Assembly: GCA_034722095.1 (NCBI GenBank)
Contig: JAYENM010000169.1
Location: 1 to 51,508, forward strand
Source: a candidate division WOR-3 bacterium
GTDB taxonomy: Bacteria; Hydrothermota; UBA3073
Reading direction: 5' to 3'
Length of the DNA stretch: 51,508 bases
Part shown: piece by piece, positions 1-51,508 of the stretch
Layout: the number at the start of each line of letters is the position of its first letter
How positions within the stretch are numbered: the first letter of the stretch is position 1
Translations under genes and position numbers: made by a program
The notes under the pieces: generated by a model
Seen by the model: only the letters and a program-made list of their open reading frames with translations
The model's database searches: none
Told to the model about the DNA's origin: nothing

Positions 1-570
1 TGGGAGACACTTGCATCATATATTCTCTCTGCAAACAATAATATCCCAAATATTAAAAGGATGGTGGAAAATCTCTCACAGAGGCTTGGCGAGAGAAGAG
101 AGATTGAGGGGTATTCAGGATTTACATTTCCATCTCCCTCTGCCATATTAAAGAATAAGGATATTGTGAACAAATGCAGGCTCGGATTCAGATGTGATTA
201 TCTCATTAAAGCGGCAGAAATGATAAGAGAAGAAAGGATAGAATTAGTAAAAATTAGCAGGCTTTCCTATGAAGAATGCAGAGAAGAACTTATGAAGATC
301 AAGGGGGTTGGAGGAAAGATTGCAGATTGTGTTGCACTCTTTTCTTTCGGTATGTATGAGGCATTTCCTGTGGATGTATGGATAAGGAGAATAATAAGAA
401 ATCTTTACTTTTCTAATAACAAGGTAAGTAATAGGGAAATACGACATTTTGCAATGAGATACTTTGGAAGATACTGCGGGTACGCCCAAGAATATCTTTA
501 CTGCCTTTACAGACTAAATCAGCCAAAGGGGATTACCTCACAAACAGCGGAGCAAGCACAAGGGATATAA
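1..570 (+). CDS. ogg: 8-oxoguanine DNA glycosylase/AP lyase, OGG1-type HhH-GPD family; 5' end lies outside the window
   Basis: The frame is open from base 1 (WETLASYILSANNNIPNIKR precedes the track's first ATG at 61). A helix-hairpin-helix with the catalytic Lys (GVGGKIADCVALF) is followed by FPVDVW, colinear with OGG1 GVGTKVADCICL...VPVDVH. Stop is at 568-570. Confidence 0.8.
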   Translation, partial: WETLASYILSANNNIPNIKRMVENLSQRLGERREIEGYSGFTFPSPSAILKNKDIVNKCRLGFRCDYLIKAAEMIREERIELVKISRLSYEECREELMKIKGVGGKIADCVALFSFGMYEAFPVDVWIRRIIRNLYFSNNKVSNREIRHFAMRYFGRYCGYAQEYLYCLYRLNQPKGITSQTAEQAQGI

Positions 571-2557
571 CGGTCATCAGTTTTATAAGGATGTTTATTG
601 AGGGACCTATTGTATCCTTTAAGGGGTCACCAACAGTATCACCGATTACTGCTGCCTTATGCGCCTCTGTTCCTTTTCCTCCGAGCGCACCATTCTCTAT
701 ATATTTTTTGGCATTATCAAGTGCCGCACCCGTGTTTGCACACTGAATTGCCAGCACAAGCCCCGTGACAAGTGCGCCCATAAGAACCCCTGCAAGCACC
801 ACAGGACCAAGAAATACCCCAACAAGCACCGGTATCACAATGACAAGTATCCCCGGCAGCATCATACTCTTGATAGCTCCCTTTGTAGCAATGTCCACAC
901 ATCTTGATACATCAGGTGTTGCCTTGCCTTCTATGAGTCCTCTTATCTCCTTGAACTGCCTCCTTACCTCATCTATAATTTTCTCCGCAACCCTTCCAAC
1001 ACCCCCTGCCAGAAGAGAGCCAAAAAGATAGGGTATCATTCCGCCAACCAAGAGTCCCACAACAAGCCAGGGGTCTGTCAATGAAAGCCGTACAGGCGCT
1101 TGTGCAAATCTATTTATAGTGGCAAGATATGCAACAAATAATCCAACCGCTGCAAACGCAGCACTCCCTATTGCAAATCCTTTACCTATCGCAGCTGTGG
1201 TATTACCGACAGCATCGAGCGAGTCTGTAATCTTCCTCACCTCTTCTGGTAACTCTGCCATCTGTGCTATACCTCCTGCATTATCCGCAACAGGTCCATA
1301 CGAATCAACTGCAAGGGTTATCCCGAGTATTGAGAGCATACCAAAGGATGCAAGTGCAATACCATAAATACCGCCAGATTTGTAGCCCACCAGTATACTT
1401 ATGCCTATAATCACAACAGGAATAAGGGTGCTTCCCATACCAAGTCCTAATCCGTTTACCACCATTACCGCAGGACCCCTAACAGCCGATTTCGCAAGCT
1501 CCTTTGTTGGTTTATACTTGTAGGATGTGTAGAACTCTGACACAAGTCCAATTATAATCCCTGATATCACACCTGCTATTATACACCATAGAAGACCCAT
1601 TGCAGAGAATCTCTGCGCACTGTCTATATATTCAATGCCGGATGCCCGAAGTATAAAGAAACCACCCAGAATCATAAGCACAGCAGACAAGTATACACCA
1701 GAATTTAGCGCGTTCTGTGGGTCCCTTACTCTTCCGCTCTTCACCCATAATGCTCCGATAATACTTGACACAATGCCCCAGGATGCAAGGGAAAGGGGAA
1801 GCCTAACGAGACTGCCTCTTACAACCAGGAGGCTTGTTCCTATTGCAATCGCTGCAATTATTGATTCAACGTAGGATTCAAGCAGGTCTGCTCCAAGTCC
1901 TGCAGTATCCCCTACATTATCTCCAACATTGTCCGCTATCACGGCAGGATTTCTCGGGTCATCCTCCGGTATATTCTGTTCAACTTTTCCTACCAGATCA
2001 GCCCCCATATCTGCACCTTTCGTATATATACCACCACCCGCACGGGCAAATAGTGCAAAGAGAGATGCTCCCATCGCGTAACCATTTATTGCAGTGGGAT
2101 CGCCACCAAAGAGGACAAACACTCCTGAAAGGCCAAGAAGTCCTATACCAACCACCACAAGACCAGTGGTCGCACCACCTGTAAATGAAACAGATAATGC
2201 CTCTTTTAAACCCGTTCGTGCAGCCTCTGCGGTTCTACAGTTCGCCTTTGTGCCGATAGACATAGCAAGATAACCTGATAAAGCAGATGCAATAGTTCCG
2301 ATTACAAAGCACACAGCAGTCCGCCAGTTTACATCAAGCCCCCTCCTGCCCAGAAGAACAAGAAATAATGCAACTATACCAACCACTATGAATACATACG
2401 AATACTCCCTTTTAAGAAATGTTTGCGCACCGTCCTGAATTAAAGAGGAAATCTCTCTCATCTTCTCATTCCCCTGCGGCTTTTTGAGAAGCGATATAGC
2501 AAACACAAGAATTACAAAAAGGGCAAGTCCAGATGCAACGAACGGGACCCAAATCAT
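533..2557 (-). CDS. hppA: membrane-bound pyrophosphate-energised cation pump (H+/Na+-PPase), K+-dependent subfamily
   Basis: A 674-aa polytopic membrane protein with diagnostic motifs GGIYTKGADMGADLVGKVE, DNVGDNVGD, AVGNTTAAIGKGFAIGSAA and GDTVGDPLKD. Ala rather than Lys in GNTTAA is the known K+-dependent signature. SD GGAGGG lies upstream of the ATG at 2557. Confidence 0.95.
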   Translation of the reverse strand: MIWVPFVASGLALFVILVFAISLLKKPQGNEKMREISSLIQDGAQTFLKREYSYVFIVVGIVALFLVLLGRRGLDVNWRTAVCFVIGTIASALSGYLAMSIGTKANCRTAEAARTGLKEALSVSFTGGATTGLVVVGIGLLGLSGVFVLFGGDPTAINGYAMGASLFALFARAGGGIYTKGADMGADLVGKVEQNIPEDDPRNPAVIADNVGDNVGDTAGLGADLLESYVESIIAAIAIGTSLLVVRGSLVRLPLSLASWGIVSSIIGALWVKSGRVRDPQNALNSGVYLSAVLMILGGFFILRASGIEYIDSAQRFSAMGLLWCIIAGVISGIIIGLVSEFYTSYKYKPTKELAKSAVRGPAVMVVNGLGLGMGSTLIPVVIIGISILVGYKSGGIYGIALASFGMLSILGITLAVDSYGPVADNAGGIAQMAELPEEVRKITDSLDAVGNTTAAIGKGFAIGSAAFAAVGLFVAYLATINRFAQAPVRLSLTDPWLVVGLLVGGMIPYLFGSLLAGGVGRVAEKIIDEVRRQFKEIRGLIEGKATPDVSRCVDIATKGAIKSMMLPGILVIVIPVLVGVFLGPVVLAGVLMGALVTGLVLAIQCANTGAALDNAKKYIENGALGGKGTEAHKAAVIGDTVGDPLKDTIGPSINILIKLMTVISLVLAPLFVR

Positions 2558-2593
2558 ATTTCCCTCCTATACTGGATTACGAATTACGGTGGA

Positions 2594-2622
2594 AGTATAC
2601 CATAAACTCCACAAAAAGTCAA
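2594..2622 (-). promoter_or_regulatory. sigma70-type promoter for hppA (TTGACT-N17-TATACT read on the minus strand)
   Basis: The reverse complement of 2594-2622 reads TTGACT, a 17-nt spacer, then TATACT. It lies about 35 nt upstream of the hppA start codon. Confidence 0.5.
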
Positions 2623-2632
2623 GAAAAAAATC

Positions 2633-2661
2633 TTGACTTTTCTCTGTTTATATGCTATAAT
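2633..2661 (+). promoter_or_regulatory. sigma70-type promoter (TTGACT-N17-TATAAT) facing prs
   Basis: TTGACT is at 2633-2638, the spacer is exactly 17 nt, and TATAAT is at 2656-2661. The -35 box is the mirror arm of the hppA -35 box. Confidence 0.55.
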
Positions 2662-2667
2662 ATAGAT

Positions 2668-2768
2668 GGTAATTGGGTTATTGAGTAACTAAGTTATTAG
2701 GTCATTAGGTAATTAAGTTATTAGGTCACTTGGTTATCAGGTAATTGGGTAATTAAGTTATTGAGTAC
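2668..2768. repeat. degenerate tandem array of GTTATTAGG-like 9-mers (about 40-nt super-period, 2.5 copies)
   Basis: GTTATTGAG, GTTATTAGG, GTTATTAGG, GTTATCAGG and GTTATTGAG start at 2677, 2693, 2717, 2733 and 2757. Spacing alternates 16/24/16/24 nt, with TAATTAA/TAATTGG linkers. Confidence 0.8.
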
Positions 2769-2780
2769 TTTATCCTTTTA

Positions 2781-2867
2781 CTGTAATCTATAATATGTAA
2801 TCTAAAATCTGATCTTAGTATTCTTTGTGTCCTTTCTACCTATCGGCAGACAGGTGTGGTAAAAAAA
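2781..2867. repeat. interspersed intergenic repeat R1, copy a
   Basis: TAATCTAAAATCTGA...TTCTTTGTGTCCTTTCTACCTATCGGCAGACAGGTGTGGTAAAAA recurs with few changes at 4217-4302. It contains a CCTxTC-N4-GAxAGG hairpin. Confidence 0.8.
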
Positions 2868-2878
2868 GATTGTAGGCA

Positions 2879-2911
2879 CGCCTGCCTGACGCCTGCCTGC
2901 CGGTAGGCAGG
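2879..2911. repeat. interspersed intergenic repeat R2, copy a
   Basis: The 33-nt CGCCTGCCTGACGCCTGCCTGCCGGTAGGCAGG is identical at 5659-5691. It contains a CCTGCC/GGCAGG hairpin. Confidence 0.9.
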
Positions 2912-3069
2912 GCAGTCAGGGTTTCAAACCGAGGATACAAATTGAATTTCCCGCCCATGACGGGTCGTATGACCTGTGACGGGACAGGTGTGCCTACAAC
3001 TGTGCAATTTGTGGCTATAATTTTGATATTTGCATTTTAATTTTTGATTTGACTTTTTAGGGGGGTTTT

Positions 3070-4002
3070 ATGCCTGAGGGACTCAAGGTATTTGGCGGTA
3101 GGTCAAATCCATCACTTACAAAAAAAATATGTGAATACCTTGGTATAGAGGGAGAAGGCATCACCTGTAAGAGATTCTCTGATGGAGAAATATATGTAAA
3201 GATAAATGAGAATGTGAGAGGGGTAGATGTATTTCTTGTCCAGTCAACCCATCCACCAGGAGACAATCTTTTTGAGCTTCTTCTTATGATAGATGCGGCA
3301 AAGAGAGCGTCTGCAGAGAGGATTACAGCAGTTATTCCCTACTTCGGTTATGCAAGACAGGATAAGAAGGATGAACCAAGGGTCCCAATATCTGCAAAAC
3401 TTGTCGCAGATCTCCTTGAAGTAGCAGGAGCAGACAGGATTCTTACCTGCGATCTCCATGCGGAGCAGATTCAAGGGTTCTTCGATGTTCCAGTTGACCA
3501 CCTCTATGCCCTTCCAGCCTTCTTAGAATATGCGGAAGGTATGGAGTTGTCTAACGTTACTGTAGTGTCGCCTGATGCAGGTAGGGTAAAAAGGGCGTGG
3601 GGATTTGCTAAGAGAATGGGTGGATTACCAATAGCTATCGTTGACAAGAGGAGACCAGCGCCAAATCAGTCTTATGTCACTAACATAGTAGGAAATGTAG
3701 TGGGTAGAAATGCCCTCATCGTGGACGACATCATTGACACAGGAGGGACCATATTGGGTGCAGTAGAGGCTTTAAAGTCTGCTGGAGTACTTGATGTATA
3801 TTGCTTCTGTACACATCCAATACTATCGGGAAACGCAAAAAAGAATATAGATTCATCGGAGATTATAAAATTTATAACGACTGATACAATCCCTGTTCAG
3901 TGGGATTCTCCCAAACTTATGGTTCTTTCCGTCTCAAAACTCCTTGGAGAGGCTATAAAGAGAATTCATAACCGTGAATCCGTAAGTTCATTGTTTGTTT
4001 AG
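3070..4002 (+). CDS. prs: ribose-phosphate pyrophosphokinase (PRPP synthetase)
   Basis: 310 aa with FSDGEIYVKI, PYFGYARQDKK, DLHAEQIQGFF and the PRPP-binding loop ALIVDDIIDTGGT. A GGGGGG SD lies before the ATG. Confidence 0.95.
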   Translation: MPEGLKVFGGRSNPSLTKKICEYLGIEGEGITCKRFSDGEIYVKINENVRGVDVFLVQSTHPPGDNLFELLLMIDAAKRASAERITAVIPYFGYARQDKKDEPRVPISAKLVADLLEVAGADRILTCDLHAEQIQGFFDVPVDHLYALPAFLEYAEGMELSNVTVVSPDAGRVKRAWGFAKRMGGLPIAIVDKRRPAPNQSYVTNIVGNVVGRNALIVDDIIDTGGTILGAVEALKSAGVLDVYCFCTHPILSGNAKKNIDSSEIIKFITTDTIPVQWDSPKLMVLSVSKLLGEAIKRIHNRESVSSLFV

Positions 4003-4216
4003 CTGTAGGGACAGGGCTCGTCCCTGTCCGAAACGCGGACAACCTGGACGCAGATACACGCAGATGTTCACAGATACAGATTGGCAGGCGTGCCGTCGGG
4101 AGTTACCTCTCATATCCATACGGATCCTGTGGACGAGTCTGTGACCCGATGGCAATTCAAGCTATGTCAGGAGGGATACCAAAGGTCGCCGTAAGGCAAC
4201 TCCTGACACCACGATT

Positions 4217-4302
4217 CTAACTACAATCTAAAGTCTGTAATCTGAAATCTCCTGGTGTTCTTTGTGCCTTTCTACCTGTCGGTAGACAGGTGTGGTGAAA
4301 AA
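4217..4302. repeat. interspersed intergenic repeat R1, copy b
   Basis: It aligns by eye with 2781-2867 (TAATCTGAAATCTCC...TTCTTTGTGCCTTTCTACCTGTCGGTAGACAGGTGTGGTGAAAAA). The track's N-terminal extension of the L25 ORF is just this repeat translated. Confidence 0.8.
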
Positions 4303-4332
4303 TCTTTAATCTTTCAATCTTGGGGGGTAATA

Positions 4333-4977
4333 ATGAAGACTCTTAAAATTGAAAAAAGAGATAAGACAGGTAAGAGTGAGACAAAACGGCTTAGAAAGGA
4401 TGGCAAAATCCCTGTAATAATTTATGGTCATGGAGAGAAAACCGATCACGCAATGGTTTCAAAAAAGGACCTGAAATCCTATCTGCATGAGCATAAGGAA
4501 GAGATCATAAAACTGGGAGTGGGTAAGGGGAAGAATGTGGTTGTAAAAGAGATACAGTATGACCCCATTACAGGGAAACCTATTCATATAGATTTTATGC
4601 ACATCCATAAAGGCGAAAAGTTAAAGATATCCATCCCCCTTATACTGGATGGCACTCCCGTTGGTGTAAAGGAAGGCGGTATATTGGAGCAATGGGTCAG
4701 AGAGGTTGCGATAGAATCTCTCCCGAAGGACATCCCGGATGAAATAAGGATTGATGTAGGCAGGCTAAAAATTGGCGAGTCACTCCATATAAAAGACCTC
4801 TCTGTAGGCGAAGGTGTGAATATCCTTCTCCCTCCTGAAGAGGCATTTGTCAGTGTAATGCCTCCGAGGAGAGAAGAGAAGAGGGTAGTAGTTGAGGAAG
4901 AGGAAGTAGAAGAAGAGGAAGTAGAGAGGGCAGCAGAAGAGGCAAAGGAAAAGGTGGAAGAGGAGACTGAGAAATGA
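4333..4977 (+). CDS. rplY: 50S ribosomal protein L25 / general stress protein Ctc
   Basis: The N-terminus MKTLKIEKRDKTGKSETKRLRKDGKIPVIIYGHGE is typical of L25/Ctc. The start is moved from 4255 to the ATG at 4333, behind a GGGGGG SD. The C-terminal tail is Glu-rich. The prs-rplY-pth order is a widely conserved cluster. Confidence 0.9.
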   Translation: MKTLKIEKRDKTGKSETKRLRKDGKIPVIIYGHGEKTDHAMVSKKDLKSYLHEHKEEIIKLGVGKGKNVVVKEIQYDPITGKPIHIDFMHIHKGEKLKISIPLILDGTPVGVKEGGILEQWVREVAIESLPKDIPDEIRIDVGRLKIGESLHIKDLSVGEGVNILLPPEEAFVSVMPPRREEKRVVVEEEEVEEEEVERAAEEAKEKVEEETEK

Positions 4978-5525
4978 ATATCCTTCTCGGTATAGGGAAT
5001 CCCTGCAGAGATCATGAATCTACACGACATAATATTGGATACCTCCTTATAAATGAACTCTCAAATAAATATAATATCCCTCTCAAGCCCGCAAAAGGCG
5101 ATTATCTTGAGGCAAATATTGAAATAGAAGGAGAAAGAGTAAAGATTGTAAGATCTCTTGTATTTATGAATAATTCGGGCGTGGTGGCAAAACAACTATC
5201 TGCTCTGCCCGATTTTTTACTGAAAAAGTTTATTGTGGTTCTGGACGACTTTGCTCTCCCGCTCGGAAGGATAAGAATAAGAAGAGGAGGGAGCTCTGGT
5301 GGGCATAGAGGACTTGAATCTATAATATATGCTCTTGGAAGTGCCAGATTCCCGAGACTACGCATCGGTATAGGTCCAGTTGAAGATGATGCGGTAGATT
5401 TTGTGCTTTCGGGGTTTACCGCAGAAGAAATAGACACCATCACAGAATCAATCAAAAGGGCAATAGTAGCAGTAGAGATTTTTGTGAAAGAGGGTATAGA
5501 GAAAGCAATGAACTACGCAAATTAG
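4974..5525 (+). CDS. pth: peptidyl-tRNA hydrolase
   Basis: GIGNPCRDHESTRHNIGYLL matches the GLGNPG..Y..TRHN motif, with FMNNSG and GGSSGGHRGLES also present. An ATGA start/stop overlap couples it to rplY. Confidence 0.9.
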   Translation: MNILLGIGNPCRDHESTRHNIGYLLINELSNKYNIPLKPAKGDYLEANIEIEGERVKIVRSLVFMNNSGVVAKQLSALPDFLLKKFIVVLDDFALPLGRIRIRRGGSSGGHRGLESIIYALGSARFPRLRIGIGPVEDDAVDFVLSGFTAEEIDTITESIKRAIVAVEIFVKEGIEKAMNYAN

Positions 5526-5658
5526 AGTAAGAGTTACAATAGGGCTTTATAAAACTAAGGAGTTCGAAACGGGGTTGACCCCGTTAAATAGAAGCATTTA
5601 CCGTAGCGCTCTGGCATTTATTGTTAAGTTATTTAACGGGGTAAACGGTGAGGAAACT

Positions 5659-5691
5659 CGCCTGCCTGACGCCTGCCTGCCGGTAGGCAGG
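5659..5691. repeat. interspersed intergenic repeat R2, copy b
   Basis: Identical 33-mer to 2879-2911. Confidence 0.9.
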
Positions 5692-5891
5692 TAACGATAC
5701 TCGAAACTGGAGGCTTGAGACTTGAAAAATACAGTTCATAGGTCACAGACTCGTATGAGATCCCTATGGAGGCGAGCATCGAGCATCAAAAAATCGAGCC
5801 TCGTTATGAGCATCTATACCGATAAACAAGGAATTTAAGGGATTACGAATTTTGTGAAAGGCACCGAGTTATAATTTAAGGAGGTGAACTA

Positions 5892-6734
5892 ATGGGTAGA
5901 AAAAAAGTATATATCATCGTAGGTGCTATCCTATTTCTTTTTCTTCTAACCATTGTCTCCATATCAATTGCATCAAGGCTTACTGCACGCCGGAGCATTG
6001 CACTGGTTGAGGTGAAGGGAGAGATTAGTGAATCAAAGGATGTGATCAAAAACCTTGAAAAGGTAAGGAAAAATCGTCTGATAAAAGGGGTTGTCATCTA
6101 TCTTAACACACCAGGTGGGGCGGTTGTTCCCTGTCAGGAGATAGTGGACGAGATAGATAGGCTGCAGGATGAAGAGAAGATTGTTGTGGCATCACTTGGA
6201 ACTGTTGCAGCATCTGGAGGATACTATATAGCATCTACAGCAGACAGGATAGTGGCAAATCCTGGAACCATCACGGGTTCAATAGGTGTGATAATGCAAT
6301 TGCCTTCTGTGGAAGAGCTCACAAAGAAGATCGGCATTGAGATGAGGGTGATAAAGTCAAGAAAATATAAGGACATAGCTTCCCCATTCAGGAAGATGGA
6401 AAAAGACGAGAGGGAACTATTACAGGATGTTGTGAATGATGTATATGACCAGTTTGTGGATGAGGTTGTAAAGAGTAGGGGGATTGAGAGAGATAGTGTG
6501 ATGAAGATTGCGGATGGGAGAATCTTCTCTGGGAAAAAGGCAAAAGAACTGGGGCTTGTTGATACACTCGGTAGCCTGGAAGATGCAATCATGATTGCAG
6601 GGGAACTTGCCGGGATAAAAGGCAAACCCACGGTAATCGAATTAAAGGAGCGAAAGATACCACGGATATTCAGGCTGTTCTCGTCTATTGAGAAGAGGAA
6701 AACTGTAAAACTCGAATATATCTTTAAACCGTAA
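5892..6734 (+). CDS. sppA: signal peptide peptidase SppA, 36K type (S49 family)
   Basis: It has a single N-terminal TM segment, then LNTPGGAV, AASGGYYIAS (Ser nucleophile region) and GSIGVIM. A strong AAGGAGGTG SD is present. Confidence 0.85.
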   Translation: MGRKKVYIIVGAILFLFLLTIVSISIASRLTARRSIALVEVKGEISESKDVIKNLEKVRKNRLIKGVVIYLNTPGGAVVPCQEIVDEIDRLQDEEKIVVASLGTVAASGGYYIASTADRIVANPGTITGSIGVIMQLPSVEELTKKIGIEMRVIKSRKYKDIASPFRKMEKDERELLQDVVNDVYDQFVDEVVKSRGIERDSVMKIADGRIFSGKKAKELGLVDTLGSLEDAIMIAGELAGIKGKPTVIELKERKIPRIFRLFSSIEKRKTVKLEYIFKP

Positions 6735-7064
6735 CTGTTCCCATTGAAGTTTAGTACTACTATCCGTTATAGACAGTGCAAAAAATACGATTTGAGCTGG
6801 TAGCCGCAGACTTCAGTCTGCGAATAGAAGATGCTATTCTGGATCGAATTTGCGCAACTTATCCTCAGGATCCGCACGGATCCCCAGGATCCGCACGGAA
6901 AAGTTGCGACTACCATGTTAAAATTTGACTTTTTGCACAGCCTGTGAATCTTGCGACTACCATTTTTTGACTTTCTGTGTAACCTGATTGGTCTTGCTCC
7001 TCCCGTGAATCTTCGGTAAGTAACTGTTATCCCAAAATATGCATTAGACGCAGATAAGAATATA

Positions 7065-7157
7065 GTAATTAAGTTATTAGGTAATTAGGTTATTGACTAT
7101 CTATCCATCACTGGGCAACCAATCCTTTAATAACTTAACGACTTAATAACTCAATGG
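7065..7157. repeat. inverted pair of GTTATTAGG-type 9-mer doublets flanking a 26-nt core
   Basis: The left arm is GTAATTAAGTTATTAGGTAATTAGGTTATTGAC (7065-7097). The right arm 7124-7157 is the reverse complement of CCATTGAGTTATTAAGTCGTTAAGTTATTAAAGG. The word family is the same as in the 2668-2768 array. Confidence 0.7.
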
Positions 7158-7195
7158 TTTGTATCTTGTGGTTTATTAAAGCATAATCTGAGATT

Positions 7196-8092
7196 ATGAA
7201 ACCTATCACCTGCATAGATGTCGGAGGGACATTCATAAAGGCGGGGAATGTTGTGAATGGTAAGGTAAGGCACGAGATAAAGATAGAGACGGGCGAGACA
7301 GGCATGCTTACAAGAACCCTCTTACAGATTATCGTTGAACTGGGTGGCGAGGCAGTTGGTATCGGCATGGCAGGGCTGGTGGATGCAGACGGTACAATCT
7401 CATCCCCACCCAATTTCCCCGGGATAGAATCGCTTCCTTTAAAAGAAATCCTTCAAGAGGAACTCAATATTCCTGTGTTTGTTGATAATGATGCAAACAT
7501 GGCAGCCCTCGGCGAGCATAGATATGGAGCAGGAAGAGGGGTAAAGAATCTTATTATGCTTACACTTGGCACAGGTGTTGGCGGCGGAATCATCATAAAT
7601 GACAAGGTCTATCATGGCAGGGGATATGCAGGGGAGGTTGGGCACATCACGATAGACCCCAACGGTCCCCTCTGTCTATGTGGGAATTATGGCTGCCTTG
7701 AGAGTTACATAGGTGCTGACAGAATAACAGAGAGGGCGAGGGAATATGTGAGAATGGGGGTGGAAACCAGGCTAAGGAGTTATGCGGGTAACATCACACC
7801 AGAGATTATAGAGGATGAAGCCTACAAGGGTGACCATGTTGCAATGGATATTGTGGCGGAGATGGCAAAATTTCTTGGAATCGCTATTTCAAATTACTGT
7901 GCTATTCTTGATCCTGATAGGGTGATAATAGGTGGCGGATTGTCAAAAATGGGGGATATTTTGCTCTCAGGTGTCAAGCGAGAAGTTGGAAGGAGACTGT
8001 ATTCAAGGAAAGATATAGATATCGTGTTTAGTGAACTTGGCGACAGGGCGGGTATACTCGGATGCTACGAAATGGTAATCCACTCGATATAG
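7196..8092 (+). CDS. ROK-family sugar kinase (glucokinase-like)
   Basis: It has the N-terminal ATP-binding CIDVGGTFIKAG and the ROK signature with Zn-Cys motif GYAGEVGHITIDPNGPLCLCGNYGCLESY. Confidence 0.85.
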   Translation: MKPITCIDVGGTFIKAGNVVNGKVRHEIKIETGETGMLTRTLLQIIVELGGEAVGIGMAGLVDADGTISSPPNFPGIESLPLKEILQEELNIPVFVDNDANMAALGEHRYGAGRGVKNLIMLTLGTGVGGGIIINDKVYHGRGYAGEVGHITIDPNGPLCLCGNYGCLESYIGADRITERAREYVRMGVETRLRSYAGNITPEIIEDEAYKGDHVAMDIVAEMAKFLGIAISNYCAILDPDRVIIGGGLSKMGDILLSGVKREVGRRLYSRKDIDIVFSELGDRAGILGCYEMVIHSI

Positions 8093-8099
8093 TCCAATT

Positions 8100-8120
8100 G
8101 GCACAAATTGAATTTGTGCC
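8100..8120 (+). terminator. perfect 10-bp palindrome hairpin downstream of the ROK kinase gene (possible terminator; member of the repeat vocabulary)
   Basis: GGCACAAATT-g-AATTTGTGCC starts 8 nt after the stop codon. There is no clear T-tract, so terminator function is uncertain. Confidence 0.4.
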
Positions 8121-8153
8121 TACATTCTCCCTTTCTCCTTATGAATTTTTCAC

Positions 8154-10588
8154 ATGGACCTAATCAGAAAGATGAAAAGGTTATTACTTGTATTTGTCGT
8201 GACACTTGCCGCACGGGCATCTCCTCAGATGATTGCAGATATCACTGAAGATGTGGAAACCGAGTTCGGCACATACCATCCATATACAGTGAATGTCCAG
8301 CCGAGTATCCCCCCGTATTCGATAGAACCGGATTTCTCCAATGTTGTGAACTACAGTGACTTTGAGTTTACAGAAGATGACGAGTTGTATCTTCTCCAGA
8401 ACGCATTCTGCGTAGCCCCTTCAATCTATATGGAGATGTACGACATATACAACGAGGCAAGAGAGAATAATATACCAATATTCATAACTACTGACTGCGT
8501 GCTGCATACATACCATCTTCTCTATGACAAGATACTGAAGACTGCTGAAGAAGAGAGATTTACACAAGATTTGATCAATCTCACCGACGCCGTGCTCAAT
8601 CAACTTGAAACTGCCTACGATGGGGCTTTTGATACACTGGTAAGGGAGGCACTACTTCTCGATATCGCCTATGTGAGTGTGGGTTACTCCCTAATCGATA
8701 CTACTTTTATTCCGTGTCCCCTCGTTGACTCGCTCGTGGAGGCAGAACTATCTCTCATCTATGCCCACGAGGGATACACCCTCTCTCCAATCTTTGGATA
8801 TAGTGAGGACTACTCACAGTATGTCCCGAGAGGTCACTATACGGATTCAGAGGCACTTGAGAGGTTCTTCAGGGCGATGATGTGGTATGGAAGGATGACA
8901 TTTATGGTAGAACCTCCTTATTCGATGCCAGAATACGATGTCAGAAAATCCACCCGTATGGCAATAGTCTTTGTGTATGCTGTGGCAAATACAACGGTTG
9001 GAGATGAGTCCTGCATCTCTGTATGGGAGAGGATATATGTCCCCACCGTCTTCTTCGTTGGGAGAACGGACGATATTAATATCTACCAGTATATTGACAT
9101 TATGGAAGATGTCTATGGAGAGGACTTCGCATCGCAAACCCCAGACTACTTCGCAGACGAGTATCTACTGGATGAATTCGTAACAGAAGCCAGTTCGCTT
9201 CCGGGTCCCGAGATAACTACCTGGACGGTTGGGAAGGGATTCAGATTTATGGGGCAGAGGTTCATACCCGATTCGTACGTGTTGGATCAACTTGTATTCG
9301 ACAATATTCCTGATTTAAGAAGGAATTTTCCCAAAGGGCTGGATGTGATGTCTGTATTAGGCTCTAATAGAGCTTTCTGGATTCTCGATGAGATATACAA
9401 CGAGACTCAATACTATGGGTATGAGGACAAGATAGACTCTCTTAAGGTTATGTTTGCCGCACTTCCCGATGCCACCTGGGCTCAAAATCTTTACTGGAAC
9501 TGGTTATATTGTCTTATGCCCCTTCTTTTCCCAAAGGGAGAGGATACCCGCTGTTCATGCAGAATGAAGGGTGACGGGACAGGGAAATCTTTGCATCACT
9601 CGGCTCCTGGGCAGAACTTCGGCACGACACCGTACTGTATGCAAAACAGAGTACTACAGAAGTGGGCTCTCCACCCCCACCACCGCAGACACCGGGCTAT
9701 GTCGAACCCAATCCGTATCTGTATGCACGCCTTGCGTCTCTTGCAGAATATATGAAAGAAGGACTCGCTAGCCTTGACCTCCTCTTTTACGACCACGGGG
9801 AAAGACTAACAGCACTGAGGAATCTTCTTCTGTGTCTCAAGGTTTTGAGTGAGATGGAACTTCAAAACATACCACTCTCAGATGAGGACTACGAGTTAAT
9901 AAACTCCATCGGTGGCATTCTCCAGAATCTTGTGTACTTTGAGGATGAATACTCCGACGACCAATCAGAGGCTCCCTCTTTCGATTCTGACGACCAGATG
10001 CCGGTTGTGGCAGATGTGCATACCGATATGAATACACTGTGCTGTCTTGAGGAGGGTGTCGGTTATCCATTTTATATCTATACGATAGCCCCCATAGAGG
10101 GAGAATTACATATCACGAGGGGCGCCTGTTTTTCATACTTCGAGTTCATACAACCCATCTGTGACAGGCTGACGGACGAGGCGTGGCAGGAGATAATCCA
10201 GACAGATGCACCATCACTTCCCGTATGGGTCCAGAGTTTTATGGACTCATCGCAGGATTGTACCGTCCCTTATTCTGACCACTACTGGGGATCTGGGGGT
10301 CTCCTTACCGAAGTTCAGGAATCCGTTATTCAATTGCGACCCGAAATCGTTGTCCCGAACCCGACGAAACTACCCTTGGAGATCTCATATTTTCTTCCAA
10401 AAGGCTGTTTTGTGACTCTTGAGCTTTACGATGTAATGGGAAGGAGGATAAAAACGCTCTTCCGGGGATGGCAGGATGAGGGTTCACATCCAGCCACATT
10501 TAACGGAGACTGCCCTGAGGGTGTCTATTTCCTGAGACTTACAGCAGGCAGGAGACAGACTACAAAGAAGATAATTATCCTGAAATAG
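8154..10588 (+). pseudogene. DUF3160-family secreted protein with T9SS C-terminal sorting domain, disrupted by a frameshift plus an in-frame TGA
   Basis: Track ORFs 8154-9755 and 9662-10588 are one gene. Frame 0 is protein-like up to PLLFPKGE (about 9542) and then turns into R/H/C-rich nonsense. The -1 frame continues GYPLFMQNEG, TGA (9572-9574), RDREIFASLGSWAELRHDTVLYAKQS. DUF3160-like motifs are YVPRGHYT, FFRAMMWYGR and FRFMGQRFIPDSY. The C-terminus LELYDVMGRRIKTLF...GVYFLRLTAG...KKIIILK is a T9SS tail. Confidence 0.7.
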
Positions 10589-10676
10589 GATGAGGCTAAA
10601 GGTATCAACCTTTGGAATTAAGGCGTAAGCCTTTTATTTATATAAAATCCTTACGGATGAATTCCTTACGAACTGG

Positions 10677-12008
10677 TCAAAAGAACTCCTCCACAGAGAT
10701 GAGTTCTTCTATACCTTTGCCTATCGGGTCCTGATGGAATCTCTCCCTTATTATTCCATTGTTCAGATAATTGTTCAATGATATGAGTATCAGCGCCTGA
10801 TCAAGGCAGAGATATATCTTTGCTACATTACCAGTTTTGGGGTCAACGGAATCATAGAAGCCATATTCACCATAGATGTCGTAACATAGCAGTCTTTTTA
10901 TGTTCTGTATCACCTCCTCTGGTAGAAACTCAATCGCAAGAAATGTAGCATATGGTGTAACTATTTCATCTGGGTAGCCATCCTTCTTCTCTCCAATCAA
11001 AGGGACTCCATACTCCCTATAATTGTAGTCGGGAGCACAACAGGGTGACATACCCCATACTGAATAGCCCTTCTCATTCAGACAGTAATCAATGTGAACT
11101 ACCACAGCAAAGGAGTCATTTGCGCCGAGACTTTTTTGAGCAAGTTCCTTCTCATTTACAAACAGTGCGGGCATCAGGAATTCAAACAGACTACCTCCCC
11201 AACTCGGCACAATTTTTATATCCTTATATAAGTAATACCCTTCAAATACATCAACACCGACATACCTTTTCATCTTTCCTTGTACATCCTTATCCGGTAG
11301 AACCCGGTATATCTTGAAGTAGTGCTCCTTTGGAACATCTCCCTTTCCTATAGCAAGTAGACTCACAGCTCTTGATTCTGTGCACAGTAACCCATAGTGA
11401 TAGGGAGAGTACTCTCTACTCTTTGCATCATATCCATGCCACATCTGTCCTGTACTATCATCGTAGAAGAAAGACAAATTCTGGCTTTCTATTATACCGC
11501 TGCATAATTCGGAGATTTCAGGAAATGTCTGGCGGGCAATTATAAGCCCCATACTGAACCAACCACTGTCTACTGAAGATATGAAATCGGTTGTACGTTT
11601 AAGTGGACACAAGTCATACCAGTTGAATAGCCATCCTTCAAATTTCTCCATCCCTTCAATTGTAAAAAGCACCTGCCTTATCCTTGAGATTGCCTCCTCT
11701 CTTTCTATAAATCCAAGGTCGTATGCAGATATCACAGATACCATATAAAGTCCTATGTTTGTTGGGGATGTGTAACCTCCAATCTCAACTTGAGGTGAAA
11801 GTCTTATGTGGTCAACCGGTAGGCCCATCTTCTTGTCCACCATATCCCTGAAATATCCCCAGGTATCTCTTGCTATCCTTCTCAGGAGTTGAATAGAATC
11901 GCAAGGTATGTCTACCCGAATTACGGTATCCCTTGGGTATCCAAGGAGGTCATCTGGAGCAAGAGCGCTTATAGTCAAAAATAGCAATATCCCATACATA
12001 AGTTTCAT
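10677..12008 (-). CDS. DUF3131/glucoamylase-like (alpha/alpha)6-barrel protein, related to GH144-type beta-1,2-glucanases (tentative)
   Basis: It has a signal peptide, then GGYTSPTNIGLYMVSVISAY, FEGWLFNWYD and a C-terminal GEYGFYDSVDPKTG...YLCLDQALILISLNNYL resembling the Glycoamylase/DUF3131 families. A 4-nt overlap couples it to the upstream GH144-like gene. Confidence 0.55.
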   Translation of the reverse strand: MKLMYGILLFLTISALAPDDLLGYPRDTVIRVDIPCDSIQLLRRIARDTWGYFRDMVDKKMGLPVDHIRLSPQVEIGGYTSPTNIGLYMVSVISAYDLGFIEREEAISRIRQVLFTIEGMEKFEGWLFNWYDLCPLKRTTDFISSVDSGWFSMGLIIARQTFPEISELCSGIIESQNLSFFYDDSTGQMWHGYDAKSREYSPYHYGLLCTESRAVSLLAIGKGDVPKEHYFKIYRVLPDKDVQGKMKRYVGVDVFEGYYLYKDIKIVPSWGGSLFEFLMPALFVNEKELAQKSLGANDSFAVVVHIDYCLNEKGYSVWGMSPCCAPDYNYREYGVPLIGEKKDGYPDEIVTPYATFLAIEFLPEEVIQNIKRLLCYDIYGEYGFYDSVDPKTGNVAKIYLCLDQALILISLNNYLNNGIIRERFHQDPIGKGIEELISVEEFF

Positions 12009-14722
12009 CTTATCAACACGAGCTTGACAGTCTCATCTTCCTCCCCACTCTCCACCCGGCAGAAGTAAATACCCTTTCCTACCTTTCTACCGTTTCTGTC
12101 TTTTCCATCCCATTCTGCTGTCTGAACGCCCCTCTCCATCATCCCATTCGTAAGGGTTTTTACCAGCCTACCACAAACATCGTATACAGAAACTGTAATA
12201 TGACCGTCCTTCGGTAGACCGAAACTTACGGTTGTCTTATTCTGGAAAGGATTCGGATAGCATTTAAGTGATGTAACAATCGTAGTAGGAGATTCTTCTA
12301 CCCCCGTAAATCCCGCCATATCCATAGCCTTTGTAATCTCATTGTTCTGCATAAACCTATCCCATACAAGTCCGCTTAAATAGTTTTCTATCATAATAAC
12401 AATAGGTCCCTGATCTATCCCTATATAATCATTGTCAAACCAGTCGGGTTCTATACTGATATTGAAAGCATCCTTGAACCCATAAGTTCCAAAAAAATCA
12501 CTTCTGTAGTTGTCATACATATACCTGAGTGTCTGATATGAGTAATCCGGAGTGAATGGTGTCGAACCCGCAGCAGCAGTAGGTGCAATTGTACCATCGT
12601 CAAACTGGAAAGGTCCCCTCGCCTGATAGAAATAAGGAGGAGGTCCATCACAGGCAGTGAGCCCCCAGAGATTCTCGCCGTAACCATCAAAACTGTTGGG
12701 ATTGTCAATACAGTATTCCCTGTTTATAAGTGTTGCATTTACAGAGTTATTAAAGTAGTCGGTGTGTAAATCCACCCGATCTCTGAAATCGACCCAGCAA
12801 TGGGTGTATTGATAAGTGAAGAGCGAGGCAGATGCACTCACCACATCCAGAGTAATACCGTAATAGGTAGCGGGTCCCTGATATGTGCTTGCCCATCCAA
12901 GTTCATAACACTCAGGGGGTATAGGATGTGTGGGAGATCCAATAGCCAGAATGTATGCTATCATTGCCTCATTATAACCAGTCAGTCTCATCCCTATACC
13001 ACTGAAACCATAGTTTGGGGACCAGTGCCAGCTCATTGTACGGAGTGTATCACCTGTTTCATTTTGCAGCATCCAATCCCACTCAGCATTCTCATATAAC
13101 TGAGTTGCAAGCTCCCTTATCGCTGTCTCAATGGAATCTCCACCGTCGAAGTACTGTCTGCAGGTGAGTGCACCAGCAATAAGATAAGAAGTTTCCACGA
13201 CATCTGCCCCATCATCCCGCGGGCTAAATGGGCTTACCTCCCCAGTTTCCATGTTGATCCAGTGACTGTACAAACCATGAAAATTTGGAACGACATCATT
13301 ATAAAACCTAAGTATTTTCAATACCCTCTGCGCACCCTCCTCTCTCTCTATCCATCCTCTCTCACAGGCAACGCATATCGAGGTTAACCCAAATCCTGTT
13401 GCCCCTGTAGCGCCTGTTACTGTACCAGTCATCCTCTCCTGAACGACCCCAGTATTTGGGTCTGCACAATTCCAGAAGTAGAGGAACGCCTTCCGTGCTA
13501 CCATCTCCAAAAATTCATCCTGATTTAAGGCGATGGGAATTGCCTTCAGCGTATCTGAACTCTCGCTCTCATGTTCAGATTCGTCAATGGCTGTAGCAAA
13601 ATACCAGTAGGTGTTACCGTTGGAAACGCTATCGTCAACATAGTAAGGTGTTGATAAAAGAGAGGTGTTAATTATTGAATACCCTCCTCCTGGAGTTTCC
13701 TCCCTATAGAGATTATAACCAAGAATATCCCATTCCTGATTATCATCCCAACCAATGATTAATCTACTATCCAACTCTTCCACCCACATCCCCGTTGGGG
13801 GCGATGGCGCGGTTGTATCTACCTCAGGTATTGTCCATACTTCATTCGAGTTTTCGCTTTCGTTGCCTCTCGTATCTATTGCTCTAACTACATAATAGTA
13901 TGTATTTCCATTTACGAGACCCCTGTCTATGTATCTCGATTCCATTGCAATACTGGCATTTACTCTATGGTAAGTTCCTCCTTGGAGGGAAGAACGGTAG
14001 ACTATATATCCCATAAGGTCTTCCTCCGTATTGTCATCCCAGTCAAGATAAACACACTCGTTACCATGGTCTGCAACCAGACCAGCAGGGGCATCAGGTG
14101 GAATTGTGTCCACCTCACCCCACACCACCCTTATTTCATCTACCCAGATAGTATGCAGGCTATCGTCATCCATCCCCTGGTTGAATCTAATGGTCTTCAG
14201 CTTATTCAGGTCGAAATCACCGTAGGGCTTAAAAGCAGTAAGTGGAATAATCACCCTCTGCCAGGTAAGTGTATCCCCATCTATACCATTAAGGTAGTCG
14301 GACATATTCGCAAGAGGCGAGCTCTGGTTATCAAGGTCCTCCAATCCTATCTTTGGAAGCAATGCACCATTTAGTTCCAAGGGGCCATTGATGAAGAGGA
14401 GTAAGTTACTATACCCATCAGCATTGTGGGGTGTCCACCCAGGAGAAGCGATAAAAATCCTCCAGTGACCTCCTGGTGCAGATAGCCACTCAATTATACC
14501 AGAATGTCTACCAACATAACTGTGTATACTATCTATTGGAAGTTTGTCATTACCGGGTCCTGCAAGCAGCAGATAACTACCATCCTGGCAGATCCCCCAG
14601 GATGCATCATAATATCCCCAATCTGCATAGTCATCCTCAGTGAATATCACAATGTCTGGTTGAGTTCCTGCAAGAACTATTGGGTATATCAATATCGAAA
14701 AGATAAAAACTCGCCTTAACAT
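12005..14722 (-). CDS. secreted multidomain glycoside hydrolase: N-terminal module, 2 FN3 domains, GH144-like (putative endo-beta-1,2-glucanase) domain, T9SS sorting domain
   Basis: There are two FN3-like repeats (YLDWDDNTEEDLMGYIVYRS...NGNTYYYVVRAID and IGWDDNQEWDILGYNLYRE...NGNTYWYFATAID). The catalytic region carries FWNCADPNTGVVQER, GATGFGLTSICVACERGWI, FHGLYSHWINMETGEV, VETSYLIAGALTCRQYF, WHWSPNYGF, GYNEAMIAYILAIGSPTHPI and GIDQGPIVIMIENY. The tail is YPNPFQNKTTVSF...VYDVCGRLVKTL...GIYFCRVESG...LVLIR. Confidence 0.7.
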   Translation of the reverse strand: MLRRVFIFSILIYPIVLAGTQPDIVIFTEDDYADWGYYDASWGICQDGSYLLLAGPGNDKLPIDSIHSYVGRHSGIIEWLSAPGGHWRIFIASPGWTPHNADGYSNLLLFINGPLELNGALLPKIGLEDLDNQSSPLANMSDYLNGIDGDTLTWQRVIIPLTAFKPYGDFDLNKLKTIRFNQGMDDDSLHTIWVDEIRVVWGEVDTIPPDAPAGLVADHGNECVYLDWDDNTEEDLMGYIVYRSSLQGGTYHRVNASIAMESRYIDRGLVNGNTYYYVVRAIDTRGNESENSNEVWTIPEVDTTAPSPPTGMWVEELDSRLIIGWDDNQEWDILGYNLYREETPGGGYSIINTSLLSTPYYVDDSVSNGNTYWYFATAIDESEHESESSDTLKAIPIALNQDEFLEMVARKAFLYFWNCADPNTGVVQERMTGTVTGATGATGFGLTSICVACERGWIEREEGAQRVLKILRFYNDVVPNFHGLYSHWINMETGEVSPFSPRDDGADVVETSYLIAGALTCRQYFDGGDSIETAIRELATQLYENAEWDWMLQNETGDTLRTMSWHWSPNYGFSGIGMRLTGYNEAMIAYILAIGSPTHPIPPECYELGWASTYQGPATYYGITLDVVSASASLFTYQYTHCWVDFRDRVDLHTDYFNNSVNATLINREYCIDNPNSFDGYGENLWGLTACDGPPPYFYQARGPFQFDDGTIAPTAAAGSTPFTPDYSYQTLRYMYDNYRSDFFGTYGFKDAFNISIEPDWFDNDYIGIDQGPIVIMIENYLSGLVWDRFMQNNEITKAMDMAGFTGVEESPTTIVTSLKCYPNPFQNKTTVSFGLPKDGHITVSVYDVCGRLVKTLTNGMMERGVQTAEWDGKDRNGRKVGKGIYFCRVESGEEDETVKLVLIR

Positions 14723-14734
14723 AATACCTCCCTA

Positions 14735-17101
14735 TTATCCCATCAATACATAAACCTTATGCTCTTTCCCATCACCGAAGGCTGAAATTATATTCGTCGC
14801 TACCTTTTTGCCATCCACAGAAATCTCTTTTATTCCCCTGTTTAAATGAGCTGGATTTCTGACCTCTATATCATACATATCTCCTCTGAATCGTCTCCTT
14901 ATTCTGAATCTACGCCATTTTCTTGGTATGCAGGGGTCGATAGTAAGGCCTTCGTAAGTCGGACGAATTCCAAGTATCCATTCAGTTATAACCCTAAAGA
15001 GCCAGGCTGCTGAACCTGTATACCAAGCCCAACTTCCTCTTCCAAAGTGAGGGGAGTCTGGTCCATAAACATCCCCTGCGATAACATAAGGTTCACATAG
15101 GTAGAGGTCAGGATTACTTGCACAGTTTATAGGAGAGATTTTTCTATACATCTCAAAGGCTTTGTCTCCTCTGTCAAGTATACATTCTGCCATTATCGCC
15201 CAGGTTGCAGCATGTGTATACCTTCCACCATTCTCTCTGACACCTGGCGGATACCTTGTAAGATACCCTATATGCTTATCTGGGGTCGAATAAGCCGGGT
15301 AGAAGAGAAGAGGCCCATATTCCCTATCAAGTATCTCCTCCACCGAACGCATCGCCTCCTCAGCCCTATCCTCTTCGGCAACTTCATTTATCACCGCCCA
15401 TGTCTGGGCATTCAGGAATATCTTTCCCTCATTGCAGGCCCTGCTTCCCACAGGTGTTCCGTCGTCTTTTGTACCCCTTATATACCATTTGCCATCCCAC
15501 GCATATTTGTTTACGGCCTCTTTTAACTCCTCCGCCTTTTTCCTGTAATGTTCGGCGAGGGCTCTATCACCTCTCTCCACCATTCTTGCAAATCCTTTCA
15601 AGATACCATACAGAAAATGTGCCAACCATACAGACTCACCCTTCACAGCCTTTCCCATAGCATTCAAACCATCGTTCCAGTCTCCATCCCCAATAAGAGG
15701 TAGACCCCTGGGACTCATTCTCTTAAGCGCTCTATCTATTGCCCTGCAGCAATGGTTATAGAGTGATTCTTTTATCTCATTATCCACATACCTTTCTCTC
15801 TCTTCTAGTATACTGAAGTCAGACGTCTCCTTTAGATAGTTGATAACAACATACGGAAGCCACAAGAGGTCATCTGTCATATTTGTTCTCATACCAAATT
15901 CTGATATATCATGCCACCAGTGATATACAGTTCCATCAAAAAATTGACGGCGTGAGTGGAGAAGTATCTGTCTTTTTATCAGGTCTGGTTTAATTGGGAG
16001 AAATACTTGACCATCCTGAAGTTGGTCCCTGAATCCAAATCCACCTGCCTGCTGATAGTAACCTGCCCTTGCCCAAAGCCTCCCCGAGATTGCCTGATAT
16101 TTAAGCCAGATATTCGCCAGCATGTTCATTGAATCATCGGGCGTCTCTATCCATACCGTATCAAGATATGACCTCCAGAACTTATCTAAATCATAAAATG
16201 CGCCCTGGACACTTTTCTCGTCTTTATATTTATTTATCAAAAGGGCTGCCTCTTCTCTTTTCTTTGCTACTCCCAATGTGAATATGATTGTCTTCTCCTC
16301 ACCAGGTGAAAGTTCAATATCAATTTTTAAACTTGCAATTGGGTCAATCTCTTTGCCTTCTCTATTCCCTATTTTATTTTTCTCAACGGCTATGGGATTT
16401 TTTTCCGAACGGTGGAGACCAAGGAATGACTCCCTGTCACAGTCAAAACTGCTCACCCGCCTGCTTGCAGAGTGAAACGCAATGTAATCCAAAGAAGCAT
16501 TTCTATCTCTACCAGGGACATCCCATAGCCTTGAGGTGGCAAATATGCCATTAAGGGTTGGGTCAAACGATGTCTCAATAAAAAGTTTGTGAAACTCTTT
16601 ATGGGTATCCTGCGGAACTCCCAATCTCCATTCCATATAGGTAAATATAGAAAGTGACCGTGCCCTTGTTGAAATATTTTTTATTTTTAGTCTCCATAAC
16701 TCTAAGGTCTCATCAGGTGGGATAAAGAGAAGAAGTTCGGTATCTATCCCGTAGTTTCTGGAATTTATAATCGTGTACCCTATACCATGTTTACATTCGT
16801 ATTTTTGCGGTTTCATGCAAATTGGCTTATAGGTTACAGACCAGTACTTGCCAGATTCATTGTCCATTATATATACAAACTTTCCAAATTCGTCTTTTAA
16901 TAGATCCTCTTGCCAAGCTGTAAGCGCGCTCAAGTTCGAGTCCTTATACCAGCTGTAACCCCCCCCTGCCTGTGATATCATAAGCGAGTATTCTCCGTTG
17001 GATATCACATTTATCCATGGTTTTGGGGTATCGGGTCTTGTTATTATATATTCTCTCCCGTCGTCTGAGAAATATCCGTATTTGTTCTTGAATCTTGCCA
17101 T
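14735..17101 (-). CDS. GH94-family glycan phosphorylase (cellobiose/chitobiose/beta-1,2-oligoglucan phosphorylase family; specificity not assignable)
   Basis: The N-terminus YGYFSDDGREYIITRPDTPKPWINVI is colinear with the cellobiose phosphorylase MxFGxFDDxxREYVITxPxTPxPWINY. GFGFRDQLQD, the catalytic-Asp region GLPLIGDGDWNDGLN, YPPGVRENGGRYTHAATW and WYTGSAAWLF are also present. Confidence 0.85.
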   Translation of the reverse strand: MARFKNKYGYFSDDGREYIITRPDTPKPWINVISNGEYSLMISQAGGGYSWYKDSNLSALTAWQEDLLKDEFGKFVYIMDNESGKYWSVTYKPICMKPQKYECKHGIGYTIINSRNYGIDTELLLFIPPDETLELWRLKIKNISTRARSLSIFTYMEWRLGVPQDTHKEFHKLFIETSFDPTLNGIFATSRLWDVPGRDRNASLDYIAFHSASRRVSSFDCDRESFLGLHRSEKNPIAVEKNKIGNREGKEIDPIASLKIDIELSPGEEKTIIFTLGVAKKREEAALLINKYKDEKSVQGAFYDLDKFWRSYLDTVWIETPDDSMNMLANIWLKYQAISGRLWARAGYYQQAGGFGFRDQLQDGQVFLPIKPDLIKRQILLHSRRQFFDGTVYHWWHDISEFGMRTNMTDDLLWLPYVVINYLKETSDFSILEERERYVDNEIKESLYNHCCRAIDRALKRMSPRGLPLIGDGDWNDGLNAMGKAVKGESVWLAHFLYGILKGFARMVERGDRALAEHYRKKAEELKEAVNKYAWDGKWYIRGTKDDGTPVGSRACNEGKIFLNAQTWAVINEVAEEDRAEEAMRSVEEILDREYGPLLFYPAYSTPDKHIGYLTRYPPGVRENGGRYTHAATWAIMAECILDRGDKAFEMYRKISPINCASNPDLYLCEPYVIAGDVYGPDSPHFGRGSWAWYTGSAAWLFRVITEWILGIRPTYEGLTIDPCIPRKWRRFRIRRRFRGDMYDIEVRNPAHLNRGIKEISVDGKKVATNIISAFGDGKEHKVYVLMG

Positions 17102-17102
17102 A

Positions 17103-17924
17103 TTAACTCCTCATTCCAGTCAAGGCAACCCCCTGTATGAAATATCTCTGCATAAATACAAAAAGAAGGATAATCGGTGAGGTCACAACAACCGAACCTG
17201 CCATCAGTAGATTGTATTTAGTGGCATACGGTCCTGCATTAAGATTTGCAAGCGCAACAGGAAGTGTATACATAGATTCTTGTGTCATAATGATAAGCGG
17301 CCAGAAGAAGTCATTCCATGTTCCCATAAAGGTAAAAATTGCCAGCGTAGCAATTGCAGGTTTACATAGTGGTAGGATTATACTTCTGTATATCCTGAAC
17401 TCTGAACACCCATCCATCCTTGCGGCGTCAAGGAGTGAATTCGGTATGGTTTGCATGTACTGACGCAAAAGAAATATTCCAAAGGCGCTTGCCCCTGCAG
17501 GCAGAATCAATCCAAGATAGTTATTCAAAAGCCCAAGTCTCTTTAACAATAAGAAAACTGGTATAGTCGTCACCTGAGCAGGAACCATCATAGTCACCAA
17601 GAGTAGCACAAATATCTTATCTCTACCCCTGAAACGAAGTTTGACAAAGGCATAAGCTGAGAGAGAAGATAGGAGTAGCACGAGTGTTGTGACGGATATA
17701 GTAACTATAATACTGTTCCTGAGATGTACCGGGAATGCCATTCTCCTGAATAATTGTATATAAGCCTCAAAAGTTGGATTTTCTGGAATCCATTTGGGCG
17801 GAAAGGTGAATATGCCCTCCTGCGTCTTAAGAGATGAGACCACCATCCATGCAAATGGAGTAATCGTTGCGATGAAGACGACTATCAAAATGGCATAAAT
17901 AATAACCCTCATGAAATTTCTCAT
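17103..17924 (-). CDS. carbohydrate ABC transporter permease (MalG-like)
   Basis: 273 aa and polytopic, with the EAA-type loop LDAARMDGCSEFRIYRSIILPL. It lies 1 nt from the neighbouring genes on each side. Confidence 0.85.
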   Translation of the reverse strand: MRNFMRVIIYAILIVVFIATITPFAWMVVSSLKTQEGIFTFPPKWIPENPTFEAYIQLFRRMAFPVHLRNSIIVTISVTTLVLLLSSLSAYAFVKLRFRGRDKIFVLLLVTMMVPAQVTTIPVFLLLKRLGLLNNYLGLILPAGASAFGIFLLRQYMQTIPNSLLDAARMDGCSEFRIYRSIILPLCKPAIATLAIFTFMGTWNDFFWPLIIMTQESMYTLPVALANLNAGPYATKYNLLMAGSVVVTSPIILLFVFMQRYFIQGVALTGMRS

Positions 17925-17925
17925 A

Positions 17926-18795
17926 CTAATACTCCACCCCGTGTCTTATAAACCTCAACTGAAGAAGACTGAATATGAAGATTATAAAAAATAAAATGTA
18001 GGCTATGGCAGATGCATAGCCAAATCGGAAGAACTTGAATCCATTCTTATACAAATATAAAACAACAGAAAGGGTGCTGTTTACAGGACCTCCCTGGTTT
18101 GTCATAATATATGGTTCAGCAAATAGTTGAAAATAACCAATAGTAGTAATTATACACACAAAAACTGTAGTGGGTTTTAACAGTGGCAATGTTATATGGA
18201 GAAAACTTTTGAATGAATTTGCACCATCTATAACAGCAGCCTCATAGAAGCGTTTTGGTATCGCTTGTAACCCAGCGAGAAATATTACCATACTGTATCC
18301 AAAGTTCCTCCATATTGCCATTAGTATTATTGCAGGCATCGCCCACTTAGGGTCACCAAGCCAGTTTGGAGAAGTTATGTGAAAAATTTCAAGAAACCAC
18401 TTTATTATCCCATATTGTGGATTGTAAAGCCACCGCCATACTACTCCACAAGCAACGAGATTCGTTACCACGGGCAAGAAGAAACCCGTTCTGAATAAGG
18501 TTTTAACCCTCACGAGGCTGCTATTTAAGAGAATTGCCGTCGCAAGGCCGGAAAGAACAGAAAGCGGCACACCAACAAAAGTAAAATAAAAGGTGTTCTT
18601 CAGAGAACGCAAGAAGAGGGGGTCTCTTGCAAGTTCCACATAATTTCTGAATCCCACAAAGGATGCGCCCCTAAGTCCCCAATCAGTAAGGCTGACAAAA
18701 AAAGCCGCAATTATGGGTATAAAGCAGAATACGAAGAAGAGCACCAGACTGGGTGCTATAAAAAGGAAAGGAATGCTATATCTCTTTATACTCAT
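17926..18795 (-). CDS. carbohydrate ABC transporter permease (MalF-like)
   Basis: 289 aa and polytopic, with the EAA-type loop FYEAAVIDGANSFKSFLHITLPLL. Confidence 0.85.
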   Translation of the reverse strand: MSIKRYSIPFLFIAPSLVLFFVFCFIPIIAAFFVSLTDWGLRGASFVGFRNYVELARDPLFLRSLKNTFYFTFVGVPLSVLSGLATAILLNSSLVRVKTLFRTGFFLPVVTNLVACGVVWRWLYNPQYGIIKWFLEIFHITSPNWLGDPKWAMPAIILMAIWRNFGYSMVIFLAGLQAIPKRFYEAAVIDGANSFKSFLHITLPLLKPTTVFVCIITTIGYFQLFAEPYIMTNQGGPVNSTLSVVLYLYKNGFKFFRFGYASAIAYILFFIIFIFSLLQLRFIRHGVEY

Positions 18796-20027
18796 CTCCT
18801 TGAGAGGATCTCCTCTACCTCTCTCTGTAATAACTCTAATGCCTCATCCATACTCCTCTTTTTGTATACAACCTCTTCAAGATAGACCTCTATCTTATCT
18901 CTGATCTCTTCCCATTTAGGGATTGGAGGAGATGGCCTTGCATCCTCAAGTTGCTTTCCAAAGGTGGCGATTATGGGCACATTCAAGACACCTTGATCCC
19001 ATGCCGTCTTCACAGCAGGGAGGTCGCCTGTAAGTTCAAACCATCTTATCTGGTTCTCTACCTCTGACATATACTCAATAAATCTCCATGCTGCATCTTT
19101 ATTCTTAGAGTTTTTAAATATTGAGAGGTTGCACCCACCTATAAAGGATATGCCGGTCTCTTTCTTTGGCAGAGTCGCAACTGCCCATCTTCCATCAATT
19201 TCTGGGACCTGCTCATGTAATAATTCAATCATCCAGGGGCCACTTATAAACATTGGCAGGAAACCAGTCTTGAAGGCATGAAAAAGATCTATGTCAGCAG
19301 TCCCTCCAATAGGAGCAAGTCCCTCGTCAAAAAAACTGCAGTAAAACTCAAATGCTTCTCTTGCCTTCGGATTGTTAAAGGTAGCGGCATTAAAGTCGGA
19401 GGAAAATATATCTCCACCTGCCTGCCAGACGAACATAAGGATAATGAATGCATCACTTGTAGGTAGATTTATAGCATATCTTTCAGGAATTCCATCCTGA
19501 TCAACATCCTTTACAAGAGCACGGCATACAGACTTGAGCTCCTCCCAAGAAGTTGGTGGATGATCATACCCTACTTCATTTAGTATATCCCTTCTGTAGA
19601 AGAGAACCCTTGTATCTACATACCAAGGTATACCGTAGACCCTGTTACCTATCGCGTTTGCTTTCCAAGAGCCTTCAAAGAAGTTCTCTTCCTTTACTAC
19701 ATCTGATCTCTTTAAATATCCGTCGAGGCAGGCGAGTGCGTCCATAGAAGCAAATTCGGGAACCCAGGTTGTGCCTAGTTGGCAGATATCCGGCGTTGTG
19801 CCCCCTATAACAGAGGTCAAAAGTTTCATGTGGGCATCAGACCATGGTATAGACTGGACTTTAATGGATATATCAGAATTTTCTTTTTCAAACGATATAA
19901 TCATATCTTTTATCTTCTCTCCCTCTGCACCCATCACCCACACCGTTAATTCCATCTCATCTTTCCCTTTGCCCTTGCAACCAAACAGGACAGCAAGTAG
20001 TATTACAAACCACACCATATACCTCAT
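18792..20027 (-). CDS. ABC transporter sugar-binding lipoprotein (solute-binding family 1)
   Basis: It has the lipobox LLAVLFGC, a length of 411 aa, and sits directly upstream of two sugar permeases with a 4-nt overlap. Confidence 0.8.
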   Translation of the reverse strand: MRYMVWFVILLAVLFGCKGKGKDEMELTVWVMGAEGEKIKDMIISFEKENSDISIKVQSIPWSDAHMKLLTSVIGGTTPDICQLGTTWVPEFASMDALACLDGYLKRSDVVKEENFFEGSWKANAIGNRVYGIPWYVDTRVLFYRRDILNEVGYDHPPTSWEELKSVCRALVKDVDQDGIPERYAINLPTSDAFIILMFVWQAGGDIFSSDFNAATFNNPKAREAFEFYCSFFDEGLAPIGGTADIDLFHAFKTGFLPMFISGPWMIELLHEQVPEIDGRWAVATLPKKETGISFIGGCNLSIFKNSKNKDAAWRFIEYMSEVENQIRWFELTGDLPAVKTAWDQGVLNVPIIATFGKQLEDARPSPPIPKWEEIRDKIEVYLEEVVYKKRSMDEALELLQREVEEILSRR

Positions 20028-20036
20028 ATTCTGCTC

Positions 20037-21047
20037 TTAAAATACAAATGGCAAGGATAATCTCTTTGCATTCTGTAACCTGCCGAAATCTGCATAAGCA
20101 CAATCAAGCTTGGCCATAGAACTTCCAAAATGATGTCTTACACCGCATCCAAGAGTGAGTCCCTCTTCGCTATCCTTCAGAAAAAGAGACGAGTAGCCTG
20201 CCCGAAGCGAGAGCCATTTGAATACATACTCAATCCCAATGTCTACGCTCTCTGTATTATCATTTGGGTGTTTTGCATCAATCGCCACCGTGAGATTATT
20301 GTTTCCATATTTTATCACATCCATAGACACTCCCACCTTGAATAAAAGAGGGAGGGGCCATCTGTCGGTATGGAGCATAGCGATTATTCTATCATTATCA
20401 CCCCATAAGTCAGGATTAAAATCGTAGTATACCAGAATATCCCTTCCATTATACCCTATCTTACCACCGAAATTTGATATACTCATACCAATCTTCATAC
20501 CGTTGAATTCAGTCCTGAAGAGTGTTCCCACATCTACAGCAAAAGTTGATGCGCTCATATGCCATATCCTTTGATTTATATACTTCAGGTTAAATCCTAC
20601 AGAGAACCTATCGGTCAGACCCCTTGCATAGGACAACCCAAGAGCAAGGTCTCCTGCACCAAACATCTCTCCTGTTCCCTCTGGTTCCTCTACTGTTCTT
20701 ACCTTCATCTCTGGCATTGAAAGGGAGGTGAGACTCACACCAAAATTGCCCCAGTGTGGGTTATAGATGACTACCCCTGCAAAGTCAAAATTCATTCCTC
20801 CCAGCCAACCTGTATGAATGGCAACTGCCTCATTTTTATACAGCCTTGATATACCCGCTGGATTCCAGTATATGGCAGTTGCATCGTCTGCTACAGCCAC
20901 AAATGCACCACCCATACCAATTGCTCTGGCACCCACACCTATCTTCAAGAATTGTGCAGCAGTTGTACCAACCTTTGAAACACCAAACTGTGAGTATAGA
21001 AGGCTTGGCACAAGAAAGAGCATGAAATATAGAAAACGCTTCTTCAT
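20037..21047 (-). CDS. PorV/PorQ-family outer-membrane beta-barrel protein (T9SS-associated)
   Basis: A signal peptide is followed by the family hallmark GTTAAQFLKIGVGARAIGMGGAFVAVADDATAIYWNPAGISRL. The C-terminus ends in an aromatic residue (LPFVF). Confidence 0.7.
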   Translation of the reverse strand: MKKRFLYFMLFLVPSLLYSQFGVSKVGTTAAQFLKIGVGARAIGMGGAFVAVADDATAIYWNPAGISRLYKNEAVAIHTGWLGGMNFDFAGVVIYNPHWGNFGVSLTSLSMPEMKVRTVEEPEGTGEMFGAGDLALGLSYARGLTDRFSVGFNLKYINQRIWHMSASTFAVDVGTLFRTEFNGMKIGMSISNFGGKIGYNGRDILVYYDFNPDLWGDNDRIIAMLHTDRWPLPLLFKVGVSMDVIKYGNNNLTVAIDAKHPNDNTESVDIGIEYVFKWLSLRAGYSSLFLKDSEEGLTLGCGVRHHFGSSMAKLDCAYADFGRLQNAKRLSLPFVF

Positions 21048-24000
21048 TTTATGATTGCAAACCTACCCAGCTTTTCACCTATTCCCGGGGCATCGACATG
21101 ATATATGTATATACCTGGTGCTATCCCTATACCATCCTTTGAGATAAGGTCCCATGGCTCCTCTCCATCATCTACAGTAGATATATGTTCTATTACCCTG
21201 ATAAGTTCACCGGATGTTGTATAGATTCTTATGGTCGCCTTTTGAGGCAGGTGAATGAAATATATTCTTCGCTCACCCCTTCCGGAGGCAAGTAACCTTC
21301 GTGGTTCCCATTCTGCGGCAGCACAGTAGGGATTTGGCACTACGGCAATTCTATCCATCTCATTCTTCGCAAGCACCTCATCAATATGCGCCGTCCTTGT
21401 CTCGATATCAAATACATCACCACTCCGAAATGGTGTATTGACTGCTATATATGCCCTATCACCCTGGATCGGGTTTATAGTCGTATCTATCCCCGGTTCG
21501 TAGAATTTTATCCTCCATACCCTCTGCCAGTAGTCATCAACCCAAAGCCATGTATCTATATAATCCCCAGCATTGAGCATACTATCTGCCTCGCCCTGTG
21601 GCTCCCAGAGATAGTATCTCACCTTTTGACTATCTACCACATCCCATATCTCAAAGTTCGTTGCATGACGCGGATTAGAGTAGAGGTAGGATGTATCAAC
21701 CCCGAAGGTATCAATCCTTATCTCGTAACTGGCAGGATAACCGGAACGTCTTCTTGGAAAACTTGATAACTGCTCAACTATTATTATTAAGTTACATTCT
21801 CCTTCAATCCAACCGGTGAGGGAGTCGTTCCAGGATACTGTATCATCTCTTACATATAATCTTATACCATCAAATACAGGGTTGAAGTCCTCTCCATTTA
21901 CACAGGTAGAGGTGAAAAGCATCGAATCAGATGCCAGGTCATAGAGTGAATATCTTGTCATGTCATCCGTCGTGTCATCAAAAACAATCCTGTATCCATT
22001 ATCTCTCACCTTGAGGGGATCAAGTATATCTATCCATATATTTCCTGTCCCGGGTCCCCCTGTATGCACTATATCTACATTGGCAGCCTTATATCCTGCT
22101 GCAGAGGACCGGGGAGTTACAACAACTGTATTCTTATCAAGGGCGACATTCCCTGCTACATCCATCTTTATAACCTTTGTGCACTCCGAAGGAAGTATAC
22201 CAGCCTCTGCCCACCCCCTATCATAGGATACAACTGCATAATAGTAGGTTTGACCATTTTTCACATCATAGTCGGTATACGAGTGTCGGATTCCTGTATT
22301 ATCTCCCATATAGTAGTGAACCCCGTTTACTGCTATAGGGAAATACCCCGACACATTGTTCTTAATGTCAAACTGGGCGAGCGGCTGATAGAGGATGGGG
22401 TTCCCCTGCCCGTCTGTGATGGTATAGCAGTCATTAAAGGCAGGGTCTGTGCTTCTGTAGATTCTATAACCCTCAAAGTCCTTCCATCCATATATACCCT
22501 GTTCGCAGTTTATAGAATCGGCAAACGGGTCCTCTGATTGCTCCGCTAAATCGTCCCAATAAAGGGTAACCTTTCCGTCCCCTGCAACTGCCCAAACCTT
22601 TGGCTTGTCTGGCGGTCTTGCAAAATTATAATTTGCGTTGTATATCTTCTGGACTACCTCCACATTTCTCCTCAAGTCCTCAAGGTCGTTCCCGAATACA
22701 AGTGCGAGTGAGAATCTCTCTGTCTTACCAGGAGGCAGCGGGAATGGCCCAGAACCGTAAAGGAATGCAATATTGCCATTCTGGGCTCCCGTGTCAAAGT
22801 GATAGTTTGCAATCCTCTCCCATATAACCTCGTCATACTGATACTCAACACCCTGTCCAATATAGAAACAGTCAAAGGCTGTAAGGCCAATCTGGTCGGA
22901 TTCGTCCTTATCAGTCTCATCAAAGTGTGGTTCCCCAGATGTTGGTATTCCATCGCCCTCTCCCCGATCGCCTGTCCCAGGGACCCCATCTGCACCCAGA
23001 TCATCCGTCTCTGGGTTCCAGTCCCCGTCATTGTCTATCCCGTCGTCCCTTGCCTCGTCTATCAGAAGATTGTCCAGTCCTTCCCCAGTAACCCAATCCT
23101 TGTATTTGAGACCCATATGCATCTCTCTGTTTTCATCTATAAGCCCATTTAGATTGTCATCCATACCATTCCAATCAATCTCAACCAATATCTCCCCCGG
23201 CATTATCCTCCTCGCTTCGCCTCGGCAGGAAACGACCACACCTGTGTCGGACATAGATACAACTTTCCGTTCATATGTATTGTAATCTATGACTACACAC
23301 TGCTCCCCAACGGAGTAACTCCTTGGGAGAAAGACATCAGGAGTAATTACAGGGCCTGGTCCATCCCTTCCATCACCATCATCGTCTATCCCATTGTATG
23401 GATTACCGGGGCTCTCAAGAAATGCATATCCTGCATATCCTGTTGGTCCCCAACCGCCCTCACCTAGACCATTTGCATCCCAGGAGTATGTTATATCCAT
23501 CTCGGTGTCGTAGAAGGCATTATCATCGTTTGAATCAAACTGACCACCGATTCCACAGTCTACATACATACCAAATACTGTCTTGTCATAGTGCGTTGTT
23601 GATACATTCGTTATATCATAGTGCCAGAATATAAGGTCTTCCGCCAGGACATTTGACCACTGAAAACCTCTCACCTCAACCCTCATTCCAAGTCCACCTC
23701 TTGAGGAGTCATATCTATCACAGTAGAATCTACCACGAAATGCGGCCCCATGGTCACAATAGTCATCCATAACAAAATAACTCTCCTGATCCGCATTTGT
23801 TCTCTTGCCGAAATAGCCATTCCAACATCCCGACCAGCCAGGGTCGTTGGGGTCGTCCATTTTATCAGGCCAAAAAGGGGGCCATGAATCCGGGTCATCA
23901 CTCATTGCAATCTTGTCCTCATATGGATTTGAATAACCAGGGATGGGCTGCCAGCCATATTCAACACCTGTAATGGGGTCAACCTCATAGTGTTCTCTGT

Positions 24001-24283
24001 ACCCTGCCTCTACTATATGTATTGTGTCCCCATCTGATAACACAACCTCTGCAGCAACTATTGGTGTTATACCGTCCATATATGAATGACCTGTTCCCCT
24101 TGGCCATACCCCCGATGGCTGCTTGCCCCACCAAGCAACCTCCCCAAAATTCCAGAATAACGTCTCTACAAGATTACCATTGTGAAGTCCCTGCTTTCTA
24201 TATTTCCTGTCGCCGTGCTCTTCAAAGGAGGATGCCTCGATCGCCATTAAAATACCTATTATGACAAGTATTAGCCTATTCAT
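21044..24283 (-). CDS. large secreted/surface protein with Asp-rich Ca-binding-like repeats and a T9SS-like C-terminal tail
   Basis: The start is moved to the internal Met (MNRLILVIIGILMAIEASS signal peptide), because the track's 19-codon extension runs through intergenic hairpins. Thrombospondin-3/dockerin-like repeats are NGIDDDGDGRDGPG, NGMDDNLNGLIDEN and DDGIDNDGDWNPETDDLGADGVPGTGDRGEGDG. The tail is VVPNPYCAA...ATIRIYTTSGELIRVI...GIYIYHVDA...GRFAIIK. Confidence 0.6.
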   Translation of the reverse strand: MNRLILVIIGILMAIEASSFEEHGDRKYRKQGLHNGNLVETLFWNFGEVAWWGKQPSGVWPRGTGHSYMDGITPIVAAEVVLSDGDTIHIVEAGYREHYEVDPITGVEYGWQPIPGYSNPYEDKIAMSDDPDSWPPFWPDKMDDPNDPGWSGCWNGYFGKRTNADQESYFVMDDYCDHGAAFRGRFYCDRYDSSRGGLGMRVEVRGFQWSNVLAEDLIFWHYDITNVSTTHYDKTVFGMYVDCGIGGQFDSNDDNAFYDTEMDITYSWDANGLGEGGWGPTGYAGYAFLESPGNPYNGIDDDGDGRDGPGPVITPDVFLPRSYSVGEQCVVIDYNTYERKVVSMSDTGVVVSCRGEARRIMPGEILVEIDWNGMDDNLNGLIDENREMHMGLKYKDWVTGEGLDNLLIDEARDDGIDNDGDWNPETDDLGADGVPGTGDRGEGDGIPTSGEPHFDETDKDESDQIGLTAFDCFYIGQGVEYQYDEVIWERIANYHFDTGAQNGNIAFLYGSGPFPLPPGKTERFSLALVFGNDLEDLRRNVEVVQKIYNANYNFARPPDKPKVWAVAGDGKVTLYWDDLAEQSEDPFADSINCEQGIYGWKDFEGYRIYRSTDPAFNDCYTITDGQGNPILYQPLAQFDIKNNVSGYFPIAVNGVHYYMGDNTGIRHSYTDYDVKNGQTYYYAVVSYDRGWAEAGILPSECTKVIKMDVAGNVALDKNTVVVTPRSSAAGYKAANVDIVHTGGPGTGNIWIDILDPLKVRDNGYRIVFDDTTDDMTRYSLYDLASDSMLFTSTCVNGEDFNPVFDGIRLYVRDDTVSWNDSLTGWIEGECNLIIIVEQLSSFPRRRSGYPASYEIRIDTFGVDTSYLYSNPRHATNFEIWDVVDSQKVRYYLWEPQGEADSMLNAGDYIDTWLWVDDYWQRVWRIKFYEPGIDTTINPIQGDRAYIAVNTPFRSGDVFDIETRTAHIDEVLAKNEMDRIAVVPNPYCAAAEWEPRRLLASGRGERRIYFIHLPQKATIRIYTTSGELIRVIEHISTVDDGEEPWDLISKDGIGIAPGIYIYHVDAPGIGEKLGRFAIIK

Positions 24284-24336
24284 AAAAGAGACTTCAACAT
24301 CTGTAGGTACGAATTCAATTCGTGCTAAATATATCT

Positions 24337-24358
24337 GCATCCCGCCAAAACGGGATGC
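24337..24358 (-). other. 8-bp GC-rich hairpin between the TonB receptor and the next gene (possible intra-operon attenuator/processing site)
   Basis: GCATCCCG-ccaaaa-CGGGATGC is followed by a second imperfect palindrome, GTACGAATT-c-AATTCGTGC, at 24308-24326. Confidence 0.35.
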
Positions 24359-24367
24359 CTACAAAAT

Positions 24368-27028
24368 TTAAAAACTGCACGAAAGACCTATTTGAATCTT
24401 TCTTGGTTCAGAATAGAAGTCTGGTCTATTTAGAAAATCCTCAAGCGTGTTTGCGCCTTTAACCTCGCTTGTGTAGTGAGGAATAAGGGAATAACCTGCT
24501 CTCCCCGTATCCAGATAAACATCCTTTTCATTCTTCCTGTCAAAGAGGTTGCTAACCAGAATGAATATTGAAAACCTCGTCTTTAGCAATAAGAATTCTT
24601 TATGTGCTTTCAAGTCAACTGAATAAGTCTCCGGTTTCTTCTCGCAGTTTTCAAATCCAAGCCGTATGTTTTGGTATTCAGGTGTGTAAGGTAATCCACT
24701 TCCGTACCTTCCTATAATGGAAAAGCCCCATTTATCAGGTTCACCAGCTACCACTGTGAAATTTATGGTGTGGGTCTGGTCCCAATCTAAAGGAACAACC
24801 TGTATCTCGCTCTCTCTTGGTGGTTCACTCTGCTGGTCATAAAATACAGCATTCGGGTCAGAGGCATTTCCTTCCGCTACCTGATAGGTATAATCTGCAA
24901 ATACCGATAAGAGACCTATTGGACGAGTCTTCAGTGAAAATGTAATACCTTTGACATTACCATAATCACGATTTACATATCCCGCATATCTGTCACCCAT
25001 TATATAAAGTTCATATATTGCAGTTGCTACGAGGTTTCTTATATCTTTATAATAAGCAGTCACATCAATTCCAATCAATTCTCCAAATTGTTGTTGTGTA
25101 CCAACCTCATATATAGTTGTCTTTTGAGGCTGTAGGTTAGCATTTCCCATAAGCGATCTCAGCTCTCCTCCTACGACCTCAAAATCAGGGTTATGGTAGA
25201 GATATTGGAAGGGTGGAATTTGAAAAAAATGACCATAAGAGAAGTGAAGAACACCCCTTTCCGTTATAGGGAAAGCTATTCCGAGTCTTGGACTTATCTG
25301 ATATTTTGCACTTGCCCATTTATACCATACATCCCTCTGCCAGTAAGAGTTGTTCGGGTCCCTTGGGTCGAGTGGAACTATGCCATCAGGATAAAAATAG
25401 TCGTATCTCACCCCCATATTCACAATCATATTAGTAAACTCCATCTTATCCTGAATAAAGAATGCGCCTTCCAGTGGGTAGTGTACGTACTTATTGTGCC
25501 TCGTAGATGAAATAGGATAGGGTCTGGGCTTCCAATCGGTAGTTGCGTCAAGTTGCAATTCAAACTCGTCTAGCGAGAGGGTATACCTTTTTGCTTCAAG
25601 ACCACATTTAACTTGATGAGTTTCCGTTATCTGGGATGTGATATCAAAATTCCCCAATATACTTTCAGAGCTTCGGTCATAGTGGCTCATATCGCAACCG
25701 CCAGTGTGAAATGCATATGCATTTCGATTCAACCTCCCGGGGTTAACATATCTTGAGTCGAGTGTATCCTCATACACATAGGATCTGTAGTTCTTTGAGG
25801 AGTAGGCTGCCCTCATATTAAAAAAGGTTTTTGCACCAACAGCCTGTGTGAATATGAGAGAATGCATTAGGGATTTCTCATATTCTGTAGGAACTCCATC
25901 AGGATCATATTTGAATAGATGTCTGTATGTCTTTTTTTTAAAGTTATCCCACATAAAACCGTACTTGAGTTTTGACTGGGGAAAGATTTGATATGAAAGA
26001 TTGCCGTAAACAAATTTCTTCTCTTTCGGATTCATCGAGATAAAACTACTATCCCCAATGCTTTCAATATACCACTCTGATGGATCCCCTGACTCAAAAT
26101 TTGAAGAGTCAGATGGGTTAAATATCCTCCTGCCATATAACCACCCTTCATTTTTAAATAGTCTCGTAGATAAAAAGAAATTTATTCCTTTACCTATCGG
26201 TCCACCCAGGTTTGCCTCTACATTGTAGCTGCTCAAAGGATCAAAATGGTAAATATATGGGAATATCTCCCTGCGAGTTGAGAAATAATCCCCCAACCAC
26301 ATTGTTATTCCAGCAGAGGGATTTCTCCCTCCCTCTTTTGTCACAATGCTGACCACCCCCGACATAGCCTTACCATACTCCGCATTGAATGTTCCGCTAA
26401 CTACCTTCATCTCCTGCACAAGGTTATTTTCTACCTCCATCATCATCCCTCCAGAAAATGGATCGCTAACAGGTATGCCATCTATCATATATACAATCTC
26501 ATCAGACCTACCACCTCTTATGTGGATTTCACCCCCGCTCCCTACGGTCACTCCTGCCTGTAGTTGAAGTAGCTCTCGGAAGTCACTGACTGGCATCTCC
26601 TTTATATTTTCCGAAATCAGCGTAGCTTCAGATGACGTGAGATCAGGTTGTATCAAAGGCCTTTCTGCAATCACCGTAACGCCCTTTCCTTCAATCACTG
26701 TCTGTTTCAATGCGAAATCAAGTCCTGTGGTAAGATCTAAAGAGACCTTGACATCCCTCACCATTATCGCCTCGTAGCCTATCATAGATGCCCTGATGGA
26801 GTAACTACCGGGGGGAACATTTAGTATTATATAATATCCATCGACATCAGTTGCGGCCCCGAGCCTTGTATTTTCTACAACAATATTTACCCCCGGCAGG
26901 GGTTCATGTGACTCAGAATCTATCACTCTACCAATTATCTTTCCTGTGACCCCCGCCCATAGGGAGCTGTATAAAGCCATATACAATAGGAATACACTCT
27001 TTAATATGGATGTACACTTCATAAGCAA
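24368..27028 (-). CDS. TonB-dependent outer-membrane receptor with N-terminal carboxypeptidase-regulatory-like domain
   Basis: It has a signal peptide and a CarboxypepD_reg-like domain (GKIIGRVIDSESHEPLPGVNIVVENTRLGAATDVDGYYIILNVPPGSY). The plug region carries EIHIRGGRSDEIVYMIDGIPV, and a long beta-barrel ends in GLSCSF. Confidence 0.85.
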   Translation of the reverse strand: MLMKCTSILKSVFLLYMALYSSLWAGVTGKIIGRVIDSESHEPLPGVNIVVENTRLGAATDVDGYYIILNVPPGSYSIRASMIGYEAIMVRDVKVSLDLTTGLDFALKQTVIEGKGVTVIAERPLIQPDLTSSEATLISENIKEMPVSDFRELLQLQAGVTVGSGGEIHIRGGRSDEIVYMIDGIPVSDPFSGGMMMEVENNLVQEMKVVSGTFNAEYGKAMSGVVSIVTKEGGRNPSAGITMWLGDYFSTRREIFPYIYHFDPLSSYNVEANLGGPIGKGINFFLSTRLFKNEGWLYGRRIFNPSDSSNFESGDPSEWYIESIGDSSFISMNPKEKKFVYGNLSYQIFPQSKLKYGFMWDNFKKKTYRHLFKYDPDGVPTEYEKSLMHSLIFTQAVGAKTFFNMRAAYSSKNYRSYVYEDTLDSRYVNPGRLNRNAYAFHTGGCDMSHYDRSSESILGNFDITSQITETHQVKCGLEAKRYTLSLDEFELQLDATTDWKPRPYPISSTRHNKYVHYPLEGAFFIQDKMEFTNMIVNMGVRYDYFYPDGIVPLDPRDPNNSYWQRDVWYKWASAKYQISPRLGIAFPITERGVLHFSYGHFFQIPPFQYLYHNPDFEVVGGELRSLMGNANLQPQKTTIYEVGTQQQFGELIGIDVTAYYKDIRNLVATAIYELYIMGDRYAGYVNRDYGNVKGITFSLKTRPIGLLSVFADYTYQVAEGNASDPNAVFYDQQSEPPRESEIQVVPLDWDQTHTINFTVVAGEPDKWGFSIIGRYGSGLPYTPEYQNIRLGFENCEKKPETYSVDLKAHKEFLLLKTRFSIFILVSNLFDRKNEKDVYLDTGRAGYSLIPHYTSEVKGANTLEDFLNRPDFYSEPRKIQIGLSCSF

Positions 27029-27063
27029 TTTTAATTTTATGGCGGGTTCTCCTTTCCTCTAAA

Positions 27064-28887
27064 TTATCTTACTACTATCATCCTGCGTGTCTGGCTATAC
27101 TTTCGTGTTTCTATACGGTAAAAGTAGACACCATTAGCAACTTCCCTCTCATCATCAGATTTTCCGTCCCAGTATACTGTATGAACCCCAGCCTCCATAT
27201 TGCCATTCGCTAGTGTCTTAATCGCCTGTCCTGTTAGGTTATAGACTTTAAGGGAGATATCTGTCTTTCCAGGTAGTTCATATCTTATGGTAGTCATCCT
27301 GCTGAATGGATTGGGATAGTTTTGGTGGAGCATACTTACCTCATGTCCAGATTCAGCTTCCAATATACCCAGTTCTGGAGAGAGATATACCTGCCTATAC
27401 ATATAGTATTTATCAAAGTTTATATCAGCCCATTCGCATCCCCACCAGGATTTTGCATAGTCTGAGGTATGCTCATCGTAGACATCCGCAGAGGAATGGT
27501 CCACATCCCATATCACAGGTGCTAACCATACTGAATCGCCATCAGTATACCCCCACATATCTGTATGCAGAACCAGCTCAAGCGAGTAGCCATGATCTGG
27601 CCCACATCCACCTGTATCGGCATGTGTTACCGTTCCAGGAGGCTCATACGACGTTCCCTCTACTGCACCGGATGGCACATTGGTGTTCGTCTCAAGTACA
27701 GCAGAAGCACCAACTTCTGAGCCGAAGTACATAAGTTTTACCTCTTGCCTCTCTCCGGGCATTGGTATATGCCAGGGGTCCCTCATCCACAGGAAGAGAC
27801 CATCTGCCTCCCAGCCCGGTGCCCACTCGCATATAGAAGAGTCGTTCGATAAAATTCCGAGATACAAGTCTGTTCCATTGTGCAAGAACTTAATCTCTGC
27901 AGTACTTGGGTCATCCCAGGAGTTCAATGTGTCACCCCACTGCATCCACCACCAACCGGTCGCGTCGGGACTTCCTTTACCTATAACAACCGAAGTAGCA
28001 CCTTCCCAGACATCTTCGTTTAGTTGCCCATCTATTATAATAGATTTGTCTCCTGGTAACTGGTAGGCAACAATAGATGTAGGGTCGCCAAGTATGAGAT
28101 ATCTGAGTTCAGTCCCCCACTCACTTCCCCACCAGCTCTTGACATAGTCACAGAGAGAGTCATCTGGATTTGATGCATGCTCTGGAACATAATAGTCCAT
28201 ATCAAATATCATCATAGAAACCCAAACAGTATCGTAAGGTTCGAAAGTAGGGTCAAGCACATCAAGGTGAATTACCATCTCAAGTGAGTATCCTGAATCT
28301 GGTGCCGAGTTATCGTTTGTTATAGTGCCCGGAAATTCATAGGATGCCCCTTCACCAGAACCCTCGGGTCCGTTTGTCTCAAATAGAGCGGAAGAACCGA
28401 CCTCTTCGTTTACATAGAGGAGTTTATACTCCTTTGCTATTGCACTGCCTTTCATCTTCACTTTCATAAACAAACCGTCGCCTTCCCACCCGGGGAAACG
28501 CTTACAGACTGATTTATCGTCCGATTGGAGTGCAATATACAAGTCTGTCCCATGATGGAGAAATTTTACTATAGCTGTAGATGTGTCGGTATAACCATCA
28601 TTTCCAGCACCGTTTGCATCAGGCACCCACTCATTTGAGGTATATTCCCAGGCTGTGACTCCAAAGCCAGCATCACTCGGGGCGAAGCCGGGACCAAAAC
28701 CGAGATAGAAGAAATGCCTATCCCAGTGGAGCGTATCCCCGAGGTCCAGTCTTCCATCTATCGTAAGTTCGCATGCAGGATCTCTGCTCATAACAGGCAT
28801 AGAGGGAGGGTCCATGTGCCCTGTACTCGCAACCATCTGTCCTATTAGAAGAACAGAACACCCTACAAGTACCAATATCTTCTTCAT
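27064..28887 (-). CDS. secreted tandem-domain carbohydrate-binding-like protein (CBM9/DOMON-like, tentative) with T9SS sorting domain
   Basis: The start is moved to the ATG at 28887, 6 nt behind GGAGGTG; the track start at 28914 is a TTG. An internally duplicated unit of about 240 aa is visible (KFLHHGTDLYIALQSDDKSVCKRFPGWEGDGLFM versus KFLHNGTDLYLGILSNDSSICEWAPGWEADGLFL, and YVKSWWGSEWG versus YAKSWWGCEWA). IDGQLNEDVWEGA resembles CBM9. The tail is YPNPFSRMTTIRY...VYNLTGQAIKTL...GVYFYRIET...RMIVVR. Confidence 0.6.
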   Translation of the reverse strand: MKKILVLVGCSVLLIGQMVASTGHMDPPSMPVMSRDPACELTIDGRLDLGDTLHWDRHFFYLGFGPGFAPSDAGFGVTAWEYTSNEWVPDANGAGNDGYTDTSTAIVKFLHHGTDLYIALQSDDKSVCKRFPGWEGDGLFMKVKMKGSAIAKEYKLLYVNEEVGSSALFETNGPEGSGEGASYEFPGTITNDNSAPDSGYSLEMVIHLDVLDPTFEPYDTVWVSMMIFDMDYYVPEHASNPDDSLCDYVKSWWGSEWGTELRYLILGDPTSIVAYQLPGDKSIIIDGQLNEDVWEGATSVVIGKGSPDATGWWWMQWGDTLNSWDDPSTAEIKFLHNGTDLYLGILSNDSSICEWAPGWEADGLFLWMRDPWHIPMPGERQEVKLMYFGSEVGASAVLETNTNVPSGAVEGTSYEPPGTVTHADTGGCGPDHGYSLELVLHTDMWGYTDGDSVWLAPVIWDVDHSSADVYDEHTSDYAKSWWGCEWADINFDKYYMYRQVYLSPELGILEAESGHEVSMLHQNYPNPFSRMTTIRYELPGKTDISLKVYNLTGQAIKTLANGNMEAGVHTVYWDGKSDDEREVANGVYFYRIETRKYSQTRRMIVVR

Positions 28888-28955
28888 GTTTCTCACCTCC
28901 TTTCGTTGCTTCAATCTCCCTCAGATAGAGGGGTCTTAAGGAGGACCCGCCATTA

Positions 28956-29951
28956 TTAACAACCACAGGACTTTCTTACAACTAGTCCTGTCTTAAGTAT
29001 ATTTCTTCTTCTTACATTCCTACCTTCCAGTATCCGTATAACACTCTTTACCGCCGTAGTACCAAGTTCATACATTGGCAGATGAACAGTCGTCAAAGGA
29101 GGAGTGACAAGCCTTGAAAGTTCTATATCGTCAAATCCGACTATCGCTATATCCTTCGGAACAATAAGCTTTCTCTTTTTAACTGCCTCCATAGCACCAA
29201 TGGCCATAGGATCGTTGGCAGCAAACACAGCATCCGGGGGATTAGCAAGATCAAGAAGTATATGCATAGCACTTTCACCCCCTTCCCATCTGAAGTTACC
29301 ATCTACTATATAGCCTGGATTTAGTTTTATGTTATAATCCTTAAGTGCAGATGTGTATCCGGCAAGTCTTTGAGATGCATCATAATTGTCAGAGGGACCC
29401 CCTATAATTGCAATTCTTTTATATCCATGCTTTATAAGATGTATTACCGCCTGATATGCACCCTGAAAGTCATCTATTACTATATAATTACAATTTATAT
29501 ATTTAATTTTTTTACATAATACAATAATAGGAAAACTATTCCACTGAAATTCTGTCAAAAAGTCATCACTGAGGGTAGGATCCATCAGGATTAGACCATC
29601 CACCCTCCTCTCGCTCATAAGTCTAAAGGACAACTCTTCGTCACTTCGATGACTATGAAATGTGGACACAAGGAGATGGAAATTGTTCTTTACAGCCGCT
29701 TCATCGGCACCCTTGATTACCTGAGAAAAGAAACCATCCGCGATTTCAGGAAGTATAAGCCCAATAGTACGGGTCTTGCCAAGAGTTAATCCTCGCGCCA
29801 TGACGTTCGGCACATACTCCAACTCCTTTATCACCTTATCTACTCTCTCCCTTGTGTCTTGTCTTACCCTTGGATACTCATTTATTACACGAGAAACAGT
29901 GGTTACAGATACTCCTGCTTTCTCTGCTACCTCTTTTATCGTTCCAGGCAT
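28956..29951 (-). CDS. LacI-family transcriptional repressor
   Basis: It has the N-terminal HTH IKEVAEKAGVSVTTVSRVINEYPRV followed by a periplasmic-binding-protein-like sugar-binding fold of 331 aa. Confidence 0.9.
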   Translation of the reverse strand: MPGTIKEVAEKAGVSVTTVSRVINEYPRVRQDTRERVDKVIKELEYVPNVMARGLTLGKTRTIGLILPEIADGFFSQVIKGADEAAVKNNFHLLVSTFHSHRSDEELSFRLMSERRVDGLILMDPTLSDDFLTEFQWNSFPIIVLCKKIKYINCNYIVIDDFQGAYQAVIHLIKHGYKRIAIIGGPSDNYDASQRLAGYTSALKDYNIKLNPGYIVDGNFRWEGGESAMHILLDLANPPDAVFAANDPMAIGAMEAVKKRKLIVPKDIAIVGFDDIELSRLVTPPLTTVHLPMYELGTTAVKSVIRILEGRNVRRRNILKTGLVVRKSCGC

Positions 29952-29963
29952 TTTCTCTCCTTA

Positions 29964-29977
29964 TGTAATCGGTTTCA
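29964..29977. promoter_or_regulatory. LacI-type operator O1 (TGTAATCGGTTTCA)
   Basis: It matches the LacI/CcpA-family operator pattern TGNAANCGNTTNCA. It lies 13 nt upstream of the repressor start codon on the minus strand. Confidence 0.6.
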
Positions 29978-30008
29978 TAAAATGCAACGATATCAAAATT
30001 ATATTAGA

Positions 30009-30022
30009 TGAAATCGGTTTCA
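30009..30022. promoter_or_regulatory. LacI-type operator O2 (TGAAATCGGTTTCA)
   Basis: It is a near-perfect palindrome matching TGAAANCGNTTTCA. It sits 5-18 nt downstream of the predicted minus-strand -10 box and so covers the expected TSS. Confidence 0.65.
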
Positions 30023-30026
30023 TCAC

Positions 30027-30055
30027 ATTATAATATAAAAATGGAATTTTGTTAA
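30027..30055 (-). promoter_or_regulatory. sigma70-type promoter of the 11-gene glycan locus (TTAACA-N17-TATAAT on the minus strand)
   Basis: The reverse complement reads TTAACA (30050-30055), a 17-nt spacer, then TATAAT (30027-30032). Confidence 0.5.
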
Positions 30056-30105
30056 GAAAAAAATAATTTTTTTTGGTCTTCAATTATATTTTTATATTTT
30101 TCCCC

Positions 30106-30134
30106 TTGACTTTTAACCTATTTAGTGCTATAAT
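30106..30134 (+). promoter_or_regulatory. sigma70-type promoter of the kinase-EBP gene (TTGACT-N17-TATAAT)
   Basis: TTGACT is at 30106-30111, the spacer is exactly 17 nt, and TATAAT is at 30129-30134. The pattern is the same as at 2633-2661. Confidence 0.55.
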
Positions 30135-30286
30135 GATAGAAGAAGTGTAATTAAATTGTCTCGGTATTCGGTATTATGGTTGGACAATAAAAGAAATCTA
30201 CGGGGAAAGTCGGTTGAAAAGCATTTTTAGAACCGATTAAAGAGTTGGATATATTTTGCAGTAAATGACCAGACAGACAACACTTA

Positions 30287-33200
30287 ATGAGCAATAATCG
30301 TTATAAAATACTTAAGAAAGTCGGTTCAGGTGGAATGGGCATTGTCTACAAAGTTCTCGATACACAAACCAACACACACCTCGCCCTCAAAACTTCCTCC
30401 AGCAAGCATATCAAAAATGAATTTCTGACACTCTCAAAACTTCACCATCCAAATATTGTAAAAGTCTACGACTTCGGAGTTATGGAGTGCAATCCGCCTC
30501 AGGCGGATGTTGTTGCAGATACGACCTTATCACAGCATTCCAAACAATACTTCTTCACTATGGAGTACATTGAGGGTAAAAATTTGTATGACCTGTTTAG
30601 AGATAATCTACCCAAGACCAGAGCTGAGTATCAACTTCTTTACTCCATAATACTCCAGATCTGTGATGCACTCAGGCTCATTCATTTTCACAAACTTATC
30701 CATTGTGATATCAAACCCAGCAATATACTGATACAATTCTCCGAAACTCAGGAACCCAGAACTGTTATAACAGACTTCGGACTTATAGAGAAAGAGGCAG
30801 CCCAAAAACTCAAGGGCACTCTCCAATACATCGCCCCTGAAGTTCTCAAGGGCGAGAAAATCGATCAAGGTGCAGACCTCTTCTCCCTGGGTGTGACCAT
30901 CTATCAGGTACTAACACATCATCTTCCCTTTGCGGGTGGTAATGCTCTCACTCTTATCAAGCAACATACAAAAGATAAAATAAAACCACCAAAGGAATTC
31001 AACCCTGCAGTACCGGGAAGGTTAAACGATTGTACCTTGGATCTTTTGCAACCCAAACCTCGAAGAAAAACTAAGTCCATAGATGAACTTAAAAAATTTA
31101 TCCATCAAATCTCAGGAAAATCTCAGTTAGCCACTGTCTTTACATCCCTACTGATAGGCAGGCAAAAGGAACTTTCCATCCTTAAAACTACCTGGCAGGA
31201 AGTTAAAACTAACAAGGGTAGGGCTATCTTACTATACGGTGAAAATGGAATAGGAAAGACGAGACTCTTGCAGGAGTTTAAGCCCTACGCCCAAACCGAA
31301 GGAGCACTGATAAAGGAATTCGATTCGAGAAGAAACATTCTAAAAACTTTTACTGATATTATTGAGCAAAAACCCCTTGGCGGAAAGGAGCTAAGCCTGT
31401 TTGAGAAAATAACAAACAAACTCCTGAACGAAGCAAAACAATCCCCACTCCTTCTCGTAGTCGAAGACCTTCAGTCCCAGGGAGAGACTGCCCTTAACTT
31501 GATGGAGTATCTTATAAGGTCTATTGGATCTGCTCCAATTCTTTTAATCATCACTTCTTCGGATACAAAACTCATTAGCAAAGATGTGCAATCCATAAAT
31601 TACCTTAACCACATCAATCTTATACCCCTCAACCCACATGATACTACCACACTGGTCAAGTCTATGCTCTTAACAGATAACAAGGTGAAAGACATCGGGA
31701 CTCTAATTCATACCCATACCGAAGGAAATCCCTTCCTCATCACGACATTTACACGAAGCCTGGTAGAAAACAAAATTCTTGAAAGAACCAAAGGAAAGTG
31801 GACTCTATCGGGCGATAAGCTAAAAACCTATCAGGCTCCAAAAGACATCAAAGACTTCATAGCCCCTGCCTTAAGAGGATTAAGTGAGGATGAATTTAAT
31901 CTGTTAAAAATAGGGACTCTCCTCAAAAATTACTTTATCCTTCCTGTTCTAAAGGACATAATCAGCGTAAAAATCCATACTCTCTACAGTCTCCAGAAAA
32001 AAGGCCTTATCATAGAAAAACCTGCTGAAAACTACTCTTTTACCCATCAAATGGTCTCCAATGTGATTGAAAAGAATATACCTGTCAGCGAAAGAGTTTC
32101 ACTTCATAGAAAAATAGCCAGCATACTGGAACATCGGTTTCAGCAAAACCTTGAGAGAATAGCCCCTGACCTCACTTATCACTATTCACAGGCAAATGAA
32201 ACTACCAAAGTATACAAATTTGCTCTCCTGTCTGGAGAAAGGGCAAAAAACACATCGGCAAATACGGAAGCAGCGGAATACTTTGAACTTGCACTATCTC
32301 TTGCCGACAAATTGGGTAGAAAAAGAAAGAAATTCACCCTTTATGAAACCCTCGGTGATCTCTATCGCACTATGAGCAAATATCAGGACGCCCTCATAAA
32401 ATATGAATCCGCTCTTCCTCTTGTAACCGATGATTCCTGTACAAGAATTTACAGAAAAATAGGAATGATATACAGAGACCAGCAAAATTATGACAAGGCA
32501 CTGAATTACTTTCAGAAAGGATTTAAGGTGCCCTCCAAAGATGCATCTCAAAAGGTGCTCCTCCTCAGTGACATTGGATGGGTTCATATGTGCCTCGGAG
32601 ACCTTAACAAATCCCTGTCTTACTCTCAAAAAGCAATCAAAATGGCAGAAGAATACAATGACCAATTTGGCTTGAGTTATACCTATAGCACTCTCGGTAC
32701 ACTCTGCTTCCAGAAAAGCAACTACGAAAAAGCAATGCAATATTACAGAAAAACACTAAAGGTCGCTAAGAAAATTAAGAATCAAGACATCATTGAGTCT
32801 ACCTCATACAACCTTGGACAAATCTCGTGGAAAACAGGAAAACCGAAGGAGGCAGAGAACTTCTACAAAAAGGGCCTAAAAATCCAAGAAAAAAAAGGCA
32901 ATCCTCATATTCTTGCCCGATATTATAACGCCCTTGGAATCCTCGCGCAAGAACAGGGAGATTTTGATAACGCCCTGACACATTATACATCAGCCCTTGA
33001 TATATTCAAAAGAATAGGAAACAAACAAAGAATAGCCACAGTCCACATGGCACTGGGTACTATGTACCAGGAGAGAGGCGACTTAGACAATGCAATTGAT
33101 AACTATAAAGCAGCCCTTTTGATATCTCAGGAGACAAAAGACACGCCTCTAATTGCACGGATATACAATAACCTTGGTAATCTCTACAAGGATACAGGGA

Positions 33201-35365
33201 ATTTAACAAAGGCAATCAAAAACCTTGAAAAAGCCCTCAAAATTGAGAAGCAAGGCTCGGATTGGAGAGATACAGCATCTACCCTGCACAATATAGGAAT
33301 AGTCCGTATGCTCCAGGGCAAGATGGAGGATGCTTCCAAATTCCTTCACCAGAGCTTCCATCTTCACCAGGAACAGAAATCAAAGAAAGGAATGGCAGAG
33401 GTATGTCCAACTTTGGCTGAATATTATTTGCTTACAGGCAACATCACTACTGCCGAAGACTACTGCCTGAAAGGGATTAAACTGTGTGAAGAAATCAATG
33501 ACTACCTATATCTCGGTATTACCCAAAGGGTCCTTGGCACTGTATACTCCCGGAAAGCAGAAATGGATAAGGCGCTCATCTCTTACTCCAAATCCATAGA
33601 GACTCTAAAAAAGTTGAAGACAGAACACGAACTCGCCAAAACCCTCCTTATTGCCGGAGAAGAGGTCTTTTCTAATAGAGGAAAAATAGGTAGAAAATTC
33701 TGGCGAGAAGGGCTTCTTGACCAGACCTTAACAAGACTAAAACAAGCAAAGCAAATATTCAAAAACCTGAATGCAAGTGCAGATTTAAAGAGAGTGAATT
33801 CTCTGATTTCGAAACTTGAAAAATATTCCCCCCTCATCCTTGAACCCATTCCTGGAGAAGACAAAAAACTTAAGACCCTTTACAGAATGAGCCAAATAGT
33901 AAACTCAACAATGGAGATAAATGAGCTGCTTGAAAAAATACTGGACCTCACCATTGAAACTATGGAAGCAGAAAGAGGCTTCATACTACTGAGAGAAGGA
34001 AAAGAACTTATGGTAAAAACCGCCAGAAATATGGATAAACAATCAATTGCTGATATGTCAGACTTTTCAAAAACCATAGTGGAGAATGTAGAAAAGAAAG
34101 GCGAGCTGATAATCACTTCCAATGCCCAGACAGAGCCAAGATTTAAAGATAGGAAGAGTATAGCCAAATTCAAACTCCTTTCAATTCTGTGCGTTCCCTT
34201 TAGAATTAAGGACCATGTCGTTGGTGCCATCTATATTGATGACAGAAGAAAAAGAGATGCCTTTACCTCAGAAGACCTTGCATTCCTTCGAGCCTTTTGT
34301 GATCAGGCTGCCATAGCTCTCGAAAACGCCAAGTTAATAGAAGAACTAAGGACCGCCAACAAACTACTTGAACTCGAAAATATTGATATGCAAGACCAGA
34401 TTACTCATCTAAGAACCGCCGTGGAAGAAAGATATAGCTTTGGTAACCTGATAGGAAAAAGTGAACCAATGCAAAAGGTATACGATGCCCTTGAAAAAAT
34501 CATCAAATATGACTCCTCTGTAATAATTGAGGGTGAAACAGGGACAGGTAAGGAGATTGTTGCCAATATCATCCATTATAACGGACCCAGAAAGGACAGG
34601 AATTTTATCGTTGTAAATTCAAGTGCTATACCAGAGGAACTCCTTGAATCAGAACTATTCGGCTATGTAAAAGGAGCATTCACTGGGGCCACCCACGATA
34701 AGCAGGGACTCTTTGAAATAGCAGACGGTGGAACTATCTTCTTCGACGAAATTGCAGAATTAAACCCAAATCTCCAAGTCAAACTACTAAGGGTTCTTCA
34801 GGATGGTGAACTGCGAAGGGTTGGAGCCACAAAAAGTAAAAAGGTTGATGTAAGAGTGATAGCAGCAACCAACAGAGACTTACAAAGGCAAGTAAAACAG
34901 GGAAAATTCAGAGACGACCTCTACTACAGGTTAAATGTAGTGTCAATCAAGATGCCCCCTCTAAGAGAAAGAAAAGAAGATATCCCAGTTCTTGCAGCTT
35001 ATATCCTTCGCAAATTCAGAAAGAAACTCCACAAGAATGTAACCGGGTTTACACCAGAAGCCCTTTATCTCCTTCAGAACTACCAATGGCCAGGTAATGT
35101 AAGAGAACTCGAGAATGTCATAGAAAGGGCTATTGTTATGGCAGAAGGTAAAAAAATCACCGAGAAAGATTTGCCAAAATCATTAACTCAAGGAGAACCT
35201 GGCGAAGAAAAAGAAACCACCCTTCTCTGTTCCCTTGTCGATATAGAAAAGAGATGTATCAAGACAGCTCTTAAAGCCTCAGGAGGTAACAAGAGAGAGG
35301 CAGTAAAGTTACTTGGTATATCAAGACCAACCCTCGATAGAAAGATGAAAAGATACGGTTTATGA
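30287..35365 (+). CDS. 1692-aa fusion: Ser/Thr protein kinase + STAND/AAA_16 P-loop NTPase + long TPR array + GAF + sigma54-interaction AAA+ domain + Fis-type HTH (bacterial enhancer-binding protein)
   Basis: Kinase motifs are GSGGMGIVYKV, LALKT, HCDIKPSNIL (30701-30724), ITDFG and YIAPEVL. The P-loop is LLYGENGIGKTRLL (Walker A at 31238-31261). TPR_12-like repeats span roughly 32.2-33.7 kb (for example YNNLGNLYKDTGNLTKAIKNLEKALKI). GAF covers about 33.9-34.3 kb. The EBP core has GETGTGKE (34532-34555), ESELFG and an intact GAFTGA (34673-34690). The C-terminal HTH is REAVKLLGISRPTLDRKMKRYGL. Confidence 0.85.
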   Translation: MSNNRYKILKKVGSGGMGIVYKVLDTQTNTHLALKTSSSKHIKNEFLTLSKLHHPNIVKVYDFGVMECNPPQADVVADTTLSQHSKQYFFTMEYIEGKNLYDLFRDNLPKTRAEYQLLYSIILQICDALRLIHFHKLIHCDIKPSNILIQFSETQEPRTVITDFGLIEKEAAQKLKGTLQYIAPEVLKGEKIDQGADLFSLGVTIYQVLTHHLPFAGGNALTLIKQHTKDKIKPPKEFNPAVPGRLNDCTLDLLQPKPRRKTKSIDELKKFIHQISGKSQLATVFTSLLIGRQKELSILKTTWQEVKTNKGRAILLYGENGIGKTRLLQEFKPYAQTEGALIKEFDSRRNILKTFTDIIEQKPLGGKELSLFEKITNKLLNEAKQSPLLLVVEDLQSQGETALNLMEYLIRSIGSAPILLIITSSDTKLISKDVQSINYLNHINLIPLNPHDTTTLVKSMLLTDNKVKDIGTLIHTHTEGNPFLITTFTRSLVENKILERTKGKWTLSGDKLKTYQAPKDIKDFIAPALRGLSEDEFNLLKIGTLLKNYFILPVLKDIISVKIHTLYSLQKKGLIIEKPAENYSFTHQMVSNVIEKNIPVSERVSLHRKIASILEHRFQQNLERIAPDLTYHYSQANETTKVYKFALLSGERAKNTSANTEAAEYFELALSLADKLGRKRKKFTLYETLGDLYRTMSKYQDALIKYESALPLVTDDSCTRIYRKIGMIYRDQQNYDKALNYFQKGFKVPSKDASQKVLLLSDIGWVHMCLGDLNKSLSYSQKAIKMAEEYNDQFGLSYTYSTLGTLCFQKSNYEKAMQYYRKTLKVAKKIKNQDIIESTSYNLGQISWKTGKPKEAENFYKKGLKIQEKKGNPHILARYYNALGILAQEQGDFDNALTHYTSALDIFKRIGNKQRIATVHMALGTMYQERGDLDNAIDNYKAALLISQETKDTPLIARIYNNLGNLYKDTGNLTKAIKNLEKALKIEKQGSDWRDTASTLHNIGIVRMLQGKMEDASKFLHQSFHLHQEQKSKKGMAEVCPTLAEYYLLTGNITTAEDYCLKGIKLCEEINDYLYLGITQRVLGTVYSRKAEMDKALISYSKSIETLKKLKTEHELAKTLLIAGEEVFSNRGKIGRKFWREGLLDQTLTRLKQAKQIFKNLNASADLKRVNSLISKLEKYSPLILEPIPGEDKKLKTLYRMSQIVNSTMEINELLEKILDLTIETMEAERGFILLREGKELMVKTARNMDKQSIADMSDFSKTIVENVEKKGELIITSNAQTEPRFKDRKSIAKFKLLSILCVPFRIKDHVVGAIYIDDRRKRDAFTSEDLAFLRAFCDQAAIALENAKLIEELRTANKLLELENIDMQDQITHLRTAVEERYSFGNLIGKSEPMQKVYDALEKIIKYDSSVIIEGETGTGKEIVANIIHYNGPRKDRNFIVVNSSAIPEELLESELFGYVKGAFTGATHDKQGLFEIADGGTIFFDEIAELNPNLQVKLLRVLQDGELRRVGATKSKKVDVRVIAATNRDLQRQVKQGKFRDDLYYRLNVVSIKMPPLRERKEDIPVLAAYILRKFRKKLHKNVTGFTPEALYLLQNYQWPGNVRELENVIERAIVMAEGKKITEKDLPKSLTQGEPGEEKETTLLCSLVDIEKRCIKTALKASGGNKREAVKLLGISRPTLDRKMKRYGL

Positions 35366-35370
35366 TAAAG

Positions 35371-35387
35371 TGTAACGTTTTGTTACA
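35371..35387. promoter_or_regulatory. candidate enhancer (UAS) palindrome A: TGTAAC-gtttt-GTTACA
   Basis: The extended perfect 9-bp arms are AAGTGTAAC/GTTACACTT (35368-35390), 3 nt after the EBP stop codon. It could double as a weak terminator hairpin because TTTTT follows. Confidence 0.55.
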
Positions 35388-35490
35388 CTTTTTAGAGAGT
35401 TAAGACTAATCCTCCCTTCAGGGAAATTTCTCCCAACTCCTTAAAAAGGCATAACTTGTGAAAATTCGACAAAACTGACGACAAGAGAAA

Positions 35491-35507
35491 TGTAACAAAA
35501 TGTTACA
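35491..35507. promoter_or_regulatory. candidate enhancer (UAS) palindrome B: TGTAAC-aaaat-GTTACA
   Basis: It belongs to a 32-nt unit (GAAATGTAACAAAATGTTACACTTTTTTGAT) that is repeated in tandem. Confidence 0.6.
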
Positions 35508-35522
35508 CTTTTTTGATGGAAA

Positions 35523-35539
35523 TGTAACAAAATGTTACA
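35523..35539. promoter_or_regulatory. candidate enhancer (UAS) palindrome C: TGTAAC-aaaat-GTTACA
   Basis: It is identical to site B and 32 nt (about 3 helical turns) downstream. It lies 103 nt upstream of the sigma54-type promoter. Confidence 0.6.
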
Positions 35540-35625
35540 CTTTTTTGATAACAAAGAATAACACTCTTCTAAAGGGATTTTGTAAGTCCTTACAAATGCA
35601 GCCATTACGCAAGTTCTCGTTCAAT

Positions 35626-35642
35626 CTGACACGCTTTTTGCT
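35626..35642 (+). promoter_or_regulatory. sigma54-type (-24/-12) promoter, CTGACACGCTTTTTGCT
   Basis: It matches TGGCACG-N4-TTGCW at every conserved position and in spacing, except that the second G of the -24 GG is A. The identical 17-mer recurs at 42311-42327. It lies the right distance downstream of palindromes next to an EBP gene. Confidence 0.55.
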
Positions 35643-35684
35643 CCTTATAAATAATGAGTAAATAAACTAAAGGAGGTGAGTAGA

Positions 35685-35834
35685 ATGAGTAAATTTCTAA
35701 AAAAGTTGTGCTTGATGGCAATAGCACTCATCCTTGTCCTATTAACAGCCACTATGGCATTTGGAGGTAACATCCACCCACCAATTGACCCTCGACCACC
35801 CACAGTTTATGGTATTGGCGGTAGTGGCAGATAA
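35685..35834 (+). CDS. 49-aa secreted pre-peptide (not in the ORF track): MSKFLKKLCLMAIALILVLLTATMAFGGNIHPPIDPRPPTVYGIGGSGR
   Basis: I translated it by hand. A consensus SD AGGAGGTG (35671-35678) lies 6 nt before the ATG. The peptide has a Lys-rich n-region, a 15-residue hydrophobic core and an A-x-A-like TMA|FG site, then a Pro/Gly-rich tail of about 23 residues. TAA is at 35832-35834 and a strong hairpin follows immediately. Confidence 0.65.
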   Translation: MSKFLKKLCLMAIALILVLLTATMAFGGNIHPPIDPRPPTVYGIGGSGR

Positions 35835-35839
35835 ATCAT

Positions 35840-35875
35840 AAGGGAGGGTGCAGAACCCCTTCTTTACCCTCCCTT
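35840..35875 (+). terminator. intrinsic-terminator-like hairpin after the peptide gene
   Basis: The perfect 10-bp stem AAGGGAGGGT (35840-35849) pairs with ACCCTCCCTT (35866-35875) around a 16-nt loop. TGTATCTTT follows, which is a modest T-tract. Confidence 0.55.
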
Positions 35876-36207
35876 TGTATCTTTGCGTTATACGACACAG
35901 ACAGGCAATTTTTGACAGTTAAGCCAGTGCTATCTTGGGGTATATACGATTTGCCCGATTCATATTTGAAATTGTCTTTTGTGGTCAAAGTGATATTTTT
36001 TATCATTTGTGGTAGTGTCAAATAGAATATGAAAGAATATGACAAACCACAGTCATACGACCCGTCCTTACGGATCCGTATGGATATGGGAGGTCACAGA
36101 GTAAATTTAATTCTCTGTGCTCTCCAAAAGAGTTTCCTCTGAAAGATAAAACGGAAAAGATAATTGCCTGTGCTATTGAAGTCCATTCAACTTTAGGTCC
36201 AGGTCTG

Positions 36208-36597
36208 TTGGAGAGTGTTTATGAGGAAGCGTTGGCGTATGAATTTGAGTTGAGGGGAATAAATTTTGAAAGGCAAAAAGAGATTATGCTTGAGTATAAA
36301 GGGAAAAGCATAGGTCCGCATCGGATAGATTTTTTAATAGAAGAACAGGTGATATTAGAGATAAAGGCAACAGAGGGAATGAAGAAGATATTTGAGGCAC
36401 AGGTTTTAACATATATGAAAGCAATAAAGAAAAAAGTGGGACTACTTATAAATTTCAATGTAGAAAGGTTGAAAGACGGGATAAAAAGATTGGTCTTATC
36501 CGTGCGGATCCGTATGAATAAGAGGTCACAGAGGGGAGGGAAAAGAATCTTTTGTAATTCCTTAATACTGAACATTCTCTGTGTTCTCTGTGGTTAA
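36208..36597 (+). CDS. GxxExxY-family protein (PD-(D/E)XK-like), lacking a canonical start and with a repeat-encoded tail
   Basis: The family hallmark GPGLLESVYEEALAYEFELRGINFERQKEI...HRIDFLIEEQVILEIKA is present. Homology (KTEKIIACAIEVHSTL) extends upstream of the track's TTG start to about 36139. There is no ATG, GTG or TTG in frame after the stop at 36040-36042, only CTG. The last 30 or so codons are translated from the flanking repeat. Confidence 0.6.
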   Translation: MESVYEEALAYEFELRGINFERQKEIMLEYKGKSIGPHRIDFLIEEQVILEIKATEGMKKIFEAQVLTYMKAIKKKVGLLINFNVERLKDGIKRLVLSVRIRMNKRSQRGGKRIFCNSLILNILCVLCG

Positions 36598-36634
36598 ATT
36601 TTTGACAATACTTCATTTGTAACTGGGGGATATT

Positions 36635-36988
36635 ATGTATCAGGAAAATAAAATAGAAGCACTCCTCGCCCTTAAAGAAAGTGGAAGAATTGTGAAAATG
36701 CTGAAGTTCTATCTGAGGCCAAAGGCGGTTGAGGTCGGGAGCCGTTCAACAACATTTGAGCAAACCTTTGACAAAAGTAGTTATATGCTTACCCTGATGA
36801 CTGGGAAAGAAACACTTACCTTTGAACGACAGTTAGGACAAGGCACTCCATGGATATCCATAAGTTCACCCAAAGAAATGGCCCTTTCAGACAGAAAACT
36901 ACCCAATTTTCTGAATTCCATTATCTCTGAAGACGACATGAGAAAGCAGATACAAGAACACATAAACTCCTTTATGAAAGGGAGGTAA
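36635..36988 (+). CDS. hypothetical protein (117 aa), no recognisable motifs
   Basis: It is an intact ORF with a GGGGGA SD, in the same orientation as the downstream sensor gene. No family is recognised. Confidence 0.45.
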   Translation: MYQENKIEALLALKESGRIVKMLKFYLRPKAVEVGSRSTTFEQTFDKSSYMLTLMTGKETLTFERQLGQGTPWISISSPKEMALSDRKLPNFLNSIISEDDMRKQIQEHINSFMKGR

Positions 36989-37041
36989 CCAAGTCTATAC
37001 GGTATTGCTTTTATAAACTTATATATAACGAATGGGGTGAA

Positions 37042-38256
37042 ATGGAGAAAAATTTAAACATATCGGTTTCTTCCTTTTGTGAAGGAAAATCCGCAAAGAT
37101 ATTGACCAACATCAACGAGAGTAAGCACACAGAGGACGAGTTACATAAAGTTAACCGTGCACTTAAGCTCCTCAGTGAATGCACCCAGGCCGTGTTGCGT
37201 GCTGTGGAGGAATTGGAAGTGCTGGATGAGATATGCCATATCCCCGGTGAATGCAATCAGGCAGTGCTGTGTGCCGTGGAGGAATCGGAGCTACTGCATG
37301 AGGTATGCCGAACCATCGTGGAAGTCGGCGGATATCGAGTGGCATGGGTTAGTTCAACCGAAGAGGATAAAGATAAGACCGTGCGACCTGTGCTGTTGGC
37401 GGGATACGGGAAGGATTACCTTGACATAATAGACATCTCAAGGGTAGATACTGAAAGTGGTAGTGGTCCCACCCGCAGAGTTGCACTTCCTTTGATTGCT
37501 CACGGTCAGACCTTAGGTGTACTTAATATCTATGCCGCCGAGCCAGATGCCTTTGACCCACAAGAAGTGAGTCTGCTGACAGAACTGGCAAATTACCTGG
37601 CGTATGGCATCTCTTCCCTTAGAGATTGCTCTGAACTTAAGCAGGCTGAGGAGACACTGATAAAATCCCACCAGGTATACGAAAAACTCGTTAATACCAT
37701 TGATGGTATCGTATGGGAAGCAGATGCACAAACCCTCCAATTTTATTTTGTCAGCAAGCAAGCTGAACGACTTCTCGGCTATAGTACCCGATGTTGGCTT
37801 AAAGAAGCTGCATTCTTCGAGAACCATCTCCACCCGGATGATCGGGAACGGGTCATTGCCCTTTTGAAGAAAACAGCCGCAGAAAAGAAAACTCACGAGT
37901 TTGAATTCCGAATGTTAGCAGATGATGGACGCCCTGTGTGGCTAAGAAATACTTTCACCGTGTTTGTTAAGGACGATAAACCCATTAGGCTATGCGGAGT
38001 GATGATGAACATCACGGAACGCAAAAGGTTGAAAGAGATCATAAGAAAAGCCTATGAGCAGATAGAGCAACATATTGAGCAGTTTGCTATTTTAGTTGAG
38101 GGAACAAAAAATCCTCTGGCGGTAATAGATGGCTTAGCCAGATTAAAAGGCGATGAAACATCAAAAAAGATAAACAAGCAGGTTGAAAGGATCGAGAAAA
38201 TATTAAAACGGATTGATAGTGAATGCCTCGACACGAGAAGGTTAGAGATTTTTTGA
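37042..38256 (+). CDS. GAF-PAS sensor protein without a recognisable catalytic output domain
   Basis: GAF is marked by LLHEVCRTIVEVGGYRVAWVS...LPLIAHGQTLGVLNIYAAEPDAFDPQEVSLLTELANYLAYGI. PAS is marked by VNTIDGIVWEADAQTLQFYFVSKQAERLLGY...HPDDRERV...WLRNTFTVF...GVMMNITERKR. The C-terminal coiled coil has ILVEGTKNPLAVI where a HisKA H-box would sit, with no His, and there is no HATPase domain. Confidence 0.7.
   Translation: MEKNLNISVSSFCEGKSAKILTNINESKHTEDELHKVNRALKLLSECTQAVLRAVEELEVLDEICHIPGECNQAVLCAVEESELLHEVCRTIVEVGGYRVAWVSSTEEDKDKTVRPVLLAGYGKDYLDIIDISRVDTESGSGPTRRVALPLIAHGQTLGVLNIYAAEPDAFDPQEVSLLTELANYLAYGISSLRDCSELKQAEETLIKSHQVYEKLVNTIDGIVWEADAQTLQFYFVSKQAERLLGYSTRCWLKEAAFFENHLHPDDRERVIALLKKTAAEKKTHEFEFRMLADDGRPVWLRNTFTVFVKDDKPIRLCGVMMNITERKRLKEIIRKAYEQIEQHIEQFAILVEGTKNPLAVIDGLARLKGDETSKKINKQVERIEKILKRIDSECLDTRRLEIF
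37175..37309 (+). repeat. in-frame 72-nt tandem duplication inside the sensor gene
   Basis: GTGAATGCACCCAGGCCGTGTTGCGTGCTGTGGAGGAATTGGAAGTGCTGGATGAGATATGCC (from 37175) aligns with GTGAATGCAATCAGGCAGTGCTGTGTGCCGTGGAGGAATCGGAGCTACTGCATGAGGTATGCC (from 37247). In protein terms this is ECTQAVLRAVEELEVLDEIC / ECNQAVLCAVEESELLHEVC. Confidence 0.85.
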
Positions 38257-38281
38257 AGAAGCATCGGGAACGATAAATTAC

Positions 38282-38310
38282 TTGACAAGATGGGATTTTT
38301 GTATTACAAT
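38282..38310 (+). promoter_or_regulatory. consensus sigma70 promoter (TTGACA-N17-TACAAT)
   Basis: TTGACA is at 38282-38287, the spacer is 17 nt, and TACAAT is at 38305-38310. A duplicated copy lies at 48435-48463. Confidence 0.6.
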
Positions 38311-38376
38311 AATAGTAGTGATTTTTAAAATAGAAAACTTGCTTCTGATTTCGGGGTTAAAAGTCCGGAGAGGTAT

Positions 38377-38529
38377 ATGAAGGTTACCTTTTACCTTTCA
38401 AATATAAACAGGGAGTGTAATCTTTCCATACCCTCAATCTTTTTAATAGATAAGGTTGGGGGTATTTTTATTTTCTTTTCCACAGGATTCTTTGGATATA
38501 CGAGGTTTGTTTTACAATGCACGAAGTAA
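38377..38529 (+). CDS. candidate 50-codon micro-ORF in the conserved leader (MKVTFYLSNINRECNLSIPSIFLIDKVGGIFIFFSTGFFGYTRFVLQCTK)
   Basis: It is hand-translated and not in the track. GGAGAGG lies just upstream. A homologous 41-codon ORF sits in the same frame at 42392-42517, and the indels between the two are multiples of 3. Coding status is unproven. Confidence 0.3.
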   Translation: MKVTFYLSNINRECNLSIPSIFLIDKVGGIFIFFSTGFFGYTRFVLQCTK

Positions 38530-38711
38530 TAATTCCCAAACTTTTGGTAGTGTGAAAAAGATGTTAGACTTTTTTTCATATTTCCGTCCGAATAAGGATT
38601 TAGATCGTTTATTGGGGAAACTTTCAGAGGAGGTATAATTTGAAATGCGTTGAGGCGGTAGGAAATCGGCTATTTTTTATATTATCTTCAATTAAATAAA
38701 AAGGAGGCTGT

Positions 38712-39311
38712 ATGTCTGGAAAACCCCTTAAATTGATCGCCATATTTTTGTGTCTTTCGTCTCTTTCTTCTGTCCTTTCGGGATTCCCTCGGGTTGCTTT
38801 CGGGGGTCATTATGGAAATGTCTTCTTTAAGAATGGACTAGCAAATAAGGGAGACATTTTTCTTAAGCATTCGTTAAATAACAAATGGTCATGGTGTATC
38901 ACTCTTTTTGACTTCCATTCATATCAAACTTCACGAAGGAATAGCGATTACTATGAAGGAAATATCCTGGAGCCTGAAGAGCTTACCCTTTCTGTAGAGG
39001 AGGTGAGTCTTTATGTTGCTCCCATTTATACTTTTTGGGGAAGGCAAAATATTGAACTGTGTGTAGGTATTAATGGGGGGGTGCTTGTTATGCAAGAGAG
39101 GGGAGCATTGGGAGTATGTTATAATACAGCTGATCTTTACCCTACCGATATTTTTTTGCATACGGCGCCTTTTTTGGGAGCCAATATACGTGTTCCTAAC
39201 ACAACTCTTACCTTATCACTTTGTTATAAATTTCACCATAGCTTTGGATACTATAATCTAAATAATAATTATCTTTCCTTGGTTGGAGGAGTATCATTTG
39301 ATATATTTTAA
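38712..39311 (+). CDS. small outer-membrane beta-barrel-like protein (199 aa)
   Basis: It has a signal peptide (LIAIFLCLSSLSSVLSG), alternating hydrophobic strands and a C-terminal GGVSFDIF ending in Phe. An AAGGAGG SD is present. Confidence 0.45.
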   Translation: MSGKPLKLIAIFLCLSSLSSVLSGFPRVAFGGHYGNVFFKNGLANKGDIFLKHSLNNKWSWCITLFDFHSYQTSRRNSDYYEGNILEPEELTLSVEEVSLYVAPIYTFWGRQNIELCVGINGGVLVMQERGALGVCYNTADLYPTDIFLHTAPFLGANIRVPNTTLTLSLCYKFHHSFGYYNLNNNYLSLVGGVSFDIF

Positions 39312-39330
39312 ATTTTGATGGGAGGGTAAA

Positions 39331-40350
39331 ATGCGTAAGATGTCACACTGTCTTGGGATACTGGTTCTACTAGGAATTCTTGGGTGTCAGTACGAAGATA
39401 ATAAAGAACTCTCATTCTCACCCTATGGAATTGAGACTAACCTAAAAGACTTTTCAGAAAATAGGTGTTACGAAAATGTTAAAATGATTGCCAAGGGTAT
39501 AGCCCAATCTTTCTCCCAAATAGAAATGGCAATAGAAAGTGCTATAGAAAACTCTAGGGATAAGAGAGAGCATAAAGTAGAATTATCGGTTTTACTAAGC
39601 GAGTATGAAGACTCAGAAGGAAGGGCTATTACCATGATTCTGAGCGAGACAATGAGTGTAAAAGAATCTGATCTTTTTAGCTTGTTAGGGTCTATATATC
39701 CTGTGCCTTATATTTTCATACCCCAGGGGTGTAAGAAGTGGAGTAACGACGAACCTCCTGTGATAGCAGTTACTCCACCCTGCGACGATGAGGAAGTAGA
39801 AGGTATAATCGCTTATAGCACTGATGGTGTAGAATTGATACTTCCCAAAGAATCCTCTCCTGAATTTCCAGTCTTGGTTATCACAGCCGAACCACCTTTT
39901 GAAGAAAATGAAGATGAAGAAGAAAAAAGAGACGAAGTCAAGGGGGGTCCTTATAATACTTACTGTCATAAATTCATTCTTTATAAATTTGGGGATCCTT
40001 GGTGGGATTCAAAGCCAGAGATATATACTTTACTTCATTCGTATCATGGATCAGGCTACAGTGAGAAGAGAACCGATTTTCCAGGAGTGGACGAGAAGGG
40101 GAAGACCTATGTATTTGCATGGCCAGGAGAGTATATAGGATACTCTTCTACAGCCTCGGGATTTGTTGATTTGCAAGTATGGGATGATGACTCCTGGTGG
40201 GGAGAACCTTTTGGCAGAGACGATCTTATTCAACATATATACGGTAGTAGTATTAGGGACTTAATAAATTATCAAGGTCCTACAGGGCCTGCAGAAGGAT
40301 GGGTAGGGAGTACTTCGGGGGCGCGGTTATATTTAGTGATAGCCTATTGA
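39331..40350 (+). CDS. lipoprotein of unknown function (339 aa)
   Basis: It has the lipobox LLGILGC, an acidic linker EENEDEEEKRDE and a Trp-rich C-terminal domain (GDPWWDSKPEIY, WDDDSWWGEPFGRDD). No family is recognised. Confidence 0.55.
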   Translation: MRKMSHCLGILVLLGILGCQYEDNKELSFSPYGIETNLKDFSENRCYENVKMIAKGIAQSFSQIEMAIESAIENSRDKREHKVELSVLLSEYEDSEGRAITMILSETMSVKESDLFSLLGSIYPVPYIFIPQGCKKWSNDEPPVIAVTPPCDDEEVEGIIAYSTDGVELILPKESSPEFPVLVITAEPPFEENEDEEEKRDEVKGGPYNTYCHKFILYKFGDPWWDSKPEIYTLLHSYHGSGYSEKRTDFPGVDEKGKTYVFAWPGEYIGYSSTASGFVDLQVWDDDSWWGEPFGRDDLIQHIYGSSIRDLINYQGPTGPAEGWVGSTSGARLYLVIAY

Positions 40351-40493
40351 CCAAAGAACAGGATTTATCTATAGTTTTGGCGGGAGATTTGGGAAGGTCT
40401 TTTATTAACCCGGAAGGTTAAACCGGGGTATCCACTCTGGAATACCACGTCTCGCTTTTAATAAGCGCTAAATATTTTCCAAATTTGTTTTGA

Positions 40494-40643
40494 AAAAGGT
40501 TTAAAAAACTCGTAGATGGTGAAGTTAAGGCAGGTTATTATGATGTGAGGCTGGATGGCAGAAGTCTCCCATCAGGCATCTATTTCGCAAGGCTTAAAAC
40601 TGATAGTTATGAGGAGACGAAGAAGATAGTATTGATAAAATGA
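40494..40643 (+). pseudogene. orphan relic of a T9SS C-terminal sorting domain
   Basis: The open frame has no start codon: KRFKKLVDGEVKAGYYDVRLDGRSLPSGIYFARLKTDSYEETKKIVLIK*. It is colinear with the C25 gene tail KMLVDDRLEAGYHIIKLDSENLPSGIYFARLVTNNYEATKKLVLMK. Its stop overlaps the ATG of the next gene. Confidence 0.75.
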
Positions 40644-41608
40644 AGAGAATTCTTATAGGTCTCATAGTTATACTGCCCTGTGTGGTCTACTCATCCGATG
40701 ATGCGAGTTTTTTGATAGTAACCCCGGGGGGAAGAGCTGCGGGGCTATCATCGGCATTTATGGCAATCTCGGACGATATCTACGCATCTTACTACAATGA
40801 CGCCGGATTAGGATTCCAGAACGGCTTGTCTTTTGGTGGTACTGGTGGATGGTGCCCATATTCCCTTATTTTTGATGGAGAGGAAAGGTATGATTTCTGG
40901 GGAGTCTCCTTCCCTCTCACAATAATCGGCGGAAGAATAGGCATTAGCGCTATTTATAACCATAAAGATGGCGGCACAGATATCTCGCACAAGCTCTCCT
41001 ATGGGAGAAGGATTGGCAGAGACCTTTCCATTGGCCTTGGGGTGAGACTGCTTTCTATCAGTCCTATGTTCCCTATGTGGGATATAAGGATGGATAATTA
41101 CTATTCTGCGGTTGATATTTCAATGCTATATAGGAAAGAAAACTTAAGTATCGGTTGCGCCATCCAAAATATAGGACCTTCTATCACATACAGTTATACC
41201 TTATTTGAAGATACTACATTTGAAGGAAGATTTGAAGCACCTTTGCCCTCTCTTTTACGAATGGGTCTCGGTTATAAATCCCCAAATCTTGGAGACCACA
41301 GCATTCTGGGGACAGCGGACATCGTTAGAAATTTTACAGAGTCGATCAATGATGAGAATTTCTTCTATTTTTCTTTGGGGATTGAATACTCCTATAAAGA
41401 TTTCCTATTTCTTCGTGGTGGCTGCCTATTGGATATAAATAAAAATACAGAAAGGACTGGTTTTAGCTATGGTATAGGGATCAAATTGGAAGAAGGATTT
41501 TACATCGACTTAGGGGTTGAGCCAGAATATCCGCTCCAAACTAATAGGGTTAAACTCTCCTTCAGGGGGCAATATCCACCAAACTCATGGACACATACGA
41601 AAAGATAA
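40640..41608 (+). CDS. second, divergent PorV/PorQ-like outer-membrane beta-barrel protein
   Basis: After the signal peptide comes FLIVTPGGRAAGLSSAFMAISDDIYASYYNDAGLGF. This parallels the PorV/PorQ N-terminal motif seen in the 20037-21047 product. Confidence 0.5.
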   Translation: MKRILIGLIVILPCVVYSSDDASFLIVTPGGRAAGLSSAFMAISDDIYASYYNDAGLGFQNGLSFGGTGGWCPYSLIFDGEERYDFWGVSFPLTIIGGRIGISAIYNHKDGGTDISHKLSYGRRIGRDLSIGLGVRLLSISPMFPMWDIRMDNYYSAVDISMLYRKENLSIGCAIQNIGPSITYSYTLFEDTTFEGRFEAPLPSLLRMGLGYKSPNLGDHSILGTADIVRNFTESINDENFFYFSLGIEYSYKDFLFLRGGCLLDINKNTERTGFSYGIGIKLEEGFYIDLGVEPEYPLQTNRVKLSFRGQYPPNSWTHTKR

Positions 41609-42055
41609 AGAAATTGCCAATAATGAGGTAGAACTGAAATAAAATATTACCTCGCCTAGCTATCAGGATGTCTGTTGAATATGGGGACGGTTCTTTTTTT
41701 CTTGACACCTTGCATTTATGGTAGCACTATTGCATAGTGCTCCATTTATTGATAACATTTTGTTCTTATCTATGGATCTGATAGATTTATAGCTGATATG
41801 GAGAGAAAATACGAAGTCAAGAAATTCCCTGCCCCGTGGAGTTAGTTTTGCTACTCCACAGGGCAGGCCAAAGAAGATATGAAAAACAGTCCGAAAAAGA
41901 GAACCGTTCCCATTACAGTCCACACCCATTACCCATTACATTCAAAATAGGGGTAACTCCCCCAAGTGGAGCCTCTAAAACCTTTATGGACATTGGGCTT
42001 AGAAATATTAAACAGTCATAACTTGCGAAAATTTGATAAACCAGTAGTTTAAAAG

Positions 42056-42072
42056 TGTAAAATTTCTTTACA
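42056..42072. promoter_or_regulatory. variant enhancer palindrome A': TGTAAA-atttc-TTTACA
   Basis: The extended arms are AAGTGTAAA/TTTACACTT (42053-42075). Its relative position is the same as site A of the first module. Confidence 0.5.
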
Positions 42073-42175
42073 CTTTTCGGGGTGTTATGGCTAACCTTTC
42101 CTTCAAGGGGATTTCTCCCAAGTCCTTAAAAAATCAAAACTTGTAGAAATTCGACAAAATTGGCAGTCGGAGGAG

Positions 42176-42192
42176 TGTAAAGTTTCTTTACA
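42176..42192. promoter_or_regulatory. variant enhancer palindrome B': TGTAAA-gtttc-TTTACA
   Basis: It lies 120 nt after A', exactly as B lies after A in the first module. Confidence 0.55.
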
Positions 42193-42207
42193 CTTCCATC
42201 AAGAAAA

Positions 42208-42224
42208 TGTAAAGATTCTTTACC
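42208..42224. promoter_or_regulatory. variant enhancer palindrome C': TGTAAA-gattc-TTTACC
   Basis: It lies 32 nt after B' and 103 nt before the promoter. These are the same spacings as in the first module. Confidence 0.5.
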
Positions 42225-42310
42225 ATTTTTAGGTCGCCATGACTGCCCCCTTTAGAGGAATTTTTTTCAAATCCCTGTCAGTTCACGCATTACGTAGATT
42301 CTCATTCTTT

Positions 42311-42327
42311 CTGACACGCTTTTTGCT
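42311..42327 (+). promoter_or_regulatory. second sigma54-type promoter, CTGACACGCTTTTTGCT
   Basis: The 17-mer is identical to 35626-35642. Confidence 0.55.
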
Positions 42328-42391
42328 TTTATAATATAGTGAAAGGTTGATTTCTGATTATGGGAATAAGGGTCCGAGGGAAGTGTTTTAT

Positions 42392-42517
42392 ATGAAATGT
42401 GTCCCTTACTTCCAACACAGCGAAGAAGATAATACCTTTACGCCCTCAATCCTGTTAATACATATGACTGGGAGTATTTTTATTTTCTTCTATGCGGGGT
42501 TTACAAGGTACGTCTAG
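42392..42517 (+). CDS. candidate 41-codon micro-ORF in the conserved leader (MKCVPYFQHSEEDNTFTPSILLIHMTGSIFIFFYAGFTRYV)
   Basis: It is hand-translated and not in the track. It is homologous to 38377-38529, sharing PSI(F/L)LI...G(G/S)IFIFF. Coding status is unproven. Confidence 0.3.
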   Translation: MKCVPYFQHSEEDNTFTPSILLIHMTGSIFIFFYAGFTRYV

Positions 42518-42520
42518 AAT

Positions 42521-42550
42521 TGCCCTGCGTGTCTGGTGATGCGCAGGGCA
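42521..42550 (+). other. 9-bp GC-rich hairpin between the micro-ORF and the BNR gene (possible attenuator/terminator)
   Basis: TGCCCTGCG (42521-42529) pairs with CGCAGGGCA (42542-42550). It starts 4 nt after the micro-ORF stop and is followed by TGATGGGTTGTTTAT. Confidence 0.4.
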
Positions 42551-42589
42551 TGATGGGTTGTTTATGAAGTAGGCATCCTGGAGGTTTTT

Positions 42590-44869
42590 ATGTATCTTTT
42601 TATTATAATTCAGTTATTCCTTTCACCAGTCTGGGAGACACACGGACCCTATGGAGGAGAGACTATATGCATTGCCATAGACCCAAATAAAACTCTCTGT
42701 ATGTATGCGGGGACAGGGAATCCTGAATTAATAACAACGAATGGAGACGGTGTTTATGTAAGCACAGACGGTGGAGAAAACTGGAACCATACCTCACTCG
42801 GCTCTACTTTTGTTTGGGATATTGCAGTTGATTCTCATGGAGAAGTGTATGCTGCTACTCGTGGGTATGGAATTTTCAAGAGCACAGACAGAGGCACCAC
42901 CTGGAATTCAATAAATAACGGACTGTCATGTCTATATATATCTGATATTGCTATTGAGCCTCTCAATGACAGCGTTGTCTATGTAGGGACCGGAGACAAG
43001 TTTTATGGTAGTGTGTGGGATTGGTCAATGGATGGTATATACAAATCTACAGATAGAGGAGAAACCTGGAGTAGACTGGGACTGGACGGCACGACTGTAT
43101 CTTCCATTGTGGTGCATCCTGTGGCGCCAGAAACTCTCTATGCAGCGGTATATGATGTACCATGGGATAATACATCAAGTGAAGTAGGGATTTACAAGTC
43201 CTGCGATTACGGGGTTACCTGGATGTACAAAGCAGATATAGCTGCGAATGATTTAGTTATAGATCTGGTAAATCCCAATACAATTTACGCTGCCCCCAAG
43301 TGGGATTGGGATCACTTCTGGAAAAGCACGGATGGTGGAGAAACCTGGACATACTGTTATATGGGTATTTTTACGAATGAAATACGGACAATAGCGATTG
43401 AGCCATTCAACGACAGCATTATCTATATGGGTTGTGCCTCATATCCCACAATGGATGAAAAATTCGGTGGTATTTATAAATCTATAGATGCAGGGGATAC
43501 ATGGAGCGAAGTGATGGTAGGTATGCCAGACGAGCCTGTACATTCTATTGTTATTGGTATTGACAATCCCGATAAGGTCTATGCTACATGCAGTGGTCCT
43601 GGGGTGTATAAAAGTGTTGACAAGGGAGAAACCTGGGCATGGTCGTCTAATGGTATGAGGCTGCAGATAGTGACAGATTTGAGTTCGGCAAACGAAGACA
43701 TCTTTGCTGCGACAAGGTCCGGCGTATATAAAAGAGAGAGCTCAAGTGAAGTGTGGCATAATCGGAGCTCTGGGATAAGACAGGTTAGGACTATGTGCAT
43801 CGCTGCCGCGCCGTCTGCACCTGATACTATTTACCTCGGCACATTTGTCGGTGCGGGACCAACGCCATCTTATAGAAGTTTTGATGGTGGGGAGACTTGG
43901 ACCGGGTGTGCAGGAGGAGGAATTTGTCATATCCAGGTTAATCCTCTCAATCCCAGTGTATACTATGCTGTAGAGAAATTCAATTTTAGAAAAGTTTACA
44001 AATCAACTGATGCAGGCTCCACTGTGACCACTACCTTGGATACCACTAGTCCCGGATGTGTAGCAATAGATCCTGTTGATACAAACATAGTCTATGTAGG
44101 TGGCGGTTCTGGCAGCGCATGGGTTCTCAAAACTGTTGAGGGGGGCACAAGTTGGATAAGTATCTCCCAAGGGTTGGATTCAGGATTTGTCTGCGATATA
44201 GAGTTAGATAATTTCAACGAGGACATCCTCTATGCCGTTGTGAATGCCGATCTCTTTGGATGGGAAGGTAATGGAAAACTCTTCAGGTATAACGGAGATT
44301 TATGGGAAAGAGTAGGGGTTGATCTCCCAGAATTGCCATTCTCCTCCCTTAAGGTGGATCCAGTACTTCAGAGTGTTCTGTATATTGGCACCTATGGAGG
44401 AGGTGTATACAGAAGCATTGATGGAGGGATAGTGTGGAATGAGTTGAACGAGGGCCTCGGGAACCTCTTTGTAAACTGTATCATGTTAGACCCTCTCGAC
44501 CACACGAAGATATATGCAGGAACTAATGCCGGTGTATATTCAATCACCTCTCCCCCCGGTATTGAGGAAGAGAGTGCTATTACTCTCTCTCTTCTCACGG
44601 TCTCTCCAAATCCCTTCAGCACAACTACCGCTATCACGCTATCAGACTATCAGGCTAACGCTTCACGCTTTACGCCTTACACCTTACGCATCTACGACCT
44701 CACAGGCCGCCTCGTCAAACGATTTACGATTTTCGATTCACGGCTTACGAGTATAGTCTGGAATGGAAGAGATGACTCTGGCAATTCTTTACCTCCAGGG
44801 GTCTATTTCGCAAGACTTGAATCTGGAAAGACTGAATATAAAGCTGAGAAGATTGTAAAATTGAGGTAA
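42590..44869 (+). CDS. BNR/Asp-box (sortilin/Ycf48-like) beta-propeller protein with T9SS sorting domain
   Basis: At least 11 Asp-boxes are present: STDGGENW, STDRGTTW, STDRGETW, SCDYGVTW, STDGGETW, SIDAGDTW, SVDKGETW, SFDGGETW, STDAGSTV, TVEGGTSW and SIDGGIVW. The tail is VSPNPFSTTTAI...IYDLTGRLVKRF...GVYFARLESG...KIVKLR. The N-terminus MYLFIIIQLFLSP lacks a basic n-region. Confidence 0.8.
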   Translation: MYLFIIIQLFLSPVWETHGPYGGETICIAIDPNKTLCMYAGTGNPELITTNGDGVYVSTDGGENWNHTSLGSTFVWDIAVDSHGEVYAATRGYGIFKSTDRGTTWNSINNGLSCLYISDIAIEPLNDSVVYVGTGDKFYGSVWDWSMDGIYKSTDRGETWSRLGLDGTTVSSIVVHPVAPETLYAAVYDVPWDNTSSEVGIYKSCDYGVTWMYKADIAANDLVIDLVNPNTIYAAPKWDWDHFWKSTDGGETWTYCYMGIFTNEIRTIAIEPFNDSIIYMGCASYPTMDEKFGGIYKSIDAGDTWSEVMVGMPDEPVHSIVIGIDNPDKVYATCSGPGVYKSVDKGETWAWSSNGMRLQIVTDLSSANEDIFAATRSGVYKRESSSEVWHNRSSGIRQVRTMCIAAAPSAPDTIYLGTFVGAGPTPSYRSFDGGETWTGCAGGGICHIQVNPLNPSVYYAVEKFNFRKVYKSTDAGSTVTTTLDTTSPGCVAIDPVDTNIVYVGGGSGSAWVLKTVEGGTSWISISQGLDSGFVCDIELDNFNEDILYAVVNADLFGWEGNGKLFRYNGDLWERVGVDLPELPFSSLKVDPVLQSVLYIGTYGGGVYRSIDGGIVWNELNEGLGNLFVNCIMLDPLDHTKIYAGTNAGVYSITSPPGIEEESAITLSLLTVSPNPFSTTTAITLSDYQANASRFTPYTLRIYDLTGRLVKRFTIFDSRLTSIVWNGRDDSGNSLPPGVYFARLESGKTEYKAEKIVKLR

Positions 44870-44890
44870 ACAAAATCAGAGGAGGTTTAT

Positions 44891-47800
44891 ATGCTTAAGA
44901 AAATAGCAAGTATTATACTGGCGATAGGTTTTGCTCATATCGTCTTTGCCGATGTAACTCATAATGTCTATTTCTCATCATCGGATTTGACCTTCAGACA
45001 GGAGAAGGGATACGACATCGTGGAGTTAAAGGGATGCAACCTGATGGATGTGGTTGGCGAGCCCATGCTTTCTGTAAGATATATGAACCTCATTATCCCA
45101 GCGGGAAATAAGGTATCCAGAATAGAGTTTCCATTAGCCAATTCACAAAACATAGGAACCTACAACATCTATCCAGCGCAGCCACCAATCCCTGTAAGTA
45201 GTAGTGAACCGCCTGAATGGGTGGAACCAGACCCTCTTGTGTATAGTTCTGACGAACCCTATCCAGGCAAACTCGCAGAGGTTGTCCATGAGGGATATTT
45301 TAACGGGAATAAGATTGTGATGCTTGCGGTCTATCCACTCCAATGGATGCCAAGCACTGGAGAGCTCGTGTTGTATGACCACATACAGTTAAGACTCGTG
45401 TTGGAATCATCATCCGAAACTCCAGTCTATCCACAGATTATGACCGAGCAGAGTTACAAACTCTATAAATCTGCGTTGAGTTCGTTGATTGCAAATGACA
45501 AAGACAAGAGTGCCTATGGATATGAACCTACTGTTGTGACTCCACAGTCTGCTCCTGCTGAGTTTATACTACCTGCATCTTCTACAGAGATAATAGAGTA
45601 TATGATAATTACCCCCAATGCACTCACCTCATCTTTTAACTCTTTTGTGGAATGGTTATGGAAGAAGGGGATAAGAGCAGGGATTATCACTGTAGAGGAT
45701 ATACTTGCTTCATATCCTGGGGTTGACGATGCCCAGAAGGTGAAGAGATGCATCTGGAAGTGGTGGCAATTTAACTCTCTCACTTATGTGCTTCTCGCTG
45801 GAGATGATGGTATTGTACCTTTTAGATACGGTTGGGCCAGGAATAATCTAAATTTTCCACCACAGACTCGCGTAGATTCATTTTATATCATTCCTACTGA
45901 TCTTTACTTCTCGGATCTTTCTGGCAACTGGGATGTTGATGGAGACAATCGCTGGGGTGAGCCAGAAGATAGTATTGATATATATCCTGAGGTATATGTA
46001 GGGAGAGTGTTGGTACGGAACATGGAAGAAGTTAACAACTGGTTACAGCGGGTGTTGAATTACGAGCGAAATCCAGGAAATGCGTCTCTTATGAAAGATG
46101 TTATGTGGAGTTATCAAGAATATGACCCAGATACATCACATATGGGAGGAAATTTCATCAACTTTCAATTTCTTGTTAATCAGGCTATAGCGCATTTTCC
46201 TGAAGACTATACCCATTATCATTATTATGCTATGAGCTCCACTGAGAATCTATCTGGTCTGAATGAGGGATACGGGCAGGTATGTCTTTACGCCCACGGT
46301 TGGCCAGATAGATGGACAACGAGAACCTGGCCTGTTAGTTGGGTGTTTTCTTGGCCATCCGCTGGTGGCGGAGACCTGTACCATCTCTCTAATCCAAACA
46401 AGTATGGTGTTGTGTATTCAATTAGTTGTATGAATGCAATGTTTGATAAGATCTTGGAGGATGTTTGGCATTGCGAGGATACTACAATTGCAGATGGATT
46501 TACAGATGCTTATACAAATGGAGGCGAAGCCGCCTTTCTTGGAAACAGCAGATACGGATGGTCCCATACCTCTCCTTCTCTTCACCGGTGTTTTCTGGAT
46601 GTTCTATTCAATTCAAGCGACCTGTCTTCCAAGGTTGGATATGCTGAGGGAATATCCAAAACTCTTGGTGGGTCTAGGTATGTTTGGTATTCTCACAACC
46701 TGTTTGGCTCTCCGGAGACTCCTGTCTGGACTGATGTGCCACCACCTTTGACAGCAAGCCATCCATCCCGATTATATGTGGATCCAGAGATTACTCTGCT
46801 CCTCACTGTAACGGTTACATCTAATGGAAGTCCTGTAGAGGATGCTCTTGTTTGCCTATACAAGCCTTCAGATGATCCAGTAATTTACAAAAGAGGCTAT
46901 ACCGATGCAAATGGTGAGGTCACTTTTGATCTCCGTATTCGAAACACGGGATATCTATATGTTACTGCGACCAAACACAATTTCAAACCTTACGAAGGTA
47001 GAATTCTGTGCACCTACCCTCCCTGTCCCTTTCTCTATACCTATAATGGTTCAGAATTCATAGAGGATAACAATATCCTTTCAGGTTCTGGAACTGTAGA
47101 AGATTGGTATAAGCTGAGGGAGAAACCCCTTAAAGATGAAAATAGATATAGGTTACAGATAAAGGAGAATAACGATGAGCATTCATTCTTTGACAGGGTG
47201 AGACTTTATGCTATTGACCATCCAGACTCTGTTGAAGTATTCGTGACACAGGATGGAGAGATTGTCTCCGTTTCTATGATGTCCGCTTCTCAATCAGTTA
47301 TTGGGGAGGATGGAGTTGATTATACTACAGTGCTTCTTGACAGAGATAGTGTATGGGTTGAGGCAAATGAGGTTGAAAAGATCACCGCTGAATTTGGAGG
47401 AACTAATGGAGGAGACTACGTCATACTCGCACCACCAGGGCCGAAGCCAAGACTTATGGTTGAAGAAGCAAATGGTTCAAGTTTTGAAACTGTCGGTTCC
47501 ATTCGTGGAAGAGAGAACCCATCCTATGAGGTGCTTCCTCTTACAGTTTCATCTCCCGAGGAGGTGAGCCTGAGATTCACATTCACTGATGTCTCCCAGA
47601 GACTTGACTATATACGGTTTGGGAAGAGAAACAATGCTCCATATCATATAAAACCCTGTCCACTTGTGGCTGCTACCCACTCTGACATTGGTTCTGTCAA
47701 GCAGAAACTACTTATTGATGATGAGAACTATGCAGAACTTCTTCCCTGTGATACGATAACACTTGAGTTTGCAGTTGTTGATATAGAACCTGGATGGGTG

Positions 47801-48142
47801 AGAGATTTTGTGTTTGTATCAAATGGATATTATGTAACAGAAGGCAAAGGCGGTTCACAGACTGCATATAGCAGTATTCCTTTGGTTCATTCTCTATCAC
47901 TATATCCAAATCCAGCAAAGAATGATATGAATATCAGATTTGGTATACCGAGAGAAGAGAAGGTCTCTCTTAAAATTTATGATGTATCAGGCAGAGAGGT
48001 AAAGATGCTTGTAGATGACAGACTTGAAGCAGGTTATCATATTATAAAATTGGATAGTGAGAATCTTCCCTCTGGCATCTACTTCGCAAGGCTTGTGACC
48101 AATAACTATGAGGCGACAAAGAAGCTCGTGCTGATGAAGTAG
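44891..48142 (+). CDS. peptidase C25 (gingipain-like cysteine protease) with propeptide, unknown C-terminal module and T9SS sorting domain
   Basis: It has a signal peptide and a C25 propeptide-like N-terminus (FRQEKGYDIVELKGC...GEPMLSVRYMNLIIP). Other markers are YMIITPNALTSSFNSFVEWLWKKGIRAGIITVEDI, YVLLAGDDGIVPFRY, FSDLSGNWDVDGDNRWGE, the His region VCLYAHGWPDRW and the Cys region VVYSISCMNAMFD. The tail is YPNPAKNDMNIRF...IYDVSGREVKML...GIYFARLVTN...KLVLMK. Confidence 0.8.
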   Translation: MLKKIASIILAIGFAHIVFADVTHNVYFSSSDLTFRQEKGYDIVELKGCNLMDVVGEPMLSVRYMNLIIPAGNKVSRIEFPLANSQNIGTYNIYPAQPPIPVSSSEPPEWVEPDPLVYSSDEPYPGKLAEVVHEGYFNGNKIVMLAVYPLQWMPSTGELVLYDHIQLRLVLESSSETPVYPQIMTEQSYKLYKSALSSLIANDKDKSAYGYEPTVVTPQSAPAEFILPASSTEIIEYMIITPNALTSSFNSFVEWLWKKGIRAGIITVEDILASYPGVDDAQKVKRCIWKWWQFNSLTYVLLAGDDGIVPFRYGWARNNLNFPPQTRVDSFYIIPTDLYFSDLSGNWDVDGDNRWGEPEDSIDIYPEVYVGRVLVRNMEEVNNWLQRVLNYERNPGNASLMKDVMWSYQEYDPDTSHMGGNFINFQFLVNQAIAHFPEDYTHYHYYAMSSTENLSGLNEGYGQVCLYAHGWPDRWTTRTWPVSWVFSWPSAGGGDLYHLSNPNKYGVVYSISCMNAMFDKILEDVWHCEDTTIADGFTDAYTNGGEAAFLGNSRYGWSHTSPSLHRCFLDVLFNSSDLSSKVGYAEGISKTLGGSRYVWYSHNLFGSPETPVWTDVPPPLTASHPSRLYVDPEITLLLTVTVTSNGSPVEDALVCLYKPSDDPVIYKRGYTDANGEVTFDLRIRNTGYLYVTATKHNFKPYEGRILCTYPPCPFLYTYNGSEFIEDNNILSGSGTVEDWYKLREKPLKDENRYRLQIKENNDEHSFFDRVRLYAIDHPDSVEVFVTQDGEIVSVSMMSASQSVIGEDGVDYTTVLLDRDSVWVEANEVEKITAEFGGTNGGDYVILAPPGPKPRLMVEEANGSSFETVGSIRGRENPSYEVLPLTVSSPEEVSLRFTFTDVSQRLDYIRFGKRNNAPYHIKPCPLVAATHSDIGSVKQKLLIDDENYAELLPCDTITLEFAVVDIEPGWVRDFVFVSNGYYVTEGKGGSQTAYSSIPLVHSLSLYPNPAKNDMNIRFGIPREEKVSLKIYDVSGREVKMLVDDRLEAGYHIIKLDSENLPSGIYFARLVTNNYEATKKLVLMK

Positions 48143-48392
48143 ACTCATATAGTCGCGTGGGGTCGTGTAGTAAAAAATCGGGTTAAATGACCTTGTATAC
48201 GAGAATGTTCGGGAGAAAGAGATATTATGAACCCGTGAGGGAGACTTCTAATGTAAGTCTCCGAAGGTGATGAAACATCAAAAAAGATAAATAAGCAGGT
48301 TGAAAGGATCGAGAAAATATTAAAACGGATTGATAGTGAATGCCTTGACATCGAGAAGGTTAGAGATTTTTTGAAGAAGCATCGGGAATGAT

Positions 48393-48424
48393 AGAGGTCT
48401 CTGAAAAAATACCCAGAGACCTCT
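48393..48424. repeat. 11-bp perfect hairpin inserted in copy 2 of the cassette
   Basis: AGAGGTCTCTG-aaaaaatacc-CAGAGACCTCT is absent from the otherwise colinear copy at 38272. The insertion is bracketed by TGATA / TGATG. Confidence 0.8.
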
Positions 48425-48434
48425 GATGAATTAC

Positions 48435-48463
48435 TTGACAAGAGGGGATTTTTGTATTATGAT
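48435..48463 (+). promoter_or_regulatory. sigma70 promoter, duplicated copy (TTGACA-N17-TATGAT)
   Basis: TTGACA is at 48435-48440, the spacer is 17 nt, and TATGAT is at 48458-48463. Confidence 0.55.
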
Positions 48464-48637
48464 ATTAATAGTGATTTTTTAAATAGAAAACTTGCTTCCA
48501 ATTTCGGGAGTTAAAAGTCCTTTTCTTTTGTGCGAGGTTTGTAAGGTTCGTTTAGGATAGCCTTACGTATCAATTTACACGCAGGGTAAATGGGTTTTTT
48601 AAAACAACAATGAGTAAGCTCTATAAGGAGGGAAAAA

Positions 48638-49453
48638 ATGAATAAAAAGGCTTTGAGATGGTTGGTGTTGGTCCCCTTTGTTTTAGGGATAGGTTCCAAC
48701 ACCCAAGCAATAGGACAAAGAGTAGAAGAACACAAAACTCAAGCGGATACTACGAAAAAATTTGTATCTGTTGAGGAAACAATGAAAGAACTCGTTGAAA
48801 AGGGTATAAGAAATGAAAAGCTACATGTTCCTGAACTCATCGAAGAATTAAGAATAGCGATTCCAGATACATCCGCGAAGGGCTCTGGGATAATATGGCG
48901 GCTAGAGAAGTCAAGAGATCTACGAGCCTTACCAGTACTTTGTGAGGCTCTGTTAAATGCCAATCGAGCAATTCTAAGAACCGAGGCAGCGAGTGCTATA
49001 GCCTATATTGAAGACTATAATAAGGATACTACCGCATTGCCAATCCTTCGAGAAGCACTAAGGGACTCAGTCACAGATGTAAAACTTCACGCTGCACTTA
49101 GCTTAGTTTTCCTTGGCGATAAGATATACCCTTTGGAAGTCCTAACAGCTCTTGCCAGGGGTGAAAATATGGAAAATTGGACTGTGGATTGGGGAGGGTA
49201 TATGGGGTTAGAGAATGCGACGGATGAGGAGATTAAAAAGCAAAAAGAATATTTTAAAGAAACTATGCGCAGAAGAGCAATAGAAACACTTGGCATAATT
49301 GGAACAGAAGCATCCTACAAAGTTTTGAAAGAGATAATTTCCAAATGCAGCGACGAGAGTATCCACTACGGAGACAAGATACTTAATGTAAGCGAATATG
49401 CCAAAGAAGTATTTGAAAAGGCGCAAAAGGGAGATCTGCCATGCAAACCGTAA
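48638..49453 (+). CDS. exported HEAT-repeat (PBS-lyase-type) protein
   Basis: It has a signal peptide (LVLVPFVLGIGSNTQA) and HEAT-like helix pairs (ALPVLCEALLNANRAILRTEAASAIAYI, ALPILREALRDSVTDVKLHAALSLVFLGD, RRRAIETLGIIGTEASYKVLKEII). A GGAGGGA SD is present. Confidence 0.65.
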   Translation: MNKKALRWLVLVPFVLGIGSNTQAIGQRVEEHKTQADTTKKFVSVEETMKELVEKGIRNEKLHVPELIEELRIAIPDTSAKGSGIIWRLEKSRDLRALPVLCEALLNANRAILRTEAASAIAYIEDYNKDTTALPILREALRDSVTDVKLHAALSLVFLGDKIYPLEVLTALARGENMENWTVDWGGYMGLENATDEEIKKQKEYFKETMRRRAIETLGIIGTEASYKVLKEIISKCSDESIHYGDKILNVSEYAKEVFEKAQKGDLPCKP

Positions 49454-51508
49454 TACTAAAAGTTATAAAAAGGATATTTGTTCTGTTATTGATTACTTTT
49501 ATTGCTCCAACCTTCTTATTTTCAATTCCATATGATCGAGATGCAGTCGCTACTTATGCTGACACTTGGTGGGATGATAGGAATCCTAATTATAATAATT
49601 ATAGTCCTAACGATTGTGCAAATTTTGTATCACAATGTCTTATTGCAGGCAGAGTTAACCTATCTGAGGGTCCTGGAGTTGATGACAAGGGATGCATCCC
49701 CAATTGTGATAACTTAGATTATAACTTATACTGGTACCAGAATGCGGAATGGAACACCATTACTTATCCTTCTACTAATGTTCCCAGCAATCTTACTAAA
49801 GGAGATGTCATTATTTTTGGTGATGTAAGTGGTGACCGGTATAAACACAGTGTTATTGTGGTGGGTGGGACTGGTAGCAATGTTTATTGTGATGCTCATG
49901 ATAATGATAGATGGCACAAATCTATAACGTGGTGGTATGGTGATGGGGAGGATCAATTTGGAAGAGCAAATTTCTATCACATGCCTAATGAACTCGGCAT
50001 TGAGGAGTATTACATTCAGGTCAATTCTCCAAATGGAGGGGAGGTCTGGTATTATGATGAGACACATAATATCACATGGAATACAGGAACTCTTGCGGAG
50101 ACTCCCGCCGATAGTGTTATTATCCACTATTCTACAGATGGAGGTTCTACTTATCCCTACAGGATAGCAAAGGTTGTAAATAGTTCTGGAGATTTTCCAT
50201 GGTATGGAAGTTACTCATGGACTATACCGAGAAACCCATCTACCAGCTGCAAGGTCAGGGTGAGAGGTTACTTCCAATCAGATCCCTATTACCACGGTGA
50301 TGCAAGCGATGATAACTTCACTATAAAAAATCCTTTGTATCTTTCTGGATGGATGGAATGGATAAATCCTCCTAAATCTCCTAAATCAGGAGTTGAGCCA
50401 ATGGATGTCAATCATTATCGTGCCCATCTCTACTGGACTTTTAACGCCTCTTACACTCCCTCCCTTTATGGGCTCTATCGCAAACTTAAATATCCCCTAC
50501 CCGGGGATCCTACCGGCTGGGTGAGAATATACTATGGTAGCAACAAATCTTATGTCGACCCTTACGATTTTCAGCTGGGTAGTGGTGCCTGGTATTATGT
50601 TAGAGCCTACATTACAGGGGTCCCCTATATCCAATCGAATACTATCTACCTTGCTCCTGGTATTCAAACTTCTTCATTTATCTATGTCTGGGATGGAAAG
50701 GAATTTATTGAGGACAGCAATATCCTTGCAGGATCCGGGAATGAAGAAATCGAGGAAGACTGGTGTAAACTGAGGGAAGGGCCTGTTGAAGAGGGCAATA
50801 GATACAGATTGCAGATAAGAGAAGAGGGTAATGAATATTCATTCTTTGATAAGGTGAGGTTTATGGCAATCGACCATCCTGACAGCATTGAGATATTTGT
50901 TACACCAGATGGTGATATTGTCCCTGTTTCTTCTATGATCGCTTCTCAATCGGTTATGGGGGAGAATGAAGTGGATTATACAAGTCATCTTCTTAATAAT
51001 GATAATATTTATGTTGAAGCAAATGAGGTTGATAAGATTACCGGGGTACTTCCTCTTACAGTCTCCTCTGAGGATGAGAGTCTGAGATTTATATTCACTG
51101 ACGGCTCTCGGATACTTGACCATATACGATTTGTAAAGAGAAACAATGCTCCATATCACATAAAACCCTGTCCTCTTGTATCCGCTACCCACTCTGACAT
51201 TGGTTCTGTTAAGCAGAAGCTATTAAACGATGATGAAAACTATGCAGAGCTGCTTCCCGGTGATACGATAACACTTGAGTTTACCGCAGTTGATATAGAA
51301 CCTGAATGGGTGCGGGATTTTGTGTTTGTCTCAAATGGGTACTACATCACAGAAACTGAAGGCGGTGGAGCCCAGACTGGGTATAGCAGTATTCCTTTGG
51401 TTCATTCTCTATCACTATATCCAAATCCAGCAAAGAATGATATGAATATCAGATTTGGTATACCGAGAGAAGAGAAGGTCTCTCTTAAAATTTATGATGT
51501 ATCAGGCA
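49441..51508 (+). CDS. secreted Amidase_5/NlpC-P60-like putative peptidoglycan amidase + Ig-like domain + shared C-terminal module + T9SS sorting domain; 3' end outside the window (not in the ORF track)
   Basis: I hand-translated it and the frame is open from the ATG at 49441 to the last base with no stop. It overlaps the HEAT gene by 13 nt, and AAGGGAG lies upstream. After the signal peptide come YDRDAVATYADTWWDDRNPNYNNYSPNDCANFVSQCLIAG (Cys nucleophile motif), GDVIIFGD, YKHSVIVVG and VYCDAHDNDRWHK. From 50677 it is colinear with 47030-48142 of the C25 gene. It ends in YPNPAKNDMNIRFGIPREEKVSLKIYDVSG. Confidence 0.8.
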   Translation, partial: MQTVILKVIKRIFVLLLITFIAPTFLFSIPYDRDAVATYADTWWDDRNPNYNNYSPNDCANFVSQCLIAGRVNLSEGPGVDDKGCIPNCDNLDYNLYWYQNAEWNTITYPSTNVPSNLTKGDVIIFGDVSGDRYKHSVIVVGGTGSNVYCDAHDNDRWHKSITWWYGDGEDQFGRANFYHMPNELGIEEYYIQVNSPNGGEVWYYDETHNITWNTGTLAETPADSVIIHYSTDGGSTYPYRIAKVVNSSGDFPWYGSYSWTIPRNPSTSCKVRVRGYFQSDPYYHGDASDDNFTIKNPLYLSGWMEWINPPKSPKSGVEPMDVNHYRAHLYWTFNASYTPSLYGLYRKLKYPLPGDPTGWVRIYYGSNKSYVDPYDFQLGSGAWYYVRAYITGVPYIQSNTIYLAPGIQTSSFIYVWDGKEFIEDSNILAGSGNEEIEEDWCKLREGPVEEGNRYRLQIREEGNEYSFFDKVRFMAIDHPDSIEIFVTPDGDIVPVSSMIASQSVMGENEVDYTSHLLNNDNIYVEANEVDKITGVLPLTVSSEDESLRFIFTDGSRILDHIRFVKRNNAPYHIKPCPLVSATHSDIGSVKQKLLNDDENYAELLPGDTITLEFTAVDIEPEWVRDFVFVSNGYYITETEGGGAQTGYSSIPLVHSLSLYPNPAKNDMNIRFGIPREEKVSLKIYDVSG

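Follow-up and report, generated by a model that had tools for sequence, protein, structure and literature searches.

At sigma-54 promoters such as glnAp2, NtrC, an AAA+ activator (EBP) with a GAFTGA motif and a C-terminal HTH_8 domain, acts from tandem 17-bp dyads that are about three helical turns apart (31–33 bp in the present cassettes) and lie ~100–150 bp 5′ of a −24/−12 promoter. The GG of the −24 element is near-invariant in sigma-54 promoters. The cassettes analysed here share this arrangement of dyads and promoter, as well as the type of activator, but differ from the NtrC system in the input part of the EBP, composed of Ser/Thr-kinase, STAND, TPR and GAF domains instead of a receiver domain, in a distal third site located at a variable distance (30–201 bp) from site B of the tandem pair, in being repeated two to three or more times per genome, and in a −24 element that reads TGACAC or TGTCAC rather than TGGCAC.

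RocR-like EBPs acting at roc-type promoters of Bacillaceae, recovered in the same cassette scan (L020, L029, L032 and L039), provide another point of comparison. As here, their sites are tandem TGTAAA-N5-TTTACA palindromes (33 bp apart), which lie 85 bp 5′ of a −24/−12 promoter and beside the gene of an EBP with the helix ISRVTLYNKMKKYGL. However, the promoter is canonical (TGGCAT-N5-TTGC) and the EBP has another architecture. The downstream gene, to judge from the N-terminus of its product, presumably encodes a RocA-like protein.

Transcription factors and their sites may co-evolve through a tolerant intermediate. The present case resembles this general concept in that one recognition-helix substitution goes along with replacement of a single base pair across the regulon, and differs in that turnover seems to have been aided by cassette copying or gene conversion. 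An EBP with upstream sites and a −24/−12 promoter is a textbook object, whereas the covariation, the stages of rewiring and the lack of the −24 GG exceed the textbook.

Two colinear modules in one contig

The window, which covers a contig of 51,508 nt from end to end and belongs to a Stahlbacteria/WOR-3 MAG, contains two colinear modules of ~290 nt each (module 1, 35367–35645; module 2, 42052–42330), both composed of three palindromes (sites A, B and C) and a promoter. The second module, proposed in the original prediction, is real: start-to-start spacings (120, 32 and 103 nt) are equal in the two modules and the 18-nt −24/−12-type promoter TCTGACACGCTTTTTGCT is the same in both (35625–35642 and 42310–42327). 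The flanks had been called alignable on the basis of several sequence blocks; these blocks are present, and formal alignment needs no gaps, with 76% identity between 35367–35495 and 42052–42180 and 70% between 35578–35657 and 42263–42342. The EBP gene and the module elements are as follows.

30106..30134, + strand: sigma-70-like promoter of the EBP gene, TTGACT-N17-TATAAT (direct sequence reading)
30287..35365, + strand: gene of the 1692-aa EBP, MEA3431992.1 (Pfam scan, translation and exact look-up)
35339..35341, + strand: AGA codon for Arg1685, the recognition-helix residue (ISRPTLD-R-KMKRYGL) that tracks the inner half-site base
35371..35387, + strand: module 1 site A, TGTAACGTTTTGTTACA, 6 nt past the EBP stop codon; extended palindrome 35367–35391
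35491..35507, + strand: module 1 site B, TGTAACAAAATGTTACA, exact palindrome
35523..35539, + strand: module 1 site C, TGTAACAAAATGTTACA, exact palindrome
35626..35642, + strand: module 1 −24/−12-type promoter, CTGACACGCTTTTTGCT; fits TGGCACG-N4-TTGCW except for the second G, replaced by A
41949..42052, + strand: degenerate version of the spacer normally found ahead of site B (..AACTTGCGAAAATTTGATAAAC..), identified by alignment
42056..42072, + strand: module 2 site A, TGTAAAATTTCTTTACA; extended palindrome 42051–42077
42112..42159, + strand: inter-site blocks TTTCTCCCAAGTCCTTAAAAA and AACTTGTAGAAATTCGACAAAA, conserved and common to most cassettes in several genomes
42176..42192, + strand: module 2 site B, TGTAAAGTTTCTTTACA, exact palindrome
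42208..42224, + strand: module 2 site C, TGTAAAGATTCTTTACC, outer base mismatched, inner bases A/T
42311..42327, + strand: module 2 −24/−12-type promoter, CTGACACGCTTTTTGCT; predicted transcription start ~42338

All six half-sites of module 1 read TGTAAC, and those of module 2 read TGTAAA with a single outer-base mismatch in site C. In a scan of the window, exact TGTAAC-N5-GTTACA was found at 35371, 35491 and 35523 (three seen against 0.08 expected; at least three in 0 of 100 shuffles) and exact TGTAAA-N5-TTTACA at 42056 and 42176. It had been stated that every palindrome of module 2 has the latter sequence; this holds for sites A and B, but the third site (42208) ends in C, although both of its inner bases are switched as in the others. 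The core GTAA-N7-TTAC occurs six times in 51.5 kb, always as a module site (0.74 expected; at least six in 0 of 100 shuffles), and no palindrome of this kind precedes the EBP gene in the window. A further degenerate unit had been suspected upstream of module 2. The segment 41949–42052 does represent such a unit, but only as spacer: no palindrome was found 5′ of it.

According to Pfam, the EBP consists of Pkinase, AAA_16 (STAND), TPR, GAF, Sigma54_activat (PF00158, E = 5e-72) and HTH_8 (PF02954, E = 6e-14) domains. The GAFTGA motif is legible in the translation, and the C-terminal Fis-type HTH aligns with the structures of ZraR, Fis and NtrC. A distance of 87–89 bp separates the tandem palindromes from the promoter downstream of them, with the EBP gene alongside. 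These data support the view that the modules are enhancer (UAS) plus −24/−12 promoter cassettes for this EBP. The −12 element has the expected GC (CACGC-TTT-TTGCT in both modules), and the only exact matches to TGRCAC-N5-TTGC in the window are the two module promoters. By contrast, the −24 element is TGACAC at both 35627 and 42312, and its GG is thus missing. The same is seen beyond this contig: among distinct TGNCA[CT]-N5-TTGC[AT] matches in 412 kb of Stahlbacteria/WOR-3 loci, the variable base of module promoters is A in 22, T in four and G in none, and six more matches, with C, lie inside EBP coding sequence. Every cassette examined from this uncultured group carries A or T at a position where sigma-54 promoters have a nearly invariant G. 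An RpoN-box motif was not detected in six-frame translations of the window or of any retrieved locus, and our literature search returned no paper on sigma-54 in Stahlbacteria/WOR-3. Both promoters probably depend on sigma-54.

Residue 1685 and the inner half-site base in related genomes

The EBP has 13 orthologues, and a cassette directly follows the stop codon of each gene for which downstream sequence is available. Proteins with the architecture of this EBP and at least 51% identity to it are all found in the conserved EBP–peptide synteny, and look like orthologues present once per genome. The pattern GTAA-N7-TTAC, N16–18, GTAA-N7-TTAC, N72–102, TGNCA-N6-TTGC picked out 16 loci in genomes and 15 in metagenomes; Stahlbacteria/WOR-3 account for nearly all of them, with two to three cassettes per MAG. 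EBP-adjacent sites are uniformly of the TGTAAC kind (C-type) in L003, L015, L016 and L025, and uniformly of the TGTAAA kind (A-type) in L004, L007, L012, L027 and L028. L011 has a single A-type site ahead of the contig end, L005 has only degenerate A-like sites, and in L009 the sites are T/C. Asymmetric half-sites also exist, namely, TGTAAT..GTTACA in L009 and L025, and TGTAAA..ATTACA in L023.

The inner base covaries with residue 1685 of the EBP. In genomes with Lys at this position the half-sites have 41 A, one T and no C, and in those with Arg they have 53 C, 16 A and three T, numbers that represent fewer independent observations than they suggest because cassettes are homogenised within genomes. 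When the C-terminal 320 residues were aligned, only one of the 332 columns, residue 1685, split the Lys and Arg groups; in the full-length alignment it is likewise the sole separating column that is uniform within both groups. The Arg group is polyphyletic, which implies that the K/R change occurred at least three times. The inner base thus varies together with a residue of DNA-contacting type over independent lineages, in agreement with the earlier view that this base pair is constrained and linked to specificity. The pairing is not exclusive: Arg-type EBPs coexist with A-type sites. In the RocR-like loci of Bacillaceae, A-type sites occur with a residue other than Arg at the equivalent position, so that there too A-type pairs with non-Arg.

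The recognition helix can be aligned with that of Fis residue for residue, with residue 1685 corresponding to Fis K90 and the conserved R1680 to Fis R85. In Fis–DNA complexes, R85 touches G at ±7 and K90 reaches phosphates where the half-site comes closest to the centre, its importance varying with the G/C content near the centre (PMC3711457). In the EBP palindromes G occupies ±7, and ±3 is the position that varies. The Fis–DNA complex 3IV5 accordingly resembles the present case in its matching helix, in Arg at the R85 position and in G at ±7, but Fis, a nucleoid protein, has loose specificity, in contrast to the sharply defined sites of the EBP. By analogy with Fis, a link of residue 1685 to the base at ±3 is structurally plausible. 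Since K90 of Fis contacts phosphates only, read-out of the base may be indirect; Arg-1685 might sense C:G at ±3 itself or via groove shape. Residue 1685 is also aligned with R461 of NtrC.

Related genomes display different stages of the site change: all sites are old in CSMAG_2245, mixed in the window, L001 and CSMAG_552, and all new in UBA3073. The EBP of L001 is 91% identical to that of the window and has the same helix; of the three sites in the L001 cassette, all serving one promoter, A is TGTAAC and both B and C are TGTAAA. The 5′ segment of this cassette matches module 1 at 91% identity, whereas the 3′ segment is closer to module 2 (80%) and to the EBP-adjacent cassette of L004 (86%) than to module 1 (61%). 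On sequence grounds, the L001 cassette is a chimera. In general, cassettes within one genome are 84–92% identical, as opposed to ~60% for orthologous cassettes across genomes. The window and CSMAG_552 nevertheless keep two distinct cassette classes (58–63% identity), which could reflect functional separation, and cassettes of the A-type, their palindromes intact, are still present in several related strains or samples (L013, L038, L041 and L043). In UBA3073, which is of the Arg type, the cassette with the leader of module 2 is C-type, indicating that elsewhere the module 2 locus belongs to the same regulon.

A probable single activator for two classes of sites

The original prediction offered two explanations for the switch of the inner base, a duplicated EBP/UAS pair and, as an alternative, one EBP that tolerates both site types. 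The alternative fits the evidence best: we put at about 60% the probability that both cassette classes depend on the same Arg-type EBP, with site turnover incomplete in this genome. TGTAAA is found at the EBP-adjacent cassette of most orthologues; it is therefore probably the ancestral cognate site of the family and not the mark of a foreign regulator. Sequences, spacings, cross-genome conservation, the covariation and the L001 chimera are direct observations, whereas binding of both site types by this EBP, sigma-54 dependence and the direction of change are inferred. The ~300-nt cassette typical of Stahlbacteria/WOR-3, of which both modules are copies, comprises a distal palindrome A and proximal palindromes B and C, the latter two 31–33 bp, or about three helical turns, apart, followed 87–89 bp downstream by the −24/−12-type promoter. 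The palindromes would be bound by the dimeric Fis-type HTH of the kinase–STAND–TPR–GAF EBP, with the conserved Arg equivalent to Fis R85 reading G at ±7, and the assembled AAA+ ring would activate sigma-54 RNA polymerase at the promoter. Lys at 1685 presumably went with the ancestral site, (A)AAGTGTAAA-N5-TTTACACTT(T). In three lineages, including that of this genome, residue 1685 would have become Arg and the sites TGTAAC..GTTACA, with C:G at ±3. Here the shift appears complete at module 1, next to the EBP gene and in control of the small-peptide operon, and absent at module 2, in control of the type IX secreted BNR protein and C25 peptidase. Most likely both cassettes respond to one and the same EBP, of the Arg type, probably with differing affinity. 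The fully C-type state of UBA3073 suggests that Arg-1685 discriminates between the bases, so A-type sites may be poor targets of the EBP in the window.

One rival, the main reading of the original prediction, is that of two insulated regulons, with module 1 controlled by the Arg-type EBP and module 2 by a paralogous EBP encoded elsewhere in the genome. It would account for the uniform site type inside each module of the window, for a constrained, specificity-linked inner base and for the diverged cassette classes and persistent A-type cassettes described above, and the evidence from this genome covers one contig of the MAG. Yet a duplicated EBP/UAS pair is hard to reconcile with TGTAAA being the usual site beside orthologues of the very same EBP, or with L001, where both types are combined 5′ of one promoter. 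Moreover, the close homologues in conserved synteny look like one orthologue per genome, and Lys-type genomes as well as UBA3073 keep one site type across all cassettes with, apparently, one EBP. Within the scope of the paralogue search (the window and the retrieved homologues of its EBP), the helix SRPTLD[KR]K was found in nine orthologues only, among 240 retrieved proteins, none of which represents a second EBP with this helix; it was absent from the 120 matches to an AAA+/HTH query, a set dominated by generic NtrC-type regulators that lacks the orthologues themselves and is thus uninformative about paralogues. We consider two regulons unlikely. Somewhat less probable still is that the inner base is neutral, with the core being TGTAA-N7-TTACA, uniformity resulting from cassette duplication or gene conversion, and the match with residue 1685 coincidental. 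The high identity of cassettes within genomes compared with orthologous ones, the 31-nt repeat units of module 1, which are 100% identical between sites B and C, and the asymmetric half-sites of L009, L025 and L023 are consistent with neutrality. However, the inner positions do not vary freely: G never occurs, C is missing from all 42 half-sites of Lys-type genomes, and the two half-sites nearly always agree, which copying of whole cassettes does not produce. Furthermore, the association recurs in three separate lineages, and the single column picked out of 332 falls in the recognition helix.

Other readings concern the nature of the elements. The promoters may be viewed as sigma-70-type, with CTGACA, a 17–18-nt spacer and TATAGT or AATAAT, and with the palindromes acting by another route. 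Both promoters score 10/12 in a consensus scan, TATAGT recurs at 17-nt spacing in many cassettes, and the −24 GG hallmark is missing. On the other hand, the distant orthologous cassettes L007, L009 and L012 keep CACG-N4-TTGCT, with its TTGCT spacing, without a −10 hexamer at usable spacing, and the remainder of the 16-mer fits TGGCACG-N4-TTGCW at 11/12 positions. In addition, the sites lie ~110–150 and 270 bp 5′ of the start and would be used by a GAFTGA EBP with a covarying helix; to our knowledge, such EBPs act on sigma-54 alone. This makes sigma-70 control quite improbable. A view of the palindromes as RNA hairpins or intrinsic terminators, and not as protein-binding sites, is very hard to credit. 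Each is followed by a T-run, predicted free energies range from −5.9 to −12.9 kcal/mol (z-scores −1.7 to −3.7), site A of module 1 immediately follows the EBP stop codon, and the T..G asymmetries would make wobble pairs in RNA. But the T-run mirrors an upstream A-run and is thereby part of the extended palindrome, in L007 the same sites lie in a divergent intergenic region 5′ of both genes, the tandem sites keep helical-repeat spacing and a fixed distance to the promoter, and there was neither a terminator-scan call nor an Rfam match. The divergent promoter region of L007 and the T-run within the palindrome led us to reject the hairpin reading. Site A of module 1 (hairpin of −10.6 kcal/mol, then UUUUU) could have an additional role as a weak terminator.

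The reading of one activator on two site classes can be extended to a fuller picture, in which a Lys→Arg switch that recurred at least three times was accompanied by regulon-wide replacement of A:T by C:G at ±3, this genome is at the intermediate stage with affinities differing between classes, and sigma-54 promoters lack the −24 GG, implying altered −24 recognition. This combination is offered tentatively, its chances being somewhat below even. If true, it would mean that a single residue has naturally switched the specificity of the Fis-type HTH in a sigma-54 activator. The covariation of one residue with one base pair provides a directly testable specificity rule for sigma-54 activators of the poorly understood HTH_8 class, and the states before, during and after regulon rewiring are visible across related genomes. 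Copying of the ~300-nt promoter cassette seems to be how the change spreads.

Genes driven by the cassettes

The transcribed regions downstream of the two modules contain the following features.

35685..35834, + strand: 49-aa ORF (signal peptide, Pro-rich tail); first gene under module 1, conserved behind every close EBP orthologue
42338..42589, + strand: non-coding leader of ~250 nt with the hairpin GCCCTGCG..CGCAGGGC, conserved in comparison with L018
42590..48142, + strand: module 2-driven genes, the products being a BNR/sortilin-repeat protein (759 aa) and a gingipain-like C25 peptidase (1083 aa) (Pfam)

An ORF within the leader (MKCVPY.., 42392–42517) was rejected as coding, the differences from L018 being distributed as 12/12/10 over codon positions 1/2/3. 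The one hit in an Rfam scan of 35000–43000, IsrM, was at chance level, with 19 bits where the gathering score is 376. The regulon includes the operon of the small secreted peptide, surface proteins and peptidases exported by type IX secretion, and an AraC/radical-SAM locus; it offers the first sketch of a regulatory circuit in Stahlbacteria. Both the 759-aa BNR protein and the C25 peptidase carry C-terminal sorting domains of type IX secretion.

Two colinear palindrome modules

The core GTAA-N7-TTAC occurs six times in the 51.5 kb of the window (0.74 expected; six were reached in 0 of 100 shuffles), and all six occurrences are sites of two modules, each with three 17-bp palindromes, A, B and C, followed by a −24/−12-type promoter. 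In module 1 all three palindromes (at 35371, 35491 and 35523) are exact copies of TGTAAC-N5-GTTACA, hereafter C-type after the inner base of the half-site, whereas 0.08 are expected and three were reached in no shuffle. Module 2 carries exact A-type sites, TGTAAA-N5-TTTACA, at 42056 and 42176. Its site C at 42208, TGTAAAGATTCTTTACC, has both inner bases switched but a mismatched outermost base, so that the original prediction of three uniform A-type palindromes stands for two of them and, for the third, in the inner bases only. Both modules share spacings of 120, 32 and 103 nt and the 18-mer TCTGACACGCTTTTTGCT, formal alignment of the flanks is gapless at 70-76% identity, and the only exact matches to TGRCAC-N5-TTGC in the window are the two module promoters. 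Two colinear, identically spaced modules with a symmetric switch of the inner base are thereby confirmed. The degenerate unit proposed upstream of module 2 does exist, at 41949-42052, as a diverged copy of the spacer in front of site B, but it lacks a palindrome.

Module 1 starts 6 nt after the stop codon of a gene for a putative sigma-54 enhancer-binding protein (EBP), upstream of which the window scan for GTAA-N7-TTAC found no palindromes:

30106-30134, sigma-70-like promoter of the EBP gene, TTGACT-N17-TATAAT
30287-35365, plus strand, EBP (NCBI MEA3431992.1), 1692 aa, with Pkinase, AAA_16, TPR, GAF, Sigma54_activat (with GAFTGA) and HTH_8 domains

Between site C and the promoter of module 1 there is also an inverted repeat, TTGTAAG-TC-CTTACAA (35581-35596), present at loci L003 and L015 of related genomes and absent from module 2. 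It has the GTAA/TTAC half-sites of the palindromes, but only a 4-nt gap between its TGTAA and TTACA arms.

Cassettes in related genomes and their promoters

In a type-agnostic scan, for two GTAA-N7-TTAC sites followed after 72-102 nt by TGNCA-N6-TTGC, species-representative genomes gave 16 loci and metagenomes 15, nearly all from Stahlbacteria/WOR-3. The window itself is a complete contig (51,508 nt) from a MAG carrying the annotation candidate division WOR-3, and the closest genomes are Stahlbacteria MAGs. Two or three cassettes are present in several of the MAGs. Sites B and C are spaced 31-33 bp apart, and site C lies 87-89 bp from the promoter with few exceptions, the divergent L007 cassette having 77 bp; the A-B distance is variable, at 30 to 201 bp. 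In the multiple alignment the palindrome extends to AAAGTGTAA.N5.TTACACTTT, so that a trailing T-run mirrors the leading A-run. Among the genes behind the cassettes are those of the peptide operon, of BNR proteins, of FG-GAP proteins ending in a type IX sorting tail, of response regulators, and of an AraC-type regulator accompanied by a radical-SAM enzyme, which fits the control theme centred on the cell exterior proposed for sigma-54 from comparative analysis (PMC3162934).

The −24 element is TGACAC or TGTCAC(T) in every Stahlbacteria/WOR-3 cassette (35627-35632 and 42312-42317 in the window), where sigma-54 promoters have TGGCAC. No canonical TGGCAC was found in these cassettes in 412 kb of fetched DNA (distinct module promoters: 22 A, 4 T, 0 G), and the non-WOR-3 matches of the same scan have a canonical −24. 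Recognition of this element by the sigma-54 of the lineage may be altered; alternatively, because the cassettes are homologous copies, they may simply have inherited one and the same oddity, which would then not be a trait of the whole lineage. The same segment can be read as a sigma-70 promoter (CTGACA, 17-18 nt, TATAGT), and this fits the close relatives, but it fails in L007 and L009, which have no −10 hexamer at usable spacing and keep CACG/CAT-N4-5-TTGCT. That the palindromes are hairpins or terminators is unlikely, although site A of module 1 could also serve the EBP gene as a weak terminator. Overall, the predicted enhancer and −24/−12 promoter are well supported.

Orthologues of the EBP fall into nine clusters with 51-91% identity to the window protein, and their contigs were fetched. 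Among those with readable downstream sequence, the order EBP, cassette, ~49-aa peptide and 117-aa ORF is kept except in L009, with a 261-aa secreted protein in place of the small peptide, and L005, with degenerate downstream sites and different genes. EBP-adjacent sites are uniformly C-type in L003 and uniformly A-type in L004, L007 and L012, and L009 has a T/C mixture; in L011 one A-type site is seen before the contig ends. L001, with the closest EBP (91%), combines a TGTAAC site A with TGTAAA sites B and C. The 5′ segment of its cassette matches module 1 at 91% identity; the 3′ segment is closest to the EBP-adjacent cassette of L004 (86%), then to module 2 (80%), and reaches only 61% with module 1. 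This cassette is a true chimera. From this chimera and the A-type sites at the EBP-adjacent position of orthologues, we infer that TGTAAA is the older, cognate site class of this EBP family. Module 2 would accordingly resemble the ancestral EBP-adjacent cassette.

Residue 1685 and the number of regulons

Comparison of EBP C-termini from all loci revealed a variable recognition-helix position, R/K1685, in ..SRPTLD[R/K]K... Arg is present in the window, L001, L003/L016/L033, L015, L025/L036 (MAG UBA3073) and L009/L010/L021, and Lys in L004, L005, L007, L011, L012, L027 and L028. Inner bases of half-sites are 41 A, 1 T and 0 C in Lys genomes, and 53 C, 16 A and 3 T in Arg genomes. R/K1685 is the only one of 332 columns, covering the C-terminal 320 aa, that splits genomes with C-type sites from those with A-type sites; in the full-length alignment of ten proteins 10 of 1705 columns separate the groups, and 1685 alone is uniform within each group. 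The Arg group is polyphyletic, with at least three changes at 1685 needed: between the window clade and UBA3073 (Arg, 75%) nests L004 (Lys, 83% identical), and the most distant orthologue, L009 (51%), has Arg. The inner base therefore does not seem to be free. Its predicted link to specificity is supported by this covariation, but in an unforeseen form, that of an orthologue co-evolving with its sites.

Position 1685 presumably corresponds to R461 of enteric NtrC, which NtrC requires to bind DNA. HMMER aligns the EBP helix with Fis 55-97, matching R1680 to Fis R85 and R/K1685 to Fis K90. In Fis-DNA complexes R85 makes contact with the G at ±7, while K90 contacts phosphates across the central minor groove and is most important with G/C pairs near the centre (PMC3711457). 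The 17-mer palindromes have G at −7 and C at +7, and their variable pair, at ±3, is the centre-proximal end of the half-site. Arg1685 might recognise the G of the C:G pair itself or, alternatively, compensate for a wider minor groove. The A-type palindrome is shared with a distant RocR-like EBP: Bacillaceae loci in the same scan (L020, L029, L032 and L039, Caldifermentibacillus-like) have tandem TGTAAA-N5-TTTACA sites upstream of a canonical TGGCAT-N5-TTGC promoter; an EBP gene with Asn at the 1685 equivalent (helix ISRVTLYNKMKKYGL) lies on one side and a RocA-looking gene on the other.

The window combines an Arg-type EBP, an adjoining C-type cassette and the A-type module 2. MAG CSMAG_552 is similarly mixed, with a C-type cassette beside the EBP gene (L015) and an A-type one at L013; related samples contain A-type cassettes with intact palindromes (L038, L041, L043), whose AraC-type gene encodes almost the same protein as that of L013. 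In UBA3073 all cassettes are C-type, including one with the conserved leader of module 2. The simplest account, to which we give a probability of about 0.6, would be a single EBP with a single regulon in which site turnover is incomplete, probably with two affinity classes: in the window the EBP-adjacent cassette would have been converted to C-type and module 2 left A-type. Cassettes within a genome are 84-92% identical over ~340 nt (L018 and L025 in UBA3073; L023, L024 and L027 in CSMAG_2245), versus only ~60% for orthologous cassettes between genomes, so that conversion is likely to proceed through whole-cassette copying or gene conversion, which points to concerted evolution or propagation of the promoter cassette. 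Two classes are kept in the window (63%) and CSMAG_552, at 58-63% identity.

The original prediction took module 2 for half of a duplicated EBP/UAS pair with its cognate EBP elsewhere. The persistence of two distinct cassette classes is suggestive of a second EBP for A-type sites, and this contig is the only visible part of the MAG; yet no candidate was found among the retrieved homologues, and the L001 chimera, mixing both site types, speaks against strict insulation, leaving such a pair unsupported and improbable. Neutral drift of the inner base together with homogenisation would fit cassette copying, but does not account for why the sites are symmetric, why C is missing from Lys genomes or why a single helix residue covaries, and we consider it quite improbable. 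One regulon with incomplete turnover thus remains our preferred reading.

Genes and repeats around the modules

The segments downstream of the two modules contain:

35685-35834, 49-aa ORF, first after module 1, with a signal peptide and a Pro-rich tail (..PPIDPRPPTVYGIGGSGR)
36208-36597, PD-(D/E)XK (PDDEXK_3) gene, between the 49-aa and 117-aa ORFs
36635-36988, 117-aa ORF without Pfam match
37042-38256, GAF/PAS protein gene
42338-42589, module 2 leader, conserved with UBA3073 (L018), with a hairpin GCCCTGCG..CGCAGGGC and a partial copy at 38431-38477

Module 1 would drive the 49-aa ORF and, after it, the 117-aa ORF and the GAF/PAS gene. The PDDEXK_3 gene is absent from the equivalent position in L001, L003 and L004, and therefore appears to be an insertion into the peptide operon. 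A TPR-containing regulator adjoining a small secreted peptide recalls RRNPP-type peptide signalling, which we offer only as an idea. Module 2 would drive the ~250-nt leader and, behind it, the genes of a BNR/sortilin-repeat protein and of a C25 peptidase, both proteins with type IX secretion sorting domains. An ORF in the leader (MKCVPY..) was rejected as coding, as its differences from L018 (12/12/10 over codon positions) show no bias; the leader therefore seems to be conserved at the DNA or RNA level. It has no Rfam match.

The 3′ end of the GAF/PAS gene, with a near-consensus sigma-70 promoter (TTGACA-N17-TACAAT, 38282-38310), forms a repeat (38147-38362 and 48264-48515, 87-98% identical), the second copy of which lies behind the C25 peptidase gene and is not preceded by an intact GAF/PAS gene. 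The 3′ part of the peptidase gene (47099-47993) recurs at the contig end (50755-51508) at 73-96% identity, suggesting that a paralogous gene for type IX secretion cargo runs off the contig there. Between the ROK and EBP genes, immediate neighbours in L001/L002, lies a ~22-kb cluster (8154-29951) including GH94, glucoamylase-like proteins, an ABC sugar transporter, a TonB-dependent receptor, a PorV-like protein and LacI. Two intergenic regions (2668-2779 and 7056-7103) contain arrays with an 8-nt period (GGTAATTA / AGTTATTA / GGTCATTA ...). Short GC-rich, REP-like hairpin repeats lie between housekeeping genes (2831-2911, 4267-4302, 5659-5691); one example, CGCCTGCCTGACGCCTGCCTGCCGGTAGGCAGG, occurs in two 100% identical copies, and a similar motif is found in the L018 leader.

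Follow-up and report, generated by a model that had tools for sequence, protein, structure and literature searches.

A C-terminal cassette shared among T9SS cargo genes of a candidate division WOR-3 bacterium, probably evolving by head swapping and gene conversion

The DNA analysed here (the window) is a stretch of 51,508 nucleotides from a metagenomic bin of candidate division WOR-3 (Stahlbacteria), which holds ∼2 Mb in 358 contigs, is 88% complete and has an estimated contamination of 1.27%. The host is an uncultured, free-living, small-genome sediment bacterium. Two T9SS cargo genes lie on the forward strand at the right-hand end of the window. The first (44891–48142) is a 1083-amino acid open reading frame for a gingipain-like C25 cysteine protease, in which a putative signal peptide, C25 propeptide, C25 catalytic domain, Ig-like domain, the module described below and a T9SS C-terminal domain (CTD) follow one another. 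Its Pfam matches to Propeptide_C25 (PF08126, 35.5 bits) and Peptidase_C25 (PF01364, 148.8 bits) are above cut-off, and candidates for the catalytic His/Cys dyad (AHG... and SISC...) were picked by eye. The second (49441–51508) encodes a secreted protein of the Amidase_6 type (PF12671, 67.4 bits), of which 689 amino acids are present, the gene being 3′-open at the contig end. The hydrophobic N-termini of the cargo proteins, MLKKIASIILAIGFAHIVFA and MQTVILKVIKRIFVLLLITFIAPTFLFS, were read by eye as putative signal peptides. Between the two genes, and outside the repeat that they share, is a forward-strand open reading frame for a HEAT-repeat protein of 271 amino acids (48638–49453; PF13646, PF03130). 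A stalk in the amidase gene, running from GIEEYYIQVNSPNGG to the module start (50002–50676, forward strand), is ∼88–98% identical in nucleotides to that of two relatives, P0156/L063 and P0153/L064, which share the stalk yet bear other heads.

Both cargo genes end in the same cassette of ∼1.1 kb and ∼370 residues, consisting of an uncharacterised all-beta domain of ∼290 residues (the module) and, C-terminal to it, a type A T9SS sorting domain. On the forward strand, the first module copy occupies 47024–47899 (amino acids 712–1003 of the C25 protein) and starts with CPFLYTYNGSEF; it is followed by the CTD and a TAG stop codon at 47900–48142. The second copy (50677–51414), delimited by BLASTP and alignment, is a short variant that lacks 47 codons and starts with SS in place of CP. 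Only the first 31 codons of its CTD (51415–51508) are present, as the contig end cuts off the rest. The C25 CTD scores 52.6 bits against Por_Secre_tail (PF18962; cut-off 27), over amino acids 1004–1080 and hence stopping 3 residues short of the end at 1083, and 47.7 bits against TIGR04183 (cut-off 23); the truncated amidase CTD scores 22.3 and 18 bits, respectively, over profile positions 1–31.

The two copies were compared by BLASTP, in which amino acids 714–1034 of the C25 protein matched 413–689 of the amidase (E = 2e-128), and by blastn, which gave 73% identity between 47054–47387 and 50701–51043 and 87% between 47530–47993 and 51045–51508. An earlier note, made from the sequence alone, had described the genes as colinear from 47030 and 50677 onwards, with a common module of about 370 residues made up of a beta-rich domain and a T9SS tail, and these analyses bear it out; all of the shared motifs that it quoted are found in the translations. 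DNA identity does rise toward the 3′ end, as it had proposed, climbing from about 65–70% to 100% along the cassette. Blastn also upheld the exact identity of 47867–47993 and 51382–51508 (forward strand), which runs backward from the contig end for exactly 127 nt. The segment missing from the amidase copy is real as well, though it comprises 47 codons rather than the ∼46 first given. These codons (AEFGG...PSYE; 47390–47530, forward strand, amino acids 834–880), placed by the BLASTP gap and by alignment, occur in the C25 copy only and encode three to four strands of a variable middle subdomain (model strands 133–137, 145–152 and 155–163). We considered whether the 47-codon gap marks the amidase copy as an inactive relic, but found no support for this reading: an independent assembly holds an intact gene with this variant, and the conserved N- and C-terminal parts of the variant are still modelled at a pLDDT above 90.

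The bin encodes T9SS machinery, namely a SprA/Sov homolog (TIGR04189, 328 bits; cut-off 200) and, on a contig of 1858 nt, a PorU-like sortase fragment whose 276 bits fall below the cut-off of 420. A literature search found no paper on T9SS in WOR-3, and a 2025 survey of WOR-3 genomes does not mention secretion or peptidases.

The C25/amidase pair is not special, as at least seven genes of the bin (∼2 Mb) bear the module. The heads differ, these genes being two C25 proteases, the amidase, a phospholipase-C-like, a phosphoesterase-like and a GH/BNR-like protein and an HExxH protein. Relatives carry similar numbers of cassette copies per genome, and their heads include subtilisin, an M10-like protease, CARDB and Sortilin/BNR. 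The relative P0156, from an independent ENA assembly, is 90% identical in nucleotides to window positions 50002–51508, with the same 47-codon deletion; its head has a weak Peptidase_M10-like match and is not Amidase_6. The head of P0153 is of a third kind and shows a DCSG motif. The two window genes are members of a lineage-specific Stahlbacteria family of T9SS cargo in which unrelated heads are joined to one cassette. The suggestion of cassette shuffling gains support from this recurrence of module plus CTD behind unrelated heads, both here and in relatives.

The module had been called unknown, and family searches agree: alone, it gave no match in Pfam at E ≤ 10 or in NCBIfam at E ≤ 1, and a profile sequence search of the PDB gave none at E ≤ 1. 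That T9SS tails undergo concerted evolution is well known; the domain itself is without a family entry or a solved structure. A profile search with the module identified 3,097 homologous clusters (at 50% identity), mostly from the extreme C-terminus of Bathyarchaeia proteins. Among 147 representative proteins the module is the last domain in 97, and a CTD-sized tail follows it in 40; the heads are mostly secreted hydrolases. In Bathyarchaeia and other archaea it is found as the very last domain of such hydrolases, and it also occurs in Stahlbacteria, Zixibacteriota and Ignavibacteria with a T9SS signal after it.

The AF2 model of the module is all beta (pLDDT 87.8, pTM 0.86), and that of the short variant has a middle part at pLDDT 48–81 between its well-modelled ends. 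The conserved core consists of the N- and C-terminal thirds, with invariant polar residues (DNN, ExxxEH, DH, HS, D, YxE and R), and the variable subdomain is inserted between them. Numbered along the module, the invariant positions are D17 N18 N19, E50, E54 H55, D59, D67 H68, H221 S222, D235, Y238, E240, R262 and Y272. Foldseek returned no PDB match at E ≤ 0.001. Its best matches were jelly rolls of the CBM6/35/32 type (probability 1.0, E 1e-3 to 2e-2), which are weak, with TM ≤ 0.52 over ∼140 columns; gingipain adhesin structures were not among the 50 best. Viral capsid jelly rolls also ranked high but had a probability below 0.3 and were set aside. From position, fold class and conservation, we infer a non-catalytic role for the module, in binding or retention. 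Once the T9SS has exported the protein and the CTD has been removed, the module would be the C-terminal domain and would keep the enzyme on the cell surface or attached to a polymeric substrate. A broader proposal, that the module represents a large undescribed family serving as a general cell-surface retention or ligand anchor, with a polar metal or glycan site, that has moved between archaea and bacteria, we put forward only tentatively and consider somewhat doubtful.

The figure of 127 nt calls for comment, since it is the k-mer size of the assembler. Exact end overlaps of 127 nt also occur elsewhere in the bin, between contigs C175 and C149, C247 and C44, and C209, C9 and C37. The identity reported in the earlier note is exact, but its length of 127 nt therefore marks a branch point of the assembly graph and not the length of the identical tract; 47867–47993 is the first shared 127-mer of the graph. 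The true tract is probably longer. The window end overlaps positions 1–22 of C209 by 22 nt, the start of C209 lies 5 nt beyond that expected of a strict k = 127 unitig, and its positions 1–122 are identical to 47972–48093. The tract seems to go on along C209, past the stop codon, to about 48520, the join being based on the 22-nt overlap and graph logic. In pairwise alignment with the C209 sequence downstream of the tail, the non-coding stretch 3′ of the C25 gene (48143–48520, forward strand) shows three indels and is otherwise about 97–100% identical, and further copies of it exist. A promoter scan found a sigma70-like match, TTGACA-17-TATGAT, within it at 48435–48463, while a terminator scan of 48100–48700 found none and an Rfam scan of 36000–51508 returned nothing relevant to this stretch. 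Five further contig ends fall within module copies (C13, C178, C348, C159 and the 5′ end of C209). The contig would end at 51508 because the assembler, at k = 127, could not traverse the shared tract, and the overlaps at other contig ends support the proposal that the identical stretch caused the break.

Several lines of evidence argue that the tails were homogenised by gene conversion, as had been suggested. Along the cassette, pS between the C25 and amidase copies is 0.73, 0.51, 0.41, 0.38, 0.34, 0.44 and finally, in the CTD, 0.04, as compared with 0.34–0.73 upstream. For all pairs of copies pS is 0.3–0.55 in the 3′ part, below the 0.7–0.9 of the 5′ part. A gene-conversion test, run as a Sawyer-type permutation, was significant: the longest concordant run between the C25 and amidase copies spans 64 of 539 polymorphic sites (p = 2e-4) when more than the window sequence is taken in, and 32 of 487 (p = 6e-4) for the window alone. 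Mosaic blocks were also observed, C13 and C178 being 97–98% identical across about 120 nt, and identity between C209 and the C25 gene jumping from 40–50% to 85–93%. Trees of the different cassette segments are mutually incongruent. In another genome, for example, the module body of G003_C340 groups with the G006/G007 copies (72–77% nucleotide identity), whereas its CTD is 53–57% identical to the CTDs of these and 83–87% identical to those of unrelated paralogs of its own genus. The amidase gene is 93–97% identical to its nearest relative, L063, up to 51171 and 77–85% beyond; relative to L063, which may itself be the converted copy, the 3′ end of the amidase gene looks to have been replaced from about 51172. 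Finally, taking C209 as the continuation, identity persists beyond the stop codon into non-coding DNA. Part of the high similarity of cassette-linked CTDs could be due to recent shared ancestry of the entire cassette and not to conversion, and some of the ‘paralogs’ on short contigs could derive from co-assembled strains, the bin being a consensus of a metagenomic population.

Chance and pure selection were both rejected as the source of the 127-nt identity, on the basis of pS, the permutation test and the identity past the stop codon. A fuller account with no gene conversion would have the cassette duplicated or fused to its heads at different times, with purifying selection making the 3′ parts similar. 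Cassette fusions clearly occur, T9SS CTDs are under functional constraint, and pN is low across the 3′ part (0.01–0.14). Synonymous sites, however, are homogenised too (pS is 0.73 where the module begins but 0.04 in the CTD), and the non-coding DNA beyond the stop codon shares in the identity. Other functional CTDs of the same genome are only 28–45% identical in protein, indicating that secretion does not require this particular sequence. Given also the conflict among segment trees and the breakpoints within the module relative to L063, we regard this account as unlikely.

Two further explanations concern the metagenomic origin of the sequence. The copies could be alleles of co-assembled strains or species and the mosaic a product of recombination between genomes in the population. 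Apart from the nature of the bin, this draws on the N-terminal part of the C25 module, which is 99.7% identical in nucleotides to that of G003, the representative of another species of the genus, despite heads that differ by 25% in protein, a combination that implies exchange between genomes. Yet a single contig carries both copies, 3.5 kb from each other and attached to different heads, the estimated contamination is low and relatives have comparable copy numbers, which makes alleles a very improbable source. It might also be supposed that the assembler created the second copy in the amidase gene, wholly or in its 3′ part, by a chimeric join through a repeat and that no genuine amidase–module–CTD gene exists, given that the contig stops exactly one k-mer into sequence shared with the C25 gene, that the bin is fragmented and incomplete and that numerous contig ends lie inside module copies. 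Against this, ∼700 nt of amidase module upstream of the 127-mer are only 65–92% identical to any other copy in the bin, a divergence that an assembly graph at k = 127 could not have bridged; moreover, another assembly contains, in P0156/L063, a complete gene of 739 amino acids with a CTD and with the stalk and 47-codon deletion of the amidase gene, and P0153/L064 is a second complete relative. We therefore give an assembly artefact hardly any credence.

We thus regard evolution of the cassette by head swapping and gene conversion as largely established. The account as a whole, that of a Stahlbacteria T9SS cargo family with a shuffled and converted cassette, a contig end caused by the repeat and a binding or retention domain, we hold to be quite probable. 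The cassette would provide long DNA homology between cargo genes, within which recombination would exchange heads and cassettes, while gene conversion would repeatedly overwrite the 3′ part of one copy from another. Such overwriting would explain why CTDs cluster by lineage and module bodies by orthology. The most recent tract in the window begins at 47867/51382 and most likely extends past the stop codon and across some 380 nt of downstream non-coding DNA, including the promoter-like site, before continuing into C209. On this account a small-genome sediment bacterium diversifies its secreted hydrolases by placing one export-and-anchoring cassette, homogenised by conversion, onto many heads; an analogous reuse of gingipain adhesin modules is known from Porphyromonas gingivalis. 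Cassettes such as this WOR-3 tail also break up bins and truncate cargo genes. The module is widespread, well predicted, unannotated and common in extracellular enzymes of Bathyarchaeia, and thousands of proteins could be annotated better with a family definition and a binding assay.

The module can be compared with known domains. Like CBM6, CBM35 and CBM32 (PDB 2cdp, 4qaw and 2v72), it is an all-beta sandwich located C-terminal to secreted hydrolases, although the likeness is weak, with about 130–140 superposable residues (TM 0.44–0.52, normalised to the CBM), and the module is twice as large with conserved motifs of its own. Distant sequence homology at both module ends links it to the C-terminal region of FG-GAP/UnbV_ASPIC (PF07593) proteins, with the shared motifs CPxLYxWNG...EExxYxDxVxLxAVDHP and G.V...L...D..YA....LEF....R.Y.F..G. 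In those proteins the homologous stretch follows the Pfam-defined domain and is itself unannotated; the middle of the WOR-3 module is about 90 residues longer, and identity is ∼30% in short pieces only.

At the level of gene organisation, the closest parallels are two. In P. gingivalis, rgpA, kgp and hagA encode cargo with modular C-terminal adhesin domains, comprising the cleaved adhesin domains K1–K4 and DUF2436, and a conserved CTD (Dashper et al. 2017, PMC5266723). There as here, repeated non-catalytic beta-sandwich modules are common to a C25 protease and further T9SS cargo and lie between catalytic domain and CTD, in the order Ig-like domain, module(s), CTD, with a combinatorial modularity reshuffled by recombination. 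The WOR-3 module, in contrast, is not Cleaved_Adhesin (PF07675) or DUF2436 (no Pfam match at E ≤ 10), occurs once per protein rather than in arrays and is found on many enzyme classes beyond proteases and haemagglutinins, in a free-living member of the Stahlbacteria (WOR-3); it is not known to undergo proteolytic processing or to form complexes. The second parallel lies among paralogs for outer-membrane or surface proteins whose 3′ ends are under concerted evolution by segmental gene conversion, for example babA, babB and babC of Helicobacter pylori. The bab paralogs and the WOR-3 genes alike have diverged 5′ parts and homogenised 3′ parts, with tracts of exact identity, homogenised synonymous sites and tract ends that give mosaic genes. 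Unlike in bab, the converted unit in WOR-3 is part of a ∼1.1-kb cassette dispersed over at least seven genes with unrelated heads, and this cassette includes a large uncharacterised domain besides the sorting signal.

The source bin comprises 2.0 Mb in 358 contigs and is 88% complete; the window is its contig C169. Its close relatives bear the names candidate division WOR-3 or Candidatus Stahlbacteria. Near the 3' end of the window, the C25 protease ORF (44891-48142, +) encodes a protein of 1083 aa with Propeptide_C25, Peptidase_C25 and weak Ig-like matches, and a profile match to the T9SS type A sorting domain (CTD) at aa 1004-1080. The amidase ORF (49441-51508, +) carries an Amidase_6 domain and leaves the contig at its 3' end, where its far C-terminal end covers sorting-domain positions 1-31 only. 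The earlier note had claimed a colinear module in both genes. This was confirmed by BLASTP of C25 aa 714-1034 against amidase aa 413-689 (E = 2e-128, with a single 47-residue gap) and by DNA alignment, which gave 73% identity between 47054-47387 and 50701-51043 and 87% between 47530-47993 and 51045-51508. The internal segment described as missing from the amidase copy does appear as a gap, with a size of 47 codons (47390-47530) rather than ∼46. The exact match of 47867-47993 to 51382-51508 also holds; counted backwards from where the contig stops, identity lasts for exactly 127 nt.

Using the cassette (module plus CTD) as tblastn and blastn query against the bin, we found that this pair is part of a larger cassette family. 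Full copies follow a second C25 protease of 1270 aa (C247), a head with a weak Zn-phospholipase-C-like match (C209) and a phosphoesterase-like end (C175). Copies cut by contig ends follow a GH113/BNR-like head (C13) and an HExxH protein (C178), or consist of the tail only (C348, C159). The C175 copy (11326-12753) has an in-frame TAG within the conserved EHS(Y/F)xD motif and is either a pseudogene or the product of a sequencing error. Cassette-linked CTDs are 78-98% identical in protein sequence to the C25 CTD, compared with 28-45% for other CTDs of the bin. Several full modules per genome occur in the same genus (G001-G003), the sister genus (G005-G007) and G017; in the rest of the class and phylum the matches were mostly CTD-only, with single weak full-length matches in G016, G024 and G010. 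Elsewhere in the window, an orphan 3' half of a sorting domain (40494-40643, +; 49 codons ending in GYYDVRLDGRSLPSGIYFARLKTDSYEETKKIVLIK and a stop) is 57% identical to the C25 tail and is cut off from the upstream ORF 39331-40350 by stops in all frames. It resembles the remains of a decayed CTD.

Complete related genes from other assemblies bear on the possibility that the amidase copy is a chimeric assembly. P0156 (739 aa with CTD; ENA ERZ778604, NODE_20181, locus L063) shows 90% DNA identity to window 50002-51508, including the 47-codon deletion, and has a head with a weak Peptidase_M10-like match in place of Amidase_6 upstream of GIEEYYIQVNSPNGG. P0153 (JGI 3300031921, locus L064) has the same stalk and an undeleted module; its head, of a third type, contains a DCSG motif. 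Three unlike N-terminal heads (window 49441-50001, L063:1702-2268 and L064:469-1029) precede a near-identical stalk beginning at GIEEYYIQVNSPNGG, and the boundary between head and stalk has the appearance of an abrupt recombination site. These independently assembled complete genes make a chimeric assembly unlikely, as do the ∼700 nt of module sequence that are specific to the amidase copy. The second C25 protease (C247, ∼7500-7837) and the GH/BNR-like protein (C13, ∼5200-5541) likewise have an fn3-like domain in common immediately before the module, with the last ∼25 residues identical (NES.PSGTIRVDPEYYPCPFLYAYNGSEF). Since both stalk and fn3-like domain are shared upstream of the module, the shuffled units are nested: (stalk) + module + CTD.

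Several comparisons indicate homogenisation of the tails. Sliding identity between the C209 and C25 copies is mosaic, at 40-50% and rising to 85-93% from alignment column 750 onward; C13 and C178 are 97-98% identical across ∼120 nt. Between the window copies, pS (Nei-Gojobori) in successive cassette blocks was 0.73, 0.51, 0.41, 0.38, 0.34, 0.44 and 0.04, and the 3' part has lower pS than the rest in all copy pairs. A Sawyer-type permutation of polymorphic sites for C25/amidase gave p = 2e-4 (p = 6e-4 with window sequence only; p = 2e-4 with the 3' part alone permuted). Segment trees of 31 copies from seven genomes were incongruent. The copy on contig C340 of G003, for example, matches G006/G007 copies at 72-77% identity in its N part and ∼70% in its C part, but CTD identity is only 53-57% with G006_C28 and G007_C18 and 68% with G007_C80. 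Its CTD reaches 83-87% identity with those of genus-mates, for which the N parts are ∼55% identical. The amidase gene matches its nearest relative, L063, at 93-97% over 50002-51171 and then at 77-85%, and is identical to the C25 gene from 51382 on, implying at least two breakpoints. Homogenised synonymous and non-coding sites are not accounted for by purifying selection. The earlier note's reading, cassette shuffling or ongoing gene conversion of T9SS cargo C-termini, is supported, with gene conversion or recombination as the mechanism that the data favour. The C25 ortholog L038, from another species of the genus (G003, Candidatus Stahlbacteria CSMAG_552, contig C179), was compared with window 44305-47541. 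Identity is 88% at 44305-45848 and 96% at 46688-47541, and the N part of the C25 module is 99.7% identical, but the catalytic core (45849-46687) gave no blastn match whatsoever to L038; the C25 head is therefore mosaic, with recent exchange between species.

The length of the identical run has another origin. Exactly 127-nt overlaps occur at other contig ends of the bin (C175/C149, C247/C44, C209/C9/C37) and "k127" stands in contig names of the closest relative; the number is therefore the k-mer size of the assembler. The window end is the first 127-mer common to the amidase and C25 paths of the assembly, and the lesson of the case is that the exact "127 nt" identity reflects k. C209 begins 22 nt ahead of the position that corresponds to the final base of the window; a strict unitig would begin 5 nt earlier. 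It is identical to 47972-48093 over 122 nt, followed by 4 mismatches up to the TAA stop. If C209 continues the amidase gene, the identical coding tract would be 227 nt (47867-48093). Beyond the stop, C209 and the C25 locus remain similar to ∼48520 (∼97-100% identity apart from indels of 12, 42 and 35 nt) and then diverge, with a HEAT-repeat gene in the window and other ORFs on C209. This shared stretch contains a near-consensus sigma70-type promoter match (TTGACA-17-TATGAT, 48435-48463) and belongs to a dispersed non-coding element of ∼350 nt without an Rfam match. Four large copies (window 48143-48520 and 38147-38489; C209:249-690 and 7010-7256) are 81-95% identical, two or three of them downstream of cassette-bearing cargo genes, and a 33-nt core occurs on six further contigs.

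A module profile built from five copies, searched against 1.84 billion proteins, matched 3,097 clusters (representatives at 50% identity) at E ≤ 1e-3, of which 360 reached E ≤ 1e-30. Heads include C25, C13, C1 and S8 peptidases, PKD, PPC, CARDB and transglutaminase, and named source organisms include Stahlbacteria, Zixibacteriota, Ignavibacteria, many Bathyarchaeia, Methanomassiliicoccales and Njordarchaeota. Among 147 representatives with a complete end, the protein stops ≤12 residues after the module in 97 and has a CTD-sized extension in 40; Por_Secre_tail was present in only 12 of the 60 module proteins scanned. A Gly-rich linker (GGGG) usually stands before the CP motif that opens the module, and both module ends have distant homologs in the C-terminal part of FG-GAP/UnbV_ASPIC proteins, a region without annotation. 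The AlphaFold2 model (40 sequences) is all beta (pLDDT 87.8, pTM 0.86). Foldseek against PDB returned no match at E ≤ 0.001, only partial likeness to CBM6/35/32 jelly rolls (TM ≤ 0.52), and a sequence-profile search of PDB found nothing. Residues 1-100 and 197-275 hold most of the conservation and the middle is variable; three to four strands of this middle are missing through the 47-codon deletion, and the short-variant model loses confidence in the middle only. We read the predicted fold as a conserved core into which a variable subdomain is inserted, and the whole as a putative non-catalytic binding or retention module.

No description of the module's domain family was found in the literature and databases searched, and the main value of the finding lies in this unannotated domain and the lesson on assembler k. 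The nearest known system is rgpA/kgp/hagA of P. gingivalis, T9SS cargo genes with a common CTD and shared, recombining adhesin modules (PMC5266723). The module described here lies outside those adhesin families. Concerted evolution of T9SS tails is a known process, of which the window genes are a further, well-documented case.
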